The translations under genes were made by a program, and so were the position numbers. The notes under the pieces are model-generated. The model saw only the letters and a list, made by a program, of their open reading frames with translations. It was not told the DNA's origin and ran no database searches. From the NCBI GenBank assembly GCA_963760405.1, contig CAVXCV010000002.1, positions 679,413 to 743,412 of the forward strand: a stretch of DNA of 64,000 bases, given 5' to 3'. How positions within the stretch are numbered: the first letter of the stretch is position 1; the number at the start of each line of letters is the position of its first letter. Shown here piece after piece: positions 1 to 64,000 of this stretch. Source of the stretch: an uncultured Actinomycetes bacterium (GTDB lineage Bacteria > Actinomycetota > Actinomycetes > Streptosporangiales > Streptosporangiaceae).

Positions 1-1400
1 ACTCAACGATCAGATCACCTATATCCACACGTCGAACCGGGCCGCGAATAGCCAGACCTGGGCGGCTTTGCGCTTGAGCCGCCGGGCCAGGACGAGTCCG
101 GGGTGTTTTCCCTTGTGCCAGCGGCGGGACAGGTTGACGGAGATCCCGGCCGCGATGGCCTGGTCGTAGCTGTGGCGCAGGCGGGCCAGGAGCGCGGGGC
201 CGAGGCTGGCGCGGTTGCCGGCGCGGGCGGTCCTGACGGCGGCGGCGGCCTCGCGCAGCGCGTCGCCGGCCTGCCGGGTCCACAGCTGGGATACCGGGTC
301 AATGGCGTAGGCATCATCGAGGTAGCGGTACAAGTGGGCGAGGCACTGCTGGACCCCGGCGAGCCCGGCGTCGTAGCTGAGGTAGCCGCCGTAGTCGTCG
401 CGGACCAGCACCCCGCGGTAGCCGTCCAGGATCCCGAAGCCGGTGATCGCCGCCTTCGTGCGGTTCCCCGCTGCGCCGTACCAGATCAGGTCCGGCCCGC
501 CGCCGGTATAGGCACGCATGGTCCGCGCCGTGTAGACGTGCGGGTTCCCGCAGCCGTCCGCGCTGGCAGCCGCGGTGGTAAGCGGGGCGGGGGTCTCGTC
601 GGTGCCCAGCACGTCCGCCGCCCGCAGCGCGTCCTTCAGCGCGTCTTCGAACCGGGCGGCGGTTAACGCCGCGTCCAGGCGGACCAGGCAGCGGGAGACG
701 AACCCGGTCGAGACCGGCACCTTGAACAAGGCGCCCATCAGGTCCGCGGCCCGCTCGATCCCGATCACGTCCGTGCTCGCCAGCAGCGTCGCCGCATCGG
801 TCACGCCCGGCCCGTAGCACGCCGGGCCGCCGGTCACGCCCGGCGGTGGCGGGGCGGTCGTGACGTGCCCGCACCCGCAGGTGCGGCGCATCATCTGGTA
901 CTCCGTCACCGTCAGCGCCGCCGGCGGGATATCGAAGACCTGCACGCTGAAGGCGGCCCGGCCGGGAGAGCCGGCCAGGCCCGCGGCGCACCCGCCGCAC
1001 GCCAGCGGTTCGATGACCAGGGTCTCATCCGGCTGGGCGACCCGCGCCAGGCCCGCGCCCGGATGGCCCTTCTGCCCGCCCTGGGACCGGCCCGGCCGCG
1101 CCCGCCGGCTGCCCGCCCCTGCCTTCGCCCTGGCCTCCGCCGCAGGACCGTCCTGGCTCGGCGGCTGCGAGGAATTCGAGGAATCCCGGCCGGCCTGCCG
1201 CCGCAGCGCCGCCACCTCGCCCCGCAGCGACTCGATCAGCGCGGCCTGCTCCGCCACCACCGCCAGCAGCTCCGCGACCCGGGCAGCCAGCTCCTCATAC
1301 GACGGCTGCTCCGGATGCGGCATCCCGGAACCAAACCATGATCACAAAGCGGACGCCAGCACCGACACGCCGCAGATCAACAAGGGGCCTGACTGGTTAC
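1..1400 (-). mobile_element. IS66-family insertion sequence, partial (single-ORF, ISBst12-like layout)
   Basis: Contains the transposase ORF 19-1323. The element end is inferred at nt 1400, where the minus-strand sequence starts GTAACCAGTCAGG (IS66-type GTAA terminus) and where the flanking integrase homology begins. The other end is not visible: the transposase ends abruptly near the window edge. Confidence 0.6.
19..1323 (-). CDS. IS66 family transposase (TnpC-like), probably 3'-truncated
   Basis: N-terminal coiled coil ([34 protein letters not shown]). Cys-cluster zinc finger (CGGC...CGCGH). Long DDE-type core typical of IS66 TnpC. No tnpA/tnpB upstream. Ends ...[10 protein letters not shown], where I recall relatives continuing. 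Confidence 0.8.
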
Positions 1401-2308
1401 CCTGCCAGGGCGTGAGGATTCCCACGGTGCCCGCCACACCGCGGACCATCATCACCCCGCAGCAGTTCGATGCGATCTACGCAGCACTGCCGGACGCGGA
1501 CGCCCAGCTTCTCGTCGAGACCGCTATTGAGAGCGGGCTCCGCTGGGGCGAGCTGGCCGAACTCCGGGTCAGGGATCTCGACATGACGACCCGGATGCTC
1601 ACCGTGAGCCGCAAGGTCATCGAACTCAACCGGGAGTTCCACCCTGACGGCAAGCGGTTTCTCGTCAAGCACTACCCCAAGGAGAAGGAGTACCGGCGGC
1701 TCAAGCTCAGCCCGCAGATCGCCGCGAAGCTCAAGGTTCACCTCAAGGCCCGAGGCCTCAGTCCGGATGCGCTTCTGTTCGCCCGGCGGACCGCTCCCCC
1801 AACGCCGCTCCGCGCTGTCACCGACCCCGAAGCTCTCGGGCTCACCGAGCCGAACGAAGCAGGCCGCCAATACCGGCACGGCACACTCAGCGCCTACAAC
1901 GCAGGAAGATGCCGCTGCTCGCACTGCCGCCGGGCATTCGCGGACTACCGCGCTGCTCGCCGTGCGGCGCATGGCGCTTCTCCCCGGCTGCAGCGGGCGG
2001 TACACGAGGACGAGCACATCGGGCGCAACTGGTTCCGGCGCATGGTCTGGCGACCGGCTTGTCAAGCCGCCGACTTGGTCAACATGCCACGTTTTCATGA
2101 CCTCCGGCATTCACATGCGTCGTGGCTGCTCGCTGGCGGAGCCGACTTGCAGGTCGTGAAGGAACGCCTCGGCCACGCTTCGATCATGACCACTCAGCGG
2201 TACCTGCACACGCTCCCCAGTGCCGACGATTCCGCGGTCGAGGCATTTAGCCGTATCCGTAATCGTGGCACGAAAGCCACCAACCGCACCCCGAAAAGGT
2301 CCGCGTAA
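1401..2308 (+). pseudogene. tyrosine recombinase/phage integrase, C-terminal catalytic fragment truncated by the IS
   Basis: Shows [27 protein letters not shown] and [14 protein letters not shown] (R...HxxR...Y signature). Homology starts right at the IS end. The track Met at 860 lies antisense inside the transposase and is not part of the gene. Confidence 0.75.
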
Positions 2309-2922
2309 CCCCGCACGCAGAAGGCGGCCCGCGGAGCTGAGGCCCGGGATGCAATCCGGCCACTCAACTCAGATGGCCAGGCTGCCAAGCGCGTCCCGTA
2401 CCCGGCGGAGGAGACCAAGATCGCTTGAGAGTTCGCCGTGAGATCCCTGGATGGAGGACGCGTGCTTTGGCAGAAACTGTTCTGTGATGGGGAGCGGCAC
2501 GGCAGAGACTGGAGCAGCGGGAATGGTGGCCGCAGCCCAAATGACCTTGCCACGCCACGGGGGGTTACAGGGATACCAGTCCCGGGCTCTGGCCATCGCG
2601 GCGGCGGCCTCTTCGTCCCGAACAGAGCATACGGCAAAAGCATCCGCTGACTTACGATGTCGGCGCAGGTCAGCCACATAGGTACGGCTCTGACTAGCGC
2701 GTCTGAGCGCTCCTACGCTCCCATCCTGCTCTCCAAGAGGGGACGCAGCCGGGACGCTTCAGAACTTGGATCGGACGTCGGCTCTGAACTTTCATGCGTC
2801 CACCCTGGTGCGCCCCCCTGCGCACGCTGCTCACTCTATGGCTGCTCGGCCATGCCGCTAGGCGGCAGCGGTCTTGCGGGTGGGAAGCCGGTGCCTGACC
2901 GGGCTGATGGCATCGGGCCGGG

Positions 2923-4076
2923 TCAGCCTGATGACCCGAACTGGATGGGGACGTTGATGGCCTGCGTGCTGGCCCATGTGCGGGCGCCCGGCGCGGCCTG
3001 CCAGATGGTGAGTTTGGTTCCGCGGGCGGCCAGGGCGTTCCATCCGCCTGCTGTGCCCGGCGCCAGCGTGGCTGTGCCTGGGGGCAGCGCGGGCAGCGGC
3101 TGCCACCTGGCCGCGGTGGCGGTGATGGTCTGTGCGTGGCTGCTGTTCAAGACGATCGCCATGGTGCCGTCTGGCCCGGGCGATGCTGATGTCAGCGTGG
3201 CGCCGGTCAGCCGCAGCGCGGGTGACAGGGTCCAGTGCGCGCCATCGTCGCGGGACCAGGCGGCCATCAGGCGTGCTGCTGGCCCGGTTCCGGCTGCCAG
3301 CAGCGCCGTGGTGATGCTGGTGGTGGTGGTGAGGCGGAGCACGGTGATGGCCTGGTGCGCGTAGGCGGCGGGCAGCGGCGGCCCGGCGGGGTGCCATTTC
3401 CCGCTGGCGTAGGCGAAGATCCCGGCGGTCCCGGGGCGGGCGCAGCTGGCTGCCAGCAGGGGTTCCCCGGAGGAGGTGAACGCAGCCGCGGTGAGGCTGC
3501 TCAGCCCGCATCGGGTGCCTGCGGCGGTCGTGGCGAGTTCCTGGTGGGTGGCCAGCCGGGTCCAGGACACCGCGCCGGGGCCCGACAGTTCGGTGGTGCC
3601 GTCGGTGAGCAGCGCGAGCAGGCGCCCGCTGCCCGGGCGGCGGCTAGGGCGTCAGGGACATCGGCCAGGCCGGCATCGAGCAGGCCGGGTGACCAGGTGG
3701 TGCCGTCGTCATGGGTGGTGGCAAGGGGGGAGTAGGACAGGTCCTGGCTGGGCCGGAACCCGGCGAGTACCGCCCCGGAGGCCAGGCCGGCCAGGATCAG
3801 GCCGCCGTTGCTGGCCACTCCCGGCGGGGTCGCCAGCCGCCACTTGCCGGTCGTGGTTGGGCGGACGAACAGCTGCCAGAAGTTGTTGTGGCTGGCCGCT
3901 GACCCGCCCATCACCGCGGCTGCCCATGTCCCATCGGCGGTGACCAGTGAGGTGGCCAGGGACGGCGGCGTGGTCGTGCTGGGCGGGGTGGCGGCCTGGC
4001 GGGCTGTGCTGCCGCAGCCCGCGGTCACGACGGTCCCCGCCAGCAGCAGGGAGGCCAGGGCGGCGCGGCGGCTCAT
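2923..4076 (-). pseudogene. secreted lipoprotein with BNR/Asp-box beta-propeller-like repeats, frameshifted
   Basis: Lipoprotein signal MSRRAALASLLLAGTVVTAGC at 4076. Asp-box-like motifs HDDGTTWS, TDGTT and DDGAHWT. The reading frame switches between 3501-4076 and 2923-3570, with the indel inferred near 3630-3645 in a GCCGCCGCCCGGGC stretch. The start overlaps the stop of the upstream gene (ATGA). Confidence 0.6.
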
Positions 4077-5917
4077 GACGACCTCAGCGCGTGCCGGGCG
4101 GCACCGGCGAGCAGAACCGCGAACGAGGATTTGGTGGCTGTGGTCCCGGGCCCGGGATCGGTACTGAGTTCCTCGCGGACCCGCCCGGCCTGGTCGATGA
4201 CGTAGGCGATATCGGGGTGGCCGATCATGGATCCTGCGGGCAGGATCTGTGCGGCGATTCCGTAGTCCTTCCACACCTGCTGGAGCTGGGACAGGCTGCC
4301 GGTGAGGTAGAGCCAGTCCGGTACCTGGGTCAGGTGTTCCTGCCGGTCGAACGCCTGCGTGTAGGCGACGTCGTGGTAGATAGGGTTGGCGACGACCGCG
4401 ACCAGCTCGACGTGGCGTGCGGCGGCGCCGAGGAGCTGGCCTGCGTCGCGGAATTCCTGGGCGATCAGCGGGCAGTCGGTGGTGCACACCGGGTCCAGGA
4501 AGGTCAGCAGCACCACCTTGCCGCGCAGGCTGGCCAGGCTCACCGCCCGGCCGTGCTGGTCGGTGAGCTGGAAGGCCTTGGCGGGGAAGTTCAGCGGCGC
4601 GGACGACCCGGCGATGGCCTCGGCCAGGATCGGGTCGGCGTTCGGGCTGGCCTGGGCGGCGGCCATCGGGGCGGCACCGAGGATGATCAGCCCGAGCGCA
4701 CCAGCGGCGGCGACCGTGCGGATGCCCGCTGTGGCCACCGCCTGGCGCACGGACTCTGGCCGGGCCCGGTCCCGCCAGCCCGCCGCCTGCCGCGCCGGGC
4801 TGGCCGCTTCCGGCGCCGCCGCAGGCCCGGGCGTCAGGGCGAGATAGCCGCTGATGGCCAGGAGGGCGAACGGGATCATGCTGTTCGGGTCGGTGCCCAG
4901 GCCACCGAAGAACCCGAAGTCCTCGATCAGTACCCAGTCGGCCAGGCACAGCACGGCGAAGGCGATGACCGCCGGGCGGATCAGCCGCCGCCGTCCGCTC
5001 AGGAACGCGGCGGCGATCACCGCGAGCGCCACCACGACGAACAGGTTGACGGCGAATCCGTGCGCCTCATCGAAGACGGTGAAGGCATTGACCCAGGCGG
5101 ACACGAAGCCGGGCTGGGATGTCTGCGACATTGTGCTGGTCATGCCGGCCAGGGTGCCCGGCTGCCCGTGGGTGCCGCCCTGCCAGAACCCGCGCCCAGG
5201 CCAGGCCTGCAGGACCGCCATCCCGGCCAGGAACAGGCCCAGGCCGGCGAGGACCGCCCGGCCGAGCCGGGGGCTGCGCCACGCACGCTCGGGCAGCGCG
5301 ATCAGCCCGCCCGCCACCGCGTAGATCAGCACCGCGCCGGGAGCGCCGAACAGCCAGGTCAGGCCGGGGGCGAAGATCCCGCCGAACGACTCACCGAACA
5401 CCCATACCACCAGCCCCCACCCGGCGCTGGCCAGCCCGGCGAGCCGGGACAGCCGGCCGCCGGAGGATACGAGCAACCACAGGCCGATCCCGGCCTGGAT
5501 CCACACCGCGGACGCCCCGGCCTGCATCGGGTGATACGACCAGGTGGTCCCGGCCCAGTTCACTACCTGCTGCACCCAGTGCGGTGAACTCGCCGCGGTG
5601 GGCTCGATGACCTGCGACGGCAGGCCGATCGCCATCTTCGGCTGGGCTTGCAGGATCCCGTCGAAGACCCACAGCAGGCCGAACCCGATCCGCAGCAGCT
5701 GCCGCCAGGACGGCTCGGGCAGCGCGGCCGCGTCACCGGTCGCTGCCGGGCCGCCAGCCGGGGCTGCTGCGGGCAGCCACGCCCGGACGGTGATCCAGGC
5801 GAACCCGAGCAGGAAGAAGATCAGCAGCGCGATGATCCCCTGGTGCAGCAGCGCGGACATGAACGCCGCGACCACGGTGGGGTCGTTGACGTTGATCCCC
5901 GAGTTCATCCCAGACAT
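4073..5917 (-). CDS. polytopic membrane domain fused to a C-terminal SCO1/SenC-type thioredoxin-fold copper chaperone
   Basis: About 400 aa of hydrophobic helices, then GKVVLLTFLDPVCTTDCPLIAQEF (CxxxC) and a downstream conserved His (MIGHPDIAYVID), typical of SCO proteins. The start ATG shares its A with the ATPase stop (TGATG). Confidence 0.8.
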   Translation of the reverse strand: MSGMNSGINVNDPTVVAAFMSALLHQGIIALLIFFLLGFAWITVRAWLPAAAPAGGPAATGDAAALPEPSWRQLLRIGFGLLWVFDGILQAQPKMAIGLPSQVIEPTAASSPHWVQQVVNWAGTTWSYHPMQAGASAVWIQAGIGLWLLVSSGGRLSRLAGLASAGWGLVVWVFGESFGGIFAPGLTWLFGAPGAVLIYAVAGGLIALPERAWRSPRLGRAVLAGLGLFLAGMAVLQAWPGRGFWQGGTHGQPGTLAGMTSTMSQTSQPGFVSAWVNAFTVFDEAHGFAVNLFVVVALAVIAAAFLSGRRRLIRPAVIAFAVLCLADWVLIEDFGFFGGLGTDPNSMIPFALLAISGYLALTPGPAAAPEAASPARQAAGWRDRARPESVRQAVATAGIRTVAAAGALGLIILGAAPMAAAQASPNADPILAEAIAGSSAPLNFPAKAFQLTDQHGRAVSLASLRGKVVLLTFLDPVCTTDCPLIAQEFRDAGQLLGAAARHVELVAVVANPIYHDVAYTQAFDRQEHLTQVPDWLYLTGSLSQLQQVWKDYGIAAQILPAGSMIGHPDIAYVIDQAGRVREELSTDPGPGTTATKSSFAVLLAGAARHALRSS

Positions 5918-8340
5918 CAGGCCACCTGCTCCTGCGAGTGCGATCCGGCTGGCTCGGCTGATCCGGCTGGCCCGGGGCCGTCTGCGGGAACGCCGGACGG
6001 TCCCGGCCCGGCGTGCCCCTGGCGGGGACGGCGCGGCCGTGGCCAGTCCCGGCGGCCCGCCGGGGCGCCGAAGTGGCGCAGCCGCACGCTGTTGCCCACC
6101 ACGAACGCTGAGGATGCCGCCATCGCCGCCCCGGCGATCAGCGGGTTGAGGAACCCGGCGGCGGCCAGCGGGATGGCCGCGATGTTGTACCCGAACGCCC
6201 AGGCCAGGTTGCCCCGGATCACCGCCAGGGTGGCGCGGGCCAGGGCGATCGCGTCCGGCACGGCGCTGAGATCATCGCGCAGCACGATCAGGTCCGCGGC
6301 GCTGATCGCCACGTCGGTACCCGTGCCCAGGGCCAGCCCCAGGTCAGCCGCGGCCAGGGCAGGCCCGTCGTTCATCCCGTCCCCGACCATGGCCACCCGC
6401 CGGCCGTGAGCCTGCAGGTCCCGGATGACGGCGACCTTATGATCGGGCAGCGCCCCGGCGATCACCTCATCGATGCCTGCCTGGGCGGCGACCGCCTGCG
6501 CGGTGGCCTGGCTGTCACCGGTGAGCAGCACCGTGCGCAGGCCCAGCCGCCGCAGCTGCGCGACCGCCACGGCGGCCGATGGCTTGACCGTGTCGGCGAC
6601 CGCGACCGCGCCGCGTACCTGCCCATCCCACCCCGCCAGCACCACGGTGGCGCCGGACCGCTCCCACTCGCGGCACGCGCTGGCCAGCTCCGCCGGGATG
6701 GGCATCCCCAGATGCGCGAACAGGTCCTCGCGGCCGATGATCACCTCGTGGCCGGCCACGGACCCGCGTGCGCCCAGGCCGGGCATGGCCAGGAACCTGG
6801 CCGCCTGCGGCAGCGCCCCCAGTTCCTCGTGCGCCGTAGCGCTGATGGCCGCGGCCACGGGATGCTCTGATGCTTGCTCCACCGCTCCGGCGTGCCGGAG
6901 CACGTCCTCGCGGCTGGTGCCGACTGCCGGCTGGACGGCGGTCACCGCCATCACTCCGGTGGTGACCGTCCCGGTCTTGTCCAGCACCATGACATCCACC
7001 GCCCGGGAGGACTCCAGGGCCTCGTATCGCGTGATGAAGATCCCCAGCTGCGCGCCCCGCCCGCACGCCACCATCAGCGCCGCCGGGGTCGCCAGGCCCA
7101 GCGCGCACGGGCACGCGATGATCAAGACCGCCAGCGCCGCGCTGAACGCCTGCTCAGCCGGGCTGCCCGCCAGCAGCCACCCGGCCAGCGTCAGGCCTGA
7201 GGCGGCGAGCACCGCGGGAACGAACACGCCGCAGATCCGGTCAGCGAGCCGCTGGATAGCCGCTTTCTGCGACTGGGCCTGCTCGACCAGGGTGACCAGA
7301 TGCGCCAGCTGCGTGTCGGAGCCTACTTTGACCGCGCGCACCACCAGCCGCCCGGCCAGCACTACCGTGCCCGCGGCCACCAGGTCACCCTCACCGGCGT
7401 CGGCCGGGACGGATTCCCCGGTCATCATGGCGCGGTCCACCGCGGACTGCCCGAATTCGACCTCCCCGTCCGCGGCGATCCGCTCCCCCGGGCGCACCAC
7501 GAACCGCTGTCCCGCGCGCAGCTCCGCGACCGGGATCCGGCGCTCGGTCCCATCACCGTCCAGGACGCACGCGTCGCTCGCACCTGCCGCGGCCAGTTCC
7601 CGCATCGCATCCCCGGCATCGCGCCGGGCCCGGGCCTCAAACCACCGGCCCGCCAGCAGGAACGTTGTCACCGACGCGGCGACCTCCAGGTAGATACCGC
7701 CGCCGGAGGCATGCAGCAGCAGATACGGCAGCCTCATCCCCGCCTGGCCGCGGTCCAGGACGAACATCGCGTACACCGACCAGCCGCACGCCGCGGTGAT
7801 GCCCAGCGACACCAGCGTGTCCATCGACACTGAGCCGTGCCGGGCACCCCGCAGCGCCGCGGCATGGAACGGCCACGCTGACCACACCACCACCGGCGCC
7901 GCAGCCCCGATCAGGACCCACTGCCAGCCGGGGAACCGGGCCCACGGGAACAGCGACAGCAGCACAGAAAGGTCGCTGAGCGGGATGAAGAACACCAGAG
8001 CCACGATCAGCCGGTTCCGCAGATACGCGACACGAGCCGCATCCGCCCCGCCCGCCTCAGCCAGGTCATCGCCGGCTGCCTGGCCCGCGCCGCGACCGGG
8101 CACCTCGGCGCTGTAACCCGCCTGCTGCACCGCCTCGATGAGACGCTGCACGGGAACCGGCGCGGGAGCGGTGACAATGGCGCGCCCGGTCGCGAAATTC
8201 ACCGTCGCTGAGACGCCGTCAATGGCGTTGAGGTTCCTCTCGACCCGGGCCGCGCACGCCGCGCAGGTCATCCCGGTGACCGGGAACCCGACCTCTCCGG
8301 ACACCGAGGATGCCGCACCAGTGACTGCCGCAGATGACAC
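5917..8340 (-). CDS. heavy-metal (Cu+-type) translocating P1B-type ATPase
   Basis: N-terminal HMA domain GMTCAACAARVE. CPC in IIACPCALGLATP. Phosphorylation site DKTGTVT. SEHP and GDGMNDGPALAAADLG motifs. Carries a roughly 50-aa Pro/Gly-rich C-terminal tail. Confidence 0.92.
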   Translation of the reverse strand: MSSAAVTGAASSVSGEVGFPVTGMTCAACAARVERNLNAIDGVSATVNFATGRAIVTAPAPVPVQRLIEAVQQAGYSAEVPGRGAGQAAGDDLAEAGGADAARVAYLRNRLIVALVFFIPLSDLSVLLSLFPWARFPGWQWVLIGAAAPVVVWSAWPFHAAALRGARHGSVSMDTLVSLGITAACGWSVYAMFVLDRGQAGMRLPYLLLHASGGGIYLEVAASVTTFLLAGRWFEARARRDAGDAMRELAAAGASDACVLDGDGTERRIPVAELRAGQRFVVRPGERIAADGEVEFGQSAVDRAMMTGESVPADAGEGDLVAAGTVVLAGRLVVRAVKVGSDTQLAHLVTLVEQAQSQKAAIQRLADRICGVFVPAVLAASGLTLAGWLLAGSPAEQAFSAALAVLIIACPCALGLATPAALMVACGRGAQLGIFITRYEALESSRAVDVMVLDKTGTVTTGVMAVTAVQPAVGTSREDVLRHAGAVEQASEHPVAAAISATAHEELGALPQAARFLAMPGLGARGSVAGHEVIIGREDLFAHLGMPIPAELASACREWERSGATVVLAGWDGQVRGAVAVADTVKPSAAVAVAQLRRLGLRTVLLTGDSQATAQAVAAQAGIDEVIAGALPDHKVAVIRDLQAHGRRVAMVGDGMNDGPALAAADLGLALGTGTDVAISAADLIVLRDDLSAVPDAIALARATLAVIRGNLAWAFGYNIAAIPLAAAGFLNPLIAGAAMAASSAFVVGNSVRLRHFGAPAGRRDWPRPRRPRQGHAGPGPSGVPADGPGPAGSAEPAGSHSQEQVA

Positions 8341-8689
8341 CTAGCGCCTGCCTTCCCGCCAGAATCCGGCCAGCCATCCGCAGGCCACCGCCGGCCCCGC
8401 ACCGGGGACGCACGGTAGGCGGACCTGCTGCTGACAGCGGCAAAGCAACGCGTGGTGCCGCCGTACCCGGGAATCTACACAGCGCTGAAAGTCATCCGCA
8501 ACACAATGCGGCCCGGCGGATGACCATTATTCTGGCCTGCTATACCCCGGCCCGGTTCCCCGCATACCGTCCCGGGGTTTACGTAATACCCCGGAGGGGT
8601 TTCCTGAATGCCATAGACGCGATCCCGGCAATACTCTCGCTTGCGCGTCCCTTCGGTGGCCCATTACCCTCGAGGAGTCATGCGCCGAC

Positions 8690-9511
8690 ATGAAACTCCG
8701 GCTCCGCCCCGCGGCTTCTGGGAACATTTCCCCGGGGCCGCCACCGCGCGCCCCGGGTACACGCTGCCAGGGGGATGCTGACGTGGCCGGGCCTTCCTGG
8801 CTCGCGGGAGCCTTCGCGGCCGTCATGATCCTCACCGCCGCCTACTCCGCCAGCCGCCTGGCTATGTCCCGGCTGCGGGGGCTGGCAGCGGAGTCCGACG
8901 CCGACGGGCTGCATGCCGTCATGGGCGCCGCGATGGCAGGCATGCTCGTGCCACGGCTGAACCTGCTACCCGGCAGGGTATGGGCGGTGGTGTTCGCGTT
9001 TGCGGCGGCGTGGTTCGCCGGGCGCGCCATCCGCGGCCGGGCCGCGCGCACGCCCAGCTGGCAGTGCCGCTTCCCGGTCCCGCACCTGATCGAATGCGCC
9101 GCCATGCTCTACATGCTCCTGCCCGCCCGCGGCGCGCAGCATGGGACGGGAATGGCGATGCCCGGCATGGGCGCATCCCCCGGCCTGCCGGCAAGCTTCC
9201 CGGCCCTCGCCGTCGTCCTGGCCATGTTCATGATCGGCTACGTCATGTGGACCACCGACCAGCTGGCCTCCCTGGCCCGGGCCAAAACCACCGCGCCAGC
9301 CCCGGCCACCACCCCGCAACGCCTGACACTGGTCACCGTCCCAGCGGCCGGCCGCCCCGCAGACGCGGCTGGCACCGAGGGCACGCCAGGCGCAGCGGGG
9401 ACCCGGCCCCAGCACCCCGCCGGCACGCCGGTTCTCGCCCCCCGGCTCGCGATGTTCGGCAAGCTCGCCATGGGCATCACCATGGGCTACATGCTCATCC
9501 TCATGCTCTAG
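8690..9511 (+). CDS. DUF5134-like membrane protein (copper-island associated)
   Basis: Multi-helix membrane protein rich in Met/His (HAVMGAAMAGM, GTGMAMPGMG, MGITMGYMLILML). Divergent from the ATPase. A more likely start is the GTG at 8783, preceded by GGGGGA. Confidence 0.7.
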   Translation: MKLRLRPAASGNISPGPPPRAPGTRCQGDADVAGPSWLAGAFAAVMILTAAYSASRLAMSRLRGLAAESDADGLHAVMGAAMAGMLVPRLNLLPGRVWAVVFAFAAAWFAGRAIRGRAARTPSWQCRFPVPHLIECAAMLYMLLPARGAQHGTGMAMPGMGASPGLPASFPALAVVLAMFMIGYVMWTTDQLASLARAKTTAPAPATTPQRLTLVTVPAAGRPADAAGTEGTPGAAGTRPQHPAGTPVLAPRLAMFGKLAMGITMGYMLILML

Positions 9512-9533
9512 CCCCGCTCAGCGGCGGACCCGG

Positions 9534-10466
9534 CTAGCTGCCGGGCGCCATGCCGTGCAGGACCTGATTGATGGCCGTGATGATCACCTGCGCTGAGCCA
9601 TCGATCGCCTTGGCCACCGGGCTGGCGGGATTCCCGAGCCGGGCGGCGATCTGGGCGGAGGACAGGCCAGCCAGCACCTGCGGGCTGTACTGCGCACCCG
9701 CCAGGATGTCGTGGTTGGCGATGTCGAGGAACGGGACGGCCCCGGACTGGTCAGCGCTGTTCACATAGGGCGGCACGTCGTAGGTGCCGACCAGCTGGGT
9801 GTCCAGCGGGGTCTGCGGCTGGAGGGGATGGCCGAGGTTGTCGGTCAATTCGGTGGTGCGCAGGGTGAGGTCCCGGCTGCTGTAGCGCGCGGCGCGGAAG
9901 GAGAACGTGGCCGTGCCCGGGTAGACGTCGGTGGCCGAGGACGTGGTGGAGCCGAGATGGCTCCAGTGGCCGAAATGGGCCAGCGCGACGACCAGCGGCC
10001 AGCGCTCGGCCGCGCAGAACGGGCAGGACTCTTCGCTGACGAACACAATGGCTGGCTTGCCGCCGATGGTCAGCGGCGGGGCAGCCGGCTGGATGGCATG
10101 CAGCGAGGTGACCGCGCGGCCCGGGCTTATCCCGGCCAGCACCGCAGCAGGAACGGTAGTGACCTGGCTGACCACACTGGAGCGCGCGGGTGATTCGCTG
10201 GCGACCGCCCCGGCGGAGGTCAGCTTGATCACGACCAGCGCCACGATGATGCCCAGGACGGCGGTGACCGACGCGATCGCCAGGAAGAACCGCCGCCTCG
10301 CCTCAGCGCGTTTGGCCGCGGCCCGCTCAGCCGCGATCCGCTCCCGGGCCCGCAGCGAGGCCGGCCGGGCGCGCCTGCTGGGTCGCCTGCCCTCCGCATG
10401 ACCGTGACGGGTCTTTGCCACCTGCCGTCCCTCCGCCGGTTGCGCAACACTGGGCCCGGCCGCCAT
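9534..10466 (-). CDS. DUF929 family thioredoxin-like membrane-anchored protein (paralog 1)
   Basis: Basic N-terminus, single TM helix and a CPFC motif in IVFVSEESCPFCAAERWPLVVAL. Start taken at the ATG at 10466 (MAAGPSV). The longer track ORF to 11051 overlaps the next gene. Confidence 0.8.
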   Translation of the reverse strand: MAAGPSVAQPAEGRQVAKTRHGHAEGRRPSRRARPASLRARERIAAERAAAKRAEARRRFFLAIASVTAVLGIIVALVVIKLTSAGAVASESPARSSVVSQVTTVPAAVLAGISPGRAVTSLHAIQPAAPPLTIGGKPAIVFVSEESCPFCAAERWPLVVALAHFGHWSHLGSTTSSATDVYPGTATFSFRAARYSSRDLTLRTTELTDNLGHPLQPQTPLDTQLVGTYDVPPYVNSADQSGAVPFLDIANHDILAGAQYSPQVLAGLSSAQIAARLGNPASPVAKAIDGSAQVIITAINQVLHGMAPGS

Positions 10467-10543
10467 GCCGTGGCCCTGCCTACTACAACGGATAGGAAGA
10501 ATGAGGTGTTCATCCCCGCGTCGCGTGGCAGCGGGTGCGCGGG

Positions 10544-11428
10544 TCAGAGTTTGGTTTCGAGCGCGGTGATCGCTGGCGATGAGCACACGCCTGCCGGCTG
10601 GCCGCCCGTTGTCTTGCAGATGGCCGCGGTGATGTAGTTCGCGGCACCGAGCGCGCCCTGGGCGATGGGGCTTGACGGGTCGTGCAGGGCCGAGGCGATC
10701 TGGGCCCAGGTCTTGCCCTGCAGCACCTGCGGGTCGTAGATCGGCCCGGTGATGTCGTACTTGCCGCCGAAGTCGATGAACGGGTAGGAGTTCGGGTCGT
10801 ATCTGTCCCACAGCGCCTGCTGCTGCGCCGTGGTGGCCTGCAGCGGGGCACGGTTGACCGTCTGGTTCTCGACCGGGGTGAACACCAGGTACCGGCTGGT
10901 GTAGCGGGACTGGTAGAAGGTCAGGGTCGCGGTATCCGGGAAGACGTCGGTGGGCGAGGAGCGGATGCCGCGCAACGGCGTGATAAACGCGCCGAACCTG
11001 TTCAGCGCCACCGCCATCGACCACCGCATCGCCGCGCAGTACGGGCACCATTCGGCGCCAATGTAGAGCATCTCCGGCTTGCCGTCCTGAGTGAGCGGCG
11101 GACCGCTGACCGACTTCACCGGCACTGGGTTATAGGAAGTGACCGAGCCGCCGCCGACCGCGTCCAGCGTGGCGGCCGGGACATTCTTGATGTCATTCAG
11201 CACACTCGCTGGGAGCGCCGTCCCCCGCGGGGATCCGGGCCGCGCACTGGACTGGCCGCCGCTGTTCGACCTGATCACAATGAACGCGACGACGACAGCG
11301 GCCACGACCAGGACGCTGCCAGCCGCGATCAGCACCCTCCGGCGGGTCTCAGCGCGCCGCGCGGCGGCACGCTGCGCAGCGATCCGCTGCCGGGCATTCT
11401 GCTGCCTCGCCCGCGCCGCCTTGCCCAT
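10544..11428 (-). CDS. DUF929 family thioredoxin-like membrane-anchored protein (paralog 2)
   Basis: Same architecture as paralog 1, with a CPYC motif in MLYIGAEWCPYCAAMRWSMAVAL. Start taken at MGKAARAR (11428). Confidence 0.8.
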   Translation of the reverse strand: MGKAARARQQNARQRIAAQRAAARRAETRRRVLIAAGSVLVVAAVVVAFIVIRSNSGGQSSARPGSPRGTALPASVLNDIKNVPAATLDAVGGGSVTSYNPVPVKSVSGPPLTQDGKPEMLYIGAEWCPYCAAMRWSMAVALNRFGAFITPLRGIRSSPTDVFPDTATLTFYQSRYTSRYLVFTPVENQTVNRAPLQATTAQQQALWDRYDPNSYPFIDFGGKYDITGPIYDPQVLQGKTWAQIASALHDPSSPIAQGALGAANYITAAICKTTGGQPAGVCSSPAITALETKL

Positions 11429-12024
11429 CCGGCCGTCCCATCTCCCCAGTGGACGCGGCCATGCTACCCGCGTGTTACGCGCTATTAACACGCGGCCTCA
11501 CCTATTTTAAATACGGTCGAGACCGTAAGCTTCTGCTCGGCTGCGACAGCTACGTGATCATGGCGTCTGTCAGGGTCTGCCCGTGACAGCCCTCAAACCT
11601 GGACAGCGGCTGTTACGGACAGCGAACATACGGCTGGTGCGACAGCCAGATGGTCGCGCCTGCCGACTCTGTGGTTGGCCGGCCGAACTGATCAGTGGTG
11701 GCGCCAGCGGCCAGAACCACCAGTTTCTGGGCCTTCTCGGCGCCGCCCGGTTATCGGGGCTCTCAGCTTGGCCCCGCATGCTGGCCGTGGCGGCTTGTGT
11801 CTCGTGGTGGGGCGCGCACCTGCAACGCTGACCCGGCTGGCGACGTCAGGCCCTCCACCAGAGGCCAGAGTGCTGTACGGTCGCCGCTGCAGGCATGGCA
11901 TGGCGGTGGGCCAGCCGCCAGCAGGCGGGCCAAGCCGGTCGTGCACCGTGCACCAAGCCAGCCGGCGTCTCACTGATTGCCGTCACGCGCGGACTCGCGT
12001 TGCACGACCCCGCGGCAGCCGTCC

Positions 12025-12840
12025 TTATGAGCTGGGCGCCGCCGGGATCGCGCGGCCCGCGAGCCAGCTGAGCACCTGCCGCGCTTGCGGCACGGTCCAG
12101 CTCTCAGCCGGATTGGGATGGTAGAGGTTGTGGTAGCCCTGCGGATCCATGAACCGCATCAGCGTCGGCGGCAGCGTGCTGCCGCGGGCGTCGGCGGCGG
12201 CGTTGGCGACGTAGCGCTCTTTCCCGTCCGGGGACAGGAAGATCAAGGTGTCGCTGTGCGAGACGTCGTAGGTCAGCTTCTGGCCGGTGAGCCAGTCCGT
12301 GGCGGGCGGGCTGCCTTCGGGCACCCGGTGGAAGTAGATGTAGAAGAAATTGCACAGCGTGGCGGTGCCGGCCACGGTGGTGGCGGTCAGCAGCGTCCAA
12401 TCCCGCCGCGGCCCGCCGAACAGCTTCTGGTAAGCGGCCAGCCGGGCCGGCGTGTCGCGCTGCGGGTCGACCGTGAGCTCCAGCAGCGCGACCTTCCCGG
12501 TGAGCCCGGCGGCCTGGACCTGGCGGGCCAGCGCGGCGGTGTTGGCCGAGATCATCGGGCACATGTCCTGGCACAGGGTGATGAAGTCCGCGATCATCAC
12601 GATCTTGCCGCGGTAGGCCGCGAGCGTGGTGCGCTGCCCGGCCGCGGTGGTCAGCGGCAGCTGCGAGACCGAAGCGGGCAACGGCGTGTTCATCACCGCT
12701 CCGCCCAGCGCGGCGGGCGGCCGCAGCTGGCTGGCGGCACCGTGCTGCTGGGCCGGGCTGCCACAGGCCGCCACACTGAGGCCGAGCAAGGCAGCAGCGG
12801 CCGCCACCCGGCCGCGACGCCGCAACCACAGCAGGCGCAT
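12025..12840 (-). CDS. SCO1/SenC family lipoprotein
   Basis: Lipobox LGLSVAAC. CxxxC in FITLCQDMCPMIS. Conserved His in DVSHSDTLIFLSPDG. Confidence 0.85.
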   Translation of the reverse strand: MRLLWLRRRGRVAAAAALLGLSVAACGSPAQQHGAASQLRPPAALGGAVMNTPLPASVSQLPLTTAAGQRTTLAAYRGKIVMIADFITLCQDMCPMISANTAALARQVQAAGLTGKVALLELTVDPQRDTPARLAAYQKLFGGPRRDWTLLTATTVAGTATLCNFFYIYFHRVPEGSPPATDWLTGQKLTYDVSHSDTLIFLSPDGKERYVANAAADARGSTLPPTLMRFMDPQGYHNLYHPNPAESWTVPQARQVLSWLAGRAIPAAPSS

Positions 12841-13955
12841 GACAGGGCCTCCAAGGGGCTAGCGGCGGCTGTAGCCGCCATAATGTTGTCGCCGCCGGGC
12901 GGCTGTGTGTGATCGGCCTTCGGCTGACGGCGTCACGCGACGGCCTCCCCGCCGTCGCCGAGGCGCCCACGACGACCAGCGGAGGCGATAACCAGCCCGG
13001 CGGAGCCGGATCGCCTACCGCCGTTGACCAGTGCTGCCGCCGCGGTGGGACCAGGACTGTGACGAGGGGACTCCTCACCGCTTCCCGGCCGCGCCAGCGG
13101 GTTCACGCCGAGCCGCAACGCCTACCCCGATTCTTCAATCAGGCGGATACCGCACGTCGAGCTGTCACCATCTGTAAAGAAACGCCAGTGCCTAGTGTAG
13201 GCGTCAGATGTCCGGCGGCCAATCCCGGCCGACCGGAGCCGGCACGGCGAACGTCACCGCGTCAGGGTGAACATCGCCCAGCGATTACGGTCAGGCCCGA
13301 TACGATTGCTCCGTATCCCTCTGGAGTGACGTTCGGTATTCATAGCGAATGACGCGCAACACCCGCGCCGCAACACCGAACGACAAAGCCTTGCGACCAG
13401 TCCGGCGCCGTCACGAGTGCCTTGCCGAGAATGCACCACCTGACACGCTGGCACGAGGAGTGACTACCCGAAATCGATCGTTCACGGACACCACCGCCGG
13501 TGGGGATTCCCGCAGGAGCCGCGTGTACGCATGCCGCGTCCCGCGCCTTTGTAAGGCGGCCGGCGGTTACCGCTACAGCTACCATGATTATGATGCGCAG
13601 CAAGAGCGAAGGTACTGCCCTGTTGCGTTCCGTTCTTTACCCTTGACGCCACAGGCTTGTGCGTACCTACGGCGAGCGCATGCTGACTTGCATTTCGGCG
13701 AGTTCCTGGCATCCATATCGGATGATCTGTGCAGGCACAGCACCAAGCGACTGATCGTCTAGCCACGCAAATAATCGGCGATCTGCTATGCACGGACGGC
13801 CCAGTACCCCAGTGACATGCGCACGCTACGTGCTCAAGGCCGATCCGACGGCGAAATCGGGAGAGGCATGCTCCGTTAGTCGTGTCGAGATTAGCGGATT
13901 CGCCTTAAAGCGCCCGCTCATTCATGGCTAACTCGGCCTTCCCGATGGCTGCCAA

Positions 13956-15986
13956 TTACCGCCGACGTGAAGCCGCAGGTCCAGGTGGAGCGCCCGTAGC
14001 GCAGCGAGGACGAACGACCTGGAGGTGAGGCTTCGCGTGGGTCACACTCAGGCAACCAGGGCAGGCTTCTAGGAACGAGATCAGCTGCGAGTCAGCATCA
14101 ACGAGCGGCCTGGCGCGGACCGGCGGCGGCGCCGCGCGTGGCCGAGAGCGCAGCTCAGCAGAGTCCTGCGCCGCAGCCATACGCAAGGCGTCAACCAGTG
14201 GCACCGGGAAGTCAGCCTGAGCCCGGTCGGCCGGATCACCGGGCCGGTCCGCCCGGGCGTGAGCCTGCCTGGGATGTGGCGCCCGTCCCCGCGCCTGGGC
14301 GAACGCGGCATGCAGATCCTCTGCGGCTCGGCGGGCGGCTGCGGCCTGGGCGCCATGGGCCTGCGCCTGCCGCAGCCCCGCCACCGCATCGATGAGCGCC
14401 GCCAGGTTCGCGGCCAGCGCACCGGCCCCCAGGAGGCCATCGCGGCCGTCGCCGGCCATCGCGAGCAGCCGCGCTGCCGCCCGCAACCGCTCACCCTCCC
14501 CGCTGCGGCGCGGAACGCGGCCATAGGGCGTGCGGGCGGCCCGGTCATAACGGTCCGCGGCGCAGCGCAGGACCCGGCTGCCGGTCGCCCGCGCCGCCGC
14601 ATGCAACGCGTCCGCCGCCGCCCATGCCGCATCCGCCCCGCGGCCAGGATCACCGCCGGTGCAGCGGCGCAGGTGCTCCGCCGCCGCAGCGGCCTGGCGG
14701 GCCGCGTGCCTGTAGACCTCGGTACGTTCCGGAGCAGTGAACCGCACCGCCCCGGAACGCTCCGTGGCCGGGTTATGTCCCTGGGCCCAGGCGTCCCGCA
14801 GCCGGGGCAGGCTCAGCGACTCGTGCAGCCGCCCACCGCCGTACCAGCGGAGCGCGCCGTCCCGGGCGGTGCAGCCGGGGAGCGTCACCGCATACCCCGT
14901 GACCTCACCCGGATGAATGTCGCTGAGCCGTTCCCGCACCAGCACCCCTGCCGCGCGCAGCCGGGCGAAGAAGTCCTGCTCCTCCATGACCTGCCCAGCG
15001 GCCTGGGCCACGGTAGCCCGTAGCACGGCCCGGATCGCCGGTGGCGGCAGGTCCGCCGCCCCGGCCAGCGGATCACGAGCGGCTGGGTGCGCCCACCGGG
15101 CGCGTAGCTTCGGCAGTGTGAAGTCCGCGGCGAGCTTCCCGCCGCCGTACCAGATGACCTGCCCATCCCTGGTGGTGTGCTCGGGCAGGCCGGCCGCGTA
15201 CCCCGTCACTTCACCCGGGTGCACGGTGCTGTGCCGTTCCCGCACCAGTACCCCGGCCTGGGCGAGCCGGGTGAAGAACTCGGCCTCGGTGCGTGCTCCG
15301 GCCGCCGCGGTGCACACCTCCCGCCGCAGCCGCACCCGGGGCGCCTCCTCCTGTCCCAGGCGGGCCGCGTGTTCCGTCTCGGCGCGGGTGGCCCGGCGCG
15401 CCGCGGTGCGATCCGCCGGAGCGGTAGCCCGCAGCCCGAGCTGGCGTTCGGCGTCCCGGCAGGCATCCCGCAGCTTGTAATAGCCGTTCCACAGGTCCGG
15501 CCGGCGCCGGTCCTGGCGGGCCAGCGTCGCCACCAGGTGAATGTGATCGGCGCCGTGGCGGACCGCGACCCACCGCACGCCCAGCTCATCACCCTCGGAC
15601 GCCAGCCCGCTCCGGTCCATGATCTGCGTGGCGACGTGCGACCATTCGGCGTCGGACAGCAGCCGGTCTTGCGGCGCGGCGCGGACGGCGCAGTGCCAGA
15701 CCGGCTGGGCGTAGTTGTCCCCGTCCAGCGCGGCCAGGGGCTGGTCCAGCAGCCCGGCCAGCCGCCGCAGATCCCGCGACCCGTTCGGTCGGCGTTCGGG
15801 CTCCAGTTCGGCCGGGTCACCGAACCCGGCGACCAGGTGCGGGTCGGTATGCTCATTCGCCTTTCCCGGCCCGTACAAGTAGTACAGCAGCCGCCGGGCA
15901 TTGGTGCCGCGGATCACTTTCCCGATCACCTGGAACGCTCCCGACGGTTCACGGAATGCTCCGGCGCACCTGCCCCGCCGCCTCAT
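13956..15986 (-). CDS. relaxase/mobilization nuclease (MobA/VirD2 family)
   Basis: N-terminal relaxase motifs: IRGTNARRLLYYLYGP and the histidine triad HGADHIHLV. Follows mobC. An alternative GTG start at 15929 would avoid overlap with mobC. Contains an internal ~65-aa tandem duplication. Confidence 0.85.
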   Translation of the reverse strand: MRRRGRCAGAFREPSGAFQVIGKVIRGTNARRLLYYLYGPGKANEHTDPHLVAGFGDPAELEPERRPNGSRDLRRLAGLLDQPLAALDGDNYAQPVWHCAVRAAPQDRLLSDAEWSHVATQIMDRSGLASEGDELGVRWVAVRHGADHIHLVATLARQDRRRPDLWNGYYKLRDACRDAERQLGLRATAPADRTAARRATRAETEHAARLGQEEAPRVRLRREVCTAAAGARTEAEFFTRLAQAGVLVRERHSTVHPGEVTGYAAGLPEHTTRDGQVIWYGGGKLAADFTLPKLRARWAHPAARDPLAGAADLPPPAIRAVLRATVAQAAGQVMEEQDFFARLRAAGVLVRERLSDIHPGEVTGYAVTLPGCTARDGALRWYGGGRLHESLSLPRLRDAWAQGHNPATERSGAVRFTAPERTEVYRHAARQAAAAAEHLRRCTGGDPGRGADAAWAAADALHAAARATGSRVLRCAADRYDRAARTPYGRVPRRSGEGERLRAAARLLAMAGDGRDGLLGAGALAANLAALIDAVAGLRQAQAHGAQAAAARRAAEDLHAAFAQARGRAPHPRQAHARADRPGDPADRAQADFPVPLVDALRMAAAQDSAELRSRPRAAPPPVRARPLVDADSQLISFLEACPGCLSVTHAKPHLQVVRPRCATGAPPGPAASRRR

Positions 15987-16452
15987 CCAGCCGCCGGATC
16001 ACCCGCACGCAAAACTCCGCCGACGGCAGCAGATCCTCACCCCGCTGCCCGGTCGCATTCAACCGCGCCACCGCCTGATTGAAGTTCGTGCCCACCCGCC
16101 GCACCAGCCCCGTCGCCGCCATCAGCTCACCCAGCGCCTCCCGCAACGGCGAGGCCGCCCGCGCCTGGACCCCGCGCGCCGCCGCCAACGTCACCTGCGC
16201 AGCGAACGCACCGCGGGCCAGTCCGGCGCGCGCTGCCGCGCCGCTGACCTGATCGAACTCGTCCTGGGTCAGCGAGAACTGCACCACCTTCGGCCGTGAC
16301 ACCGCCTGCCGCGACCGCCGCCGCACCGCTCCCTCGGTCATGATGACCACCCCGATCCCTAACCGATGCTCGTCCCCGTCCGGGACCGCGCCCGGTCCCT
16401 GCCATCCCGCCGGACGGCCCTGGCGGGTCGGCGAGGGGGTGGTTGCCTCCAT
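15949..16452 (-). CDS. MobC family plasmid mobilization relaxosome protein
   Basis: Ribbon-helix-helix-like VVQFSLTQDEFDQV and the MobC signature LVRRVGTNFNQAVARLN. An alternative start is the ATG at 16341. Confidence 0.8.
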   Translation of the reverse strand: MEATTPSPTRQGRPAGWQGPGAVPDGDEHRLGIGVVIMTEGAVRRRSRQAVSRPKVVQFSLTQDEFDQVSGAAARAGLARGAFAAQVTLAAARGVQARAASPLREALGELMAATGLVRRVGTNFNQAVARLNATGQRGEDLLPSAEFCVRVIRRLDEAAGQVRRSIP

Positions 16453-16553
16453 TGTTTATCTATGGGCCGCGCCGGTCCAGAGATAAACAATGGTTATCTA
16501 CATCTTGCTGCTCAGCTTTTCTAAATGATCAAGAATATCCTGCCATAGGATAT
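16450..16553. promoter_or_regulatory. candidate oriT / mobC promoter region (two inverted repeats)
   Basis: Perfect 12-bp inverted repeat CATTGTTTATCT (16450-16461) / AGATAAACAATG (16481-16492). A second 7-bp inverted repeat ATATCCT / AGGATAT lies at 16535-16553. AT-richer DNA directly upstream of mobC. Confidence 0.4.
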
Positions 16554-16640
16554 CAGTCAGCAGTGATAAACGACATTGGATGGCACACATCGAACTAGTC
16601 CAGCAGAAGACGGACTGGCTTTCGTGAAACGGCGACCACA

Positions 16641-17444
16641 TTGACGTTCACCGAAGGGCCGTCCCCAGAACTGCCATGTCCGGCCACTCTCTGCAGCCTC
16701 GGCCTGGCGATGGGTGGTGATCACGCTGAGAATGACGTCGTGGCACTTGACGATCTCGGTGAGGCCGAGCGAGCTCTGTGGGCAGCGTTCCCAGTGGGCA
16801 GGTGGGTGGACTTGCGGACCGGGGACCCCTCGAAGGACGATCTTGAAACGGCCGATCAATGGGGACCGGATCGAACGATCCGTGCCGAGGTCATTGCTGC
16901 GCTGCTCCTTGGAGCCAGGACGGCCGAGCCTGGCCAGTTTCCAGCGGTGCGCCTGCGCGGGGGGCGCATCGTAGGGCGCCTCGACGTGATGGGCGCGACA
17001 GTGAATTGTGCCCTGGTCTGCGAGGGTTGCCGATTCGACACGGCACCCAGGTTCGTAGAAGCGACCACGAAGACTGTGCGTTTCGTCAACAGTAGCCTCG
17101 CTGGTTTCAACGGCGCGCGGATGCGCGTCGAGGGAATCCTCAACCTTTACCGGACCAAGGTGGGCGCTGTGTTCCGGCTCGACGGCGCCACGGTCACCGG
17201 TGAGGTAACTCTGCGTGAGGCAGTAATCGCTGCTACTCAGGGCGAAGCGGTGGCAGCGCGTGGCTTGACCGTGGATGGGGATCTGGACTGCAGGGACATG
17301 ATCACCGACGGCCCGGTCCGGTTGAGGAACGCGCGCATCAGTGGCTCTGTGTACCTGGCTGGAGCAAAGCTCAGCTCGCACGGGTCGCCGGCTCTGGACG
17401 CCACGAACGCGGTGATCGGTGCGGGTTCGACGGTGACCGGATGA
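16641..17444 (+). CDS. repeat-rich (beta-helix-like) protein, N-terminal part of a split gene
   Basis: LDDLGEAERALWAAFPVGRWVDLR followed by degenerate repeats (RLRGGRIVGRLDVMGATV...). Belongs to a family I recall as single ~550-aa membrane-associated proteins in actinomycetes. Ends in a TGA overlapping the ATG of the next ORF. A likely real start is the ATG at 16710. Confidence 0.6.
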   Translation: MTFTEGPSPELPCPATLCSLGLAMGGDHAENDVVALDDLGEAERALWAAFPVGRWVDLRTGDPSKDDLETADQWGPDRTIRAEVIAALLLGARTAEPGQFPAVRLRGGRIVGRLDVMGATVNCALVCEGCRFDTAPRFVEATTKTVRFVNSSLAGFNGARMRVEGILNLYRTKVGAVFRLDGATVTGEVTLREAVIAATQGEAVAARGLTVDGDLDCRDMITDGPVRLRNARISGSVYLAGAKLSSHGSPALDATNAVIGAGSTVTG

Positions 17445-18349
17445 TCGTGGAAGGGGAGACGCGGTTGCGTCACACCCGGATCGCCGGAAGCCTTCAGCTT
17501 GTTGCAGCTCAGCTGCACGATCTCGGCGGCATCGCATTGCTCATGGCGCCCATCGACGTCACCGCTGACATGTTCTGCAACGAAATGACAGTCACTGGCG
17601 GCATCGACCTGACGGATGCCAAGATCGGGAGTCACCTTGACCTGAAGCAAGCGCGGCTGATCAACCCCGGAGGCATTGCCCTGGTCGTTCATGGGCTGCA
17701 GGCGGCGCAGGTCTCGATCCTCCCCGCCGAACCCATCCAGGGCACCGTGGACCTTAGCCACGCCCGCATCGGTGTCTTGCGCGATGATCCACACACCTGG
17801 CCGGCCGAGTTCCGCTTCGGCGGGTTGACCTACCAAGCCCTGGAGCCGCAGCTTCCGGCTCAGCAGCGGCTTGACTGGCTCGCCCGGGACTCAGGTGGCC
17901 ACTCTCCTGAACCGTACGAGCAGCTGGCAGCTTTGTACGCCAGGACTGGCTTGCCTGCCGAGGCACGCCGGGTGCTGTACGCCGCGGAGCGCCGCCAGCG
18001 GGCCGCGAAGACCCTCCCCGGTCGCATGTGGAGCCGATTGCAAGACATCACCGTCGGCTATGGTTACCGGCCAGCCCGAGCTGGGGTCTGGCTAGCAGCG
18101 CTCCTGGCCATCGGAAGCATCACCTACGCGCTCGCTCCCCCGGCACCACTCAATACGGGCGGAGCCCCGCACTTCAACCCGGTTATCTACACCCTGGACT
18201 TGCTCCTGCCCGTAGTAGATCTTGGCCGGAAGCACGCCTTCAACCCGGCCGGTGCGGAACAGTGGCTGTCTTACCTGCTGATTGCCGCTGGATGGGCGCT
18301 GGCCACCACCATCGCTACCAGCGCCGCGCGCATCATTAGCCGACGGTAG
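17441..18349 (+). CDS. C-terminal part of the split repeat-rich membrane protein
   Basis: The same repeat style continues (RLRHTRIAGSLQLVAAQL...), then TM helices (WLAALLAIGSITYAL, LLIAAGWALATTIATS). Upstream codons read through in this frame (CGFDGDRMIVEG), which indicates an indel near 17418-17425. Confidence 0.6.
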   Translation: MIVEGETRLRHTRIAGSLQLVAAQLHDLGGIALLMAPIDVTADMFCNEMTVTGGIDLTDAKIGSHLDLKQARLINPGGIALVVHGLQAAQVSILPAEPIQGTVDLSHARIGVLRDDPHTWPAEFRFGGLTYQALEPQLPAQQRLDWLARDSGGHSPEPYEQLAALYARTGLPAEARRVLYAAERRQRAAKTLPGRMWSRLQDITVGYGYRPARAGVWLAALLAIGSITYALAPPAPLNTGGAPHFNPVIYTLDLLLPVVDLGRKHAFNPAGAEQWLSYLLIAAGWALATTIATSAARIISRR

Positions 18350-18585
18350 CGGCATCAGCACCGAAGGCCTCCACCGCCCTGGGATGGGACAGCTGCAGCC
18401 GTATGGCGTGCCAGGGCCAAGCCGTAGGAACCGGCCTGCACAAGGCGACGACCTGGACAAGGCGACGGCATATGTTCACAAAGCCCAGAACGAGGCCTCC
18501 AAGCAGTTCCCATGACCGACGCCCGGTGCCACCTGCTGCCGCCTGGTGACGGCAGAACCCACGGACAAACGACGGACAAATGATC

Positions 18586-18621
18586 AAGGCCCGGTCCCCC
18601 TGAGCGGGTGACCGGGCCTTT
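18586..18621. terminator. GC-rich hairpin between the island and tRNA-Glu
   Basis: AAGGCCCGGT ... ACCGGGCCTT inverted repeat followed by T on the plus strand. Confidence 0.45.
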
Positions 18622-18639
18622 GACCTGCTACTTCACTCG

Positions 18640-18712
18640 TAGCCCCGACCGGATTTGAACCGGCGCTACCGCCTTGAGAGGGCGGCGTCCTGGGCCACTA
18701 GACGACGGGGCC
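18640..18712 (-). tRNA. tRNA-Glu (anticodon CTC)
   Basis: Manual cloverleaf. Acceptor GGCCCCG/CGGGGCT. D arm GTCT..GGAC. Anticodon stem CCGCC/GGCGG with loop CTCTCAA. T arm GCCGG-TTCAAAT-CCGGT. No encoded CCA. Confidence 0.9.
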
Positions 18713-18852
18713 AGACACTGCATGGTAGGGCACCGCGCGGTGCACCGCCAAACTGACGCCAGCGGCAAACTGACGCCAGGGCCCGCGTCTCGCGAAATCC
18801 CACCTGTCTGGAAACTTCGCATGACATAAGGATTCAGGGGTACATCGCGGCC

Positions 18853-19173
18853 ATGTTGGCATTCATCATCATCCTGATCGTCGTCGGGCTGATCGCCGGG
18901 GCGATCGCCCGGCTGATCGTCCCCGGCCGTGATCCCATCGGGCTGATCGGCACTATCGTGCTCGGCATCCTGGGATCCTTCCTCGGCGGGTTCATCCTGA
19001 ACCTGATCGAGTACCACACCCTCTCCGTGACCTCTATCCACGCGGTGGGCATTCTCGGCTCAGCGCTGGGCGCCATCATCCTGCTGATCCTCTACCGGCT
19101 GTCCGGGCACGAGCGCGGGCACAAGCGCTACGGGCGCACCCGGAGCCGGACCCGGCGGCGGCGCTGGATCTGA
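18853..19173 (+). CDS. GlsB/YeaQ/YmgE family stress-response membrane protein
   Basis: MLAFIIILIVVGLIAGAIARLIVPGRDPIG...GILGSFLGGF, typical of the transglycosylase-associated small membrane protein family. Confidence 0.85.
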   Translation: MLAFIIILIVVGLIAGAIARLIVPGRDPIGLIGTIVLGILGSFLGGFILNLIEYHTLSVTSIHAVGILGSALGAIILLILYRLSGHERGHKRYGRTRSRTRRRRWI

Positions 19174-19273
19174 TCCCGGGACCTGGCTGGGGCATGACCC
19201 CGGTGGCGTTGCGGATCAAGCAGGAGGCCGGGCGGGCCGCGTCCTGGGTGGCATGACCCGCCCCGGCTGAGCG

Positions 19274-19720
19274 TTGCTGATGGGCATGGACGTCAAGACA
19301 GCCGTGGCCCGCTGGCAGCTCTCCCCGCATCCGGAAGGCGGGTTCTTCCGGGAGACCTACCGGTCGCCGCTGGGCACGACGCCCCCAGGCTGGCCGGGTG
19401 AGCGGGCGCTGGCCACCGCGATCCTGTACCTGCTGCCGGCCGGGCAGCGGTCCGCGTGGCACCGGGTCCGCGGCGACGAGCTGTGGCTCTGGCAGGGCGG
19501 CGCGCCGATGGCGCTGAGCATCAGCGAGATGGCCCCGGACGGTGCGACGGGAGTGATGATCATGCTCGGGCCGGACCCGGAGGCCGGTCACGAACCGCAG
19601 GCACTGGTGCCGGGGCGGAGCTGGCAGAGCGCCGAGCCGGGCGGCGGCACCTGGTCCCTGGTGGCGTGCGTGGTGGCGCCGGGCTTTGACTTCAACGACT
19701 TCGAGCTGCTCGGGCACTGA
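19274..19720 (+). CDS. cupin (DUF985) family protein
   Basis: WQLSPHPEGGFFRETYRS signature and cupin-sized length. Confidence 0.85.
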   Translation: MLMGMDVKTAVARWQLSPHPEGGFFRETYRSPLGTTPPGWPGERALATAILYLLPAGQRSAWHRVRGDELWLWQGGAPMALSISEMAPDGATGVMIMLGPDPEAGHEPQALVPGRSWQSAEPGGGTWSLVACVVAPGFDFNDFELLGH

Positions 19721-19785
19721 ACCTGGGCAAAGACGAGGGCCACCGGCCGGACCCACGGAGGGACCCTGCCTGTGACCCTGACCTG

Positions 19786-19857
19786 CTGGGGTACCAGGAC
19801 TCGAACCTAGACTAACGGGGCCAGAACCCGTCGGGCTGCCAATTACCCCATACCCCA
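19786..19857 (-). tRNA. tRNA-Gln (anticodon CTG)
   Basis: Manual cloverleaf. Acceptor TGGGGTA/TACCCCA. Anticodon stem ACGGG/CCCGT with loop TTCTGGC. T arm CTAGG-TTCGAGT-CCTGG. Confidence 0.9.
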
Positions 19858-20083
19858 TTGCGCCGGGCGACACAGCGAACCACTGCACCCGCGAACCGCA
19901 CCGCGCCTAGGCAGTGTAGCCGAACACCGGCGGTCCCGCGAAAGCACAACACAGCTACACCAGGGGACCGGTCGGCGAGGGCACCAGCAGCCGCCGGGTC
20001 GTCTCCAGCCCCCACCCGTCCAGCGAGTACAGCCCGTCCCCGGAGGAGCGCAGCCCGCCGTACCGCCCGATCACCGCGGCCCG

Positions 20084-20551
20084 GTGGCCGGCGCTGGGCG
20101 CAGCCGCACCTACCTGCCGGTCCAGCCGGACGGGGCCGAGGTGCTGGCCACCGATGCCCGGGACCGGCCCGCCCTGCTGCTGCGCCGGGCCGGCCGTGGT
20201 GCGCTGGTCCTGTGCACCTACCCCGTCGAGCACATGTCGGCGGCCACTCCGGCCGTCAATCCCGGCGCGGTCACCGCGCTCTACGACGCGCTCGGCACTT
20301 TCGCCGGGGTGCGCCGGCCGGTCACCGTGGACGACCCGCGGGTGGCTGCCGACGTGCTGGTGCACTCCGACGGCAGCCACTTCTGCTGGCTGGTCAGCCA
20401 CGCCGCGGAACCAGTCACGATCAAGCCCCAGCTCGCCTCCGGCACCCGGCTGGTCGCCCTGGACGGTACCCCGGGTAACGGCACGATCAGCCTGCAGCCG
20501 TTCGGCGTCGGTGTCTTCTGCCTCGACCGCTCGCCCGCGCTGCTCCCGTAG
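20084..20551 (+). pseudogene. probable C-terminal remnant of a larger (glycoside-hydrolase-like?) gene
   Basis: Coding-like frame (ALLLRRAGRGALVLCTYPVEHM...SLQPFGVGVFCL) that stays open upstream to about 19961 with no plausible start or N-terminal domain. Sits directly beside tRNA-Gln. The family assignment is from memory only. Confidence 0.35.
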
Positions 20552-20751
20552 TTAACGGCCCGCAACGAACCCCCGCACGTGGTGGCGGCGCTCGCCCGGC
20601 ACCCAGCCCGAGCACCCGGCCACCCCCCGGCCCAGGACCCACCAGCCGCGGGCTGCGACGACTTATCACGCGTTCCAGTCATGATCACGAGTGGTTTGTC
20701 CAGAAATGTCCGTAGGGAACGCGTGAAAAGAAGGGATTCCGGCGCGGGCCG

Positions 20752-21567
20752 TTAGTCGCGGTTGACGACGGTGTTGGTGAGGGAGCCGATGTTCTCGATA
20801 CTCACGGACACCTCGTCGCCGTCCTCCAGCGGCCCGACCCCGGCCGGTGTCCCGGTGAGCAGCACATCGCCCGGCAGCAGCGTCATCACCGAGGTCACGA
20901 ACTCCACCAGCGCGGGCACGTCGTACAGCATCTCGGAGGTACGGGCCCGCTGCCGGGTCTCACCGTTGACCACCGTGGTGAGCAGCAGGTCAGCCGGGTC
21001 AACGTCGGTCTCGATCCACGGCCCGAGCGGGCAGAACGTGTCGAATCCCTTGGCCCGGGTCCATTGCCCGTCCCGGGCCTGCAGGTCCCGCGCGGTGACG
21101 TCGTTGGCGCAGGCGTAACCGAAGATGACCTCGGCTGCCTGGGCCGCGGGCACCTCCCGGCACAGCCGGCCGATGATCACGGCAAGCTCACCCTCGTAGT
21201 CAACCCGCTGGGTGAGCTTGACCGGGTAGGTGATCTGGTCCCGGTCGCCGACCACCGCGGTGGACGGCTTCAGGAAGAGCACTGGCTCCCCCGGCGGCTC
21301 CGTGCCCATTTCCCGGGCGTGCTCAGCGTAGTTCCGGCCGACCGCCACCACCTTGCTGGGCAGTACCGGGGCGAGCAGCCGCACCTCGCCGAGCGGGTAG
21401 GTGGTGCCGGTGAACTGGACGCCACCTTTGCCGGTGCCGAACGGATGGCCGCGCAGCTCGGCGATCACTGTCACCCCGGGCGTGCCACCAGCGGCCCCGT
21501 CGGCCTGGGCTTCCCCGACAACGCCGTAAGCGACCTCTTCACCCCGGGCGTACCTCGCGATGCGCAT
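20752..21567 (-). CDS. fumarylacetoacetate hydrolase (FAH) family protein
   Basis: VVAVGRNYAEHAREMG, ...YEGELAVIIG and GDVLLTGTPAGVG motifs. Confidence 0.9.
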   Translation of the reverse strand: MRIARYARGEEVAYGVVGEAQADGAAGGTPGVTVIAELRGHPFGTGKGGVQFTGTTYPLGEVRLLAPVLPSKVVAVGRNYAEHAREMGTEPPGEPVLFLKPSTAVVGDRDQITYPVKLTQRVDYEGELAVIIGRLCREVPAAQAAEVIFGYACANDVTARDLQARDGQWTRAKGFDTFCPLGPWIETDVDPADLLLTTVVNGETRQRARTSEMLYDVPALVEFVTSVMTLLPGDVLLTGTPAGVGPLEDGDEVSVSIENIGSLTNTVVNRD

Positions 21568-21632
21568 CGCTCAACCTCACCACTGAGAGTTAGCTGATCC
21601 AGCCTGGGCGATCCCGCTGCCACGGTAGCCCG

Positions 21633-21878
21633 CTACTGCAGGTAGCCTTCGACCTCCGACACCGGGCGGCCGGTGGCGGCGGTGGGATCCTCGCCGTACT
21701 CACGCCGCGCACGGCGCTGGCGCAGCAGGTCCCAGCACTGGTCCAGGGCTTCTTCGGCGGACCGCAGCTGGGCCCGTTCCTCGTCGGTGGACAGCTGGCC
21801 GGCGCCGACCTTCTCGCGCAGCTCGTGCTCGGTGCGGATCAGCTCATCGATACGGCCGAGGATCTCCTTATCGTCCAT
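21633..21878 (-). CDS. DUF2630 family protein
   Basis: MDDKEILGRIDELIRTEHELR...LDQCWDLLRQRRARREYGEDP, a small conserved actinobacterial protein. Confidence 0.8.
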   Translation of the reverse strand: MDDKEILGRIDELIRTEHELREKVGAGQLSTDEERAQLRSAEEALDQCWDLLRQRRARREYGEDPTAATGRPVSEVEGYLQ

Positions 21879-21962
21879 GGGTCTTACCGTAAGGGGAACC
21901 GGCCCGTGCGCCGACCCGGGGCCGGCCTGCGGGCGGGGACGGTGATCACTCCCGGGACAGGC

Positions 21963-23570
21963 CTAGCTCTGCTCGGCCGGCAGGTGACCGGCCCGGAGCA
22001 GCGCGTAGGTGACCGCCTCGGCCAGCGCGTGCCAGGAGGCGGCGATGATGTTCTCATCCACGCCCACGGTGCTCCACGCCCCGTCGGCCGCACCGGTGCC
22101 GTCGCTCGACTCGATCAGCACCCGGGTGACCGCCCCGGTGCCGTGCGAGCCTTCCAGGATGCGCACCTTGTAGTCGGCGAGCTCCAGCATGGCCAGTTCC
22201 GGGTAGAGCCGCTCCAGCGCGAGGCGGAGCGCGTTGTCGAGCGCGTTGACCGGCCCGTTGCCCTCCCCGGTCGCGACGATCCGCTCGCCCTTGGCGTGCA
22301 GCTTGACGGTGGCCTCACTGACCACGTCGCGGCCGGCCCGCTGCTCCACGATGACCCGCCACGACTCCACCCGGAAGTGGCGCAGCGGCTCGCCCGCGAG
22401 CTCGTCACGGAGCAGCAGCTCGAACGACGCGTCCGCGGCCTCGAACGTGTATCCGCGGGCCTCCAGTTCCTTGACCCGGTTGACCACCCGGCCCACCGTG
22501 TCCTTGTCGCCGGACAGGTCGTAGCCGAGCTGCTTGCCCTTGATCTCCACCGAGGCGCGGCCGGCCATGTCGGACACCAGCATGCGCATGTCGTTGCCCA
22601 CGACGGCGGGGTCGATGTGCTGGTAGAGCATGGGGTCCACCTTGACCGCGGAGGCGTGCAGTCCCGCCTTGTGCGCGAACGCGGAGAACCCGACATACGG
22701 CTGGTGGGTGCTGGGCGTGACGTTGGTGACCTCACTGATCGCGTGCGCGACCCGGCTCATCTCGGCCAGGCAGCCGTCCGGCAGCACGGTGCGGCCCTTC
22801 TTCAGCTGGAGCCCGGCCACGACGCTGAACAGGTTGGCGTTGCCCGCCCGCTCGCCGTATCCGTTGGCGCAGCCCTGCACGTGGGTGACCCCGGCGTCCA
22901 CCGCGACCAGGCTGTTGGCCACCGCGCAGGCGGTGTCGTCGTGGCAGTGGATGCCGAGGCGCGCGCCGGTGGACGCGGCGACCGCGGTCACCACGTCACC
23001 GAGCTCGCCGGGGAGCATGCCGCCGTTGGTGTCACAGAGCGCCACCACGTCCGCGCCAGCCTCGGCGGCCGTCCGGACCACCTCGAGCGCATAGGCCGGG
23101 TCGGACCGGTATCCGTCGAAGAAGTGCTCCGCGTCCAGGAACACCCGCTGGCCTTCAGCGCGCAGGTGACTGACGGTGTCCCGGATCATCGCCAGGTTCT
23201 CTTCCAGGCTGGTGCGCAGGGCCAGCCGGACATGCCGGTCGTGACTCTTGGCGACAAGAGTCACGACCGGCGCCCCGGACTCGCGCAGGGCGGCGACCTG
23301 GGGGTCGTCGGCCGCCTGCACGCCGGGCCGGCGGGTCGCGCCGAACGCGGCGAGCTGCGCGTGCCTGAGGTCTAGTTCGGTACGGGCGCGCCGGAAGAAC
23401 TCGGTGTCCTTGGGGATCGCCCCGGGCCAGCCGCCCTCGATGAAGCCAACGCCGAACTCGTCGAGCCGGCGCGCGATGGCCAGCTTGTCGGCGACGCTGA
23501 GGGTCAGCCCTTCCTGCTGGGCCCCATCGCGCAGCGTGGTGTCGTAGACATGGAACACATCGTCGGGCAT
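21963..23570 (-). CDS. cimA: citramalate synthase (LeuA/CimA family)
   Basis: MPDDVFHVYDTTLRDGAQQEGL..., a HMGL-like domain and a LeuA-dimer C-terminal domain. Start taken at the ATG at 23570. The longer track ORF to 23642 runs into the terminator. Confidence 0.85.
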   Translation of the reverse strand: MPDDVFHVYDTTLRDGAQQEGLTLSVADKLAIARRLDEFGVGFIEGGWPGAIPKDTEFFRRARTELDLRHAQLAAFGATRRPGVQAADDPQVAALRESGAPVVTLVAKSHDRHVRLALRTSLEENLAMIRDTVSHLRAEGQRVFLDAEHFFDGYRSDPAYALEVVRTAAEAGADVVALCDTNGGMLPGELGDVVTAVAASTGARLGIHCHDDTACAVANSLVAVDAGVTHVQGCANGYGERAGNANLFSVVAGLQLKKGRTVLPDGCLAEMSRVAHAISEVTNVTPSTHQPYVGFSAFAHKAGLHASAVKVDPMLYQHIDPAVVGNDMRMLVSDMAGRASVEIKGKQLGYDLSGDKDTVGRVVNRVKELEARGYTFEAADASFELLLRDELAGEPLRHFRVESWRVIVEQRAGRDVVSEATVKLHAKGERIVATGEGNGPVNALDNALRLALERLYPELAMLELADYKVRILEGSHGTGAVTRVLIESSDGTGAADGAWSTVGVDENIIAASWHALAEAVTYALLRAGHLPAEQS

Positions 23571-23634
23571 TGGTCTCGTCCGTCCCTTGTGGCTATCTGC
23601 TGCCTGGCTGTGGTGCCTGTCGTCGCCGCGTCCG

Positions 23635-23746
23635 CAAAACAAAAGACCCCTCGCAACATGCGAGAGGTCTGCGCGTCGGCATGCGGCCTGGCCGCCCTAA
23701 CTTAGGTGCCGACGCGCCCGCCGATAATAATCCGGCCGAACGTCAT
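23635..23746 (-). promoter_or_regulatory. candidate Ile-codon leader peptide plus terminator (attenuator) upstream of cimA
   Basis: Minus-strand ORF 23746-23702 reads ATG ACG TTC GGC CGG ATT ATT ATC GGC GGG CGC GTC GGC ACC TAA (MTFGRIIIGGRVGT). An 11-bp hairpin GCGCGTCGGCA/TGCCGACGCGC lies at 23671-23717. A terminator hairpin lies at 23645-23669, followed by UUUUGUUUUG. Confidence 0.5.
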
Positions 23747-23858
23747 GACAGCAAGTGTGCCACACCCCAGGACCGCGCCGTGTCGGAACCCCCGATCAGT
23801 GATCACGGAGCGGACACACGGCCGGTACCCGTGCGGTGCCGGCCGCCCCGCGAGACCC

Positions 23859-24974
23859 TCAGCAGACCTTGTAGACCCAGCCGTGCGGATCGGGCCGGCT
23901 CCCGTACTGGATGCCGACGAGTTCCTCGCGCAGCCGCATGGTCACCGGGCCAGGGGTGCCGTCGCCGATGACCCACTCGCCGGTAGCGCTCTTGACCTTG
24001 CCCACCGGGGTGATCACCGCGGCGGTACCGCAGGCAAACACCTCGGTCAGCTCCCCGGATGCGCAGCCGGCCCGCCACTGATCCACCGAGATCCTGCCTT
24101 CCTCGGTGGGGAAGCCGAGGTCCGGACCGAGCTTGAGGAGGGAGTCGCGGGTGATTCCGGGCAGCATGGTCCCGGTCAGTGCGGGCGTCATGATCCGCGC
24201 CTGCGGGCCTGAGCCGTAGACGAAGAACAGGTTCATCCCGCCCATCTCCTCGACCCACCGGCGTTCCACCGCGTCCAGCCAGACCACCTGGTCGCAGCCG
24301 TTGTTCACGGCCTGGATCTGGCCGGCGAAGGCGGCCGCGTAGTTGCCGCCGCACTTGGCCTCGCCGGTACCGCCTGGCGCGGCCCGGGTGTACTCGGCGG
24401 ACAGCCAGACGGACACCGGCCGGATCCCGCCGCTGAAGTAGGCGGCGGCCGGCGACGCGATGACCGTGTACAGGTACGACGACGAGGGCTGGTTCACGCC
24501 GAGCCCGCGCTGCGTGGCGATCATGAAGGGCCGCAGGTAGAGGCTGTGCCCCTCGGTGGTCGGGACCCAGCCGCGGTCCTGGCTGACCAGCAGCTCGATG
24601 GACCGCAGAAAGGCCTGCTCCGGCAGTTCCGGCATGGCCAGCCGGACCGCGGACCGGTTGAACCGGGCTGCGTTGGCCTGCGGCCGGAAGGCCACGATGG
24701 GACCGCCCGCCTGCCGGTAAGCCTTCAGGCCCTCGAAGATCTCCTGCGCGTAGTGGAAGACGGAGGTGGCCGGCTCCAGCATGATCGGCCCGTAACTCTC
24801 CAGCCTCCCGTCGTGCCAGCCCTCCTCCGCGGTCCACCGGAGCGTGACCATGTGATCAGTGAATACCTGCCCGAATCCCGGGCTCGCCAGGATCTGGTCC
24901 CGCTGCGCCGCCGCAATGGGGTCAGCACTGGCGCGGACGTCGAAAGCGATCTCGGTGCTCGGGCTTGCCGTCAT
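23859..24974 (-). CDS. ilvE: branched-chain amino acid aminotransferase
   Basis: FTDHMV..., FHYAQEIFEGLKAYR and class IV aminotransferase length. ATG at 24974 preceded by AAGAGAGGA. Confidence 0.9.
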   Translation of the reverse strand: MTASPSTEIAFDVRASADPIAAAQRDQILASPGFGQVFTDHMVTLRWTAEEGWHDGRLESYGPIMLEPATSVFHYAQEIFEGLKAYRQAGGPIVAFRPQANAARFNRSAVRLAMPELPEQAFLRSIELLVSQDRGWVPTTEGHSLYLRPFMIATQRGLGVNQPSSSYLYTVIASPAAAYFSGGIRPVSVWLSAEYTRAAPGGTGEAKCGGNYAAAFAGQIQAVNNGCDQVVWLDAVERRWVEEMGGMNLFFVYGSGPQARIMTPALTGTMLPGITRDSLLKLGPDLGFPTEEGRISVDQWRAGCASGELTEVFACGTAAVITPVGKVKSATGEWVIGDGTPGPVTMRLREELVGIQYGSRPDPHGWVYKVC

Positions 24975-25201
24975 CACAGGTCCTCTCTTTCCCCGGCATG
25001 GCCGGGTCTCGCGGACGGGGCCCCGTTGCCCCGCCAGGGCGGCGCCACAGCGGGCCACCGCACCGCACTCTTATTCTCCCCGCCCGCAGCCGGGGCTGAT
25101 GTCCCGCCCGCCGCGCCAAGCCGCGCAGCGGGTGTCTCACCGCAGGCGCGCCCGCAGGCCGGCCTGCGGGGCGCACCAGGCGGGCCCGGCAGGGCCGCGC
25201 C

Positions 25202-26248
25202 CTAGCCGGCTACTCGCTCGGCGATGTCGTCGCCGATCTCCGGCGTCACCCGGGCCGCCCAGGCGCCCTGGCGCTCCACCAGGTCGTCGGCCACGGCCTG
25301 CTCGATCCGGGCGGCTTCCGCGGCCAGGCCCAGGTGCTGGCAGAGCATGGCCGCGGACAGGATCGCCGCTGTCGGGTCGGCCTTCTGCTTGCCGGCGATG
25401 TCTGGCGCGCTGCCGTGCACCGGTTCGAACATGCTCGGCGCCGTCCGCTCCGGGTTGATGTTCCCGCTCGCGGCGAGCCCGATGCCGCCCGCCACGGCCG
25501 CACCAAGGTCGGTCAGGATGTCACCGAACAGGTTGTCGGTGACCACCACATCGAACCGCTCCGGCTGGGTCACCAGGTACATGCAGGCCGCGTCCACGTG
25601 ACAGTAGTCCACGGCGATGCCGGGGAACTCCTGGGCGACCGCCTCCATCGTGCGGTGCCACAGGTCTCCGGCGTAGGCCAGCACGTTGGTCTTGTGCACC
25701 AGGGTCAGCTTGCGGGCTGACCGCTCGGCCGCGCGGGCAAAGGCGTACCGCACCACCCGGTTCACCCCGAACGCCGTGTTCAGGCTCTCCTGGGTGGCCA
25801 CTTCCTCGGGGGTGCCCTTGCGCAGCACCCCGCCGGCGCCCGCGTACGGGCCCTCGGTCCCCTCCCGGACCACCAGCATGTTGACCAGCTCCGGCCGGAC
25901 ATCAGCCAGCGGCGTGGCCACGCCCGGATAGAGCCGGACCGGGCGCAGGTTGACGTACTGGTCCAGCTCGAACCGGAGCCGGAGCAGCAGACCGCGCTCC
26001 AGCACGCCGCTGGGCACGGTCGGGTCGCCCACTGCGCCGAGCAGGATCGCGTCCTGGGCCCGGATTTCTTCCAGCACGGAATCAGGCAGCGTCTCGCTGG
26101 TGCGGTGCCAGCGCTGCGCGCCGAGATCGTAGCTGGTGTCGTCGATGGCGATATTGGCGGCCGCGAGGACCTTGAGCGCCTCGGTCACGACCTCAGGGCC
26201 GATGCCGTCGCCGCCGATCACCGCGAGCCTGATCGCAGAAGATGCCAT
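25202..26248 (-). CDS. leuB: 3-isopropylmalate dehydrogenase
   Basis: [14 protein letters not shown]..., [25 protein letters not shown]. Confidence 0.95.
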
Positions 26249-26675
26249 GCGCGTACCTTACTGGGCAGCTGCCTTGACTGACTGGCCTCCGTTATCCCGC
26301 CGGTCGAGGGCTACCTGGAGCGCGGCCGCCGCAGGCGCGGCAGGCACGGCGCGGGCCGCAGGTTCGTCACGGAGGTCACGGAAGTCGGGGAAATCACCAT
26401 GGTCAGCGGCGTCGCCGCGCTGATTCCACGGGTACATGTCATACACGGCCTGGTCTCCGGTGCTTCGTCATTCCTGGTGGGCGGACTTACGGCCAGCACC
26501 GCTAGCCGTAGCGGGTGGCCGGCCTGCCCTGATCAGGCCCCGCTACGGCTAAGGATGGATACGAAGCGCCACATATTGTTGGACATCCTAGTACCTAGAC
26601 CGGCGGCTGTCGCCTGTGGAACGGATCTGTCTCGCATCCTGAGACAGATCCGCTGGACAGGGTGGTGGTCTCGAG

Positions 26676-26757
26676 CGCGTCCAGCGGCCCTGGAGTCGCG
26701 TCCAGCGGTCCTGGAGTACCGCCTGGCGGTCCTGGAGCGCGTCTAGCGGTCCTCGAG
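26676..26757. repeat. 20-21-nt tandem repeat (4 copies) spanning the serA stop codon
   Basis: CGCGTCCAGCGGCCCTGGAGT / CGCGTCCAGCGGTCCTGGAGT / ACCGCCTGGCGGTCCTGGAG / CGCGTCTAGCGGTCCTCGAG. The last unit encodes serA ...LEDR-stop. Confidence 0.75.
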
Positions 26758-28335
26758 ATCGACAGTCCGGCCGACCACGGCGCCGATCGTGGAGGAGATG
26801 TCGTCCAGCACCACCGCGGGGATGGCCGAGTCCACGGACAGCACGATCAGCGCGTGGCCGCCCCGCGCGTCCCGGCACACCTGCATGCCCGCGATGTTGA
26901 TGCCCTCGCTGCCCAGGATCTGGCCGACCGTGCCGACCACACCCGGCCGGTCGGTGTAGGTGAGGAACACCATGTGGTCCGCGGGGGCGATCTCCATCTC
27001 GAAGCCGTTGACCTCGATCAGCTTCTCGTGCTGCCGCCGGCCGGTGAGGGTGCCGCCGACCGACACGACCTGGCCATCCGGCATGATCCCGCGCAGCGTG
27101 ACCAGGTTCCGCCAGTCCGGGCTCTCCGTGTCGGTGACCAGGCTGACTTCCACCCCCCGCTCGCTGGCCAGCAGCGGGGCGTTCACGTAGGTGACCGCGG
27201 CCTCGACCACGTCCGCGAACACGCCCTTGAGCGCGGCGAGCTGGAGCACCCGCACGTCGCGGCCGGCGATCTCGCCGCGTACCTCGACATCGATCCGCGC
27301 GGCCATGCTGCCGGCCAGCGCGGTGAAGATGCGGCCCAGCTTCTCCGCCAGCGGCAGCCCGGGCTTGACGTCCTCGTCAACCGCCCCGCCCTGTACGTTG
27401 ACCGCGTCCGGCACGAACTCCCCGGCCAGCGCCAGCCGGACCGACCGGGCCACCTGGGTGCCGGCCTTCTCCTGCGCCTCGTCCGTGCTCGCGCCCAGGT
27501 GCGGGGTGGCGACCACGGACGGGATCGCCAGCAGCGGGTTCGCAGTGGCAGGCTCGGTGCTGAAGACGTCGATGCCCGCCCCGGCCACCCGGCCGTCCTT
27601 CAGCGCCAGCACCAGCGCGTGCTCATCCACGATGCCCCCCCGGGCCGCGTTCACGATCCGCAGGCCCGGCTTGACCTGGTGCAGTTCCTTGTCCCCGATG
27701 AGGCCGACCGTCTCGGCGTTCCTGGGCAGGTGCACGGTGATGAAGTCCGCCTCGGCCAGGAGTTCGTCCAGGCTGGCCAGGCGCACGCCGAGCTGGGCGG
27801 CCCGGGCCGCGGGCACGTACGGGTCGTAGGCCACGACCTGCATGCCGAACGAGGCGAGCCGCTCGGCCACGAGCACGCCGATCCGGCCCAGCCCCAGGAT
27901 GCCCAGCACCTTGCCCTGCAGCTCGACTCCGGTGAACGCGGACCGCTTCCACTCCCCCGCCTTGAGCGAGGCAGCTGCCTGCGGCACGTTCCGGGCCACC
28001 GCGAGCAGCAGGCCGACCGCGTGCTCGGCCGCGCTGACGATGTTGGAGGTGGGCGCGTTCACCACCATCACGCCCGCCTTGGTCGCAGCCTCGACGTCCA
28101 CGTTGTCCAGGCCCACGCCCGCCCGGGCGACCACCCGGAGCCGGGGCGCATGCGCCAGGGCCTCGGCGTCGACCCTGGTGGCACTGCGCACGATGACCGC
28201 GTCCGCATCAGCGAGCGCGGGCAGCAGCTCGGCGCGGTCCGCGCCGTTCACCTGGCGCACCGTGAAGTCGGACTCCAGCTGCGCGACCGCGGCTGGGGAG
28301 AGTTCCTCGGCGATGAGGACGATGGGTGCAGGCAC
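26743..28335 (-). CDS. serA: D-3-phosphoglycerate dehydrogenase
   Basis: NAD-binding GILGLGRIGVLVAERL, a catalytic domain, and ASB plus ACT C-terminal domains (530 aa). Confidence 0.95.
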   Translation of the reverse strand: MPAPIVLIAEELSPAAVAQLESDFTVRQVNGADRAELLPALADADAVIVRSATRVDAEALAHAPRLRVVARAGVGLDNVDVEAATKAGVMVVNAPTSNIVSAAEHAVGLLLAVARNVPQAAASLKAGEWKRSAFTGVELQGKVLGILGLGRIGVLVAERLASFGMQVVAYDPYVPAARAAQLGVRLASLDELLAEADFITVHLPRNAETVGLIGDKELHQVKPGLRIVNAARGGIVDEHALVLALKDGRVAGAGIDVFSTEPATANPLLAIPSVVATPHLGASTDEAQEKAGTQVARSVRLALAGEFVPDAVNVQGGAVDEDVKPGLPLAEKLGRIFTALAGSMAARIDVEVRGEIAGRDVRVLQLAALKGVFADVVEAAVTYVNAPLLASERGVEVSLVTDTESPDWRNLVTLRGIMPDGQVVSVGGTLTGRRQHEKLIEVNGFEMEIAPADHMVFLTYTDRPGVVGTVGQILGSEGINIAGMQVCRDARGGHALIVLSVDSAIPAVVLDDISSTIGAVVGRTVDLEDR

Positions 28336-28437
28336 AGTGGTGGCCCCTCACGACGGACAGCGGAAAGCTCAGTCTAGCGAAGCTTGTGAAACCATTCACG
28401 AATCGCACAACCGTGCGCCCGACGGACCGTACCAGCA

Positions 28438-28543
28438 GCAGTGCGGTACATTTCGGGCCGCGCGCGACACCTTATGTACCGCACTGCCGGGCTACACCCA
28501 CGGCTGGCATCAGCCCCGGAGTACTCCGGGGCTGATGCCAGCC
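28438..28543 (-). terminator. two large perfect hairpins downstream of ilvC
   Basis: A 42-nt perfect palindrome GGCTGGCATCAGCCCCGGAGT/ACTCCGGGGCTGATGCCAGCC (28502-28543) starts 2 nt after the ilvC stop. A 14-bp inverted repeat GCAGTGCGGTACAT/ATGTACCGCACTGC follows at 28438-28487. Neither has a U-tail. Confidence 0.5.
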
Positions 28544-28545
28544 CC

Positions 28546-29556
28546 TCAGGACGCGGCGTCGTCGCTGGAGTCGAGCCAGCTCATCAGCGGCCGGAGCTTC
28601 GCCCCGACCTGCTCGATGTGGTCGGCGTGCAGCGCTTCCCGGCGCTTGAGGAAGTTCGGCCGGCCCCCGTCGAACTCGTCGATCAGCTCGCGGGTGAAGG
28701 TGCCATCGCGGACCTCCGCCAGGATCCGCCGCATCTCTTCCCTGGTCCGCTCGTCCACCAGGCGCGGGCCGCGGGTGTACCCGCCGAACTCCGCGGTGTC
28801 CGACACCGACCAGTACATCTTGGAGAGGCCGCCCTCGTAGATCAGGTCCACGATGAGCTTCATCTCGTGCAGGCACTCGAAATAGGCGATCTCCGGCTGG
28901 TAGCCCGCCTCGACCAGGGTGTCGAACCCGGCCTTGATCAGCTCGGATACGCCGCCGCAGAGCACGGCCTGCTCGCCGAACAGGTCCGTCTCGGTCTCCT
29001 CGGCGAACGTGGTGACCAGGGCGCCGGCCCGGGTGCCGCCAATGGCCTTGGCGTACGCCAGGGCCAGCGGCCAGGCGTTGCCGGACGCGTCCTGCTCCAC
29101 CGCGACGAGCACCGGTACCCCGCGGCCCTCGGCGAACTGGCGGCGAACCAGGTGGCCGGGCCCCTTCGGGGCGACCATGCACACGTCCACCCCGGCGGGC
29201 GGGCGGATGAGCTGGTAGCGGATGTTCAGCCCGTGCGCGAAGAACAGGGCGTCCCCGTCCACCAGGCTCGGCTCGATCGCCTCGGCGTACAGCGCCCGCT
29301 GCACATGGTCCGGGGCCAGGACCATGATCAGGTCGGCCTCCTCGCATGCCTCACGGGGGGTGAGCACCTGCAGTCCCTCGTTGGCCGCGAGCTCGCGGCT
29401 CCGGGAGCCCTCGGGGAGGCCGACCCGGACGTTCACCCCGGAGTCACGCAACGACAGCGCGTGCGCGTGCCCCTGGCTGCCGTAGCCGAGCACGGCCGCG
29501 TGCCTGCCCTGGATGATACTGAGATCAGCGCCGTCGTCATAGAAGATGTCTGCCAT
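28546..29556 (-). CDS. ilvC: ketol-acid reductoisomerase
   Basis: [40 protein letters not shown]. Start taken at the ATG at 29556. Confidence 0.95.
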
Positions 29557-29577
29557 TGCCTGCCTTTCGCTACTGCT

Positions 29578-29670
29578 GGAACTACGGCCCGCAGGAATCA
29601 CGGGCTGCTGGAATCACGGGCTGCTGGAATCACCGGCTGCTGGAATCACCGGCTGCTGGAATCACGGGCG
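29578..29670. repeat. 16-nt tandem repeat (about 5.8 copies) filling the ilvN-ilvC spacer
   Basis: GGAATCAC(G/C)GGCTGCT repeated head-to-tail at 29594, 29610, 29626 and 29642, with degenerate flanking copies. The ilvN stop TGA (29646-29648) lies inside a unit. Confidence 0.8.
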
Positions 29671-30218
29671 CGGACCGAGCCGGCCAGGCTGCGCTCCCCC
29701 ATCCGGTCCACCGGGCGCAGCGCCCGGTCCGTGATGGACCGGCCGCCCCGGCCGAGCGCGACCATGCCGGACTGGACGAGCTCCTTGATCCCGAACGGCT
29801 CGAGCACCCTGATCAGGGCGTCCAGCTTGTCCCGGTTGCCGGTGGCCTCCACGGTGACCGCGTCCTGCGCCACGTCCACCACCTTGGCACGGAACAGCGC
29901 CACCGTCTCCAGCACGCGCGACCTGCTTTCCAGGTCAGCGCGCACCTTGATGAGGAGCAGCTCGCGCTGGACCGAGACCGGCGGCTCCAGCTCGACGATC
30001 TTCAGTACGTTGATCAGCTTGTTGAGCTGCTTGGTCACCTGCTCGAGGGGATGGTCCGCGCAGTCGACCACGATCGTCATCCGGGATATCTCCGGGTGCT
30101 CGGTGGGCCCGACCGCGAGCGAGTCGATGTTGAACCCGCGGCGGGAGAACAGTCCCGCGATCCGGACCAGCACGCCCGGCTTGTTCTCCACCAGCACAGA
30201 GAGGGTGTGCCTGTTCAT
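29646..30218 (-). CDS. ilvN: acetolactate synthase small (regulatory) subunit
   Basis: MNRHTLSVLVENKPGVLVRIAGLFSRRGFNIDSLAVG (ACT domain). ATG at 30218 preceded by AGGAG. Confidence 0.9.
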   Translation of the reverse strand: MNRHTLSVLVENKPGVLVRIAGLFSRRGFNIDSLAVGPTEHPEISRMTIVVDCADHPLEQVTKQLNKLINVLKIVELEPPVSVQRELLLIKVRADLESRSRVLETVALFRAKVVDVAQDAVTVEATGNRDKLDALIRVLEPFGIKELVQSGMVALGRGGRSITDRALRPVDRMGERSLAGSVRARDSSSR

Positions 30219-30259
30219 GCTCGGCTCCTGATCGCGTAGGCGGGCCAGTCCCTGATGGC

Positions 30260-32512
30260 TCATTCGGTCACGTCCCAGTCGGGCGCCATGTTCCGGGCGA
30301 CGATGATGTCGTCATTGCTCGTGCCGGCCGCGACCATCGGCCACACCATGGCGTCGCGGTGCACGATGAAGTCGACCACCACGGGCCGGTCGTTGATCCG
30401 CATGGCCTGCTCGATGACCGCGTCCACGCTGCCCGCATCCTCGCAGCGCAGCCCGGCGCAGCCATACGCCTCGGCCAGCTTGACGAAGTCAGGGATGCGG
30501 GTGCCGCCGAGCGCCGCCGGATCACGCCGCAGCGCGGTCTCGGCCGGGCCGCCGGACGGGCCGTCCGGGCCGTGGGCGGCGGCCACCTGCTGGCTGCGGG
30601 CGACGTGGTCGAGGTCGGTGTTGGAGTACCGCTCGTTGTAGAACAGGGTCTGCCACTGCCGGACCATGCCGAGGTTGCCGTTGTTGATGATGGCGATCTT
30701 GACCGGGATGCCCTCCACCGCGCAGGTGGCGAGCTCCTGGTTGGTCATCTGGAAGCAGCCGTCCCCGTCGATCGCCCACACGCAGCTCTCCGGGTGGCCG
30801 ACCTTGGCGCCCATGGCGGCGGGCACCGCGTAGCCCATGGTGCCGAGGCCACCGGAGTTCAGCCAGTGCCCGGGCCGCTCATGGCCGATGAACTGGGCCG
30901 CCCACATCTGGTGCTGGCCCACCCCGGCCACGTAGATCGCGTCCGGGCCGGCGATCTGCCCGATCCGCTCGATCACCTGCTGCGGCGAGAGCGATCCGTC
31001 GGCTGGCAGGTCGTAGCCCAGCGGGTAGGTGCTGCGCCACGCATCCAGCTGCGTCCACCAGGCGCTCAGGTCGCTGCGGTGGCCCGCCTGGAACTCGGCG
31101 CGGACCGCTCCGAGCAGGTCGGTGATGACCTCCCGGCAGTCGCCGACGATGGGCACGTCCGCGCGCCGGTTCTTGGAGATCTCCGCGGGGTCGATGTCGG
31201 CGTGCACCACCGCGGCCCCTGGGGCGAAGCTGTCCAGCTTGCCGGTGACCCGGTCATCGAACCGGGCCCCCAGGGCGATGAGCAGATCTGACTTCTGCAA
31301 CGCGCCCACCGCGGCCACCGTGCCGTGCATGCCCGGCATGCCCAGGTTCTGGCGGTGGCTGCTGGGGAAGCCCCCCCGGGCCATCAGCGTGGTGACCACG
31401 GGGATGCCGGTCAGCTCGGCCAGCTCGAGCAGCTCCTGGCTGGCGCCGGCCTTGATCACGCCACCGCCCACGTACAGCACCGGGCGGCTGGCGTCGGCGA
31501 TCAGCCGGGCCGCCTCCCGCACCTGACGAGAATGCGGCCGGGTCACCGGGTGATAGCCGGGCAGGTCGAACACGGGCGGCCAGCGGAATTCCGTGGTCGC
31601 CTGGAGGGCATCCTTGGCCACGTCCACCAGCACCGGGCCGGGCCGGCCGGTGGCGGCGACGTGGAACGCCTCGGCCACCGTGCGCGGGATGTCCGCGGCC
31701 TTGGTAACCAGGAAGTTGTGCTTGGTGACTGGCAGCGTGATACCGGAGATGTCCGCTTCCTGGAACCCGTCGGTGCCGATCAGGCTGGAGGGCACCTGGC
31801 CCGTGATGGCAACCACCGGCACGGAATCCATGTACGCGTCGGCCAGCGGGGTGACCAGGTTGGTCGCGCCCGGGCCGGACGTGGCCATGCACACCCCGGG
31901 CCGCCCGGTCACCTGGGCGTAGCCGGTGGCCGCGTGCCCGGCACCCTGCTCGTGCCGGACCAGGATGTGCCGGACCGAGGGCGAGTCGAACAGCGGGTCG
32001 TACAGCGGCAGGATCGCGCCGCCCGGGATGCCGAACACCACGTCCACGCCGAGCCGCTCCAGCGCCGCGACGAGTGCCTGCGCCCCGGTCATCTGCACCG
32101 CGACCTGGTCCGGCCCGGGCTGGGCCGTCGTGTGCTGGGCTGCCCCCGGCTGGGCTGCACTGTGCTGGGCTGCCCCCGGCTGGGCTGCACTGTGCTGCGC
32201 TGCCCCCGGCTGGGCTGGATGCTGCGCGGGCCCGTGCTGGCCAGCACCGTGCTGGCCAGCACCGTGCTGGCCAGGCCCGTTCGGCGCCGGGGCACCACCC
32301 GGGCTAGCAGGCCGTGGCCGGGGCGAGGGCTGGCCCGCGGCCCGCGGTGAGCCCGCCGCGGCGTGGTCGGGGTCAGTGATCAGGTGAGAGTCGGCCGTAT
32401 CCCGTGACGCGGCGCGGGCCGCCAGGTCGCGCGGGGTGGGGCTGCCGCCCTTCCGCGCCTGGCCTGCTGGTCCGGGGCCGGGGGCGGCCGCCGCTGTCGT
32501 CTGGTCGGTCAT
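30260..32512 (-). CDS. ilvB: acetolactate synthase large subunit with a long low-complexity N-terminal extension
   Basis: TPP enzyme motifs ([29 protein letters not shown]). ATG at 32512 preceded by GAGGAAG and located just downstream of the attenuator terminator. About 140 aa precede the conserved MTGAQALV core. Confidence 0.9.
32131..32278. repeat. in-frame 30-nt x3 and 15-nt x3 tandem repeats inside the ilvB 5' region
   Basis: TGTGCTGGGCTGCCCCCGGCTGGGCTGCAC occurs twice perfectly (32131-32190) plus one variant copy. GTGCTGGCCAGCACC occurs x2 plus a variant (32234-32278). On the minus strand they encode ([10 protein letters not shown])n and (GAGQH)n. Confidence 0.85.
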
Positions 32513-32552
32513 CGCAAGGCTTCCTCGTCTGCGTTCGGAAGGTCGGTGCTGG

Positions 32553-32670
32553 CAACAAAAAACCCTCGGCGCCAGAAGGCGGGCGAGGGTAGGCGCGCAG
32601 GTAGCTGGCTCAATCAGCTACTTGCGCGCCTGGTGAGTACGAGAACGTAGTGCACGAGCACGGATATCAC
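32553..32670 (-). promoter_or_regulatory. ilvB leader peptide and transcription attenuator
   Basis: Minus-strand ORF 32670-32614 reads GTG ATA TCC GTG CTC GTG CAC TAC GTT CTC GTA CTC ACC AGG CGC GCA AGT AGC TGA ([18 protein letters not shown]). A 16-bp hairpin lies at 32592-32630. A terminator CCCTCG..CGAGGG plus UUUUUUGUUG lies at 32553-32589. Confidence 0.65.
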
Positions 32671-32693
32671 TCTGGACCACACCGCGTCCGGCG

Positions 32694-34937
32694 TCAACTT
32701 GACCAGGCATTCGTCTCAGCTGGCGAGATCACGTTCCCAAAAGGGGGCTCACCACCGTCCTCTTCGGCGCCCTGCTGATCGCGCTGGCGGGCCGCGGCCA
32801 GGCGGCCCGGCGGGACCGGCCCGGTCACGAACGGGCCCTTGCCGAGGGTGCACCCCATCGCGGCGAGCACCTCGGCCTGCCCGGCATCCTGGATCCCGTC
32901 GGCCATGGCCGTCAGGCCGAGATCCCTGCCGACCGTCACCATCGCCCTGATCAGGGTCTCCGCCGAGGCATCCGCGCCCAGCCCGGCCATCAGCGCGGGA
33001 CCGATCTTGATCACGTCCACCGGTAGCTCGCCCAGCTGGGCCAGTGAGCCGAGATTCGCGGCAGATACGTCCACGGCCAGCCGGACCCCGTGCTCGCGCA
33101 GCTCACCCAGGCCACGCAGCAGCGCCTCGTACCCGTCCGCCAGTACCTGCTCGGCGACCTCCAGGATGAGCGCGGCGGCGGGTAGCCCGCTGCCGGCCAG
33201 CGCGGCCAGCACCGAGTCAGTGAAGCCGTGCGCGCGCACCTGCCGCGGCGGGCAGTACAGCCACAAGCTGCCCGCCCAGCCGGCCAGCCGCCACGCGGCC
33301 GCCTGCGTGCACGCCTCGCCCAGCATCCATGCACCGAACTCGGCCGTGGCGGCGGGCACGCCGGCCAGGCCGGTGAACCCGGGGCGCGCGGCCCCCGGCG
33401 AGGTCCTGCCCTGCGCCGGGCCCGCGGCCCGGCCCGGGTCATCGCGCCAGCGGGCCAGCGCTTCGGCCCCGCTGACCCGCAGCGCCGGCAGGTCGGCCAG
33501 GGGCTGGTACTCCAGTTCCAGGCGGCCCTCGTGCAGCGCCCGGCTCAGCTCAGTAGCAAACTGCTCAGGAGCAAACTGCTCGGTAGCAAACTGCTCGGTC
33601 GCAAACTGCTCAGCGGCGAGCTGCTCGCCGGTGAACTGGCCGGTGGCAAGCTCCGGGTGGTGGCGGGCATCCGCGTCCGGCTGCGGCGAGAACACCTCGG
33701 CCCGGCCGCCGCCGGACTCCTTGGCCCGGGATACGGCCGCGTCGGCATTACGCCACACATAACCGGCCGGGCTGCCGTCGGCGAGCGCGACGCCAACGCT
33801 GACCGAAAGCGACACTTCCTGGTCTGCGGCGCGGAACGGCTCGGCGGCGATACTGGTGACGATGCGCTCGGCCGCGTCGGCGATGTCCTGGGCGCTGGCC
33901 GCCTCCGGCACCAGCACCGCGAACTCATCGCCACCCCAGCGGGCCACCGTGGCCCGGGCCGACACGACGGCCATCAGCCTGCGAGCCACCTGAGCCAGCA
34001 CCAGATCCCCGGCCGCGTGCCCGGCCGTGTCGTTCACCCCGGTGAACCCGTCCAGGTCAACCAGGATGACCCCGGCCACGGCGGCGCCCAGCGGCGCCAC
34101 CTCGTCCAGCCGGCCAGGGCTGAGCGCCTCCCGGGCCCGGTCCTCCAGGTAAGCGCGGTTGGGCAGTCCGGTCAGGCCGTCGTGATAGGTCAGGTGGGCA
34201 ATCTGGCGGCGTAGTTCTACCTGATCGCTCACATCCCGCGCGGTGATCAGCAGCCGGTCCAGCCCACCCTGGCTGCGATAACGCGAGATCGTCGCCTCTA
34301 CGTGCCGCCAGGTGCCATCCGCGGCCCGGACCCGGCAGGCATACCTGATCTGCCGGACCGACTCGGCGGCTGCTTCCCGCACGGCCCGGATCCCTTCTGG
34401 CCGGTCTTCTGGGTGCACCAGGTCAGACAGCATCTTCCCGTCGAGGGTGGACGGCTGATAGCCGTAGGCGCGCACCGCGGGGCTGGCGTAGCCGATCGCC
34501 CCGGAGTAATCACACACCAGCACGACGTCGCTGGTCCGCTCGGCCAGCTCGCGGAACTGCTGGCCAGACTCCTGCCACCGCCGGGACCGGGCGGTGTCCC
34601 GGTGCACCAGGACCAGAATCCGCGCGCACAGCGCGAGCACGACCGTGCCGCCGGTCAGCGCGGCCACCGGATCCGGGGGCGTGCCGCTGATCACCGCGTG
34701 GCCGATGACCACCAGCGCCGCGGCCACCGCGGCGAGCGTGGCCACGATCGTGGCCGTATGCAGGCCGGCCCGGCTGGCCCGGACCGGCTGCCCGCTCTGC
34801 CGGGAGGCCCGGGCGGCGGGCAGCCACGGCGCAGCGCCCAGCACCGCGAACCCGGCCACCAGCAGCAGCTGGGCGGCCACTCCCGGGTGGCCGTTACCGA
34901 CCCTCGCTCCAACGGACAGGACATCGCTGAGGGTCAC
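32694..34937 (-). CDS. PAS-GGDEF-(degenerate EAL) signalling protein, main part of a frameshifted gene
   Basis: TM helices and a PAS domain (HPEDRPEGIRAVREAA...). An intact GGDEF domain ([11 protein letters not shown]). An EAL-like C-terminus retains EALARW but lacks the DDFGTG, KxD and EGVE residues. Confidence 0.8.
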   Translation of the reverse strand: MTLSDVLSVGARVGNGHPGVAAQLLLVAGFAVLGAAPWLPAARASRQSGQPVRASRAGLHTATIVATLAAVAAALVVIGHAVISGTPPDPVAALTGGTVVLALCARILVLVHRDTARSRRWQESGQQFRELAERTSDVVLVCDYSGAIGYASPAVRAYGYQPSTLDGKMLSDLVHPEDRPEGIRAVREAAAESVRQIRYACRVRAADGTWRHVEATISRYRSQGGLDRLLITARDVSDQVELRRQIAHLTYHDGLTGLPNRAYLEDRAREALSPGRLDEVAPLGAAVAGVILVDLDGFTGVNDTAGHAAGDLVLAQVARRLMAVVSARATVARWGGDEFAVLVPEAASAQDIADAAERIVTSIAAEPFRAADQEVSLSVSVGVALADGSPAGYVWRNADAAVSRAKESGGGRAEVFSPQPDADARHHPELATGQFTGEQLAAEQFATEQFATEQFAPEQFATELSRALHEGRLELEYQPLADLPALRVSGAEALARWRDDPGRAAGPAQGRTSPGAARPGFTGLAGVPAATAEFGAWMLGEACTQAAAWRLAGWAGSLWLYCPPRQVRAHGFTDSVLAALAGSGLPAAALILEVAEQVLADGYEALLRGLGELREHGVRLAVDVSAANLGSLAQLGELPVDVIKIGPALMAGLGADASAETLIRAMVTVGRDLGLTAMADGIQDAGQAEVLAAMGCTLGKGPFVTGPVPPGRLAAARQRDQQGAEEDGGEPPFGNVISPAETNAWSS
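33556..33645. repeat. 15-nt in-frame tandem repeat (about 6 copies) in the GGDEF-EAL linker
   Basis: GCAAACTGCTCNGNN units encode (EQFAT)n on the minus strand. Confidence 0.8.
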
Positions 34938-35497
34938 CGCGAGCAGCGCGAGGAACGGGGCACGCCGCGCCGGCCCGCGGCCACGGCCAGCGCGAGCACC
35001 CCGCCGAGCACCACCAGGTCGGCCAGGGGATGGACGAGTTCCACCGCAAAGGTCCGCGGGTCGTCACCAGAGTGGGCGAAGTCAGCGTGCAGCAAGGTGA
35101 CCCAGCTGATGACGAAAACGGAGCCGGCCAGCACATAACCGTCGGTGAGATGGGCCACGGCCACGCCAACCCGGCCGCCGCTGCGCCGGCCCAGCGGATG
35201 CCGGTCCGCGTTCCCACGCGGCGGCGCCAGGCCGGCCACGCCTGCCGCCAGGGCGGGCAGGGCCAGCAGGCCGGGGAGGTCGGCCAGGCTCAGCGGGAAC
35301 CCGCCGCCGGACGCGGCGTTCGCCATGGCCTGCAGGCCGACGGCACCAGCGGCCCAGGCCGCGATCGCGAACGCGAACAGCCAGTAGGCATGCCGGACCG
35401 AACCGGTGTCCTGCCCGGCACCGCGCCACAAGCTGACTACGGCCAGGACTGCGCTCAGGGCCATCACCCCGGTCACTGCCTGCGCAGCCAGGCTCAT
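34934..35497 (-). CDS. N-terminal multi-helix membrane segment of the same sensor gene, separated by a frameshift
   Basis: Hydrophobic helices. The frame ends ...AAGRRGVPRSSRCSR*, while the downstream frame reads straight through (…PFLALLAVTLSDVLSVG). The indel is inferred at the CCCC run near 34957-34960. Confidence 0.6.
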   Translation of the reverse strand: MSLAAQAVTGVMALSAVLAVVSLWRGAGQDTGSVRHAYWLFAFAIAAWAAGAVGLQAMANAASGGGFPLSLADLPGLLALPALAAGVAGLAPPRGNADRHPLGRRSGGRVGVAVAHLTDGYVLAGSVFVISWVTLLHADFAHSGDDPRTFAVELVHPLADLVVLGGVLALAVAAGRRGVPRSSRCSR

Positions 35498-35976
35498 GGC
35501 CGGTTACCCGATGCTTGCGGGGGCACCGAGTCTCCTTCCGCCGCGTCCGCCGCTCAGTTTGGTGCGGTGCTGAGCCAGGAGTGCCTTGTGGGCCAACCCG
35601 GCGGTCCTGCGCAACCGGGCTACGACTCAGGGTCACCGGAGTAGCGCAGGGGGCCCGCAGAGCTGCGCTGCAACGCGGGCCTTCGGTAGCCGGTCGCGGT
35701 CATCGCACGTGATCGATGATGCTCACTTTAGGCTCCTTAGGTCACACTTCGATTGAGGAAGCATCTCGGTCTCCTGGGTGATGCCTGAGGATCTGCGGAA
35801 AGCGCCAAAGCCCGCCGCGTTTACCCAGGTCAGACGGGTAACCGCGGTTAGGCGGGCAGGCTTTAATATCTGGCAGACGATTCCCGCCAGGCCGGTCTCA
35901 GGGCCTGCGAGGCCGTGGTCATGGCGATTTTTTGGGGCGGCTGCACATACTTTGTCCCGCGATCCGGGGAAACAGC

Positions 35977-36888
35977 TCAGTAGCTGCCGGAGATGACGTT
36001 TTGCAACGGCTGGCCACCGAGGAATCGCTCGAGCTGAGCGCGGACCAGGGCGATGGCCCGGATGGAGGAGACCGGGGTGCTGGCCGCCTCGTGCGGAGTG
36101 ACGAACGCCCCGGGCAGCTGCCACAGCGGGTGCCCGGGCGGCAGCGGCTCCGGGTCGGTGACGTCCAGCGCGGCCCGCAGCCGGCCCTGGCGCAGCTCGG
36201 CGCACAGCGCCTCAGTGACCAGCAGGGACCCGCGGGCCGCATTGACGAGCAGCGCGCCGTCCTGCATCCGGGCCAGGAAGGCCGCGTCCACCATGCCAAT
36301 GGTCTCCGGGGTGACCGGGGCCAGCAGCACGACCACGTCCGCCCGGGGCAGCAGCGCGGGCAGCTCGGCCACGGTGGCCACGCCCTCGCGGGCGGTGCGG
36401 GCCACCCGGAGCACCCGCACCTCGAAGCCAGCCAGCCGCCGCTCTACCGCCGCCCCGATCGAGCCGTGCCCCACGATCAGCACGGTCTTGCCCGCCAGGC
36501 AGTCGGTGAACTGGTAGCTCCACCGTCCGGCGGCCTGCTCACGGGCGAAGAACGGGAAGTCACGGAGCACGGCGAGGATGGCCCCCACCACCCACTCGGC
36601 GGTGCTGGCGTCGTGCACCCCCCGGGCGTTGCACAAGGTGACCCCAGGCGGGAGCCCGGGCAGCAGCCGGTCCACCCCGGCGGTCAGCGTCTGCACCACG
36701 GCCAGCCGCTTCATCTCGCGCAACGCCAGGACGGCGGGTGGCCGCGGGAAGAACGGCGGCACGTAGAACTCCACCGCAGCGGCACTGTCCGGGAGCGGAG
36801 CGCCGTCCGGCGCGACCACCTCGACGTCCGCGCCCGGCACGCCCGCCAGCCCGGCGGCGACCTCAGCCGTCGGCACCCACACCCGCAT
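35977..36888 (-). CDS. D-isomer-specific 2-hydroxyacid dehydrogenase family protein
   Basis: NAD-binding LIVGHGSIGAAVERRL and a C-terminal catalytic His region (FVTPHEAAST). Confidence 0.9.
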   Translation of the reverse strand: MRVWVPTAEVAAGLAGVPGADVEVVAPDGAPLPDSAAAVEFYVPPFFPRPPAVLALREMKRLAVVQTLTAGVDRLLPGLPPGVTLCNARGVHDASTAEWVVGAILAVLRDFPFFAREQAAGRWSYQFTDCLAGKTVLIVGHGSIGAAVERRLAGFEVRVLRVARTAREGVATVAELPALLPRADVVVLLAPVTPETIGMVDAAFLARMQDGALLVNAARGSLLVTEALCAELRQGRLRAALDVTDPEPLPPGHPLWQLPGAFVTPHEAASTPVSSIRAIALVRAQLERFLGGQPLQNVISGSY

Positions 36889-36993
36889 AGCTACCTCACC
36901 CGGTTATCCGCGTCCCTACCCGCGTCCTGTGCCGGCGTGCCCCTTACCGCCTGGCTGCTGCCTGGCTGGCTGCCGCGCTGGCTGAGGTGCGGC

Positions 36994-38523
36994 TCAGGAT
37001 GGCGGGGTGAGGCGGCCGAGGATGAGCTCGCGCACCCGCTTGGCGTCTGCCTTGCCCTTGGTGGCCTCCATCACCGCGCCGACCAGCGCCCCGGCCGCGG
37101 CGACCTTACCGCCGCGGATCTTCTCGGCCACGTCGGGGTGGGCCGCGATCGCCTCGTCCACGGCGGCGCTGAGCGCCGTGTCGTCGCTGACCACGGCGAG
37201 CCCGCGGCCCGCCACCACCTCGTCCGGGGTGCCTTCGCCGGCCAGCACGCCGTCGATGACCTCGCGGGCCAGCCGGTCGTTGACCGTGCCCGCGGCCACC
37301 AGCGCGGCGACCCGGGCGACCGCGCCGGGGGTGATCGGCAGGTCGGCCAGTTCGGTGCCGGACTCGTTGGCCCGGCGCAGCAGCTCGCCGAGCCACCACT
37401 TGCTGGCGTCCGCGGGCGCAGCCCCCGCCGCCACCGTCGCGGCCACCAGGTCGAGCGCACTCGCGTTCCGCAGCGCGGTCATGTCCAGGTCGGACAGGCC
37501 CCACTCGGCCTGCAGCCGCTGCCGCCCGGCCGCGGGCAGCTCGGGCAGCTGGGCCCGGATGCTGTCCACCCAGTCCGCTGGTGGGGCGACCGGGACCAGG
37601 TCGGGCTCGGGGAAGTAGCGGTAGTCCTGCGCTTCCTCTTTACTCCGCCCAGGTGTGGTGATGCCGGTGTTCTCGTGGAAGTGCCGGGTCTCCTGGACCA
37701 CCCGGGCGCCCGCGTCCAGCAGCGCGGCCTGCCGCTCGATCTCGAACCGGACCGCGCGCTCCACCGAACGCAGCGAGTTCACGTTCTTGGTCTCGGTCCG
37801 GGTGCCCCACTCGGCGGCGCCGCGGGGGGCCAGCGAGGTGTTCACGTCGCAGCGCAGCGACCCCTCTTCCATCCGGACATCGGACACGTCCAGCGCGCGC
37901 AGCAGGTCGCGCAGTTCCGCGACGTAGACGTGCGCGGCCAGCGGGGCGAGCGCACCGGTGCCGGTGACCGGCTTGGTCACGATCTCCACCAGCGGGATGC
38001 CGGCCCGGTTGTAGTCCACGAGCGAGTAGTCCGCCCCGTGGATCCGCCCGGTCGCGCCGCCGACGTGCAGCGACTTACCGGTGTCCTCCTCCAGGTGCAC
38101 CCGCTCGATGCCGACCCGGACCGGCCGGATCGCGTGCGGCCCGGCCGCCGGATCCGGCACGGTGATGTCCAGCCACCCGTCCGTGCACAACGGCTCGTCG
38201 TACTGCGAGATCTGGTAGTTCTTCGGCATGTCCGGGTAGAAGTAGTTCTTCCGGGCGAACCGGCACCAGCTCGCGATCGAGCAGTTCAGCGCGAGCCCGA
38301 TCTTCATCGCGTACTCGATGGCGGCCCGGTTGACCACCGGCAGCGACCCGGGCAGGCCCAGGCAGACCGGGCAGACCTGGGTGTTCGGCGCAGCGCCGAA
38401 CCTGGCCGGGCAGCCGCAGAACATCTTGGTCCGGGTGCCCAGCTCGACGTGCGTTTCCAGGCCGACGACCGGCTCGTACCGGGCCATCGCGTCGGCGAAC
38501 GGGACTAGCGTGTCGGTGCTCAT
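36994..38523 (-). CDS. gatB: Asp-tRNA(Asn)/Glu-tRNA(Gln) amidotransferase subunit B
   Basis: [38 protein letters not shown]. The ATG at 38523 overlaps the gatA stop (ATGA). Confidence 0.95.
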
Positions 38524-40067
38524 GCCCGGTCCTCCCGGCCTAGGCCCGCCCGGTCCAGCCCACGGGCCTGGTCGAGCAGGGGGCCGTGCCGATCCCGGAG
38601 CGCTGCCTCCACGGCGGCTGCCACCCGGTAGACCCGGTCGTCGGCCAGCACCGGGGCCATGATCTGCAGGCCCACCGGCAGGCCGTCTTCGGCCGCCAGC
38701 CCGCACGGCAGGGACAGCGCCGCGTTCCCGGCCAGGTTCGACGGGATCGTGCACAGGTCAGCCAGGTACATCGCCATCGGGTCGTCGGCCCGCTCCCCGA
38801 TGAGGAAAGCGGTGGTCGGCGTGGTTGGCGACACCAGCACGTCCACCTGCTCGAACGCGGCCTCGAAATCCCTGGTGATGAGGGTCCGCACCTGCTGGGC
38901 CTTGCCGTAGTAGGCGTCGTAGTAGCCGCTGGACAAGGCGTACGTGCCGAGCATGATCCGCCGTTTCACCTCGGCGCCGAAGCCCTCCGCGCGGGTCAGC
39001 GACATGACCTCGTCCGCGCTGCGGGTGCCGTCGTCGCCGACCCGGAGCCCATACCGCATGCCGTCGAAACGGGCCAGGTTAGACGAGCATTCGCTGGGCG
39101 CGATCAGGTAGTACGCGGGCAGCGCGTAGGTGAAGTGCGGGCAGGACACCTCGACGATCTTGGCGCCCAGCGCCTCCAGCAGCTCGACCGCCTCACTGAA
39201 CCTGGCCAGCACGCCCGGCTGGTAGCCGTCCCCGGACAGTTCCGGCACCACGCCGATGCGCAGCCCGCTGACGTCGGCCTGCCGGGCCGCGGCCACCACC
39301 GGCGGTACCGGGGCGTCCACTGACGTCGAATCGCACGGGTCATGCCCGGAGATCGCCTCGTGCAGCAGGGCCGCGTCCAGTACCGTGCGGGCCAGCGGCC
39401 CCGGGGTGTCCAGCGATGAGGCGAACGCGACCAGGCCGTACCGGGACGAGCCACCGTAGGTCGGCTTGACCCCGACGATGCCGCAGACCGAGGCGGGCTG
39501 CCGGATCGAGCCCCCGGTGTCGGTGCCGATGCCGAGCGGCGCCTCGAACCCGGCCACTGCCGCAGCCGAGCCGCCCGAGGAGCCGCCGGGTACCCGGGCC
39601 AGGTCCCACGGGTTGCGGGACGGCCCGAAGGCAGAGTTCTCGGTGGATGAGCCCATGGCGAACTCATCCATGTTGGCCTTGCCGAGGATCACCACCCCGG
39701 CCTGGCGGAGCCGCCGGGTCACGGTCGCGTCGTAGGGCGGCTGCCAGCCGTCCAGGATGCGCGAAGCGCAGGTGGTGGGCATGTCGGTGGTGGTGAACAC
39801 ATCTTTGAGCGCGAGCGGGACGCCAGCCAGCGTCCCGAGCGGCTCGCCCGCGGCGCGGCGCTCGTCCACCGCGCGCGCCGCAGCCCGCGCGGAGTCCGCC
39901 GCCACGTGCAGGAACGCATGCAGGTGCTGGTCGGCCGCGGCGATCCGGGCCAGGTGCGCGTCGGTGACCTCGGCCGCAGACACCTCCCCGGCCGCGATCA
40001 CCGCGGCCAGGTCAGCCGCGGTCATCCGGGTCAGCTCACCCGGAGTGCTGTCGGCAGGCATGATCAA
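38520..40067 (-). CDS. gatA: Asp-tRNA(Asn)/Glu-tRNA(Gln) amidotransferase subunit A
   Basis: Amidase signature [12 protein letters not shown] and the operon position. Confidence 0.95.
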
Positions 40068-40357
40068 TCCTCGGCCAGGATGCGGGGAACACGGAAGCGC
40101 TGCTGCTCCACGGCGGGCGCCTGGGACAGCACCTGCTCCGGGGTCAGCGGCGGGACCTCGATGTCGTCCCGGAAGACGTTGGTCAGCGGCACTGCATGCG
40201 AGGTGGGCGGAATCCCCTCGGCGGCCACTTCCTGGACCCGGGCCACGGCCGAGATGATCTGGTCGAGCTGAGCCGCGAAATGATCGAGTTCTTCCTCGCC
40301 GAGAGCCAGCCGGGACAGCCGGGCCAGGTGGGCCACTTCCGTGCGGGCGATGGACAT
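40064..40357 (-). CDS. gatC: Asp-tRNA(Asn)/Glu-tRNA(Gln) amidotransferase subunit C
   Basis: [38 protein letters not shown] at 40357, with an alternative at 40366. Confidence 0.9.
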
Positions 40358-40482
40358 GCCTGCCATCCTAGGGCGTGTCTCAGGCCGGGCCGACGGGGTT
40401 ATCCGCAGGCTGCTGGCCACGAGCACGGGCCGCGCCGGGGGCTGGGCACGGCCAGGGCCAGGGCGCTGGCCACGGACGGGTG

Positions 40483-42651
40483 CTACCGGTCACCTATTCC
40501 GGCCGCGGGGTAGGTGACCGGGCTCCCGGCTGGCGCAGGCCGGGCTAAGGCGGTCACGACGGGGGCGGGCACAGTGGGGGCGGGCCCGGCGCGGGCGGGC
40601 ACGGCCGCCGCCAGGCGGGGCGGCCCGGCGGCCCCGCCGCTGGTCAGCCAGGCCGTGGCCGCGGTCGGGTGCAGCGGCGGGCTGAGCTGCCGGCCCTGGG
40701 CCGCGTCGCAGCCCATCGCCTGCAGCGCAGCGGCCACCTCCACGGTTTCCACCCCCTTGGCCACGGACCGGATGCCGAAGCCGCGAGCCAGGTCGACCAG
40801 GGACTTAACGATCATCTCGCTGTGCCTGCTGTCCGCCAGGGTGGTGACGAACGACGAGTCGATCTTGATCTCCTGTACCGGCATCTGCTTCAGCCGGGCC
40901 AGCGAGCCGTAACCGGTACCGAAGTCATCGAGGCTCAGCCCGACACCGACGGCCCGCAGCGCGGCCATTCCCGCCGCAATGTCCGCGCCCGCGCCGGCCA
41001 GCCGCTGCTCGCTGATCTCGAGCAGCAGCACGTCCGGTGGCAGGCCGAGGGAACACAGCTCACCCTCGATCATCCGGGCCAGGCTGATGTCCAGCAGGTC
41101 CCGCGCGGACACGTTCACCGACAGCCGCACCGGCAGCCCGGACAGCCGCCATGCCGACGCCTGGGTCAGCGCCGTGTGCAGCACGTAGCTGGTCAGCTCG
41201 CGCATCAGGAAGGACTGCTCGGCCAGCGGGATGAACTCGGCCGCGCCGACCAGCCCGCGGCGTGGGTGACGCCACCGGACGAGTGCCTCCATGCCAGCGG
41301 TGTGCCCATCCCGCAGGCAGATCGTGGGCTGGTAGTGCAGCTCGAACTCGCCCTGGTCGATGCCCCGGCGCAGGTCACCGAGCAGGGACAGCCGGGCCGG
41401 TGAATGGCGGTCCGAGCACGCCACGTAGTGCTCGACCCCGCTGTGCCGCTCCTTGGCCAGGTACATGGCCACGTCGGCGCGCTGCAGCAGGACCTCCACC
41501 GAGTCCGCGTCGTCCGGATACAGGGCCAGCCCGACGCTCGCTTCGACCTCGACCGACACGCCCTCCAGCCGGACTGGCTCGGCCAGCGCGGCGCGCAGCC
41601 GGGTGGCGACTTCGCGGGCGGCATCCGCCGAGCGCACGGTGGGGAGCAGGACGGCGAATTCGTCCCCGCCCAGCCGGGCCACCATGTCCCCGGGCCGGAC
41701 GCTGCGGCTGAGCCGGTGCCCGACCACTCGCAGCAGCCCGTCGCCGATAGGGTGCCCGAGGGTGTCGTTGACCTCCTTGAACCGGTCCAGGTCGAGCAGC
41801 AGGAACCCAGTCGTGCGGCCGGTCCGGGCGGCCCCCGCGAGCGCCTCGCCGGTCCGGCGCAGCAGCTGGGCCCGGTTGGGCAGGCCGGTCAGCTCATCGT
41901 GCAGTGCCTGATGCTCCCGCTTCATGGAGATGGCCGCGTTCACGTAGACGGCGGCGAGCGGCAGCAGGAACAGCGCCACGAGCAGGACGGACCGGTTCAT
42001 CACCACGACCACCAGCGGTGCGGCGGACAGCAGCACCAGGTCGGTGAAGGCCTGGGACGGCAGAGCCCGGCGCAGGGTGGCCAGCAGCGGGGCCCGCTCG
42101 TGCAGCGCCAGGGCCACCCCGGCCAGCAGGAAGTGACAGGCGAAAAAGGCCGCGGCGGCCAGGGCTACGGTGCCCAGATCGCGGCCGGACAGCACCCAGG
42201 GCCGCAGTGGCTCCGGATGGAGGCCGGCCACCGCGAGCACGGCCGCGGCCGCGGCCAGGCTCAGCGTGAACTGGGCCGCGTCAGCCGCGGCCCGGAACGC
42301 TGGCTTGCGCCCCGCCAGCGCGAAGATCAGGGCGATGGCCGCTCGGAGCAGCACCGCTGCTGGCAACCCCCAGTAGAGCAGCGCGGCAAAGCAGAAGGTG
42401 AGCGAGGCGGCACCGGAATCGGGCAGTGCCCGCGCGGGCAGCACCACGGGCTTGGCTTCACCGATGAGGGCCACCGCCGCGATGACCCAGAACAGCTCAC
42501 CGCCCGCTATTCCCGCCACCCCGGAAGCGGGCAGGCCGCGCATGGCCGCCAGCAGGGCACACAGGCCCGCCGCAGTGACAACTGCGAGGTAGATCCACAG
42601 CGGGGACCCGATCCGCGGACCGATGTCCCTGCCGGTGCTCAGGTCCTTCAT
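40483..42651 (-). CDS. membrane-bound GGDEF-EAL protein (both domains apparently intact)
   Basis: About 250 aa of TM helices. [43 protein letters not shown] and KGVE. ATG at 42651 preceded by GAGGA. Confidence 0.85.
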
Positions 42652-42838
42652 GGCGTCCTCGCGGGCGGCCAGCCGGTGGATACACACGTTCTCATGAGCA
42701 GGGTACGGCCAAAGCCCGTACTTCGCGAAGCCAATCGCACACTATCCGTTACAGCCCGGCGATCAACGGTTCAGTTTCCGCAGGTCAAGAGCATGAAGCA
42801 GATCTGAAGCGCCCCCGGGGCGGCCAGGTCTGGCCGCA

Positions 42839-46413
<3,575 letters not shown>

Positions 46414-46493
46414 TGGTGCGGCGCAGAGGTCCCCCGCTAGCAGGCCGGCCCGGTTCCCGCCCCCGGTCGCCCGGGCCGGCCTGGCTGGTGCGG

Positions 46494-46718
46494 CTAGACG
46501 TACAGGTCCGGGCGCTGGTCCACCAGCTGCGGGACATCACTCCGCTGGCGGACGTACAGGCCGGTGAGCAGCCGGGCCCCCTCGCTGGTCCGGCCCGGCG
46601 CCTGGCGGGTCAGCGAGAACGCCCGCTCCTCCCGGCGGATCCCGGAAGAAACGACCAGCATCGCTGCTATCACGGCCCCGGCAACGGCTCCGACGACGAA
46701 GATGATCAGTACGGCCAT
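46494..46718 (-). CDS. small single-pass membrane protein (74 aa)
   Basis: MAVLIIFVVGAVAGAVIAAMLVV TM helix. Strong SD (GGAAGGAAGGGGA) upstream of the ATG. Confidence 0.5.
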   Translation of the reverse strand: MAVLIIFVVGAVAGAVIAAMLVVSSGIRREERAFSLTRQAPGRTSEGARLLTGLYVRQRSDVPQLVDQRPDLYV

Positions 46719-46857
46719 GGGGGGTCCCCTTCCTTCCGGCCCTGCGGTGCGGGGTGCGCGCCGCTCGATCGTGGCCCGATCCCGGTACAGGTGGCCGGGG
46801 CCAGACCAATGTTGTGAATGATGTGGGACGTTTGGGCAAACCCAAGGGGGGGAGCAG

Positions 46858-46908
46858 CTAGGCTCAGCCCCATGTTTCTTGCCATCCCAGTCATCCCAAC
46901 CTTATGGT
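46858..46908. repeat. copy 1 of a duplicated ~50-nt intergenic element
   Basis: CTAGGCTCAGCCCCATgtttCTTGCCATCCCAGTCATCCCAACCTTaTGGT, about 47/51 identical to 47291-47340. Confidence 0.75.
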
Positions 46909-46946
46909 GTTGTCAGCTATATACCGGGGAGCGCTGGCCGGTAAAC

Positions 46947-47153
46947 TCAGCTGGGCCTAAATATTTGGATGGCTCGGATGGCAGGGAGTGTTCGGCCAGG
47001 TCCAGCCAGCCCAGCCATCAGACTGGTTGGGATATCTAGCGGAACCGGGCCCGGGAGCGGCGGGCGGCAGGCGCCCCCCGCCCAGGCGACGACCATGGCC
47101 AGGGAGTTCGCTGTGACGAAGATCACTAACGCGGCGGAGGCGATGGTCGCCAT
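46947..47153 (-). CDS. possible small membrane protein (68 aa)
   Basis: MATIASAALVIFVTANSLAMVVAWAGG hydrophobic start with SD AAGGGA 8 nt upstream. Codon bias weakens in the second half, so confidence is low. Confidence 0.3.
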   Translation of the reverse strand: MATIASAALVIFVTANSLAMVVAWAGGACRPPLPGPVPLDIPTSLMAGLAGPGRTLPAIRAIQIFRPS

Positions 47154-47290
47154 GGTGAATTCCCTTAACTGCGAACCTGCGGCGGTAGCCGCCACGTGCT
47201 GCGACCTGCCTGTTGATCCCGGAGATGACGGGGTTACCGGAACGTTAGGAGCTAGTTGGCCGATCCCAGTGCACCCATGCAGTCCTACTG

Positions 47291-47340
47291 CTAGGCTCAG
47301 CCCCATCGATCTTGCCATCCCAGTCATCCCAACCTTTGGT
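47291..47340. repeat. copy 2 of the duplicated ~50-nt intergenic element
   Basis: CTAGGCTCAGCCCCATcgatCTTGCCATCCCAGTCATCCCAACCTTtTGGT. Confidence 0.75.
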
Positions 47341-47355
47341 ATAATCCTGTTATAC
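47337..47355 (+). promoter_or_regulatory. extended -10 promoter overlapping a palindromic GntR-type operator
   Basis: TGgTATAAT (47337-47345). Palindrome GTATAA-tcctg-TTATAC (47339-47355). Lies about 120 nt upstream of the GntR start. Confidence 0.4.
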
Positions 47356-47477
47356 TCCGTTGAAGGCGGGGAGGCTAGTGAATATCCGGAGTGTTCTGAT
47401 GACACGGCTGGCAGGAATGATCCTCTTCACCCCGGCAGGCCCTATCGTTAGGGTGATTGGGATCTTTGGGAGGTGTC

Positions 47478-48341
47478 ATGGCTGAACCCATGTACCGGCA
47501 GATCGCTGAGGACCTGCGCCGCCAGATCGAGAACGGCGACCTCCCGCCAGGGGCCCAGCTCCGGACCGAGCTGGAACTCCGGGAGAAGTACGATGCGTCG
47601 CGCAACACCGTGCGGGACGCGGTCAAGTGGCTCATCACCCGGGGCCTCGTCGAGACCCGCCCCGGCCAGGGCACCTTTGTCCCGGTGCGGATCGACCCCT
47701 TCGTTACCCCCTTGTCGCCCACCACCACCGACCTGGAGATGGTCTTCGGCGTGGAAGGCGCCGCCTACGGGTCGGAGGTCAAGGCCCGGCTGCGAAAGCC
47801 CAGCACCACCGATCCGCGGGTAGAGGTACAGGCGGCAGCGGCAGAGCTGACGCCGGAACTGCAACTACCTGAGGGGACTCCCATCGTCAGCCGTCACCAG
47901 TTGCGGTCTATCGATGACAGCCCCTGGTCCTTGCAGACCTCGTTCTACCCGATGGCACTCGTGGAGGGCGGGGCGTCCGCCTTGCTGCGTGCCGCCAACA
48001 TCAAAGATGGTGCCGTCTCCTACCTCAGCGAGAAGGGCACCAAGCTGATGGGCTGGCGGGACAAGGTCAAGGTCCGCACGCCCAACCAGACCGAGGCAAC
48101 CGTGTTCGGGCTGCCCGACGACGGCCGGGTCGCGGTCATCGAGACGCGCCGCACGGGCTACGACGAAGAGGGAACGCCTTTTGTCCTGACGGTCAGCGTC
48201 TACCCGGCTGACCGGAACGAGTTCGTGATCGACGTAGGCCAGGTGCCCCCCGAGGCACCAGGCCCCGCCCCGGGCACCGGCCAGACCGCGGTATCCGGGC
48301 CAGTACGGCCAGCAGGATCAGTTACGGACGAACCCGGCTGA
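47478..48341 (+). CDS. GntR family transcriptional regulator (HutC subfamily, UTRA effector domain)
   Basis: MAEPMYRQIAEDLRRQIENGDLPPGAQLRTELELREKYDASRNTVRDAVKWLITRGLVETRPGQGTFV. ATG at 47478 preceded by GGGAGG. Confidence 0.9.
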   Translation: MAEPMYRQIAEDLRRQIENGDLPPGAQLRTELELREKYDASRNTVRDAVKWLITRGLVETRPGQGTFVPVRIDPFVTPLSPTTTDLEMVFGVEGAAYGSEVKARLRKPSTTDPRVEVQAAAAELTPELQLPEGTPIVSRHQLRSIDDSPWSLQTSFYPMALVEGGASALLRAANIKDGAVSYLSEKGTKLMGWRDKVKVRTPNQTEATVFGLPDDGRVAVIETRRTGYDEEGTPFVLTVSVYPADRNEFVIDVGQVPPEAPGPAPGTGQTAVSGPVRPAGSVTDEPG

Positions 48342-48926
48342 CCGGTCCCATCCGGCCCGGCGGCAGGTGCCGCTGGGCCGGTCCAGCACGGAATTTCAGA
48401 CTCCCGTGGCTCCTCCGCAAGGGACCACGGGACAGGGCTTCAGACCCTGGCGCGTCTGGTTTACGCCGGATGCGTAAAGCGGACTTGAGCGAGCAGTGGA
48501 GGAGGTGTCATGTCCAAGCGTCACGGCCGGCCTTCGGCCCAGTACCGATACGAGCACTACGACCCACGCCTCGGGGAGTAGCGCCCTCTCGCAGTGATAT
48601 GCGCTCAACTCTTCGGGGGCGGCAACGGCCTGGCCGCTACCGTCCCGGCAGGCGAGCGATGCACGGCTTGCGTGCCGCGCCGCCGACGCTGTCGTCATGC
48701 CTCGTCAGCCGCACAGCGTCGGCAGCGGAACTGAAAGCTAGCAGACCGGTGAGCCGGTCGTGGCCAGAAGACAATCCTGCGCTAGGAGATTTGCCTGGTT
48801 ACGGCCGTGCCGGTAGTACATTTCCCGGGCTGGTGTGACGTTTGCCACAGCCATCCATGGCGCTGCCCGCGACTGCCCGTAGTTCTCAGGTGCCAGAAAC
48901 GGCCATTCCGGGCAGAACATGGAACT

Positions 48927-49499
48927 ATGGGACACTCGCTGCTGAGGCTTCGTCGCGCCACGGTAAATGATCATGATTTGATTATCGGGCTCATCGACGA
49001 AGCCGCCGAGTGGCTACGGACCAAGAACACCGATCAGTGGGCTCAGCCGTGGCCCAGTCACGAGGATCGCAGCCACCGGATCCTGCGGGATCTCCGGGCC
49101 AGGAAGACATGGCTCGCGACGGACGGCAGCACCCCGGTAGCCACCGTGACCACGGATTCCGAGGACTCCCCGGTATGGCCGAAGGCCGTCCGGCACGAGC
49201 GGGCCGTGTATGTGTGCCGGCTCGTGGTCAGCCGGTCGCACGCGGGGCAGGGCCTGGGGTCCGCGTTGCTCGACTGGGCTGGGCTGCGCGCCAGGCAACG
49301 GTATGCCGCTCACTGGATCAGGGTGGATGTATGGACCACTAATTACGCGCTGCATTCCTATTACCGGCAGCAGGGATTTGAATTCTACGGGCTCAGCGAG
49401 GAATTGGTCGATTATCCATCTGCCGCGTTGTTCCAGAAGCGGACAGAACGGATCGGGCCCGCTATCGATCCGGTATTCCAGTTGATCCCGCTGGCGTAG
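48927..49499 (+). CDS. GNAT family N-acetyltransferase
   Basis: LRRATVNDHDLIIGLIDEA and the acetyl-CoA motif RSHAGQGLGSALLDWA. Start taken at the ATG at 48927. Confidence 0.85.
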   Translation: MGHSLLRLRRATVNDHDLIIGLIDEAAEWLRTKNTDQWAQPWPSHEDRSHRILRDLRARKTWLATDGSTPVATVTTDSEDSPVWPKAVRHERAVYVCRLVVSRSHAGQGLGSALLDWAGLRARQRYAAHWIRVDVWTTNYALHSYYRQQGFEFYGLSEELVDYPSAALFQKRTERIGPAIDPVFQLIPLA

Positions 49500-49518
49500 T
49501 ACCCAGCCCGCAGGCGCG

Positions 49519-49617
49519 GCAGGCTGAGCGGATGGTAGGGACCCGGCTGAGGGGATGGGGCAGGCTGGGGGGACGCGGCAGGCTGAGAGGACGCGGCGCG
49601 CTGAGGCGGGCGGCGGC
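49519..49617. repeat. degenerate ~18-nt tandem repeat downstream of the GNAT gene
   Basis: CAGGCTGAG(N)GGA(Y)G(G)-type units, about 5 copies. Confidence 0.5.
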
Positions 49618-50028
49618 AGCGCGATTCGCACCGCTACCCAGCGGGTAGTTTCGAGGCAAGTTATGGCGATGGTCGGTGGCGGTCGCGGCGGCCTGGGTCC
49701 CGGATGGGGCGCAGGCAGGTCGGCCCGTTGCGCGGCCCGCGGCGCGGCTAGCCGCGCTTCATGACCGGGCCTGGGCAGCCAGCGCCGGCCGCAGCAGGAA
49801 GACCAGCAGCGGGACCCGCCCCGGGAGGATCCCGGGCCGCAGGACACCGGGCTCCAGGACACGGGGCCCCTGGACACCGGGCCGCAGCCGCAAGCCGCCG
49901 CGCCGCGCCGCGCCCGCCTGACCCGGGACACCATCACCCGCCGCCTGATCTGGCTGGCCGTCCTGCTGGTCACCACCGCGATCTGCATCGGGACCGCGCT
50001 GCGGGTCGCCCCGCTGCAGACGGTCAGC

Positions 50029-51279
50029 GTGGCCGGGCAGGTCATCAGGGTGGGCGCGACCGGGCCGACGCTCAGCATCTCCGGTGCCGGTGAGGTCAAC
50101 CTGTTCGGCCAGAGCCTGCCCACCAACCTGCATTTTCTCGGCCCGGTACGGCCGCGTCTCCAGCTGACCCAGATCACGATCAACAGCCAGCTGACCAACT
50201 TCGTCCAGGGCTCCAGCCCGGCCGGAGCCGAGCGCGTCCTCGGCAACGCCCTGGCCAGCGGCTGGATGCACTACTTCAGCTGGGAAACCGCGCTCACCGC
50301 GCTGGGCGCGCTGCTCCTGCTCGGCGCGCTGGCCGGATGGCGGCGGCTGCCGCACCGGACCACGGTCAAGCTGCTCATCGGCGGCCTGGTCCTCACCGAG
50401 GCGGTCAACCTGGGCGCCATCATGATCACCGCGTATGGGGCGCCCGGCGCGCTGCGCCAGGTGCGTTCGCTGACCCAGCTGGTCGGGGATGAGCCACCGG
50501 TCCCGTCGGTGACCAAGGCGACCCGGGTGCCGCCCGGGGTGCAGGTGGTGGTGATCGGCGACTCGACCGCGTCGGGCGCCGGGCTGCCGCCGGTGCCCGA
50601 CGCGTCCCGGGTGGACCTGGAGTGCGGCCGCAGCTCCGACTCTTACGCCCAGGCCCTGGCCCAGGCCGACCACTGGTCGGTGATGAACCTGGCCTGTGAC
50701 AGCGCCACGATCGGCAACGGCCTGCTCGGGCCGGAAGGCCGGGGCGGGGATACCGTGCCGCCGCAGATCGACGCCGCCTCCGGCGCGCGGAACGCCCGGG
50801 CGGTCATCGTCAGCGTGGGCGCCGACGACCTGGGCTGGTCCTCCATGCTGCGGCTCTGCGCGGCCGCGCCGAGCTGCGACGACCGGGCCACAGCCGCCTA
50901 CTTCCAGCAGCAGCTCGCCGCCTTCAGCAAGAACTACCTGCAGCTGCTGAACGTGCTCGGCGCGCTGCCGGGTCACCCGCAGGTGATCATCAACCGCTAC
51001 TACGACCCGTTCAGCCTGAAGCTGACCTGCCTGCGCCCGACCGGGCTGACCATGCCCAAGCTGCGCACGCTCAGCTCCCGGCTAGCCACACTGAACGCGG
51101 TACTGGCCAAGGGTGCCGCTGACTTCGGCTTCACCTCGGTGCAGCCGAACTTCGCCGGGCACCAGATGTGCACCAAGCAGCCGTACGTGCAGGGGCTCGG
51201 CGACCCGGCGCCGTTCCACCCCACCGCGGCAGGCCAGCTCGCCATCGCCCTGGCCGACCAGGCGGTCCTGCATACCTGA
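50029..51279 (+). CDS. SGNH/GDSL hydrolase family protein (5' end unresolved)
   Basis: VVVIGDSTASGAG (GDS block), AVIVSVGADDLG and the DxxH-like DPAPFHPTAAG. The same frame is open upstream and encodes a TM helix (LIWLAVLLVTTAICIGTAL), but has no ATG/GTG/TTG. Confidence 0.8.
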   Translation: MAGQVIRVGATGPTLSISGAGEVNLFGQSLPTNLHFLGPVRPRLQLTQITINSQLTNFVQGSSPAGAERVLGNALASGWMHYFSWETALTALGALLLLGALAGWRRLPHRTTVKLLIGGLVLTEAVNLGAIMITAYGAPGALRQVRSLTQLVGDEPPVPSVTKATRVPPGVQVVVIGDSTASGAGLPPVPDASRVDLECGRSSDSYAQALAQADHWSVMNLACDSATIGNGLLGPEGRGGDTVPPQIDAASGARNARAVIVSVGADDLGWSSMLRLCAAAPSCDDRATAAYFQQQLAAFSKNYLQLLNVLGALPGHPQVIINRYYDPFSLKLTCLRPTGLTMPKLRTLSSRLATLNAVLAKGAADFGFTSVQPNFAGHQMCTKQPYVQGLGDPAPFHPTAAGQLAIALADQAVLHT

Positions 51280-51344
51280 CCGCCGCCGCGCCATCAGGCC
51301 CCGCAACGGGCACACCGCCCCGGCTGCTCCCCGGGCCAGGCCTA

Positions 51345-53036
51345 TCAGTCGTGTCCTGCTGGCGGCCGGGCCACCAGGCCCGCCCAGGGCTGCAGCAGTG
51401 CGGCGCCACCCGGGCCACCGTCCGCCGCAACCGCGGGCCGTCCCGCCCCGCTCGTGTCCACCAGCACGGTGCCCGCCAGCACGGGGCCCGCCAGCACGGG
51501 GCCCGCCAGCACGGGGCCCGCCAGCACGGGGCCGGCCAGCACGGGGCCGGGCAGGGGCACTGGCTGATCGGTGAAGTTGGCCGCGACGATGACGTCACCG
51601 GTGGCGTAGATCCAGGTCCCGGGTGGCCCGGGCAGCCGCGCATAGCTGGCGACCTGGCCGCTGAACTCGGCGTGCCGCAGCGCGATCAGGTCCCGGCACA
51701 GGTGCAGCGTGGACCCGGGCTCGGCCTGCTGCGCCGCCACGGTGCGCGGCCCGGGCTCACCGTACGGGAGCCAGGGGGTGACCCCCTCGGCGGTGAACCC
51801 GCGGGACGGCGAGGCGTCCCAGGGCATCGGGGTGCGCGCCCGGTCCCGGCCCTCGCCCCGGCGGCCCCGGCCGCCGGGGGTTATCCCGTCCTGGCGCAGC
51901 TCCACCGGGACCGGCACGTCGGTCATGGCGATCTCGTCGCCGTAGTAGAGCACGAACGTGCCGGGCAGCGTGGCCAGCACCAGCAGGGCCAGCCGGGCCT
52001 TGCGCTCATCACCGCCGGCCCAGCGGGTAGGAAAGCGGCTGATGTCGTGGTTGGACGCGGTCCACACCGGGCACTCGCCCGCAGCCAGCGCGGTCAGCGT
52101 CCCGGCCACTACCTCGGCCAGCCCGTCGGCGGTGAACGGGGCGAAGATGAACGGGAAGTTGAAGGTGAGCTGGAGTTCGTCGTCCTGCCCGTGGAAGGCG
52201 GCCAGCGCGCTGAGCTCAGGCACCCAGGTCTCGCCGAGCAGCAGCCGCGGCTCGGGGTAGCTTTCCGCGATCTTCCGCCAGTCCCGGTACACGGCATGCG
52301 TCTCCGGCCGGTTCGCGTTGTAGACCGGCTCCAGCCCGAACTGGCCGTGCAGCCGGTCCGACACGGTGGACGGCGGGTTGTCCCGCAGCAGCGCGTCCTT
52401 GTACAGCCCGTGCGCGACGTCGATCCGGAAGCCAGCCACGCCCCGGTCGAACCAGAACCGGAGGATCTCCCGGAACGCCTCGTGCACCGCTGGCTCCCAC
52501 CAGTTCAGGTCCGGCTGGCCGGGCAGGAAGTTGTGCAGGTAGTACTGGCCGGTGCCGCCCGGGTCCAGCGTCCAGGCAGGCACGCCGGTCGCATCCAGCC
52601 AGTTATTCGGCGGCCCGCCGTCCGGGGCCGGGTCAGCCCACACGTACCAGTCCCGGTGCGCCGCACCCGGATCGCCCACCGCCTCGACGAACCAGGCGTG
52701 CGCGCTGCTGGTGTGGTTCGGCACCAGGTCCAGCAGCACCCGCATGCCGCGCTGGCCTGCCTCGGCGATGAGCCGGTCCAGGTCGGCCAGGGTGCCCAGT
52801 TCGGGGTGCACGCCGAGGTAGTCGGACACGTCATAGCCCCAGTCCGCATCCGGTGAGGGCATGGTGGGCGACAGCCAGATCCCGTCCACGCCCAGCCAGG
52901 CCAGGTAGTCCAGCCGGGCGGTGATCCCGGCCAGGTCGCCGTAACCGTCCCCGTTGCTGTCCTGCCAGGACCGGACGTAGATCTGGTACAACGTGGCACC
53001 CTGCCACCAGCGGGATCCGGTTCCTGACGTGTCCAT
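51345..53036 (-). CDS. GH13 alpha-glucosidase / oligo-1,6-glucosidase-like enzyme
   Basis: YQIYVRSWQDSNGDGYGDLAGITARLDYLAWLGVDGIWLSP, DLVPNHTS and GFRIDVAHG. ATG at 53036 preceded by AGGAG. The C-terminus carries (PVLAG)n. Confidence 0.9.
   Translation of the reverse strand: MDTSGTGSRWWQGATLYQIYVRSWQDSNGDGYGDLAGITARLDYLAWLGVDGIWLSPTMPSPDADWGYDVSDYLGVHPELGTLADLDRLIAEAGQRGMRVLLDLVPNHTSSAHAWFVEAVGDPGAAHRDWYVWADPAPDGGPPNNWLDATGVPAWTLDPGGTGQYYLHNFLPGQPDLNWWEPAVHEAFREILRFWFDRGVAGFRIDVAHGLYKDALLRDNPPSTVSDRLHGQFGLEPVYNANRPETHAVYRDWRKIAESYPEPRLLLGETWVPELSALAAFHGQDDELQLTFNFPFIFAPFTADGLAEVVAGTLTALAAGECPVWTASNHDISRFPTRWAGGDERKARLALLVLATLPGTFVLYYGDEIAMTDVPVPVELRQDGITPGGRGRRGEGRDRARTPMPWDASPSRGFTAEGVTPWLPYGEPGPRTVAAQQAEPGSTLHLCRDLIALRHAEFSGQVASYARLPGPPGTWIYATGDVIVAANFTDQPVPLPGPVLAGPVLAGPVLAGPVLAGPVLAGTVLVDTSGAGRPAVAADGGPGGAALLQPWAGLVARPPAGHD
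51461..51550. repeat. 15-nt in-frame tandem repeat x6 at the glucosidase 3' end
   Basis: CCAGCACGG(G/T)GCC(C/G)G units encode (PVLAG)n on the minus strand. Confidence 0.85.
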
Positions 53037-53151
53037 TGCGCTCCTGTGCGTCGCGATCCTGGTCTTGTCTTGATCTTGCCGCAGGACCAAGCCGCGCTGC
53101 GCCCCGGGGGGCCTGGCCGCGCACCCAGCCCCCGCTATTCAGTCAGGGGAC

Positions 53152-53583
53152 TTGCCGCAGGCTAGGCGGCAGGCGGACACTGGACGGGTGAGCCCGTACC
53201 TGGAGTGGATCGCCGTTATCATGCTGCCCACCGCGGCGTTCTTTGCGCTGGTCAAGGGCTTGCACGGGCTGCACTGGCTGACCGAACGCTGGTACACCGC
53301 CCGCTACCAGGCTCAGCCTCCGGCTGAGCCGATGGAGCGGCTGGCCGCGAACCTGCGCCGGCTCCGGGGGGAACTCGAGGCCATGGAGACCCGCAGTGAC
53401 GTGCCCGCCAAGGTCGCCCGGCTGCGCGCGCTGCGCGGCGCGTACCTGGACACGCTGACCACGGCCTGCAAGCGGCTGGAGGTCAGCCCGCCGGGCACCC
53501 GCGCGCAGCAGGCCGACATCTACCGGGCCGAGGCAGCACTGCGCCAGCGCGGCCTGGACGTCCGGGAAACCGCTGCGCCCTGA
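53152..53583 (+). CDS. hypothetical membrane-anchored coiled-coil protein
   Basis: TM helix YLEWIAVIMLPTAAFFALV followed by Arg/Leu/Ala-rich helices. First gene of a 3-gene plus-strand cluster. Start uncertain. Confidence 0.5.
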   Translation: MPQARRQADTGRVSPYLEWIAVIMLPTAAFFALVKGLHGLHWLTERWYTARYQAQPPAEPMERLAANLRRLRGELEAMETRSDVPAKVARLRALRGAYLDTLTTACKRLEVSPPGTRAQQADIYRAEAALRQRGLDVRETAAP

Positions 53584-53612
53584 TCTGGACCGCCAGCGCA
53601 TACCATCACTAA

Positions 53613-54317
53613 ATGGTCCGCGTCTTGGCGGTATCGGACGTCGTCAACGACTCGCTCTGGTCCGACGGGCGTGCGGTCCGTGGCACCGAGCTGATCGTCG
53701 GCTGTGGTGACCTGCCGTTCGAGTACCTCGGCCGGCTGATGAACGCGCTCGACGCGCCACTGGTGTTCGTGCCCGGCAACCACGATCCCGACGTATCCGG
53801 CTACCGGCTGTCCCGGGCCGGGCTGACCATGCGGGCCGGGATCCCGGCCCGACCACCGTGGCCGGACGGGGCGGTTAACGCGGAGGGGGCGATCGTGGAC
53901 CTCGCCGGGCTGCGCCTGGCCGGCCTGGGCGGCTGCCGCCGCTACAGCGACGGGCCGAACCAGTACACCGACCGGCAGCAGGCTCGCCGCGCCCGCTGGC
54001 TGGCCGCCCGCGCCCGGGCCCGCCGGGCCCGCGATGGGCACCCGGTGGACGTATTGCTCACACACGCGCCGCCGCGCGGGGCGGGCGACGGCGCTGATCC
54101 ACCGCATCAGGGCTTCACCGCGCTGAACAAGCTGGTCAGCCGGGTCCGCCCGGCTGTGCTGCTGCACGGGCACGTGACCCCAGAGCCGCAGTCCCGCCGG
54201 GACGTGGTGCTGGGTGCCACGATCGTGTGCAACGTCACCGGATGGCGGCTGCTGGACATCGAGCCAGGCGCAGGCCTGGTGCACAGCAGCAGCACGGCAG
54301 GCCGCCGCCATGCCTGA
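53613..54317 (+). CDS. metallophosphoesterase
   Basis: VLAVSDV, GCGDL, VPGNHD, LLTHAPP and LLHGH motif series. Confidence 0.85.
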   Translation: MVRVLAVSDVVNDSLWSDGRAVRGTELIVGCGDLPFEYLGRLMNALDAPLVFVPGNHDPDVSGYRLSRAGLTMRAGIPARPPWPDGAVNAEGAIVDLAGLRLAGLGGCRRYSDGPNQYTDRQQARRARWLAARARARRARDGHPVDVLLTHAPPRGAGDGADPPHQGFTALNKLVSRVRPAVLLHGHVTPEPQSRRDVVLGATIVCNVTGWRLLDIEPGAGLVHSSSTAGRRHA

Positions 54318-55146
54318 CACCGGGTTCCCGCGCTCCGACGTGGAGAACGACTTCCAGCGGGCCCGGCGCCGCCAGGTGCTGGCCCGGCTGGCCGCGCGGC
54401 TGCGCCGCGAGCCCGACGACGTGAACCTCATCCTGCCGTTCGACGAGGTGGTCGCCGCGCTGGGGCGCACCGGCGAGCGGAAGCTGGGCCTGCAGATCAT
54501 CCCGCTGGACACCGTGGTGGGCACGGTGGACTCCACCCGCGACTTCGACCGGCACTTCCGGCCTACCACCGGCCGGGTCCGGGAACGCTGGGAGCGGCTG
54601 GCCCTGGCCCAGCGGCGCGGCGAGCCGATACCGCCGATCGACGTGTACCGGATCGGCGATCTGCACTTCGTCTCCGACGGCCACCACCGGGTGTCGATCG
54701 CCATCGCCACCGGGCAGAAGACGATCGACGCCTATGTCACCGAGGTGCTGACCGCGATCCCGTCCCGGGGCATCCGGCACCGCGGTGACCTGCTGCTGAA
54801 GAGCTACGAGCTGATGTTCCGGTCCCGGGTGCCGCTGCCCGCGGCTGGCTACGCCAAGATCACCGTCACCGATCCCTGGTCCTACGCGGAACTCGGTGAG
54901 GCCGTCGAGGCCTGGGGGTTCCGGCTGATGCAGCACGAGCGCACGTTCCTGGACCGGGCCGAGGTGGCCCGGCGCTGGCTGGCCGACGAGTTCAGCCCGG
55001 TCGTGCGCATGCTGCACGCGGCCGATCTCGTCGGCTCAGCCACCGACGCCGAGGCCTACCTCGTCATCGCCCGGGAGCGCTACCGGCTGATGCGCACCCA
55101 CGAATGGAACGACGAGGTCATCGATGAACTCCAGCACCGGCTGCGG

Positions 55147-55170
<24 letters not shown>
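54310..55170 (+). CDS. ParB/Srx-fold (ParB N-terminal-like) domain protein
   Basis: PIDVYRIGDLHFVSDGHHRVSIA motif. The ATG at 54310 overlaps the phosphoesterase stop by 8 nt. Confidence 0.8.
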
Positions 55171-56475
<1,305 letters not shown>

Positions 56476-56496
56476 TTGTTTCTCCTTGGATCCGCG

Positions 56497-57336
56497 CTAG
56501 CCCTTGACCGCGCCTGATGTCAGCCCGGCCACGATCCGGCGCTGGAAGAACACCACGAAGAGGATGATCGGGATGGTGATGACCACCGCGGCGGCCGCGA
56601 TGGGGCCGGTGGGCACGGTGAACTGCGAGCTGCCGCTGAGGTAGGCGAGCGACGCCGGTGCCGTCCGGGCGGCGGTGGTCGAAGTGAACGAGATCGCCAT
56701 CAGGAACTCGTTCCAGCAGGCGAGGAAGACCAGGATGGCCGTGGTGACCATGCCCGGCGCGGCGAGTGGGGCGATGACCCTGACGAACGCCTGGAATGGG
56801 GTGGCCCCATCGACCCGGGCCGCCTTCTCCAGCTCCCAGGGGATCTCCCGGAAGAACGCCGACAGCGTGTAGATGCCGAGCGGCAGGCCGAAGGCCACGT
56901 AGGGGATGATCAGGCCGAGCCAGGTGTTGAACAGGCCCAGCGTACGCTCGATGCTGAACAGCGGGGTGACCAGGGCGATGATCGGGAACATCGCGATCAG
57001 CAGCGCCATCCCGATGAGCAGCTGCTTGCCGGGGAACCGCAGTCGCGCGACCGCATAAGCCGCCATGGAGGCCAGCACGACGGAGATGAACGTCGCGATG
57101 AGGCCGATGCCGATCGAGTTGAGCAGCGGCCGGGTGAACGTCGTGGTGCTCAGGATCTGGGTGTAGTTCCCCCAGGTCCACTGCGCGGGAAAGAAGGAGG
57201 GATCGAGGACGGCCGTGGGCGTCTTGAACGACAGGGAGACCATCCACAGCACCGGGATCAGCGCCAGTGCGATGACGACGACGTTGATCGTCCCCCAGCT
57301 GTATTTCTGGCGGGGGGTGGTAGCTACCGCAGCCAT
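56497..57336 (-). CDS. carbohydrate ABC transporter permease (SugB-like)
   Basis: Six TM helices and the EAA-type loop ([17 protein letters not shown]). Confidence 0.9.
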
Positions 57337-57343
57337 GAGCGGG

Positions 57344-58300
57344 TCACCTCTTCCCGATGTCGGTGCCTGGGGCGGCGGTGCCGAAGCCCTTGATGAAGAC
57401 GAAGGCGATGAGCACCACGCAGATGAAGATCAGGATCGAGATCGCGGACCCGATCCCCAGGTTCAGCGCCTTGAACAGGTTGTCCCAGCCGAGGATCGAG
57501 ACCGATTCTGTGCCGTTGTTGCCCGCGGTCAGGATGAAGATGTTGTCGAATATCCGGAACGAGTCCAGTGTCCGGAACAGCACCGCCACCAGGATGGCCG
57601 GCTTCATCAGCGGCACCGTGATCCGCCAGAAGCGCTGCCAGCCGGTGGCGCCGTCTACCTTGGCCGCCTTTTGCAGGTCCTCGGGCACCAGGGAGAGCCC
57701 GGCCAGCAGCAGCAGCCCCATGAACGGCGTAGTCTTCCAGACCTCCGCCAGGATGATCACGGCAATCGCCTTGTACTGCGAGGTCAGCGGTGCGCTGTTG
57801 TTGAAAAGCGCGGACAGGTAGCCCTGGCCTGGGGTCCACGCGTACTGCCAGCCGTAGGCTGCGGCGACGGTCACGATCCCGTACGGGATGAGCGCGGAGG
57901 TGCGGACCGTGCCCCGGCCGAACAGCGTCCGGTGCATGACCAGGGCCAGCAGCATGCCCAATACCAGAGTGATGGAGACCGAGACAATAGTGATGAGCAC
58001 CGTGATCCACAGCGCCTGCCACCAGTAGGGGGAGCTGAGCACCGCGGCATAGTTGGCGAACCCGACGAACTTGACGGCGTTCGGGAGCTCGAGATTATAG
58101 CGCTGCAGCGACAGCCAGATGGCGTAGGCGACTGGGTAGGCGGTGACCGCGATCATCACGATGACCGCCGGGGCGCATAGCAGCCAGCCGAGCCTGCGCT
58201 CCTCCCGCGCGCCCTCGGACAGCGGCGCTCTGCGTCGCCGGCCTGTGGTTTCCTTGACCTCCTCGGTACCGGCCACCTGGGTGCCTGTAGTGCTGGTCAT
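57344..58300 (-). CDS. sugar ABC transporter permease (SugA-like)
   Basis: TM helices and the EAA loop ([18 protein letters not shown]). ATG at 58300 preceded by GGAGGGG. Confidence 0.9.
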
Positions 58301-58349
58301 CGGCCCCTCCATTCCTGCGCGGCCTGCCTGCCGCATACTGCCCGGCGGC

Positions 58350-59688
58350 TCATGGCACCAGGCCCTTCGACTGCAGGGCGTTGTTGATATTGGCGGCCAT
58401 CTTCTTCTCCGTGTTCACCGGGTTGATGCCCGCCGGCGGCGAGGTCAGGTGCGAGATGTCGATGGATACGACCTGGTAGAGCGGCGTCTTCGGCCGGACG
58501 CTCGCGTGCTGCAGCGCGTACAGGATGTCGGCGTGGAACGGGTAGTCGGGGTACAGCTTCGGATCGCTGTACAGGCTGGCGATCGTCGGCGGGACGCCGC
58601 CGACCGTGGCGCCGATGAGCTGGTTCTGCTTGTCCCGCAGGCACTGCGCGGCCTGGAAGGCGAGCGACTTGTGCTGGGAGTAGGAGCTGACCGCGAGGTC
58701 CACCCCGCCGATCGTCACCTTGGTCGGTACGCCGGGGGTGATCTGCGGGTAGAGCGCCCACTTGAACACCTTGAACAGCTTGGGGTTGTCCGCCTTCATG
58801 GCCGGATATACGAACGGGTAGTTCAGCTGGAAGGCGGCGTTGCCGGCCTCCATCGCCAGCCGGTTGTCGTTCTCCATCTGCACCGCCAGCGACGGGTCCG
58901 CGCCGGCCGAGGTGGCGAGCTGCTTCATCATCGACAGGGCTTTCACCGCCGGCGCGCCCAGCGTGACCTTGGTCGCGGAGGCATTGAGCACGCTGCCGCC
59001 GGCGCTGTTCACCATCGTGTTGAACCAGACGGTGTTGCCCTCGTACTGGGCGCCCTGGATCTCAATGTAGTGCGGCTTGCCCTCCGCCTTCAGCTTCGCT
59101 GCGTCGGCGAGCATCTCCGCCCACGTCTTCGGCGGGTTCGGCACCAGGTCGGAGCGGTACCACAGCAGCTGGGTGTTGGTGTTGGCGGGCGCCGCGACGA
59201 GCTGGCCCTTCCACATCGCGGTCTGTAGCGCCAGGCTTGATCGTCCCGTTGATGACCTGCTGCTTGTCGGCGCCGGTCCACGGCACTATCCAGCCGGCGT
59301 TGGCGAACTCGGCCTCCCAGGTGACGTCGAGGGCCATGATGTCGATCGAGGGGTCGTGCGCGGCCAGCCGCCGGACGAGCTGCAGTCGCTGGCTGTCGGA
59401 TGAGGCGGGCAGGATCTGGTAGGAGATCGTGTACTTGCCACCGCTCTGCGCGTTGCAGTTCTTGATCTCGGCGTTGGTCGCCCCGGAGACGTCGGGGTAC
59501 TGGAAGAAGTTCAGCGTCACTGGCCCGGTGCTGGCACTGCTCGTGCCGCACGCGGCCAGCAGTCCGGTGGCCAGGATGCCGCCGGTCGCCCCGGCGATGA
59601 GATATCGGAAGCGGGTCTGGGCGGGCCGGCCGAAGGTACGTCCGCCGCGCCGCCGAGGCCTGGACTTGTGTGCACTGCGCCCGATCAT
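58350..59688 (-). pseudogene. extracellular solute-binding lipoprotein (LpqY-like), frameshifted
   Basis: Lipobox LLAAC after a basic N-terminus. SBP family 1 features. The frame changes between 59062-59688 and 58350-59216 (…NGTIKPG / ALQTAMWKGQLVAAPANT), with the indel near 59225-59240. Confidence 0.8.
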
Positions 59689-60029
59689 GGTGCCCTCCCG
59701 GCGCCGTGGCCTCGCGGCCGCTGAGAACTCCCCTCGTTGATCACAAGGCCACGCTAGAACCTTTACTCTGCGGCAACAAGGCCTGCATATTAGGGAAACA
59801 ATTCACAATGCTTTCCGGTCGCAAAAGGGTTACAGAGTGAGCCTTGCCCCGCAGGCCCACGATGCGGAACTGCCCAGAAACGGGATCCGCAAACGGCACA
59901 AGGTATGGGTGCCACAAGGCACCAGCACCACAAGTTATGGGGGTACTGTCAACGCCACCGTAGACAACACCCCACCCACCCGTCTCAGCCGGAGCAGCGC
60001 GGGGACGCCCCCACCGGGCAGGCAGGTCC

Positions 60030-61100
60030 TCAGCGGGCGGCGGTGATCGTAGCGCTGCCCAGCACGGTATCGCCGTCGTAGAGCACCGCGGCCTGGCCGC
60101 TGGCCACACCCTGGGCCGCCCGGTGCAGCCCGATCCGGAGCAGGCCGGAGTCCGGGGCCGCCGTGGCGGGATGGACCTCACCGTGCGCCCGCAGCTGGAC
60201 CAGGCACTCCCGGCTCTCCAGCAGCGGGCCGCATCCCGTCCACACCGGCCGCTCGGCCACGATCTCGCGCACGTCCAGGGATTCCCGCGGGCCGACCGTG
60301 ACGGTCCGCGACACCGGCTCGATGTCCAGCACGTAGCGGGGCCGGCCATCACTGGCCGGCCTGCCCACCCGCAGGCCCTTGCGCTGGCCGATGGTGAAGC
60401 CGTACGCGCCGTCGTGCGTGCCCAGCATCGTCCCGTCCGCATCCACGATGCGGCCCGGTGCACTGCCCAGCCGGGCGGCCAGGAACGCCCGGGTGTCGCC
60501 GTCCGGGATGAAGCACACGTCGTGGCTGTCCGGCTTCTCGGCCACCGCCATGCCGCGCGCGGCCGCCTCCGCGCGCACCTCGGCCTTGGTGGAGCCGCCC
60601 AGCGGGAACATGGCCCGGTCCAGCTGCGCCTGGGTCAGCACGGCCAGCACGTACGACTGGTCCTTGGCCAGGTCCACGCTGCGCCGCAGCTGGCCGCCGT
60701 CCAGCCGGGCATGATGCCCGGTGCACACCGCGTCGAAGCCGAGCGCGACCGCACGGTCCAGCACTGCGGCGAACTTGATCTTCTCGTTGCAGCGCAGGCA
60801 GGGGTTGGGCGTGCGGCCGCGGGCGTACTCGGCGACGAAGTCCGCCACTACGTCATCGGCAAAGCGCTCGGCCATGTCCCAGACGTAGAACGGGATGCCG
60901 ATCACGTCGGCGGCGCGGCGGGCGTCCCGCGCGTCCTCCACCGTGCAGCAGCCGCGGGCGCCGGTCCGGTGCGACTGCGGGTTCGCGGACAGCGCGAGAT
61001 GGACGCCGGTCACCTCATGCCCGGCGTCCGCGGCCCGGGCGGCGGCCACGCTCGAGTCAACGCCGCCGGACATGGCGGCCAGCACGCGAAGGGGAGTCAC
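60030..61100 (-). CDS. mnmA: tRNA 2-thiouridine(34) synthase
   Basis: PP-loop [15 protein letters not shown] and catalytic Cys regions. Confidence 0.95.
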
Positions 61101-61284
61101 GAGCGTTATCCAAACCGGCTAGCGAGCGCAGGCCCGGAGGGCCCCGCGCAAGCGGTCAGTGCAGGTCCGGCGGTGAGCAGCATGAACAGGTCCTTTGCAC
61201 AACGCGACGGCTGAGTTCGGCCGTCTATCGAGGTTATGCGGTCCGGGCCGCTCAGCGGGCGGCCCGCCGGGCCGTCCCGGCCAG

Positions 61285-61356
61285 TCAGTGCGCCGCACGC
61301 CGGACCCGCTCGACCACTTCTCAGCGCGCCGCACGCCGGGCCCGCTCGACCACTTC
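61285..61356. repeat. 36-nt tandem duplication including the cysteine desulfurase stop codon
   Basis: 61321-61356 (TCAGCGCGCCGCACGCCGGGCCCGCTCGACCACTTC) and 61285-61320 (TCAGTGCGCCGCACGCCGGACCCGCTCGACCACTTC) are 34/36 identical. Confidence 0.9.
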
Positions 61357-62538
61357 ACCGATCACCGCGCCGAGCGCGTCCACATCCTCCTGAGTGGAGG
61401 TGTGCCCCAGCGAGAACCGCAGCGACCCGCGCGACCTGGCCTCATCCGCGCCCATGGCGAGCAGCACATGACTCGGCTGGGCCACGCCCGCGGTGCAGGC
61501 GGAGCCGGTGGAGCAGGCGATGCCCTTGGCGTCGAGCAGCATCAGCAGGGCGTCGCCTTCGCAGCCGGGGAAGGAAAAATGCGCGTTGCCGGGCAGCCGG
61601 GCGGGCCCGGGCGGCGCCCCGTTCAGGATCGCGTCCGGCACCGCGGCGAGCACCTGGGCGATCAGGTCGTCCCGCAGCGCGGCCAGCCGGACGATCTCGT
61701 CGTCCCGGCGCTTGGCCATGACCTCGGCCGCGACCGCGAACGCGCGGATCGCCGGGGCGTCCAGGGTGCCGGAGCGGATCTCGCTCTCCTGGCCGCCGCC
61801 GTGCAGCACGGGAACCGGCTGGACGCCCCGGGCCAGCAGCAGCGCTCCCGCCCCTACCGGGCCGCCGAACTTGTGCGCGGTGATGGTGAGCGCGTCCACC
61901 CCGCTGGCGGCGAAGTTGACCGGCAACTGGCCCGCCGCCTGAACCGCGTCGGTATGCAGCGGCACCCCGTGCTCGCGGGCGATAGTGGCCAGCTCGGCGA
62001 TCGGCTGGATCGTGCCCACCTCGTTGTTCGCCCACATGACCGTGATCAGCGCGGCCCCCGCCGGGTCAGCCGCGATGGCGTCGGCGAGTACCTCCGGCTG
62101 GAGCAGCCCGGCCGCATCCACCGGCAGCCAGGCCTCCGTGGCCTGCTCGTGCGCGATCAGCCAGTGCGCGGAGTCCAGCACGGCATGATGCTCGACCGTG
62201 GTGGCCAGCACCCGGCGGCGCGCCGGGTCAGCGGAGCGGCGGGCCCAGTACAGACCCTTGACCGCCAGGTTGTCGGCTTCGGTGCCTCCGCTGGTGAGGA
62301 TGACCTCGCTCGGCCGGGCCCCGAAGACCTCCGCGATCTGCTCCCGGGACTCCTCCACCACCCGCCGGGCCCGGCGTCCCGCGTTGTGCAGCGACGACGG
62401 ATTACCCAGCTGGGCGAGTTCCTCGGTCATCGCCGCCAGGGCCTCAGGCAGCAGCGGCGTGGTCGCCGCGTGGTCAAGGTAAGCCAGGCAGCCCGGCGCC
62501 GGCCGCGGGCGCCCGCCCGCACTGTTCACATACCCCAT
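61321..62538 (-). CDS. cysteine desulfurase (NifS/IscS-like, class V aminotransferase)
   Basis: YLDHAATTP, the PLP-lysine context [12 protein letters not shown] and the active-site [12 protein letters not shown] at 62538 preceded by GAGGG. Confidence 0.9.
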
Positions 62539-62655
62539 GACGGCCCTCAGCCTAATGCGCATTCCGGCCGCGGCGTACGCCGCGGCAGCTGCCCACTTCC
62601 CGGATCCGGCCCGGTCATCCGCTGGGCCCGGCCCGAGGGCCGAGCCCTCAGCTTC

Positions 62656-63624
62656 CTAGTTGCCCGAGCGCTGCTCGACCTGCTCGGTGAGCTGCGGCAC
62701 GACCGCGAACAAGTCACCAACCACGCCGAAGTCGGCGAGCTCGAAGATGGGCGCCTCGGGGTCCTTGTTGATCACCATGATGGTCTTGGCGGTCTGCATG
62801 CCGGCCCGGTGCTGGATCGCACCGGAGATCCCGACCGCCACGTACAGCTGCGGGGACACGGTCTTCCCAGTCTGCCCGACCTGGAACTGGTGCGGGTACC
62901 AGCCCGCGTCGGTCGCGGCCCGGGACGCCCCCACCGCCGCGCCGAGCGAGTCCGCCAGCTTCTCGATCACGGCGAAGTTCTCCGCGTTGCCCACCCCGCG
63001 GCCGCCGGACACCACGATGGCCGCCTCGGTGAGTTCTGGCCGTTCACCGCGCTCGGCCACGACGCGCTCGGTGACCCGGACCGCCTTGGCCGCGTCGCTC
63101 AGCTCGACCCCGGCCGGCTCGATCTCGGCCGCGGCGGGCGCGGGCTCCGCGGCGGTGGAATTCGGCCGCACCGCGACGATGGGCGTGCCGGTGCGCACCC
63201 GGGACGCCACGATAATGGCCCCGCCGAAGATGGACTGCTCGGCGACCAGGCCGCCGTCCTCGCCCGGGGTGAGGCCAACCGCATCGGTGATCACCCCGGA
63301 CCCCGTCTTGACCGCCAGCCTGCCCGCCACCTCCTTGCCCTCACCGGTGGCGGTGAGCAGCACGGCCGCGGGTGATTTCTGCGCGACCAGCGCGGCCAGC
63401 ACCTCGGCCGCGGGGGCGACCACGCCGTCCTCGAACTCACTGCCCTCGGCCACGTAGACCTTGGCCGCGCCGAATTCGGCCAGCCGCTCCCGGCCGCCTT
63501 CCGCGCCGCCGCCGATCCATACGACCGACGGCTCGCCGAACTGGCGAGCCAGCGTCAGCAGCTCGCCGGTAACCTTCTTGACCGTCTCGCCGGAGTGCTC
63601 GGCAAGAACCAGGATCTCAGCCAT
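62656..63624 (-). CDS. etfA: electron transfer flavoprotein subunit alpha
   Basis: MAEILVLAEHSGETVKK... and the FAD-binding C-terminal part (YVAVGISGAIQHRAGM). Confidence 0.9.
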   Translation of the reverse strand: MAEILVLAEHSGETVKKVTGELLTLARQFGEPSVVWIGGGAEGGRERLAEFGAAKVYVAEGSEFEDGVVAPAAEVLAALVAQKSPAAVLLTATGEGKEVAGRLAVKTGSGVITDAVGLTPGEDGGLVAEQSIFGGAIIVASRVRTGTPIVAVRPNSTAAEPAPAAAEIEPAGVELSDAAKAVRVTERVVAERGERPELTEAAIVVSGGRGVGNAENFAVIEKLADSLGAAVGASRAATDAGWYPHQFQVGQTGKTVSPQLYVAVGISGAIQHRAGMQTAKTIMVINKDPEAPIFELADFGVVGDLFAVVPQLTEQVEQRSGN

Positions 63625-63722
63625 GGGTGGCAGCCCTTCCGTCGTCAGCAGGCGCATCGTGAGCGAATGCGCCGTCAGCGAACGCGTCGTCTCCGGACGC
63701 GCGGAGTCAGATGAATTCGCGG

Positions 63723-64000
63723 TCAGATGAATTTCTGCGCGGCCAGGAACTCAGCCGCCTTCACGCCACCGTCGCCCTCGTCCTTGACGATCGTGCCCGC
63801 CTGCCGCGGCGGGCGCTTCGCGAAGCTCACCACCTCGGTGGCCGCCCCGGCCAGGCCCACCTGCCCCGGGTCGATCCCGGCGTCGGCCAGGCTGAGCGTC
63901 TCCACCGGCTTCTTCTTGGCCGCCATGATCCCCTTGAAGGACGGGTACCGCGGCTCGTTGATCTTCTCCACCACGCTGATCACGGCGGGCAGGCTTGCCT
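63723..64000 (-). CDS. etfB: electron transfer flavoprotein subunit beta (3' part; runs off the window)
   Basis: …EPRYPSFKGIMAAKKKPVETLSLADAGI... C-terminal ETF-beta sequence directly upstream of etfA. Confidence 0.85.
   Translation of the reverse strand, partial: ASLPAVISVVEKINEPRYPSFKGIMAAKKKPVETLSLADAGIDPGQVGLAGAATEVVSFAKRPPRQAGTIVKDEGDGGVKAAEFLAAQKFI

What the first reader, a model, noticed from the sequence alone, without database searches (positions are those of the whole stretch)
2923..8340. Translationally coupled operon: Cu-type P1B ATPase -> polytopic membrane::SCO fusion -> BNR beta-propeller lipoprotein
The three minus-strand genes are joined by overlapping stop/start codons: TGATG at 5915-5919 and ATGA at 4073-4076. 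The middle protein fuses about 400 aa of uncharacterised transmembrane helices to a classic CxxxC SCO1/SenC domain. The last gene is a lipoprotein with Asp-box (BNR) repeats. SCO proteins normally act as stand-alone extracytoplasmic Cu chaperones. A fixed ATPase-SCO-propeller stoichiometric unit suggests a dedicated export-and-handoff pathway to an unknown extracytoplasmic client. I do not recognise this architecture as a described system.
Basis: partly seen in the sequence, partly recalled or inferred. Interest (0 to 1): 0.65.

Follow-up and report, generated by a model that had tools for sequence, protein, structure and literature searches.

The report
Copper pump coupled to membrane-anchored SCO
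A soil actinobacterium encodes a copper-exporting pump joined to an unusual copper chaperone (SCO fused to an unknown 10-helix membrane domain) and a beta-propeller lipoprotein; in relatives this chaperone-propeller pair sits beside cytochrome oxidase genes, so it is probably an undescribed copper-delivery module for respiration.

Summary
The P1B-1 Cu(I)-ATPase (5917-8340), the 614-aa membrane::SCO fusion (4073-5917) and a third gene (2923-4076) lie on the minus strand. They are joined by TGATG and ATGA overlaps. The third gene is not one intact ORF here. A 1-nt deletion in a CCCGGG run near 3634-3637 splits it, whereas all relatives have an intact ~384-aa lipoprotein predicted to be a 7-bladed propeller.

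Across 80 species-level genomes, the propeller gene follows the fusion in 77/78 loci. The ATPase sits directly upstream in 60/74, and a divergent DUF5134 gene is present in 57/71. The shared promoter carries three tandem CsoR-type operator motifs, conserved in 48/54 loci.

The N-terminal 10-TM domain matches no Pfam, NCBIfam or PDB sequence family. It also occurs stand-alone, next to DUF5134.

The basal and distant relatives (Acidimicrobiales, 35-41% identity) lack the ATPase. There the fusion and propeller sit with Caa3_CtaG, COX2 and COX1. The likely client is therefore a heme-copper oxidase, and the ATPase coupling is a derived state.

No function has been tested. A copper-tolerance role is the main rival. 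I rate it a new variant of a known kind, of moderate interest.

The parts
5917..8340 (-). P1B-1 Cu(I)-translocating P-type ATPase (807 aa, GTG start) with one N-terminal HMA domain
   Evidence: Pfam HMA, E1-E2_ATPase and Hydrolase. TIGR01511 486.8 bits against a cut-off of 397. Motifs GMTCAAC 23, TGE 307, CPC 410, DKTGT 454, GDGMND 653, GYN 717, MAASS 740. Directly upstream of the fusion in 60/74 related loci.
4643..5917 (-). Fusion protein, residues 1-425: uncharacterised 10-TM domain predicted N-out/C-out. Conserved motifs sit on the predicted outer face: MxGM at the N-terminus, WxxDGxLQxQxxM, HP, WVFGExFGG, GAPGA, LQAWPGRGFW, MxxxMxxxxQP and QDxGFxGGxGTDPNSM.
   Evidence: No Pfam, NCBIfam or PDB-sequence match. 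AF2 pLDDT 90 and pTM 0.89, with helices listed. Positive-inside count. Conservation. The family has 1645 clusters at 50% identity, both fused and stand-alone. Weak internal repeat, residues 107-179 against 264-335 (hhalign E 1.5e-4).
4073..4600 (-). Fusion protein, residues 440-614 plus stop: extracytoplasmic SCO1/SenC thioredoxin-fold domain with C478-x3-C482 and H567
   Evidence: PF02630 47.2 bits against a cut-off of 22.8. phmmer hits to 4hde, 1xzo and 4wbj. Foldseek to B. japonicum ScoI 4wbj, TMt 0.84-0.86. C482 in 36/43 and H567 in 36/41 fused relatives.
2923..4076 (-). Gene 3: beta-propeller (BNR/Asp-box-like) lipoprotein, split here by a 1-nt deletion. Relatives are intact at ~384 aa.
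   Evidence: ORFs 3501..4076 and 2923..3570 are in different frames. Intact homologues. The AF2 model of relative P0272 is a propeller, which I read as 7-bladed from the strand pattern and the 7-bladed Foldseek matches (pLDDT 76). Foldseek finds generic propellers, including Ycf48 and PLL lectins, with TM about 0.5. Some relatives carry PF13088. Follows the fusion in 77/78 loci.
3634..3637 (-). Frameshift site: one base missing in a CCCGGG run (+ strand)
   Evidence: Alignment. Sequence. Related contigs carry an extra base after 3634 or 3636.
8542..8603 (-). Three tandem G-tract pseudopalindromes (AAACCCC-N3-GGGGTAT type) about 22 nt apart: candidate CsoR-type operators in the divergent promoter region
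   Evidence: The exact core ACCCCNNNGGGGT occurs once in the 64 kb, at 8588-8600. It is present with <=1 mismatch in 48/54 orthologous intergenic regions, against 1.8 expected from shuffles. The three-copy array is visible in the alignment. The S. lividans CsoR consensus is ATATACCCCTNAGGGGTATAT (PMC3902906).
8472..8501 (-). Conserved promoter-like TTGCGG-N18-TAGATT, followed by a ~130-nt leader and a GGAAGG ribosome-binding site ahead of the ATPase GTG
   Evidence: Conserved columns in the alignment of 18 intergenic regions. Sequence. The E. coli-consensus scan did not call it.
8690..9511 (+). Divergent DUF5134 membrane protein with a conserved Met/His ladder (start codon uncertain)
   Evidence: PF17197, 70 bits. 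Divergent partner in 57/71 loci. Conserved residues H75, M78, M82, M85, H132, E135, M139, M142, M157, M160, M261, M265, M268 and M272.

Best explanation
This is a copper-regulated operon. A CopA-type Cu(I) exporter is translationally coupled to a two-protein copper-insertion module on the outer face of the membrane.

The module consists of two proteins:
- an SCO copper chaperone tethered to a previously undescribed 10-TM domain;
- a beta-propeller lipoprotein.

This pair is an old unit in Actinomycetota, and its ancestral genomic partner is an aa3-type heme-copper oxidase. Its most likely job is therefore to metallate that oxidase (CuA in subunit II), or another exported cuproprotein.

In this lineage the pair has been placed behind the exporter, so copper pumped out of the cytoplasm can be handed on directly.

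Proposed steps:
1. Inferred: a CsoR-type repressor leaves three tandem operators when cytoplasmic Cu(I) rises. This switches on the ATPase operon and the divergent DUF5134 gene.
2. Family knowledge: the P1B-1 ATPase exports Cu(I).
3. Inferred: conserved Met/His residues on the outer face of the membrane domain (M1, M4, M95, H129, M259, M263, M347) capture or channel the metal to the tethered C-x3-C...H site of SCO.
4. Inferred from gene neighbourhood: SCO loads the client. The propeller acts as scaffold or adaptor.

The sequence features and the conservation are shown. Every functional step is inferred.
For: - The ATPase has all P1B-1 signatures.
- The SCO fold and its Cys/Cys/His triad are conserved.
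- Positive-inside counts and the AF2 helices give a 10-TM topology that puts SCO and all conserved membrane-domain motifs outside.
- The gene overlaps are conserved in most related genomes.
- The fusion plus propeller pair persists at 35-41% identity in L081, L082/83, L088, L089 and L090. hmmsearch of the downstream gene gives E 1e-20 to 1e-72.
- Caa3_CtaG and/or COX2-COX1 are adjacent in L081, L084, L085/86, L087, L089 and L090. They are also adjacent in the basal Streptosporangiaceae-type loci L073, L079 and L080.
- In an NJ tree the ATPase-linked copies form one crown clade, nested inside loci that lack the direct ATPase link; the deepest of these are COX/CtaG-linked.
- The CsoR-like operator array is conserved in 48/54 loci.
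- Precedents exist for an exporter supplying an oxidase. CtpB of M. tuberculosis is one (PMC9147137). CcoI to SenC in Rhodobacter is another (my own knowledge).
Against: - Nothing has been tested experimentally.
- No oxidase or CtaG gene lies in this 64-kb window, and the ATPase-linked clade has lost that adjacency.
- CsoR-type control is typical of detoxification operons rather than assembly ATPases (PMC3902906).
- Here the cluster lies among an IS66 transposase, an integrase fragment and relaxase/NikA genes. In L024 it is duplicated in tandem. That pattern fits an accessory tolerance trait.
- The role of the membrane domain is deduced only from conserved residues and predicted topology.
- I could not inspect coordinates of the 3D model or search its fold separately.
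- Gene 3 is broken in this assembly.
Confidence: 0.5

Rival explanations
1. It is a copper-tolerance island, not an assembly pathway. The ATPase expels excess Cu(I). The outward-facing SCO, the propeller and DUF5134 sequester or detoxify the exported copper at the membrane surface, or protect exported cysteine-containing proteins. This is functionally analogous to the Scs or CopZ-type buffering systems.
For: - The CsoR-type operator array sits in the shared promoter.
- The context is mobile: IS66 at 19-1323, an integrase fragment, relaxase at 13956-15986, NikA, and tRNA-Glu at 18639-18712.
- IS66 or relaxase remnants lie next to the cluster in other genomes.
- The whole cluster is duplicated in tandem in L024, and one MAG holds two copies, L008 and L070.
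- DUF5134 has a Met/His ladder.
- An extra stand-alone SCO (12025-12840) and two thioredoxin-like DUF929 genes lie nearby.
Against: - The fusion plus propeller pair has a deep association with CtaG and COX genes and none with ATPases outside the crown clade.
- Canonical SCO proteins are metallochaperones (family knowledge).
- In a monoderm, exported copper can diffuse away, so a dedicated sink is less obviously needed (inference).
Confidence: 0.3
2. The SCO-like domain works as a thiol-disulfide oxidoreductase (TlpA/ResA-like) rather than a copper carrier. The membrane domain supplies or removes electrons.
For: - The domain has a thioredoxin fold.
- Secondary Pfam hits to AhpC-TSA (E 2.5e-8) and Redoxin.
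- Foldseek also hits ResA, TlpA and peroxiredoxins.
- A redoxin gene and a second SCO gene lie divergently next to the fusion in L087.
Against: - SCO1/SenC is the best-scoring family.
- The Cu-ligand histidine H567 is conserved in 36/41 relatives.
- The membrane domain has no conserved cysteine; C324 is present in only 32/57.
- It shows no similarity to DoxX (hhalign probability 0.1%).
Confidence: 0.08
3. The copy in this window is a decaying, non-functional copy. The frameshift in gene 3 is real and the island is being eroded by insertion sequences.
For: - Frameshift at about 3634-3637.
- An IS66 transposase and a truncated integrase lie immediately downstream.
- The intact gene-3 product of this window is absent from the protein collection.
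Against: - The lesion is a single base in a C3G3 homopolymer run.
- The source contig is 902,736 bp long, which I take to mean a long-read assembly; related loci from the MFD MAG series show many similar splits, for example the L001 ATPase in five pieces.
- Both halves of gene 3 keep full similarity to relatives.
- The ATPase and fusion are intact, with GC3 of 0.88-0.91.
- Close relatives carry the extra base.
Confidence: 0.25

Closest known systems
CcoI/CopA2-type P1B ATPase to SenC (Sco)/PccA route for cytochrome oxidase metallation in Rhodobacter and Pseudomonas (my own knowledge); CtpB of M. tuberculosis (PMC9147137)
   Same: A Cu(I)-exporting P1B ATPase supplies copper to an extracytoplasmic chaperone for a respiratory oxidase. 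SCO is the receiving chaperone.
   Different: In those systems the genes are unlinked and Sco has a single membrane anchor. There is no propeller or DUF5134 partner, and the client is cbb3 or the bc1-aa3 supercomplex. Here the genes overlap, SCO is fused to a 10-TM domain, and the promoter looks CsoR-controlled.
YcnJ of B. subtilis (CopC-CopD-YtkA fusion; PMC13344008) and CtiP of C. glutamicum (CopD-Caa3_CtaG fusion; reviewed in PMC9145763)
   Same: A polytopic copper-handling membrane protein is fused to an extracytoplasmic copper-chaperone or assembly domain that supports heme-copper oxidase maturation.
   Different: The domain families are unrelated. There are no CopC, CopD, YtkA or CtaG matches, and hhalign against CtaG gives a probability of 0.2%. 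YcnJ is proposed, and shown there to act, as a copper importer, and CtiP's CopD domain is proposed to import copper; this module is coupled to an exporter.
Canonical Sco proteins (BsSco/YpmQ 1xzo, B. japonicum ScoI 4wbj, S. lividans Sco 4bpy)
   Same: Same fold, same C-x3-C...H copper site, same outside location.
   Different: Canonical Sco has one TM helix or a lipid anchor. This one follows about 425 residues of conserved membrane domain and is always paired with a propeller gene.
Streptomyces CsoR regulon (csoR, copZA operators; PMC3902906)
   Same: G-tract pseudopalindrome with the same ACCCC-N3-GGGGT core and a GTA arm, upstream of a Cu ATPase gene.
   Different: The left arm reads AAC, not TAC. 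There are three tandem copies. No CopZ gene is present and no csoR gene was found in the window. Binding has not been tested.
Ycf48/HCF136 beta-propeller assembly factor of photosystem II (5ojp)
   Same: A seven-bladed propeller on the outer or lumenal face that assists assembly of a membrane redox complex. It is among the Foldseek hits.
   Different: The match is only generic (TM about 0.45-0.55, 15% identity). Lectins and lactonases score equally well.

Membership tests
P1B-1 (Cu+) P-type ATPase | DKTGT phosphorylation motif, TGE, GDGxND | tested here: met
   DKTGT 454, TGE 307, GDGMND 653. Pfam E1-E2_ATPase and Hydrolase.
P1B-1 (Cu+) P-type ATPase | Transmembrane metal site: CPC in TM4, YN in TM5, MxxSS in TM6 (signature from the literature, my own knowledge) | tested here: met
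   CPC 410, GYN 717, MAASS 740. TIGR01511 486.8 bits against a cut-off of 397.
P1B-1 (Cu+) P-type ATPase | N-terminal HMA domain with CxxC | tested here: met
   PF00403 at residues 19-76; GMTCAAC at 23.
P1B-1 (Cu+) P-type ATPase | Cu(I)-stimulated ATPase and transport activity; efflux-type versus assembly-type kinetics | not testable with these tools
   Needs biochemistry.
SCO1/SenC | Thioredoxin fold of the Sco type | tested here: met
   PF02630 47.2 bits against a cut-off of 22.8. Foldseek to 4wbj, 4hde and 1xzo with TMt 0.72-0.86.
SCO1/SenC | C-x3-C plus distal His copper ligands | tested here: met
   C478, C482 and H567. C482 conserved in 36/43 and H567 in 36/41 fused relatives.
SCO1/SenC | Single N-terminal TM helix or lipid anchor | tested here: not met
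   SCO is preceded by a conserved 10-TM domain of about 425 residues.
SCO1/SenC | Copper binding and a role in CuA assembly | not testable with these tools
   Only neighbourhood evidence is available: CtaG/COX2/COX1 in relatives.
BNR/Asp-box beta-propeller lipoprotein | Beta-propeller fold | tested here: met
   AF2 model of relative P0272 (72% identical): all-beta, pLDDT 76, pTM 0.78. Foldseek finds 6- to 7-bladed propellers.
BNR/Asp-box beta-propeller lipoprotein | Repeated S-x-D-x-G-x-x-W Asp-boxes, or a Pfam BNR match | tested here: inconclusive
   Only two Asp-box-like motifs, at 121 and 275. The window halves give no Pfam hit. PF13088 is recorded for some relatives.
BNR/Asp-box beta-propeller lipoprotein | Lipobox with invariant Cys after a signal peptide | tested here: met
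   MSRRAALASLLLAGTVVTAGC. G20, C21 and G22 are nearly invariant in 32 relatives. Distant homologues have a plain signal peptide or a TM anchor instead.
CopD/YcnJ-type or CtiP-type copper transporter fusion | CopD (PF05425), CopC or Caa3_CtaG domain in the membrane part | tested here: not met
   No such Pfam or NCBIfam hit in the window protein or in 27 relatives. hhalign against CtaG gives a probability of 0.2%.
DoxX/DoxD/MauE-like membrane oxidoreductase | Profile similarity to DoxX | tested here: inconclusive
   No Pfam DoxX hit. hhalign against two E. coli DoxX proteins gives a probability of 0.1%, but that template profile is very thin. The only hit is a weak one to DUF6041 (best E 6e-4, 4/18 members).
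CsoR-regulated operon | G-tract pseudopalindrome with 5'-TAC-N9-GTA-3' arms (PMC3902906) | tested here: inconclusive
   The window has AAC-N9-GTA with an ACCCC-N3-GGGGT core. It is conserved in 48/54 loci in three tandem copies. No csoR gene was found in the window. Binding is untested.

The most novel reading that the evidence does not exclude
The 8-10-TM domain (fused to SCO or stand-alone) and DUF5134 together form a new kind of outer-face Cu(I) relay or transporter. This relay docks physically on the P1B ATPase, takes copper at the pump's exit site, and passes it through a Met/His path to the tethered SCO. The propeller holds the apo-client (oxidase subunit II). The whole would be a self-contained membrane 'metallation machine', unlike the diffusible-chaperone routes known so far.
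Probability: 0.2. Interest if true: 0.75.

Novelty: new variant of a known kind. Interest (0 to 1): 0.55.

Why it matters
How copper reaches respiratory oxidases outside the cytoplasm is poorly understood in Actinomycetota. Corynebacterium lacks a Sco, and the roles of CtiP and CtpB are still tentative (PMC9145763, PMC9147137).

This finding offers three things:
- A large, unannotated membrane-protein family: 1645 clusters at 50% identity, and over 6600 hits for the fusion.
- A propeller partner that travels with oxidase and CtaG genes in one set of lineages, and with a copper exporter and DUF5134 in another.
- Concrete candidate assembly factors, and a testable link between copper export and cuproenzyme loading.

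It also flags DUF5134 as a probable copper-handling membrane protein.

Tried and rejected
- **Sequence families for the membrane domain.** Pfam, NCBIfam and PDB-sequence searches, with single sequences and with a profile, found nothing.
- **Fold search.** Foldseek on the full-length model returned only SCO/thioredoxin-fold matches in the 50 listed.
- **DoxX-like hypothesis** (suggested by the LRIGFGLLWxxDG motif). hhalign gave a probability of 0.1% against two DoxX sequences that I had verified by Pfam. Not supported, although the template is thin.
- **Caa3_CtaG relationship.** hhalign probability 0.2%.
- **DUF5134 relationship to the membrane domain.** Only a 15-residue Met-rich match, probability 12%.
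- **Plasmid carriage.** PLSDB holds no membrane-domain homologue, only SCO-domain hits.
- **RNA elements.** No Rfam family in 2500-9600.
- **Promoters and terminators.** The sigma-70 consensus scan found no promoter and no credible terminator.
- **Island borders.** No att-like direct repeat of tRNA-Glu within 1-20 kb.
- **csoR gene in the window.** A regex for the RxxGQxxG...M motif found none. This is a weak test.
- **Read-level check of the frameshift.** No public run holds this exact sequence (<=8% of words). Only contigs of relatives could be laid on it.
- **Literature.** No paper describes a polytopic-membrane::SCO fusion, the propeller partner, or a function for DUF5134.

Full report
**1. 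What is in the sequence**

The region is high-GC (about 72%). It carries three co-directional minus-strand genes.

The first is an 807-aa ATPase at 5917-8340 with a GTG start. It has HMA, E1-E2 and HAD domains. TIGR01511 (copper-translocating P-type ATPase) scores 486.8 bits against a cut-off of 397. Direct reading finds GMTCAAC 23, TGE 307, CPC 410, DKTGT 454, GDGMND 653, GYN 717 and MAASS 740. From my knowledge of the family, this is the P1B-1 Cu(I) signature.

The second is a 614-aa protein at 4073-5917. Residues 447-580 match SCO1/SenC at 47.2 bits against a cut-off of 22.8.

TGATG lies at 5919->5915 and ATGA at 4076->4073.

**2. The third gene is split**

The interval 2923-4076 is 1154 nt long, which is not a multiple of 3. 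The frame opened by ATG 4076 closes at 3501. The C-terminal two thirds are read in another frame that ends at 2923.

Homologues in related genomes are single ORFs of about 384 aa. Alignment with 32 of them shows the window's first frame diverging right after 'DALAAA', and the second frame resuming at 'PGSGRLLALL'. One base is therefore missing from the + strand run CCCGGG at about 3634-3637.

Contigs of close relatives from short-read soil metagenomes carry one extra base after 3634 or 3636. No public run holds this exact sequence.

The lesion sits in a homopolymer. The source contig is 902,736 bp long, which I take to indicate a long-read assembly. Related loci from the MFD MAG series show many comparable splits, for example the L001 ATPase in five pieces. 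I therefore consider an assembly error more likely than a true pseudogene, but this is not settled.

Read through the frameshift, the protein has a lipobox (VTAGC, Cys21, nearly invariant in relatives) and two Asp-box-like motifs at 121 and 275.

An AF2 model of a 72%-identical relative is an all-beta propeller, which I read as seven-bladed (pLDDT 76). It resembles only generic propellers, including PLL lectins, Ycf48 and sortilin Vps10, with TM about 0.5.

**3. The fusion protein**

AF2 on a 57-sequence alignment gives a confident model (pLDDT 90, pTM 0.89). It has about ten membrane helices, a Pro/Ala/Arg-rich linker at 362-398, a last TM helix at 399-423, and then the SCO domain.

The SCO domain superposes on B. 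japonicum ScoI, BsSco and other Sco structures with TMt up to 0.86. C478, C482 and H567 are conserved among fused relatives.

Lys and Arg residues concentrate in alternate loops: 1, 3, 3 and 5 on one side against 0, 1, 0, 1 and 0 on the other. This gives an N-out/C-out topology that places SCO outside, as expected for the family.

All strongly conserved motifs of the membrane domain then fall on the outer face. They include five methionines and one histidine: M1, M4, M95, H129, M259, M263 and M347. No cysteine is conserved; C324 is present in only 32/57.

A weak internal repeat links residues 107-179 to 264-335.

The domain has no Pfam, NCBIfam or PDB-sequence relative, whether tested as a single sequence, through 27 diverse members, or as a profile. 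The only signal is a sub-threshold match of four members to DUF6041.

Specific tests against Caa3_CtaG, DoxX and DUF5134 were negative.

An exhaustive search with residues 1-400 found 1645 clusters at 50% identity. Some are about 600 aa and SCO-fused. Others are 335-470 aa and stand-alone.

**4. Conservation of the neighbourhood**

The species-level genome collection returned 552 confirmed relatives. I examined the best 80, which share 60-85% identity and come from Streptosporangiaceae, Trebonia and unclassified actinomycete soil MAGs.

| Feature | Count |
|---|---|
| Propeller gene directly after the fusion | 77/78 loci |
| 4-nt A/GTGA overlap at that junction | 73/76 |
| ATPase directly upstream of the fusion | 60/74 |
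| Overlap at the ATPase/fusion junction | 51/60 |
| Divergent DUF5134 gene upstream | 57/71 |

**5. The shared promoter**

The exact core ACCCCNNNGGGGT occurs once in the 64-kb window, at 8588-8600. With at most one mismatch it is present in 48 of 54 orthologous intergenic regions, where shuffles give 1.8.

Alignment shows three such motifs in tandem about 22 nt apart (8542-8603). A conserved TTGCGG-N18-TAGATT and a leader to the ATPase start follow.

The core and its GTA arm match the Streptomyces CsoR type-2 consensus ATATACCCCTNAGGGGTATAT. The left arm reads AAC instead of TAC (PMC3902906).

I infer copper-responsive control of both divergent transcription units. The regulator itself was not found in the window.

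**6. What the distant relatives show**

Context look-ups were made for fused family members at 35-41% identity to the window protein, or to P0264. Two of them are named Acidimicrobiales by NCBI. They gave eight distinct neighbourhoods. None contains a P1B ATPase.

| Neighbour | Loci where found |
|---|---|
| Caa3_CtaG gene next to or near the fusion | L081, L084, L085/86, L087, L089, L090 |
| Full COX2-COX1 oxidase operon following | L081, L084, L085, L087, L090 |
| Downstream gene is a gene-3 homologue (hmmsearch E 1e-20 to 1e-72) | L081, L082/83, L088, L089, L090 |

Within the 80 closer loci, the most divergent ATPase-less ones (L073, L079, L080) have the order fusion-propeller-CtaG. Next to it lies a divergent cupredoxin-COX2-COX1-CtaG operon.

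In an NJ tree the ATPase-linked copies form a single crown clade. It is nested among basal lineages without a direct ATPase link and deeper COX/CtaG-linked lineages.

The fusion plus propeller pair is therefore the old unit. Its ancestral association is with a heme-copper oxidase, and capture behind a copper exporter is derived.

**7. Interpretation**

The best-supported reading is a copper-regulated export-and-delivery operon. The ATPase pumps Cu(I) out. The outward-facing membrane domain and its tethered SCO receive it. SCO, with the propeller as adaptor, loads a cuproprotein, most probably the CuA site of an aa3-type oxidase.

The sequence features, topology and conservation are shown. All transport, binding and delivery steps are inferred.

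The main rival is a copper-tolerance island. Supporting this rival:
- CsoR-type control is typical of efflux operons.
- In this window the cluster lies between an IS66 transposase and integrase fragment on one side, and relaxase/NikA genes and a tRNA-Glu on the other.
- Mobile-element remnants lie near the cluster in other genomes.
- The cluster is duplicated in tandem in L024.
- It travels with a Met/His-rich DUF5134 protein, a second SCO and two thioredoxin-like DUF929 genes.

The two readings are not exclusive. A module that keeps oxidase metallation going while copper is being expelled would fit both.

A purely redox role for the SCO domain is unlikely. The copper-ligand histidine is conserved and the membrane domain lacks conserved cysteines.

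**8. Comparison with known systems**

The logic resembles two known kinds of system:
- ATPase-to-Sco routes. CcoI to SenC is one (my own knowledge). CtpB is another (PMC9147137).
- Fusions of polytopic copper proteins with chaperone domains. YcnJ is one (PMC13344008). CtiP is another (PMC9145763).

None of the defining domains of those fusions (CopC, CopD, YtkA, CtaG) is present here. The review of bacterial oxidase assembly factors lists no such Sco architecture, and my literature searches found no description.

Public annotation calls the fusion 'SCO family protein' or 'cytochrome oxidase Cu insertion factor', and the propeller 'hypothetical protein'.

**9. Verdict**

This is a new variant of a known kind of system. 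It contains an uncharacterised membrane-domain family and a conserved propeller partner. It is of moderate interest to people working on copper homeostasis and respiratory-oxidase biogenesis.

Noticed in passing
window 8690-9511 (+), and DUF5134 homologues in 57 loci: DUF5134 proteins carry a conserved Met/His ladder in their membrane helices: H75, M78, M82, M85, H132, E135, M139, M142, M157, M160, M261, M265, M268, M272. They also have a GMAMPGMG stretch. This looks like a Cu(I) conduit. The family has no described function.
   Followed up: partly
L014 2744-3898, L057 5286-6302, L062 20306-21313, L064 12766-13782, L074 1735-2892, L040 18488-19507 (all minus strand in locus coordinates): Stand-alone paralogues of the membrane domain (about 335-385 aa, no SCO, about 30% identity) sit immediately upstream of a second DUF5134 gene on the same strand. 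A second P1B ATPase paralogue usually lies beside them. The membrane domain and DUF5134 are therefore linked independently of SCO.
   Followed up: partly
window 19-2308 and 13956-18712: The copper cluster lies in a mobile-element context: IS66 transposase (19-1323, -), integrase fragment (about 2045-2212, +), MobA/VirD2-like relaxase (13956-15986, -), NikA-like protein (15949-16452, -) and tRNA-Glu (18639-18712, -). No att repeat was found within 20 kb.
   Followed up: partly
window 9534-11491 (-) and 12025-12840 (-): Two tandem DUF929 (thioredoxin-like) genes and a second, stand-alone 271-aa SCO1/SenC gene lie just beyond DUF5134. DUF929 genes flank the cluster in about 12 other loci.
   Followed up: partly
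L024 7050-13012 and 13510-19974: The whole DUF5134-ATPase-fusion-propeller cluster is duplicated in tandem in one genome. Another MAG (MFD00731.bin.2.112) holds two separate copies, L008 and L070.
   Followed up: no
L081 12223-12936, L085 11186-11887, L084 908-1612, L087 9985-10671, and L073/L079/L080 at about 5700-6340: A protein of about 230-240 aa with no Pfam match is encoded directly upstream of COX2. It has one TM helix, a GHTF motif and a C-terminal NCEFPCG...M motif, which has CuA-like C-x3-C-G spacing but lacks the second His. It may be an undescribed cupredoxin-like oxidase subunit or an alternative client.
   Followed up: no
L089 5657-6997: A 446-aa protein combines a zf-HC2 anti-sigma motif with a Caa3_CtaG domain. 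It lies directly upstream of the fusion gene, next to several ECF sigma factor genes. This hints at a regulatory link between oxidase assembly and envelope signalling.
   Followed up: no
window 8496-8529 (-): An 8-bp perfect inverted repeat (TCATCCGC...GCGGATGA) overlaps the promoter-like -35 element. It encloses an 11-codon ORF (MVIRRAALCCG). It is not conserved in the aligned relatives, apart from the TTGCGG hexamer.
   Followed up: partly
L001, L024, L028, L031, L044, L059 (ATPase region): In several loci, five of the six listed being from the MFD MAG series, the ATPase is recovered by tblastn in two to five pieces in different frames. This suggests frequent single-base indel errors in these assemblies and bears on how to read the frameshift in the window's gene 3.
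   Followed up: no

Follow-up and report, generated by a model that had tools for sequence, protein, structure and literature searches.

Leader anatomy at the cimA locus

Within the window (the entire 64,000-nucleotide stretch of an uncultured Streptosporangiaceae genome analyzed here), cimA occupies positions 21963 to 23570 of the minus strand and, reading from an ATG at 23570, encodes a citramalate synthase of 535 amino acids. In the pyruvate route to isoleucine, CimA catalyzes the first step. The product scores 630.7 bits against the TIGR00977 model (cutoff, 450), and every isopropylmalate synthase model scored it below that model's own cutoff. Upstream of cimA, on the strand that they share, are ilvE, leuB, and serA.

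Between ilvE and cimA lies a leader whose ORF, MTFGRIIIGGRVGT (minus strand, 23702 to 23746), comprises 14 codons, including the ATG at 23746 to 23744, and ends in a TAA at 23704 to 23702; the end of ilvE is 112 nt upstream, on the same strand. Three consecutive isoleucine codons, ATT ATT ATC (23723 to 23731), are the putative regulatory codons. A 5-nt spacer, GGCGG (23718 to 23722), separates the last of these from hairpin P1 (23671 to 23717), an 11-bp stem with a GCGCG/CGCGC clamp at its base and perfect pairing between its two arms, GCGCGTCGGCA (23717 to 23707) and TGCCGACGCGC (23681 to 23671). In the folded leader, the loop of P1 holds two small nested hairpins and the stop codon of the leader ORF. 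The base immediately after P1 is the first base of an intrinsic terminator hairpin, T (23644 to 23670), leaving a gap of 0 nt between them. T, called by a terminator scan, consists of 12 bp formed by AGACCTCTCGCA (23670 to 23659) and TGCGAGGGGTCT (23655 to 23644), of which seven are G-C pairs and one is U-G, closed by a TGT loop and followed by the U-rich tract UUUGUUUUG (23635 to 23643; in full, TTTGTTTTG from 23643 to 23635). The terminator and its U-tract lie 66 nt before cimA and constitute the sole terminator-like site that the scan returned within positions 21500 to 26500. As a whole, the leader folds with a z score of -4.5 relative to shuffled sequences.

These are the features that a first-pass annotation of this DNA had described, and each was recovered: the 14-codon minus-strand ORF with ATT ATT ATC, placed about 175 nt upstream of cimA (the ATG-to-ATG distance is 176 nt), the perfect 11-bp hairpin, and the adjoining second hairpin, whose only flaw is a U-G wobble, followed by the U-tract. 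It also remarked that the genome avoids codons ending in A or T; for isoleucine, five flanking genes use ATC 80 times and ATT once, making the ATT ATT of the leader exceptional here. By chance, the window should contain three adjacent isoleucine codons 0.17 times per strand; they were observed twice on each strand.

An in-frame TTG within the U-tract (minus strand, 23640 to 23642) lengthens the cimA ORF to 559 amino acids (21963 to 23642). The alignment of orthologues and the TIGR00977 match both favor the ATG at 23570, and hence the 535-residue product, as the probable start of cimA. Automatic gene callers can pick the TTG, reporting 559 residues instead of 535 and drawing the coding sequence over the U-tract.

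Conservation across actinomycete cimA loci

The genome set consisted of 80 cimA loci from species-representative genomes, 63 of them from actinomycetes. A simple scan for a short ORF with two or three adjacent isoleucine codons (II or III) and a T-run 46 to 57 nt past its stop codon found leaders upstream of cimA at about 45 to 46 of the 80 loci, in Streptosporangiales, Streptomyces, Catenulisporales, Propionibacteriales, Micrococcales, Pseudonocardiales, Motilibacter, and metagenome-assembled genomes (MAGs) of Sporichthyaceae and Mycobacteriales. Their common layout is a run of at least two isoleucine codons, a spacer with a modal length of 5 nt (sometimes 8 nt), a P1 clamped by GCGCG, 0 to 1 nt, a terminator of the form (A)GACCUC(YC), and a U-tract. 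The gap between P1 and T is 0 nt in 41 of 46 loci and 1 nt in the other 5, and the isoleucine codons never fall within P1. Leader ORFs range from 9 to 20 codons, and the two to three adjacent isoleucines are their sole conserved residues; the rest of the peptide present in the window is not conserved in orthologues, whose in-frame start, isoleucine run, and stop all are. The stop codon overlaps the clamp (as UAG-CGCG) in 21 of 46 loci and lies within P1 in 25. Among the folded leaders, the interior of P1 is hypervariable both in length (22 to 88 nt) and in sequence, whereas terminators from different orders share the conserved sequence (A)GACCUCYC.

Thirty-seven leaders were aligned (A1), and a covariance model (R1) was built on the alignment. 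The invariant columns of A1 are the A and T of the last two isoleucine codons, the clamp on each of its strands, portions of T, and the T-run, which is present in all aligned leaders. Over P1 and T together, 96.4% of the cells are paired, and compensatory changes occur in 12 of the 21 pairs. The 10 pairs of P1 (96.8% of cells paired) divide into 5 invariant ones, which form the clamp, and 5 with compensatory changes, and 7 of the 11 pairs of T are likewise compensated. None of 500 shuffles performed as well, and registers slid along the alignment paired in only 40 to 58% of cells. R1 matches directly upstream of cimA at 52 of the 63 actinomycete loci, 16 of which were outside the seed; the element is absent at the remaining 11.

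Several leaders depart from the uniform isoleucine run. Those at L019, L148, and L130 have a single isoleucine beside threonine (..CITP*, ..TITEQ), and a rare mixed-codon class (L039, L041, and L043) carries IVI, LI, or LIL; both kinds of variant may reflect drift, or tuning to threonine or to other branched-chain amino acids. One Streptomyces carrier has the leader MLSFATIIGSRRAGPQ. In Acidimicrobiia, R1 recovered related leaders that stand not directly before cimA but before leuB in a leuB-ilvE-cimA arrangement (L078, 784 to 864; L074, 759 to 836; L073, 873 to 951; L063, 965 to 1045), with peptides such as MTPPVIIIP, MNRSEHLVGIIH, and ..VVVAIG.

Association of the motif with cimA and with isoleucine codons

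Metagenome contigs were scanned with a pattern made up only of the clamp and the terminator, with neither isoleucine codons nor cimA in the query. The scan yielded 120 loci, 115 of which had enough downstream DNA to be assessed, and cimA was immediately downstream of the motif in all 115. Just upstream of the motif, at least two adjacent isoleucine codons were present in 102 of 105 distinct loci, and the other three had a single isoleucine codon only (I-T variants). Between the last isoleucine codon and the clamp, 82 loci had 5 nt, 16 had 8 nt, 3 had 4 nt, and 1 had 2 nt. Orthologous leaders that combine at least two adjacent isoleucine codons with a terminator, which the first-pass annotation had suggested looking for, were thus clearly conserved in two independent sets, at 52 of 63 genome loci and 102 of 105 metagenome loci.

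These associations bear on the reading under which the hairpins serve only to terminate the upstream ilvE transcript and the isoleucine-rich mini-ORF arose by chance. The arrangement in the window, with the end of ilvE so close upstream on the shared strand, counts in favor of that reading, and the first-pass annotation had raised it as a caveat. However, the gene directly upstream is something other than ilvE in 36 of 45 orthologous leader loci, and the motif invariably precedes cimA (115 of 115 metagenome loci). The joint conservation of isoleucine codons, start, stop, and spacing is also unlike a chance mini-ORF, and the element is missing from loci, in Planktophila and elsewhere, at which ilvE and cimA are truly contiguous. 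Because T travels with cimA whatever lies upstream (ilvE in only 9 of 45 cases), the caveat falls away; synteny refutes this explanation, and we assign it a negligible probability.

At L017, L022, L024, L025, L027, L028, L035, and L060 (Planktophila, related MAGs, and a few others), ilvE and cimA are contiguous or overlapping, in the order serA-leuB-ilvE-cimA, and have no leader. The absence of the leader from contiguous ilvE-cimA loci implies that the attenuator is dispensable where cimA is cotranscribed.

Codon usage sets the leaders apart from the genes that they precede. In the metagenome leaders, the 272 isoleucine codons comprise 140 ATT, 132 ATC, and no ATA. In the genome set, leaders contain 56 ATT and 55 ATC codons, as opposed to 9 ATT and 661 ATC codons in the cimA genes (P = 1e-44), a 75-fold enrichment of ATT over cimA usage; the rare ATT accounts for 50% of isoleucine codons in leaders versus 1.3% in the adjacent cimA. 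Third positions restricted to T and C, an in-frame start and stop, and enrichment for a rare codon are the signatures of a translated sensor.

A predicted leaderless promoter

Comparison among loci revealed an extended -10-like promoter box, TGTGG-CACACT (minus strand, 23754 to 23764), with 7 nt between the end of its hexamer and the leader ATG. In 37 of 46 loci, the leader start codon is preceded by such a box (TGTGG-CAnnnT; more generally, G-N-(C/T)A-NNN-T) at a distance of 6 to 10 nt, or of 13 nt in a single locus, and the spacing is 6 to 7 nt in 27 of these 37. With the -10 box at this distance, transcription is predicted to start on or beside the AUG or GUG, i.e., to give a leaderless transcript, and the geometry of such a promoter accounts for the missing Shine-Dalgarno (SD) sequence, since none is needed. 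All eight of the leader peptides mapped in Streptomyces lividans are leaderless (PMC8079986). The first-pass annotation was therefore right that no clear SD precedes the leader ATG, but as an objection to translation the point loses its force, given a conserved -10 box (37 of 46 loci) that implies a leaderless transcript. Together, the -10 box at a leaderless distance and the coding-type variation of the codons argue for translation of the leader ORF.

The same data weigh on the proposal that the leader is an untranslated RNA element that binds a protein or ligand, or that the ATTATTAT run is itself a -10 box and the ORF is incidental. A promoter scan does call CTGTCA-16-TATTAT across the isoleucine codons, and the sequences of P1 and T are unusually conserved (GCGCG and GACCUC), as might be expected of a binding site. 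But the AT-rich run has a strict 3-nt periodicity, with only T or C at third positions. In every case, a start codon and a stop codon share its frame, the former at a leaderless distance from another, conserved -10 box and the latter at or inside P1. Variants with ATCATCATC are devoid of TA-type -10 features. The interior of P1, variable in sequence and spanning 22 to 88 nt, is unlike an aptamer, and no Rfam family matched the leader. We consider this proposal very unlikely as a whole, and we reject its second form, the ATTATTAT run as a -10 box, given the codon periodicity and the conserved frame.

Two further elements recur near the leader promoters. The published 15-bp motif of NdgR, an IclR-type regulator of branched-chain metabolism, is matched about 15 to 60 nt upstream of some leader starts; the match at L015 (approximately 2830 to 2845), TTCCACCCCGTGGAC, is complete (15 of 15), and scores of at least 13 occur in 10 of 46 loci versus 1.4% of shuffles, which suggests that in some lineages cimA is under dual control by a protein and an attenuator. 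The promoter region in the window has no clear match to this motif. In addition, a (C/T)GAGA(C/T) box recurs 32 to 34 nt upstream of the -10 hexamer, just above the -35 region (e.g., in L003, L005, L008, L012 to L016, L021, L046, and L061), and is palindromic near cimA in L055 (TGAGACAACTTGTCTCA), L037, and L033; it is absent from the leader promoter in the window.

Search for an antiterminator

Ribosome-masked constrained folds of full and partial transcripts, together with comparisons of arm duplexes against shuffles, returned no conserved helix that competes with T. Whether the ribosome is modeled at Ile1, Ile3, or the stop codon, T has a pairing probability of 0.96, and it stays in the minimum-free-energy fold, also when the clamp is masked. 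Across the family, the best duplex between the 5' arm of T and upstream sequence has a mean z score of +0.44, no better than that of shuffled arms, and alternative partners of the 3' arm, with z scores of about 0, are no better than chance. Manual checks of an extended P1, of pairing between N5 and the U-tract, and of a P1-loop "decoy" of the T 5' arm (seen in a few Micrococcales) found none of them conserved. Hence the structure mutually exclusive with the terminator that the first-pass annotation had envisaged did not materialize in any modeled ribosome state. The only structure that changes with ribosome position is P1, which shares no nucleotide with T: its modeled pairing falls from 0.98 when Ile1 occupies the A site to 0.88 to 0.50 when Ile3 does, and to 0 at the stop codon.

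These results leave the classical three-structure attenuator unlikely, despite its being the textbook logic and the explanation proposed for the ilvBNC leader of Corynebacterium glutamicum (PMC11857589). In that scheme, P1 would be both the 1:2 anti-antiterminator and a pause hairpin, and a ribosome stalled at the last isoleucine codon would melt the clamp, whose freed 3' arm would join the 5' arm of T as the antiterminator. On the assumption that the ribosome extends 12 nt beyond the first A-site base, placing Ile3 in that site does leave the clamp half open, and masking the clamp brings out a small GCGcAG/CUCGC hairpin in about 60% of sequences. But this mini-hairpin is weak, and in Nonomuraea and Micrococcales it loses a pair (G to A) without compensation in the invariant clamp, indicating that it is not under selection; we rejected it as a candidate. 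Moreover, the T 5' arm has no better-than-chance partner upstream, T persists as the minimum-free-energy structure under clamp masking, and in variants with an 8-nt spacer, Streptomyces among them, the clamp is out of reach of the stalled ribosome. Finally, as many as about 70 nt can separate the stop codon from P1's 3' arm, too far for a terminating ribosome to mask "segment 2."

Proposed mechanism of attenuation

Considered together, the sequence evidence makes it very likely that the element is an isoleucine-sensing leader-peptide attenuator of cimA. The first-pass annotation had put this forward as a candidate, and the attenuator reading stands on the conservation of the element (52 of 63 and 102 of 105 loci) and its compensatory changes; what the analysis did not support is the classical three-helix mechanism, for which no competing helix was found. 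The best explanation, and a likely one, is that cimA has a promoter of its own and is controlled from there by a transcription attenuator that is mediated by the ribosome and specific for isoleucine. Such an arrangement would most likely switch cimA on only when isoleucine is scarce.

The helicase site of the ribosome lies about +11 from the first P-site base, and the spacers of frameshift signals are 5 to 9 nt long. Given this geometry and the 5- or 8-nt spacing, a ribosome waiting for Ile-tRNA would have the clamp immediately in front of its mRNA entrance, and the next translocations would have to open the clamp. A transcript starting at or next to the AUG would be bound by a 70S ribosome, which would translate the leader with RNA polymerase still on it. 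When Ile-tRNA is ample, the ribosome would clear the isoleucine run, be obliged at once to unzip the clamp, and halt at the stop codon, which overlaps the clamp or lies inside P1; with P1 open, T would fold freely, and transcription would end before cimA. When Ile-tRNA is scarce, the ribosome would wait at the isoleucine codons, the spacer would keep the clamp just outside the mRNA entry site, and P1 would remain closed. Closed P1, with no linker between it and the 5' base of T, would then prevent T from completing its basal pairing within the RNA exit channel, resulting in read-through into cimA. Because P1 is closed with the ribosome at the isoleucine codons and open with the ribosome at the stop, the closed form would track starvation and the open form sufficiency.

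The weakest link in this chain is the steric step, in which closed P1 blocks the basal pairs of T. We infer it from the geometry of the exit channel and from the fact that P1 and T abut without a linker and share no nucleotide, and we advance it tentatively; a literature search found no direct precedent for steric exclusion between two abutting hairpins. Doubtful, although conceivable, is the broader notion that the cimA element, and probably the ilvB leader too, represents an attenuator without any antiterminator helix, in which unzipping of the clamp licenses termination. In that reading, P1 may also act as a pause hairpin that synchronizes the ribosome and the polymerase.

Relation to known attenuators

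The closest relative in the window is the ilvB leader (minus strand, 32554 to 32649), which R1 matches with about 25.2 bits (E = 1e-4), placing its Val-Leu regulatory codons, spacer, clamp, and terminator all in register; the first-pass annotation had noted this mirrored layout. The ilvB leader folds with a z score of -6.1. Its clamp is GGCGCGC, with the GCGCG beginning 5 nt after the last regulatory codon and the P1 stem 3 nt after, and P1 abuts the terminator, ACCCUCG..CGAGGGU followed by U6, without a gap.

Like the ilvB leaders of actinobacteria (C. glutamicum ilvBNC, Mycobacterium tuberculosis ilvB1, and Streptomyces ilvL), the cimA leader combines a short ORF of the leaderless type, branched-chain codons, a hairpin, and a terminator with a U-tract (PMC1262725, PMC10272879, PMC11857589, PMC13236596, PMC8079986). 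It also shares with them the C-terminal peptide motif G-R-R-A/V-G, which is the translated clamp (in Streptomyces, MRTRILVLGKRVG). Unlike them, it precedes cimA rather than ilvB(N/H)C, its regulatory codons are for isoleucine only (II or III, bar the rare IVI, LI, and LIL) rather than mixed I/L/V, and it has no detectable counterpart of the antiterminator that overlaps the terminator in published ilvB models. In the M. tuberculosis ilvB1 leader, changing LVVI to AAAA abolishes induction, and the antiterminator of the model is given the same polarity as is proposed here for closed P1 (PMC13236596). As summarized in PMC1262725, mutation of the candidate regulatory codons of the Streptomyces coelicolor ilvB leader had no effect (Craster 1999), a result that, to the extent of that summary, we counted against the isoleucine-attenuator reading of the cimA leader.

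More distant systems share part of this logic. The mycobacterial polycysteine attenuators of cys operons (bioRxiv 10.1101/834739; PMC1262725) use, as is proposed for the cimA leader, a leaderless small ORF in which consecutive codons for one amino acid sense its supply; unlike the cimA leader, they are reported to have no obvious intrinsic terminator. The T-box leaders of ilv, leu, and COG0119 genes in Bacillota serve the same end: by means of a premature terminator, they make genes of branched-chain amino acid synthesis, among them those of the LeuA/CimA family, responsive to tRNA charging. They do so without a leader peptide, through direct binding of uncharged tRNA (PMC12452182). Rfam searches at gathering and E-value thresholds, covering the window, both leaders, and 20 loci that lack the cimA leader, yielded neither a T-box nor any other relevant family. 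In the enterobacterial attenuators (trp, leu, ilvGMEDA, ilvBN, his, and thr), as in the cimA leader, a run of codons for the end product, including rare codons, precedes an intrinsic terminator situated before the first structural gene. The leu leader, for example, uses rare CUA codons. The enterobacterial leaders, however, have an SD sequence, carry their regulatory codons within segment 1, and rely on 2:3 and 3:4 helices that overlap, whereas the cimA leader is predicted to be leaderless, its codons sit at a set distance of 5 or 8 nt before the first hairpin, and its hairpins abut without sharing nucleotides.

At gathering thresholds, the only matches to Rfam 15 in the window are two tRNAs; the best subthreshold hit on the cimA leader is to an unrelated ctRNA (15.8 bits), and the ilvB leader likewise matches no family. 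A 2005 comparative study (Seliverstov) reported actinobacterial attenuators at ilvB, trp, cys, and leuA, with no conserved structures for other amino acid pathways (PMC1262725), and the list of leaders in S. lividans has no cimA leader (PMC8079986). In the accessible literature, including Naville and Gautheret 2010, we found no description of a leader or attenuator of cimA, citramalate synthase, or SCO5529. The cimA leader therefore appears to be a new, isoleucine-specific addition to the branched-chain leader-peptide attenuators of actinobacteria, absent from Rfam 15 and from the accessible literature.

Implications

The element offers evidence of a regulatory kind, which does not depend on homology, that the function of this paralogue in the LeuA family is the synthesis of isoleucine and not of leucine. 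It also indicates that the pyruvate/citramalate route is isoleucine regulated across much of Actinomycetota, with Acidimicrobiia placing the related leader ahead of leuB-ilvE-cimA. With about 170 examples and a working covariance model, it constitutes a curatable family of RNA leaders and leader peptides that neither Rfam 15 nor the published actinobacterial attenuator lists include. With a rigid geometry and no antiterminator, it would make a clean system for asking how the position of a ribosome reaches an intrinsic terminator in leaderless actinobacterial transcripts, and the switch is relevant to the engineering of strains that produce isoleucine or citramalate.

Other features of the neighborhood

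An imperfect GC-rich hairpin, GGCCGGCACC-gcacg-GGTACCGGCC (minus strand, 23820 to 23844), lies 15 nt past the ilvE stop codon and is not followed by a U-tract. It may be the 3' structure of ilvE itself, located upstream of the leader promoter. Downstream of cimA and the gene for a fumarylacetoacetate-hydrolase-family protein with which it is paired are genes for tRNA-Glu(CTC) and tRNA-Gln(CTG) (minus strand, 18639 to 18712 and 19785 to 19857), and two tRNAs likewise lie downstream of cimA in L030.
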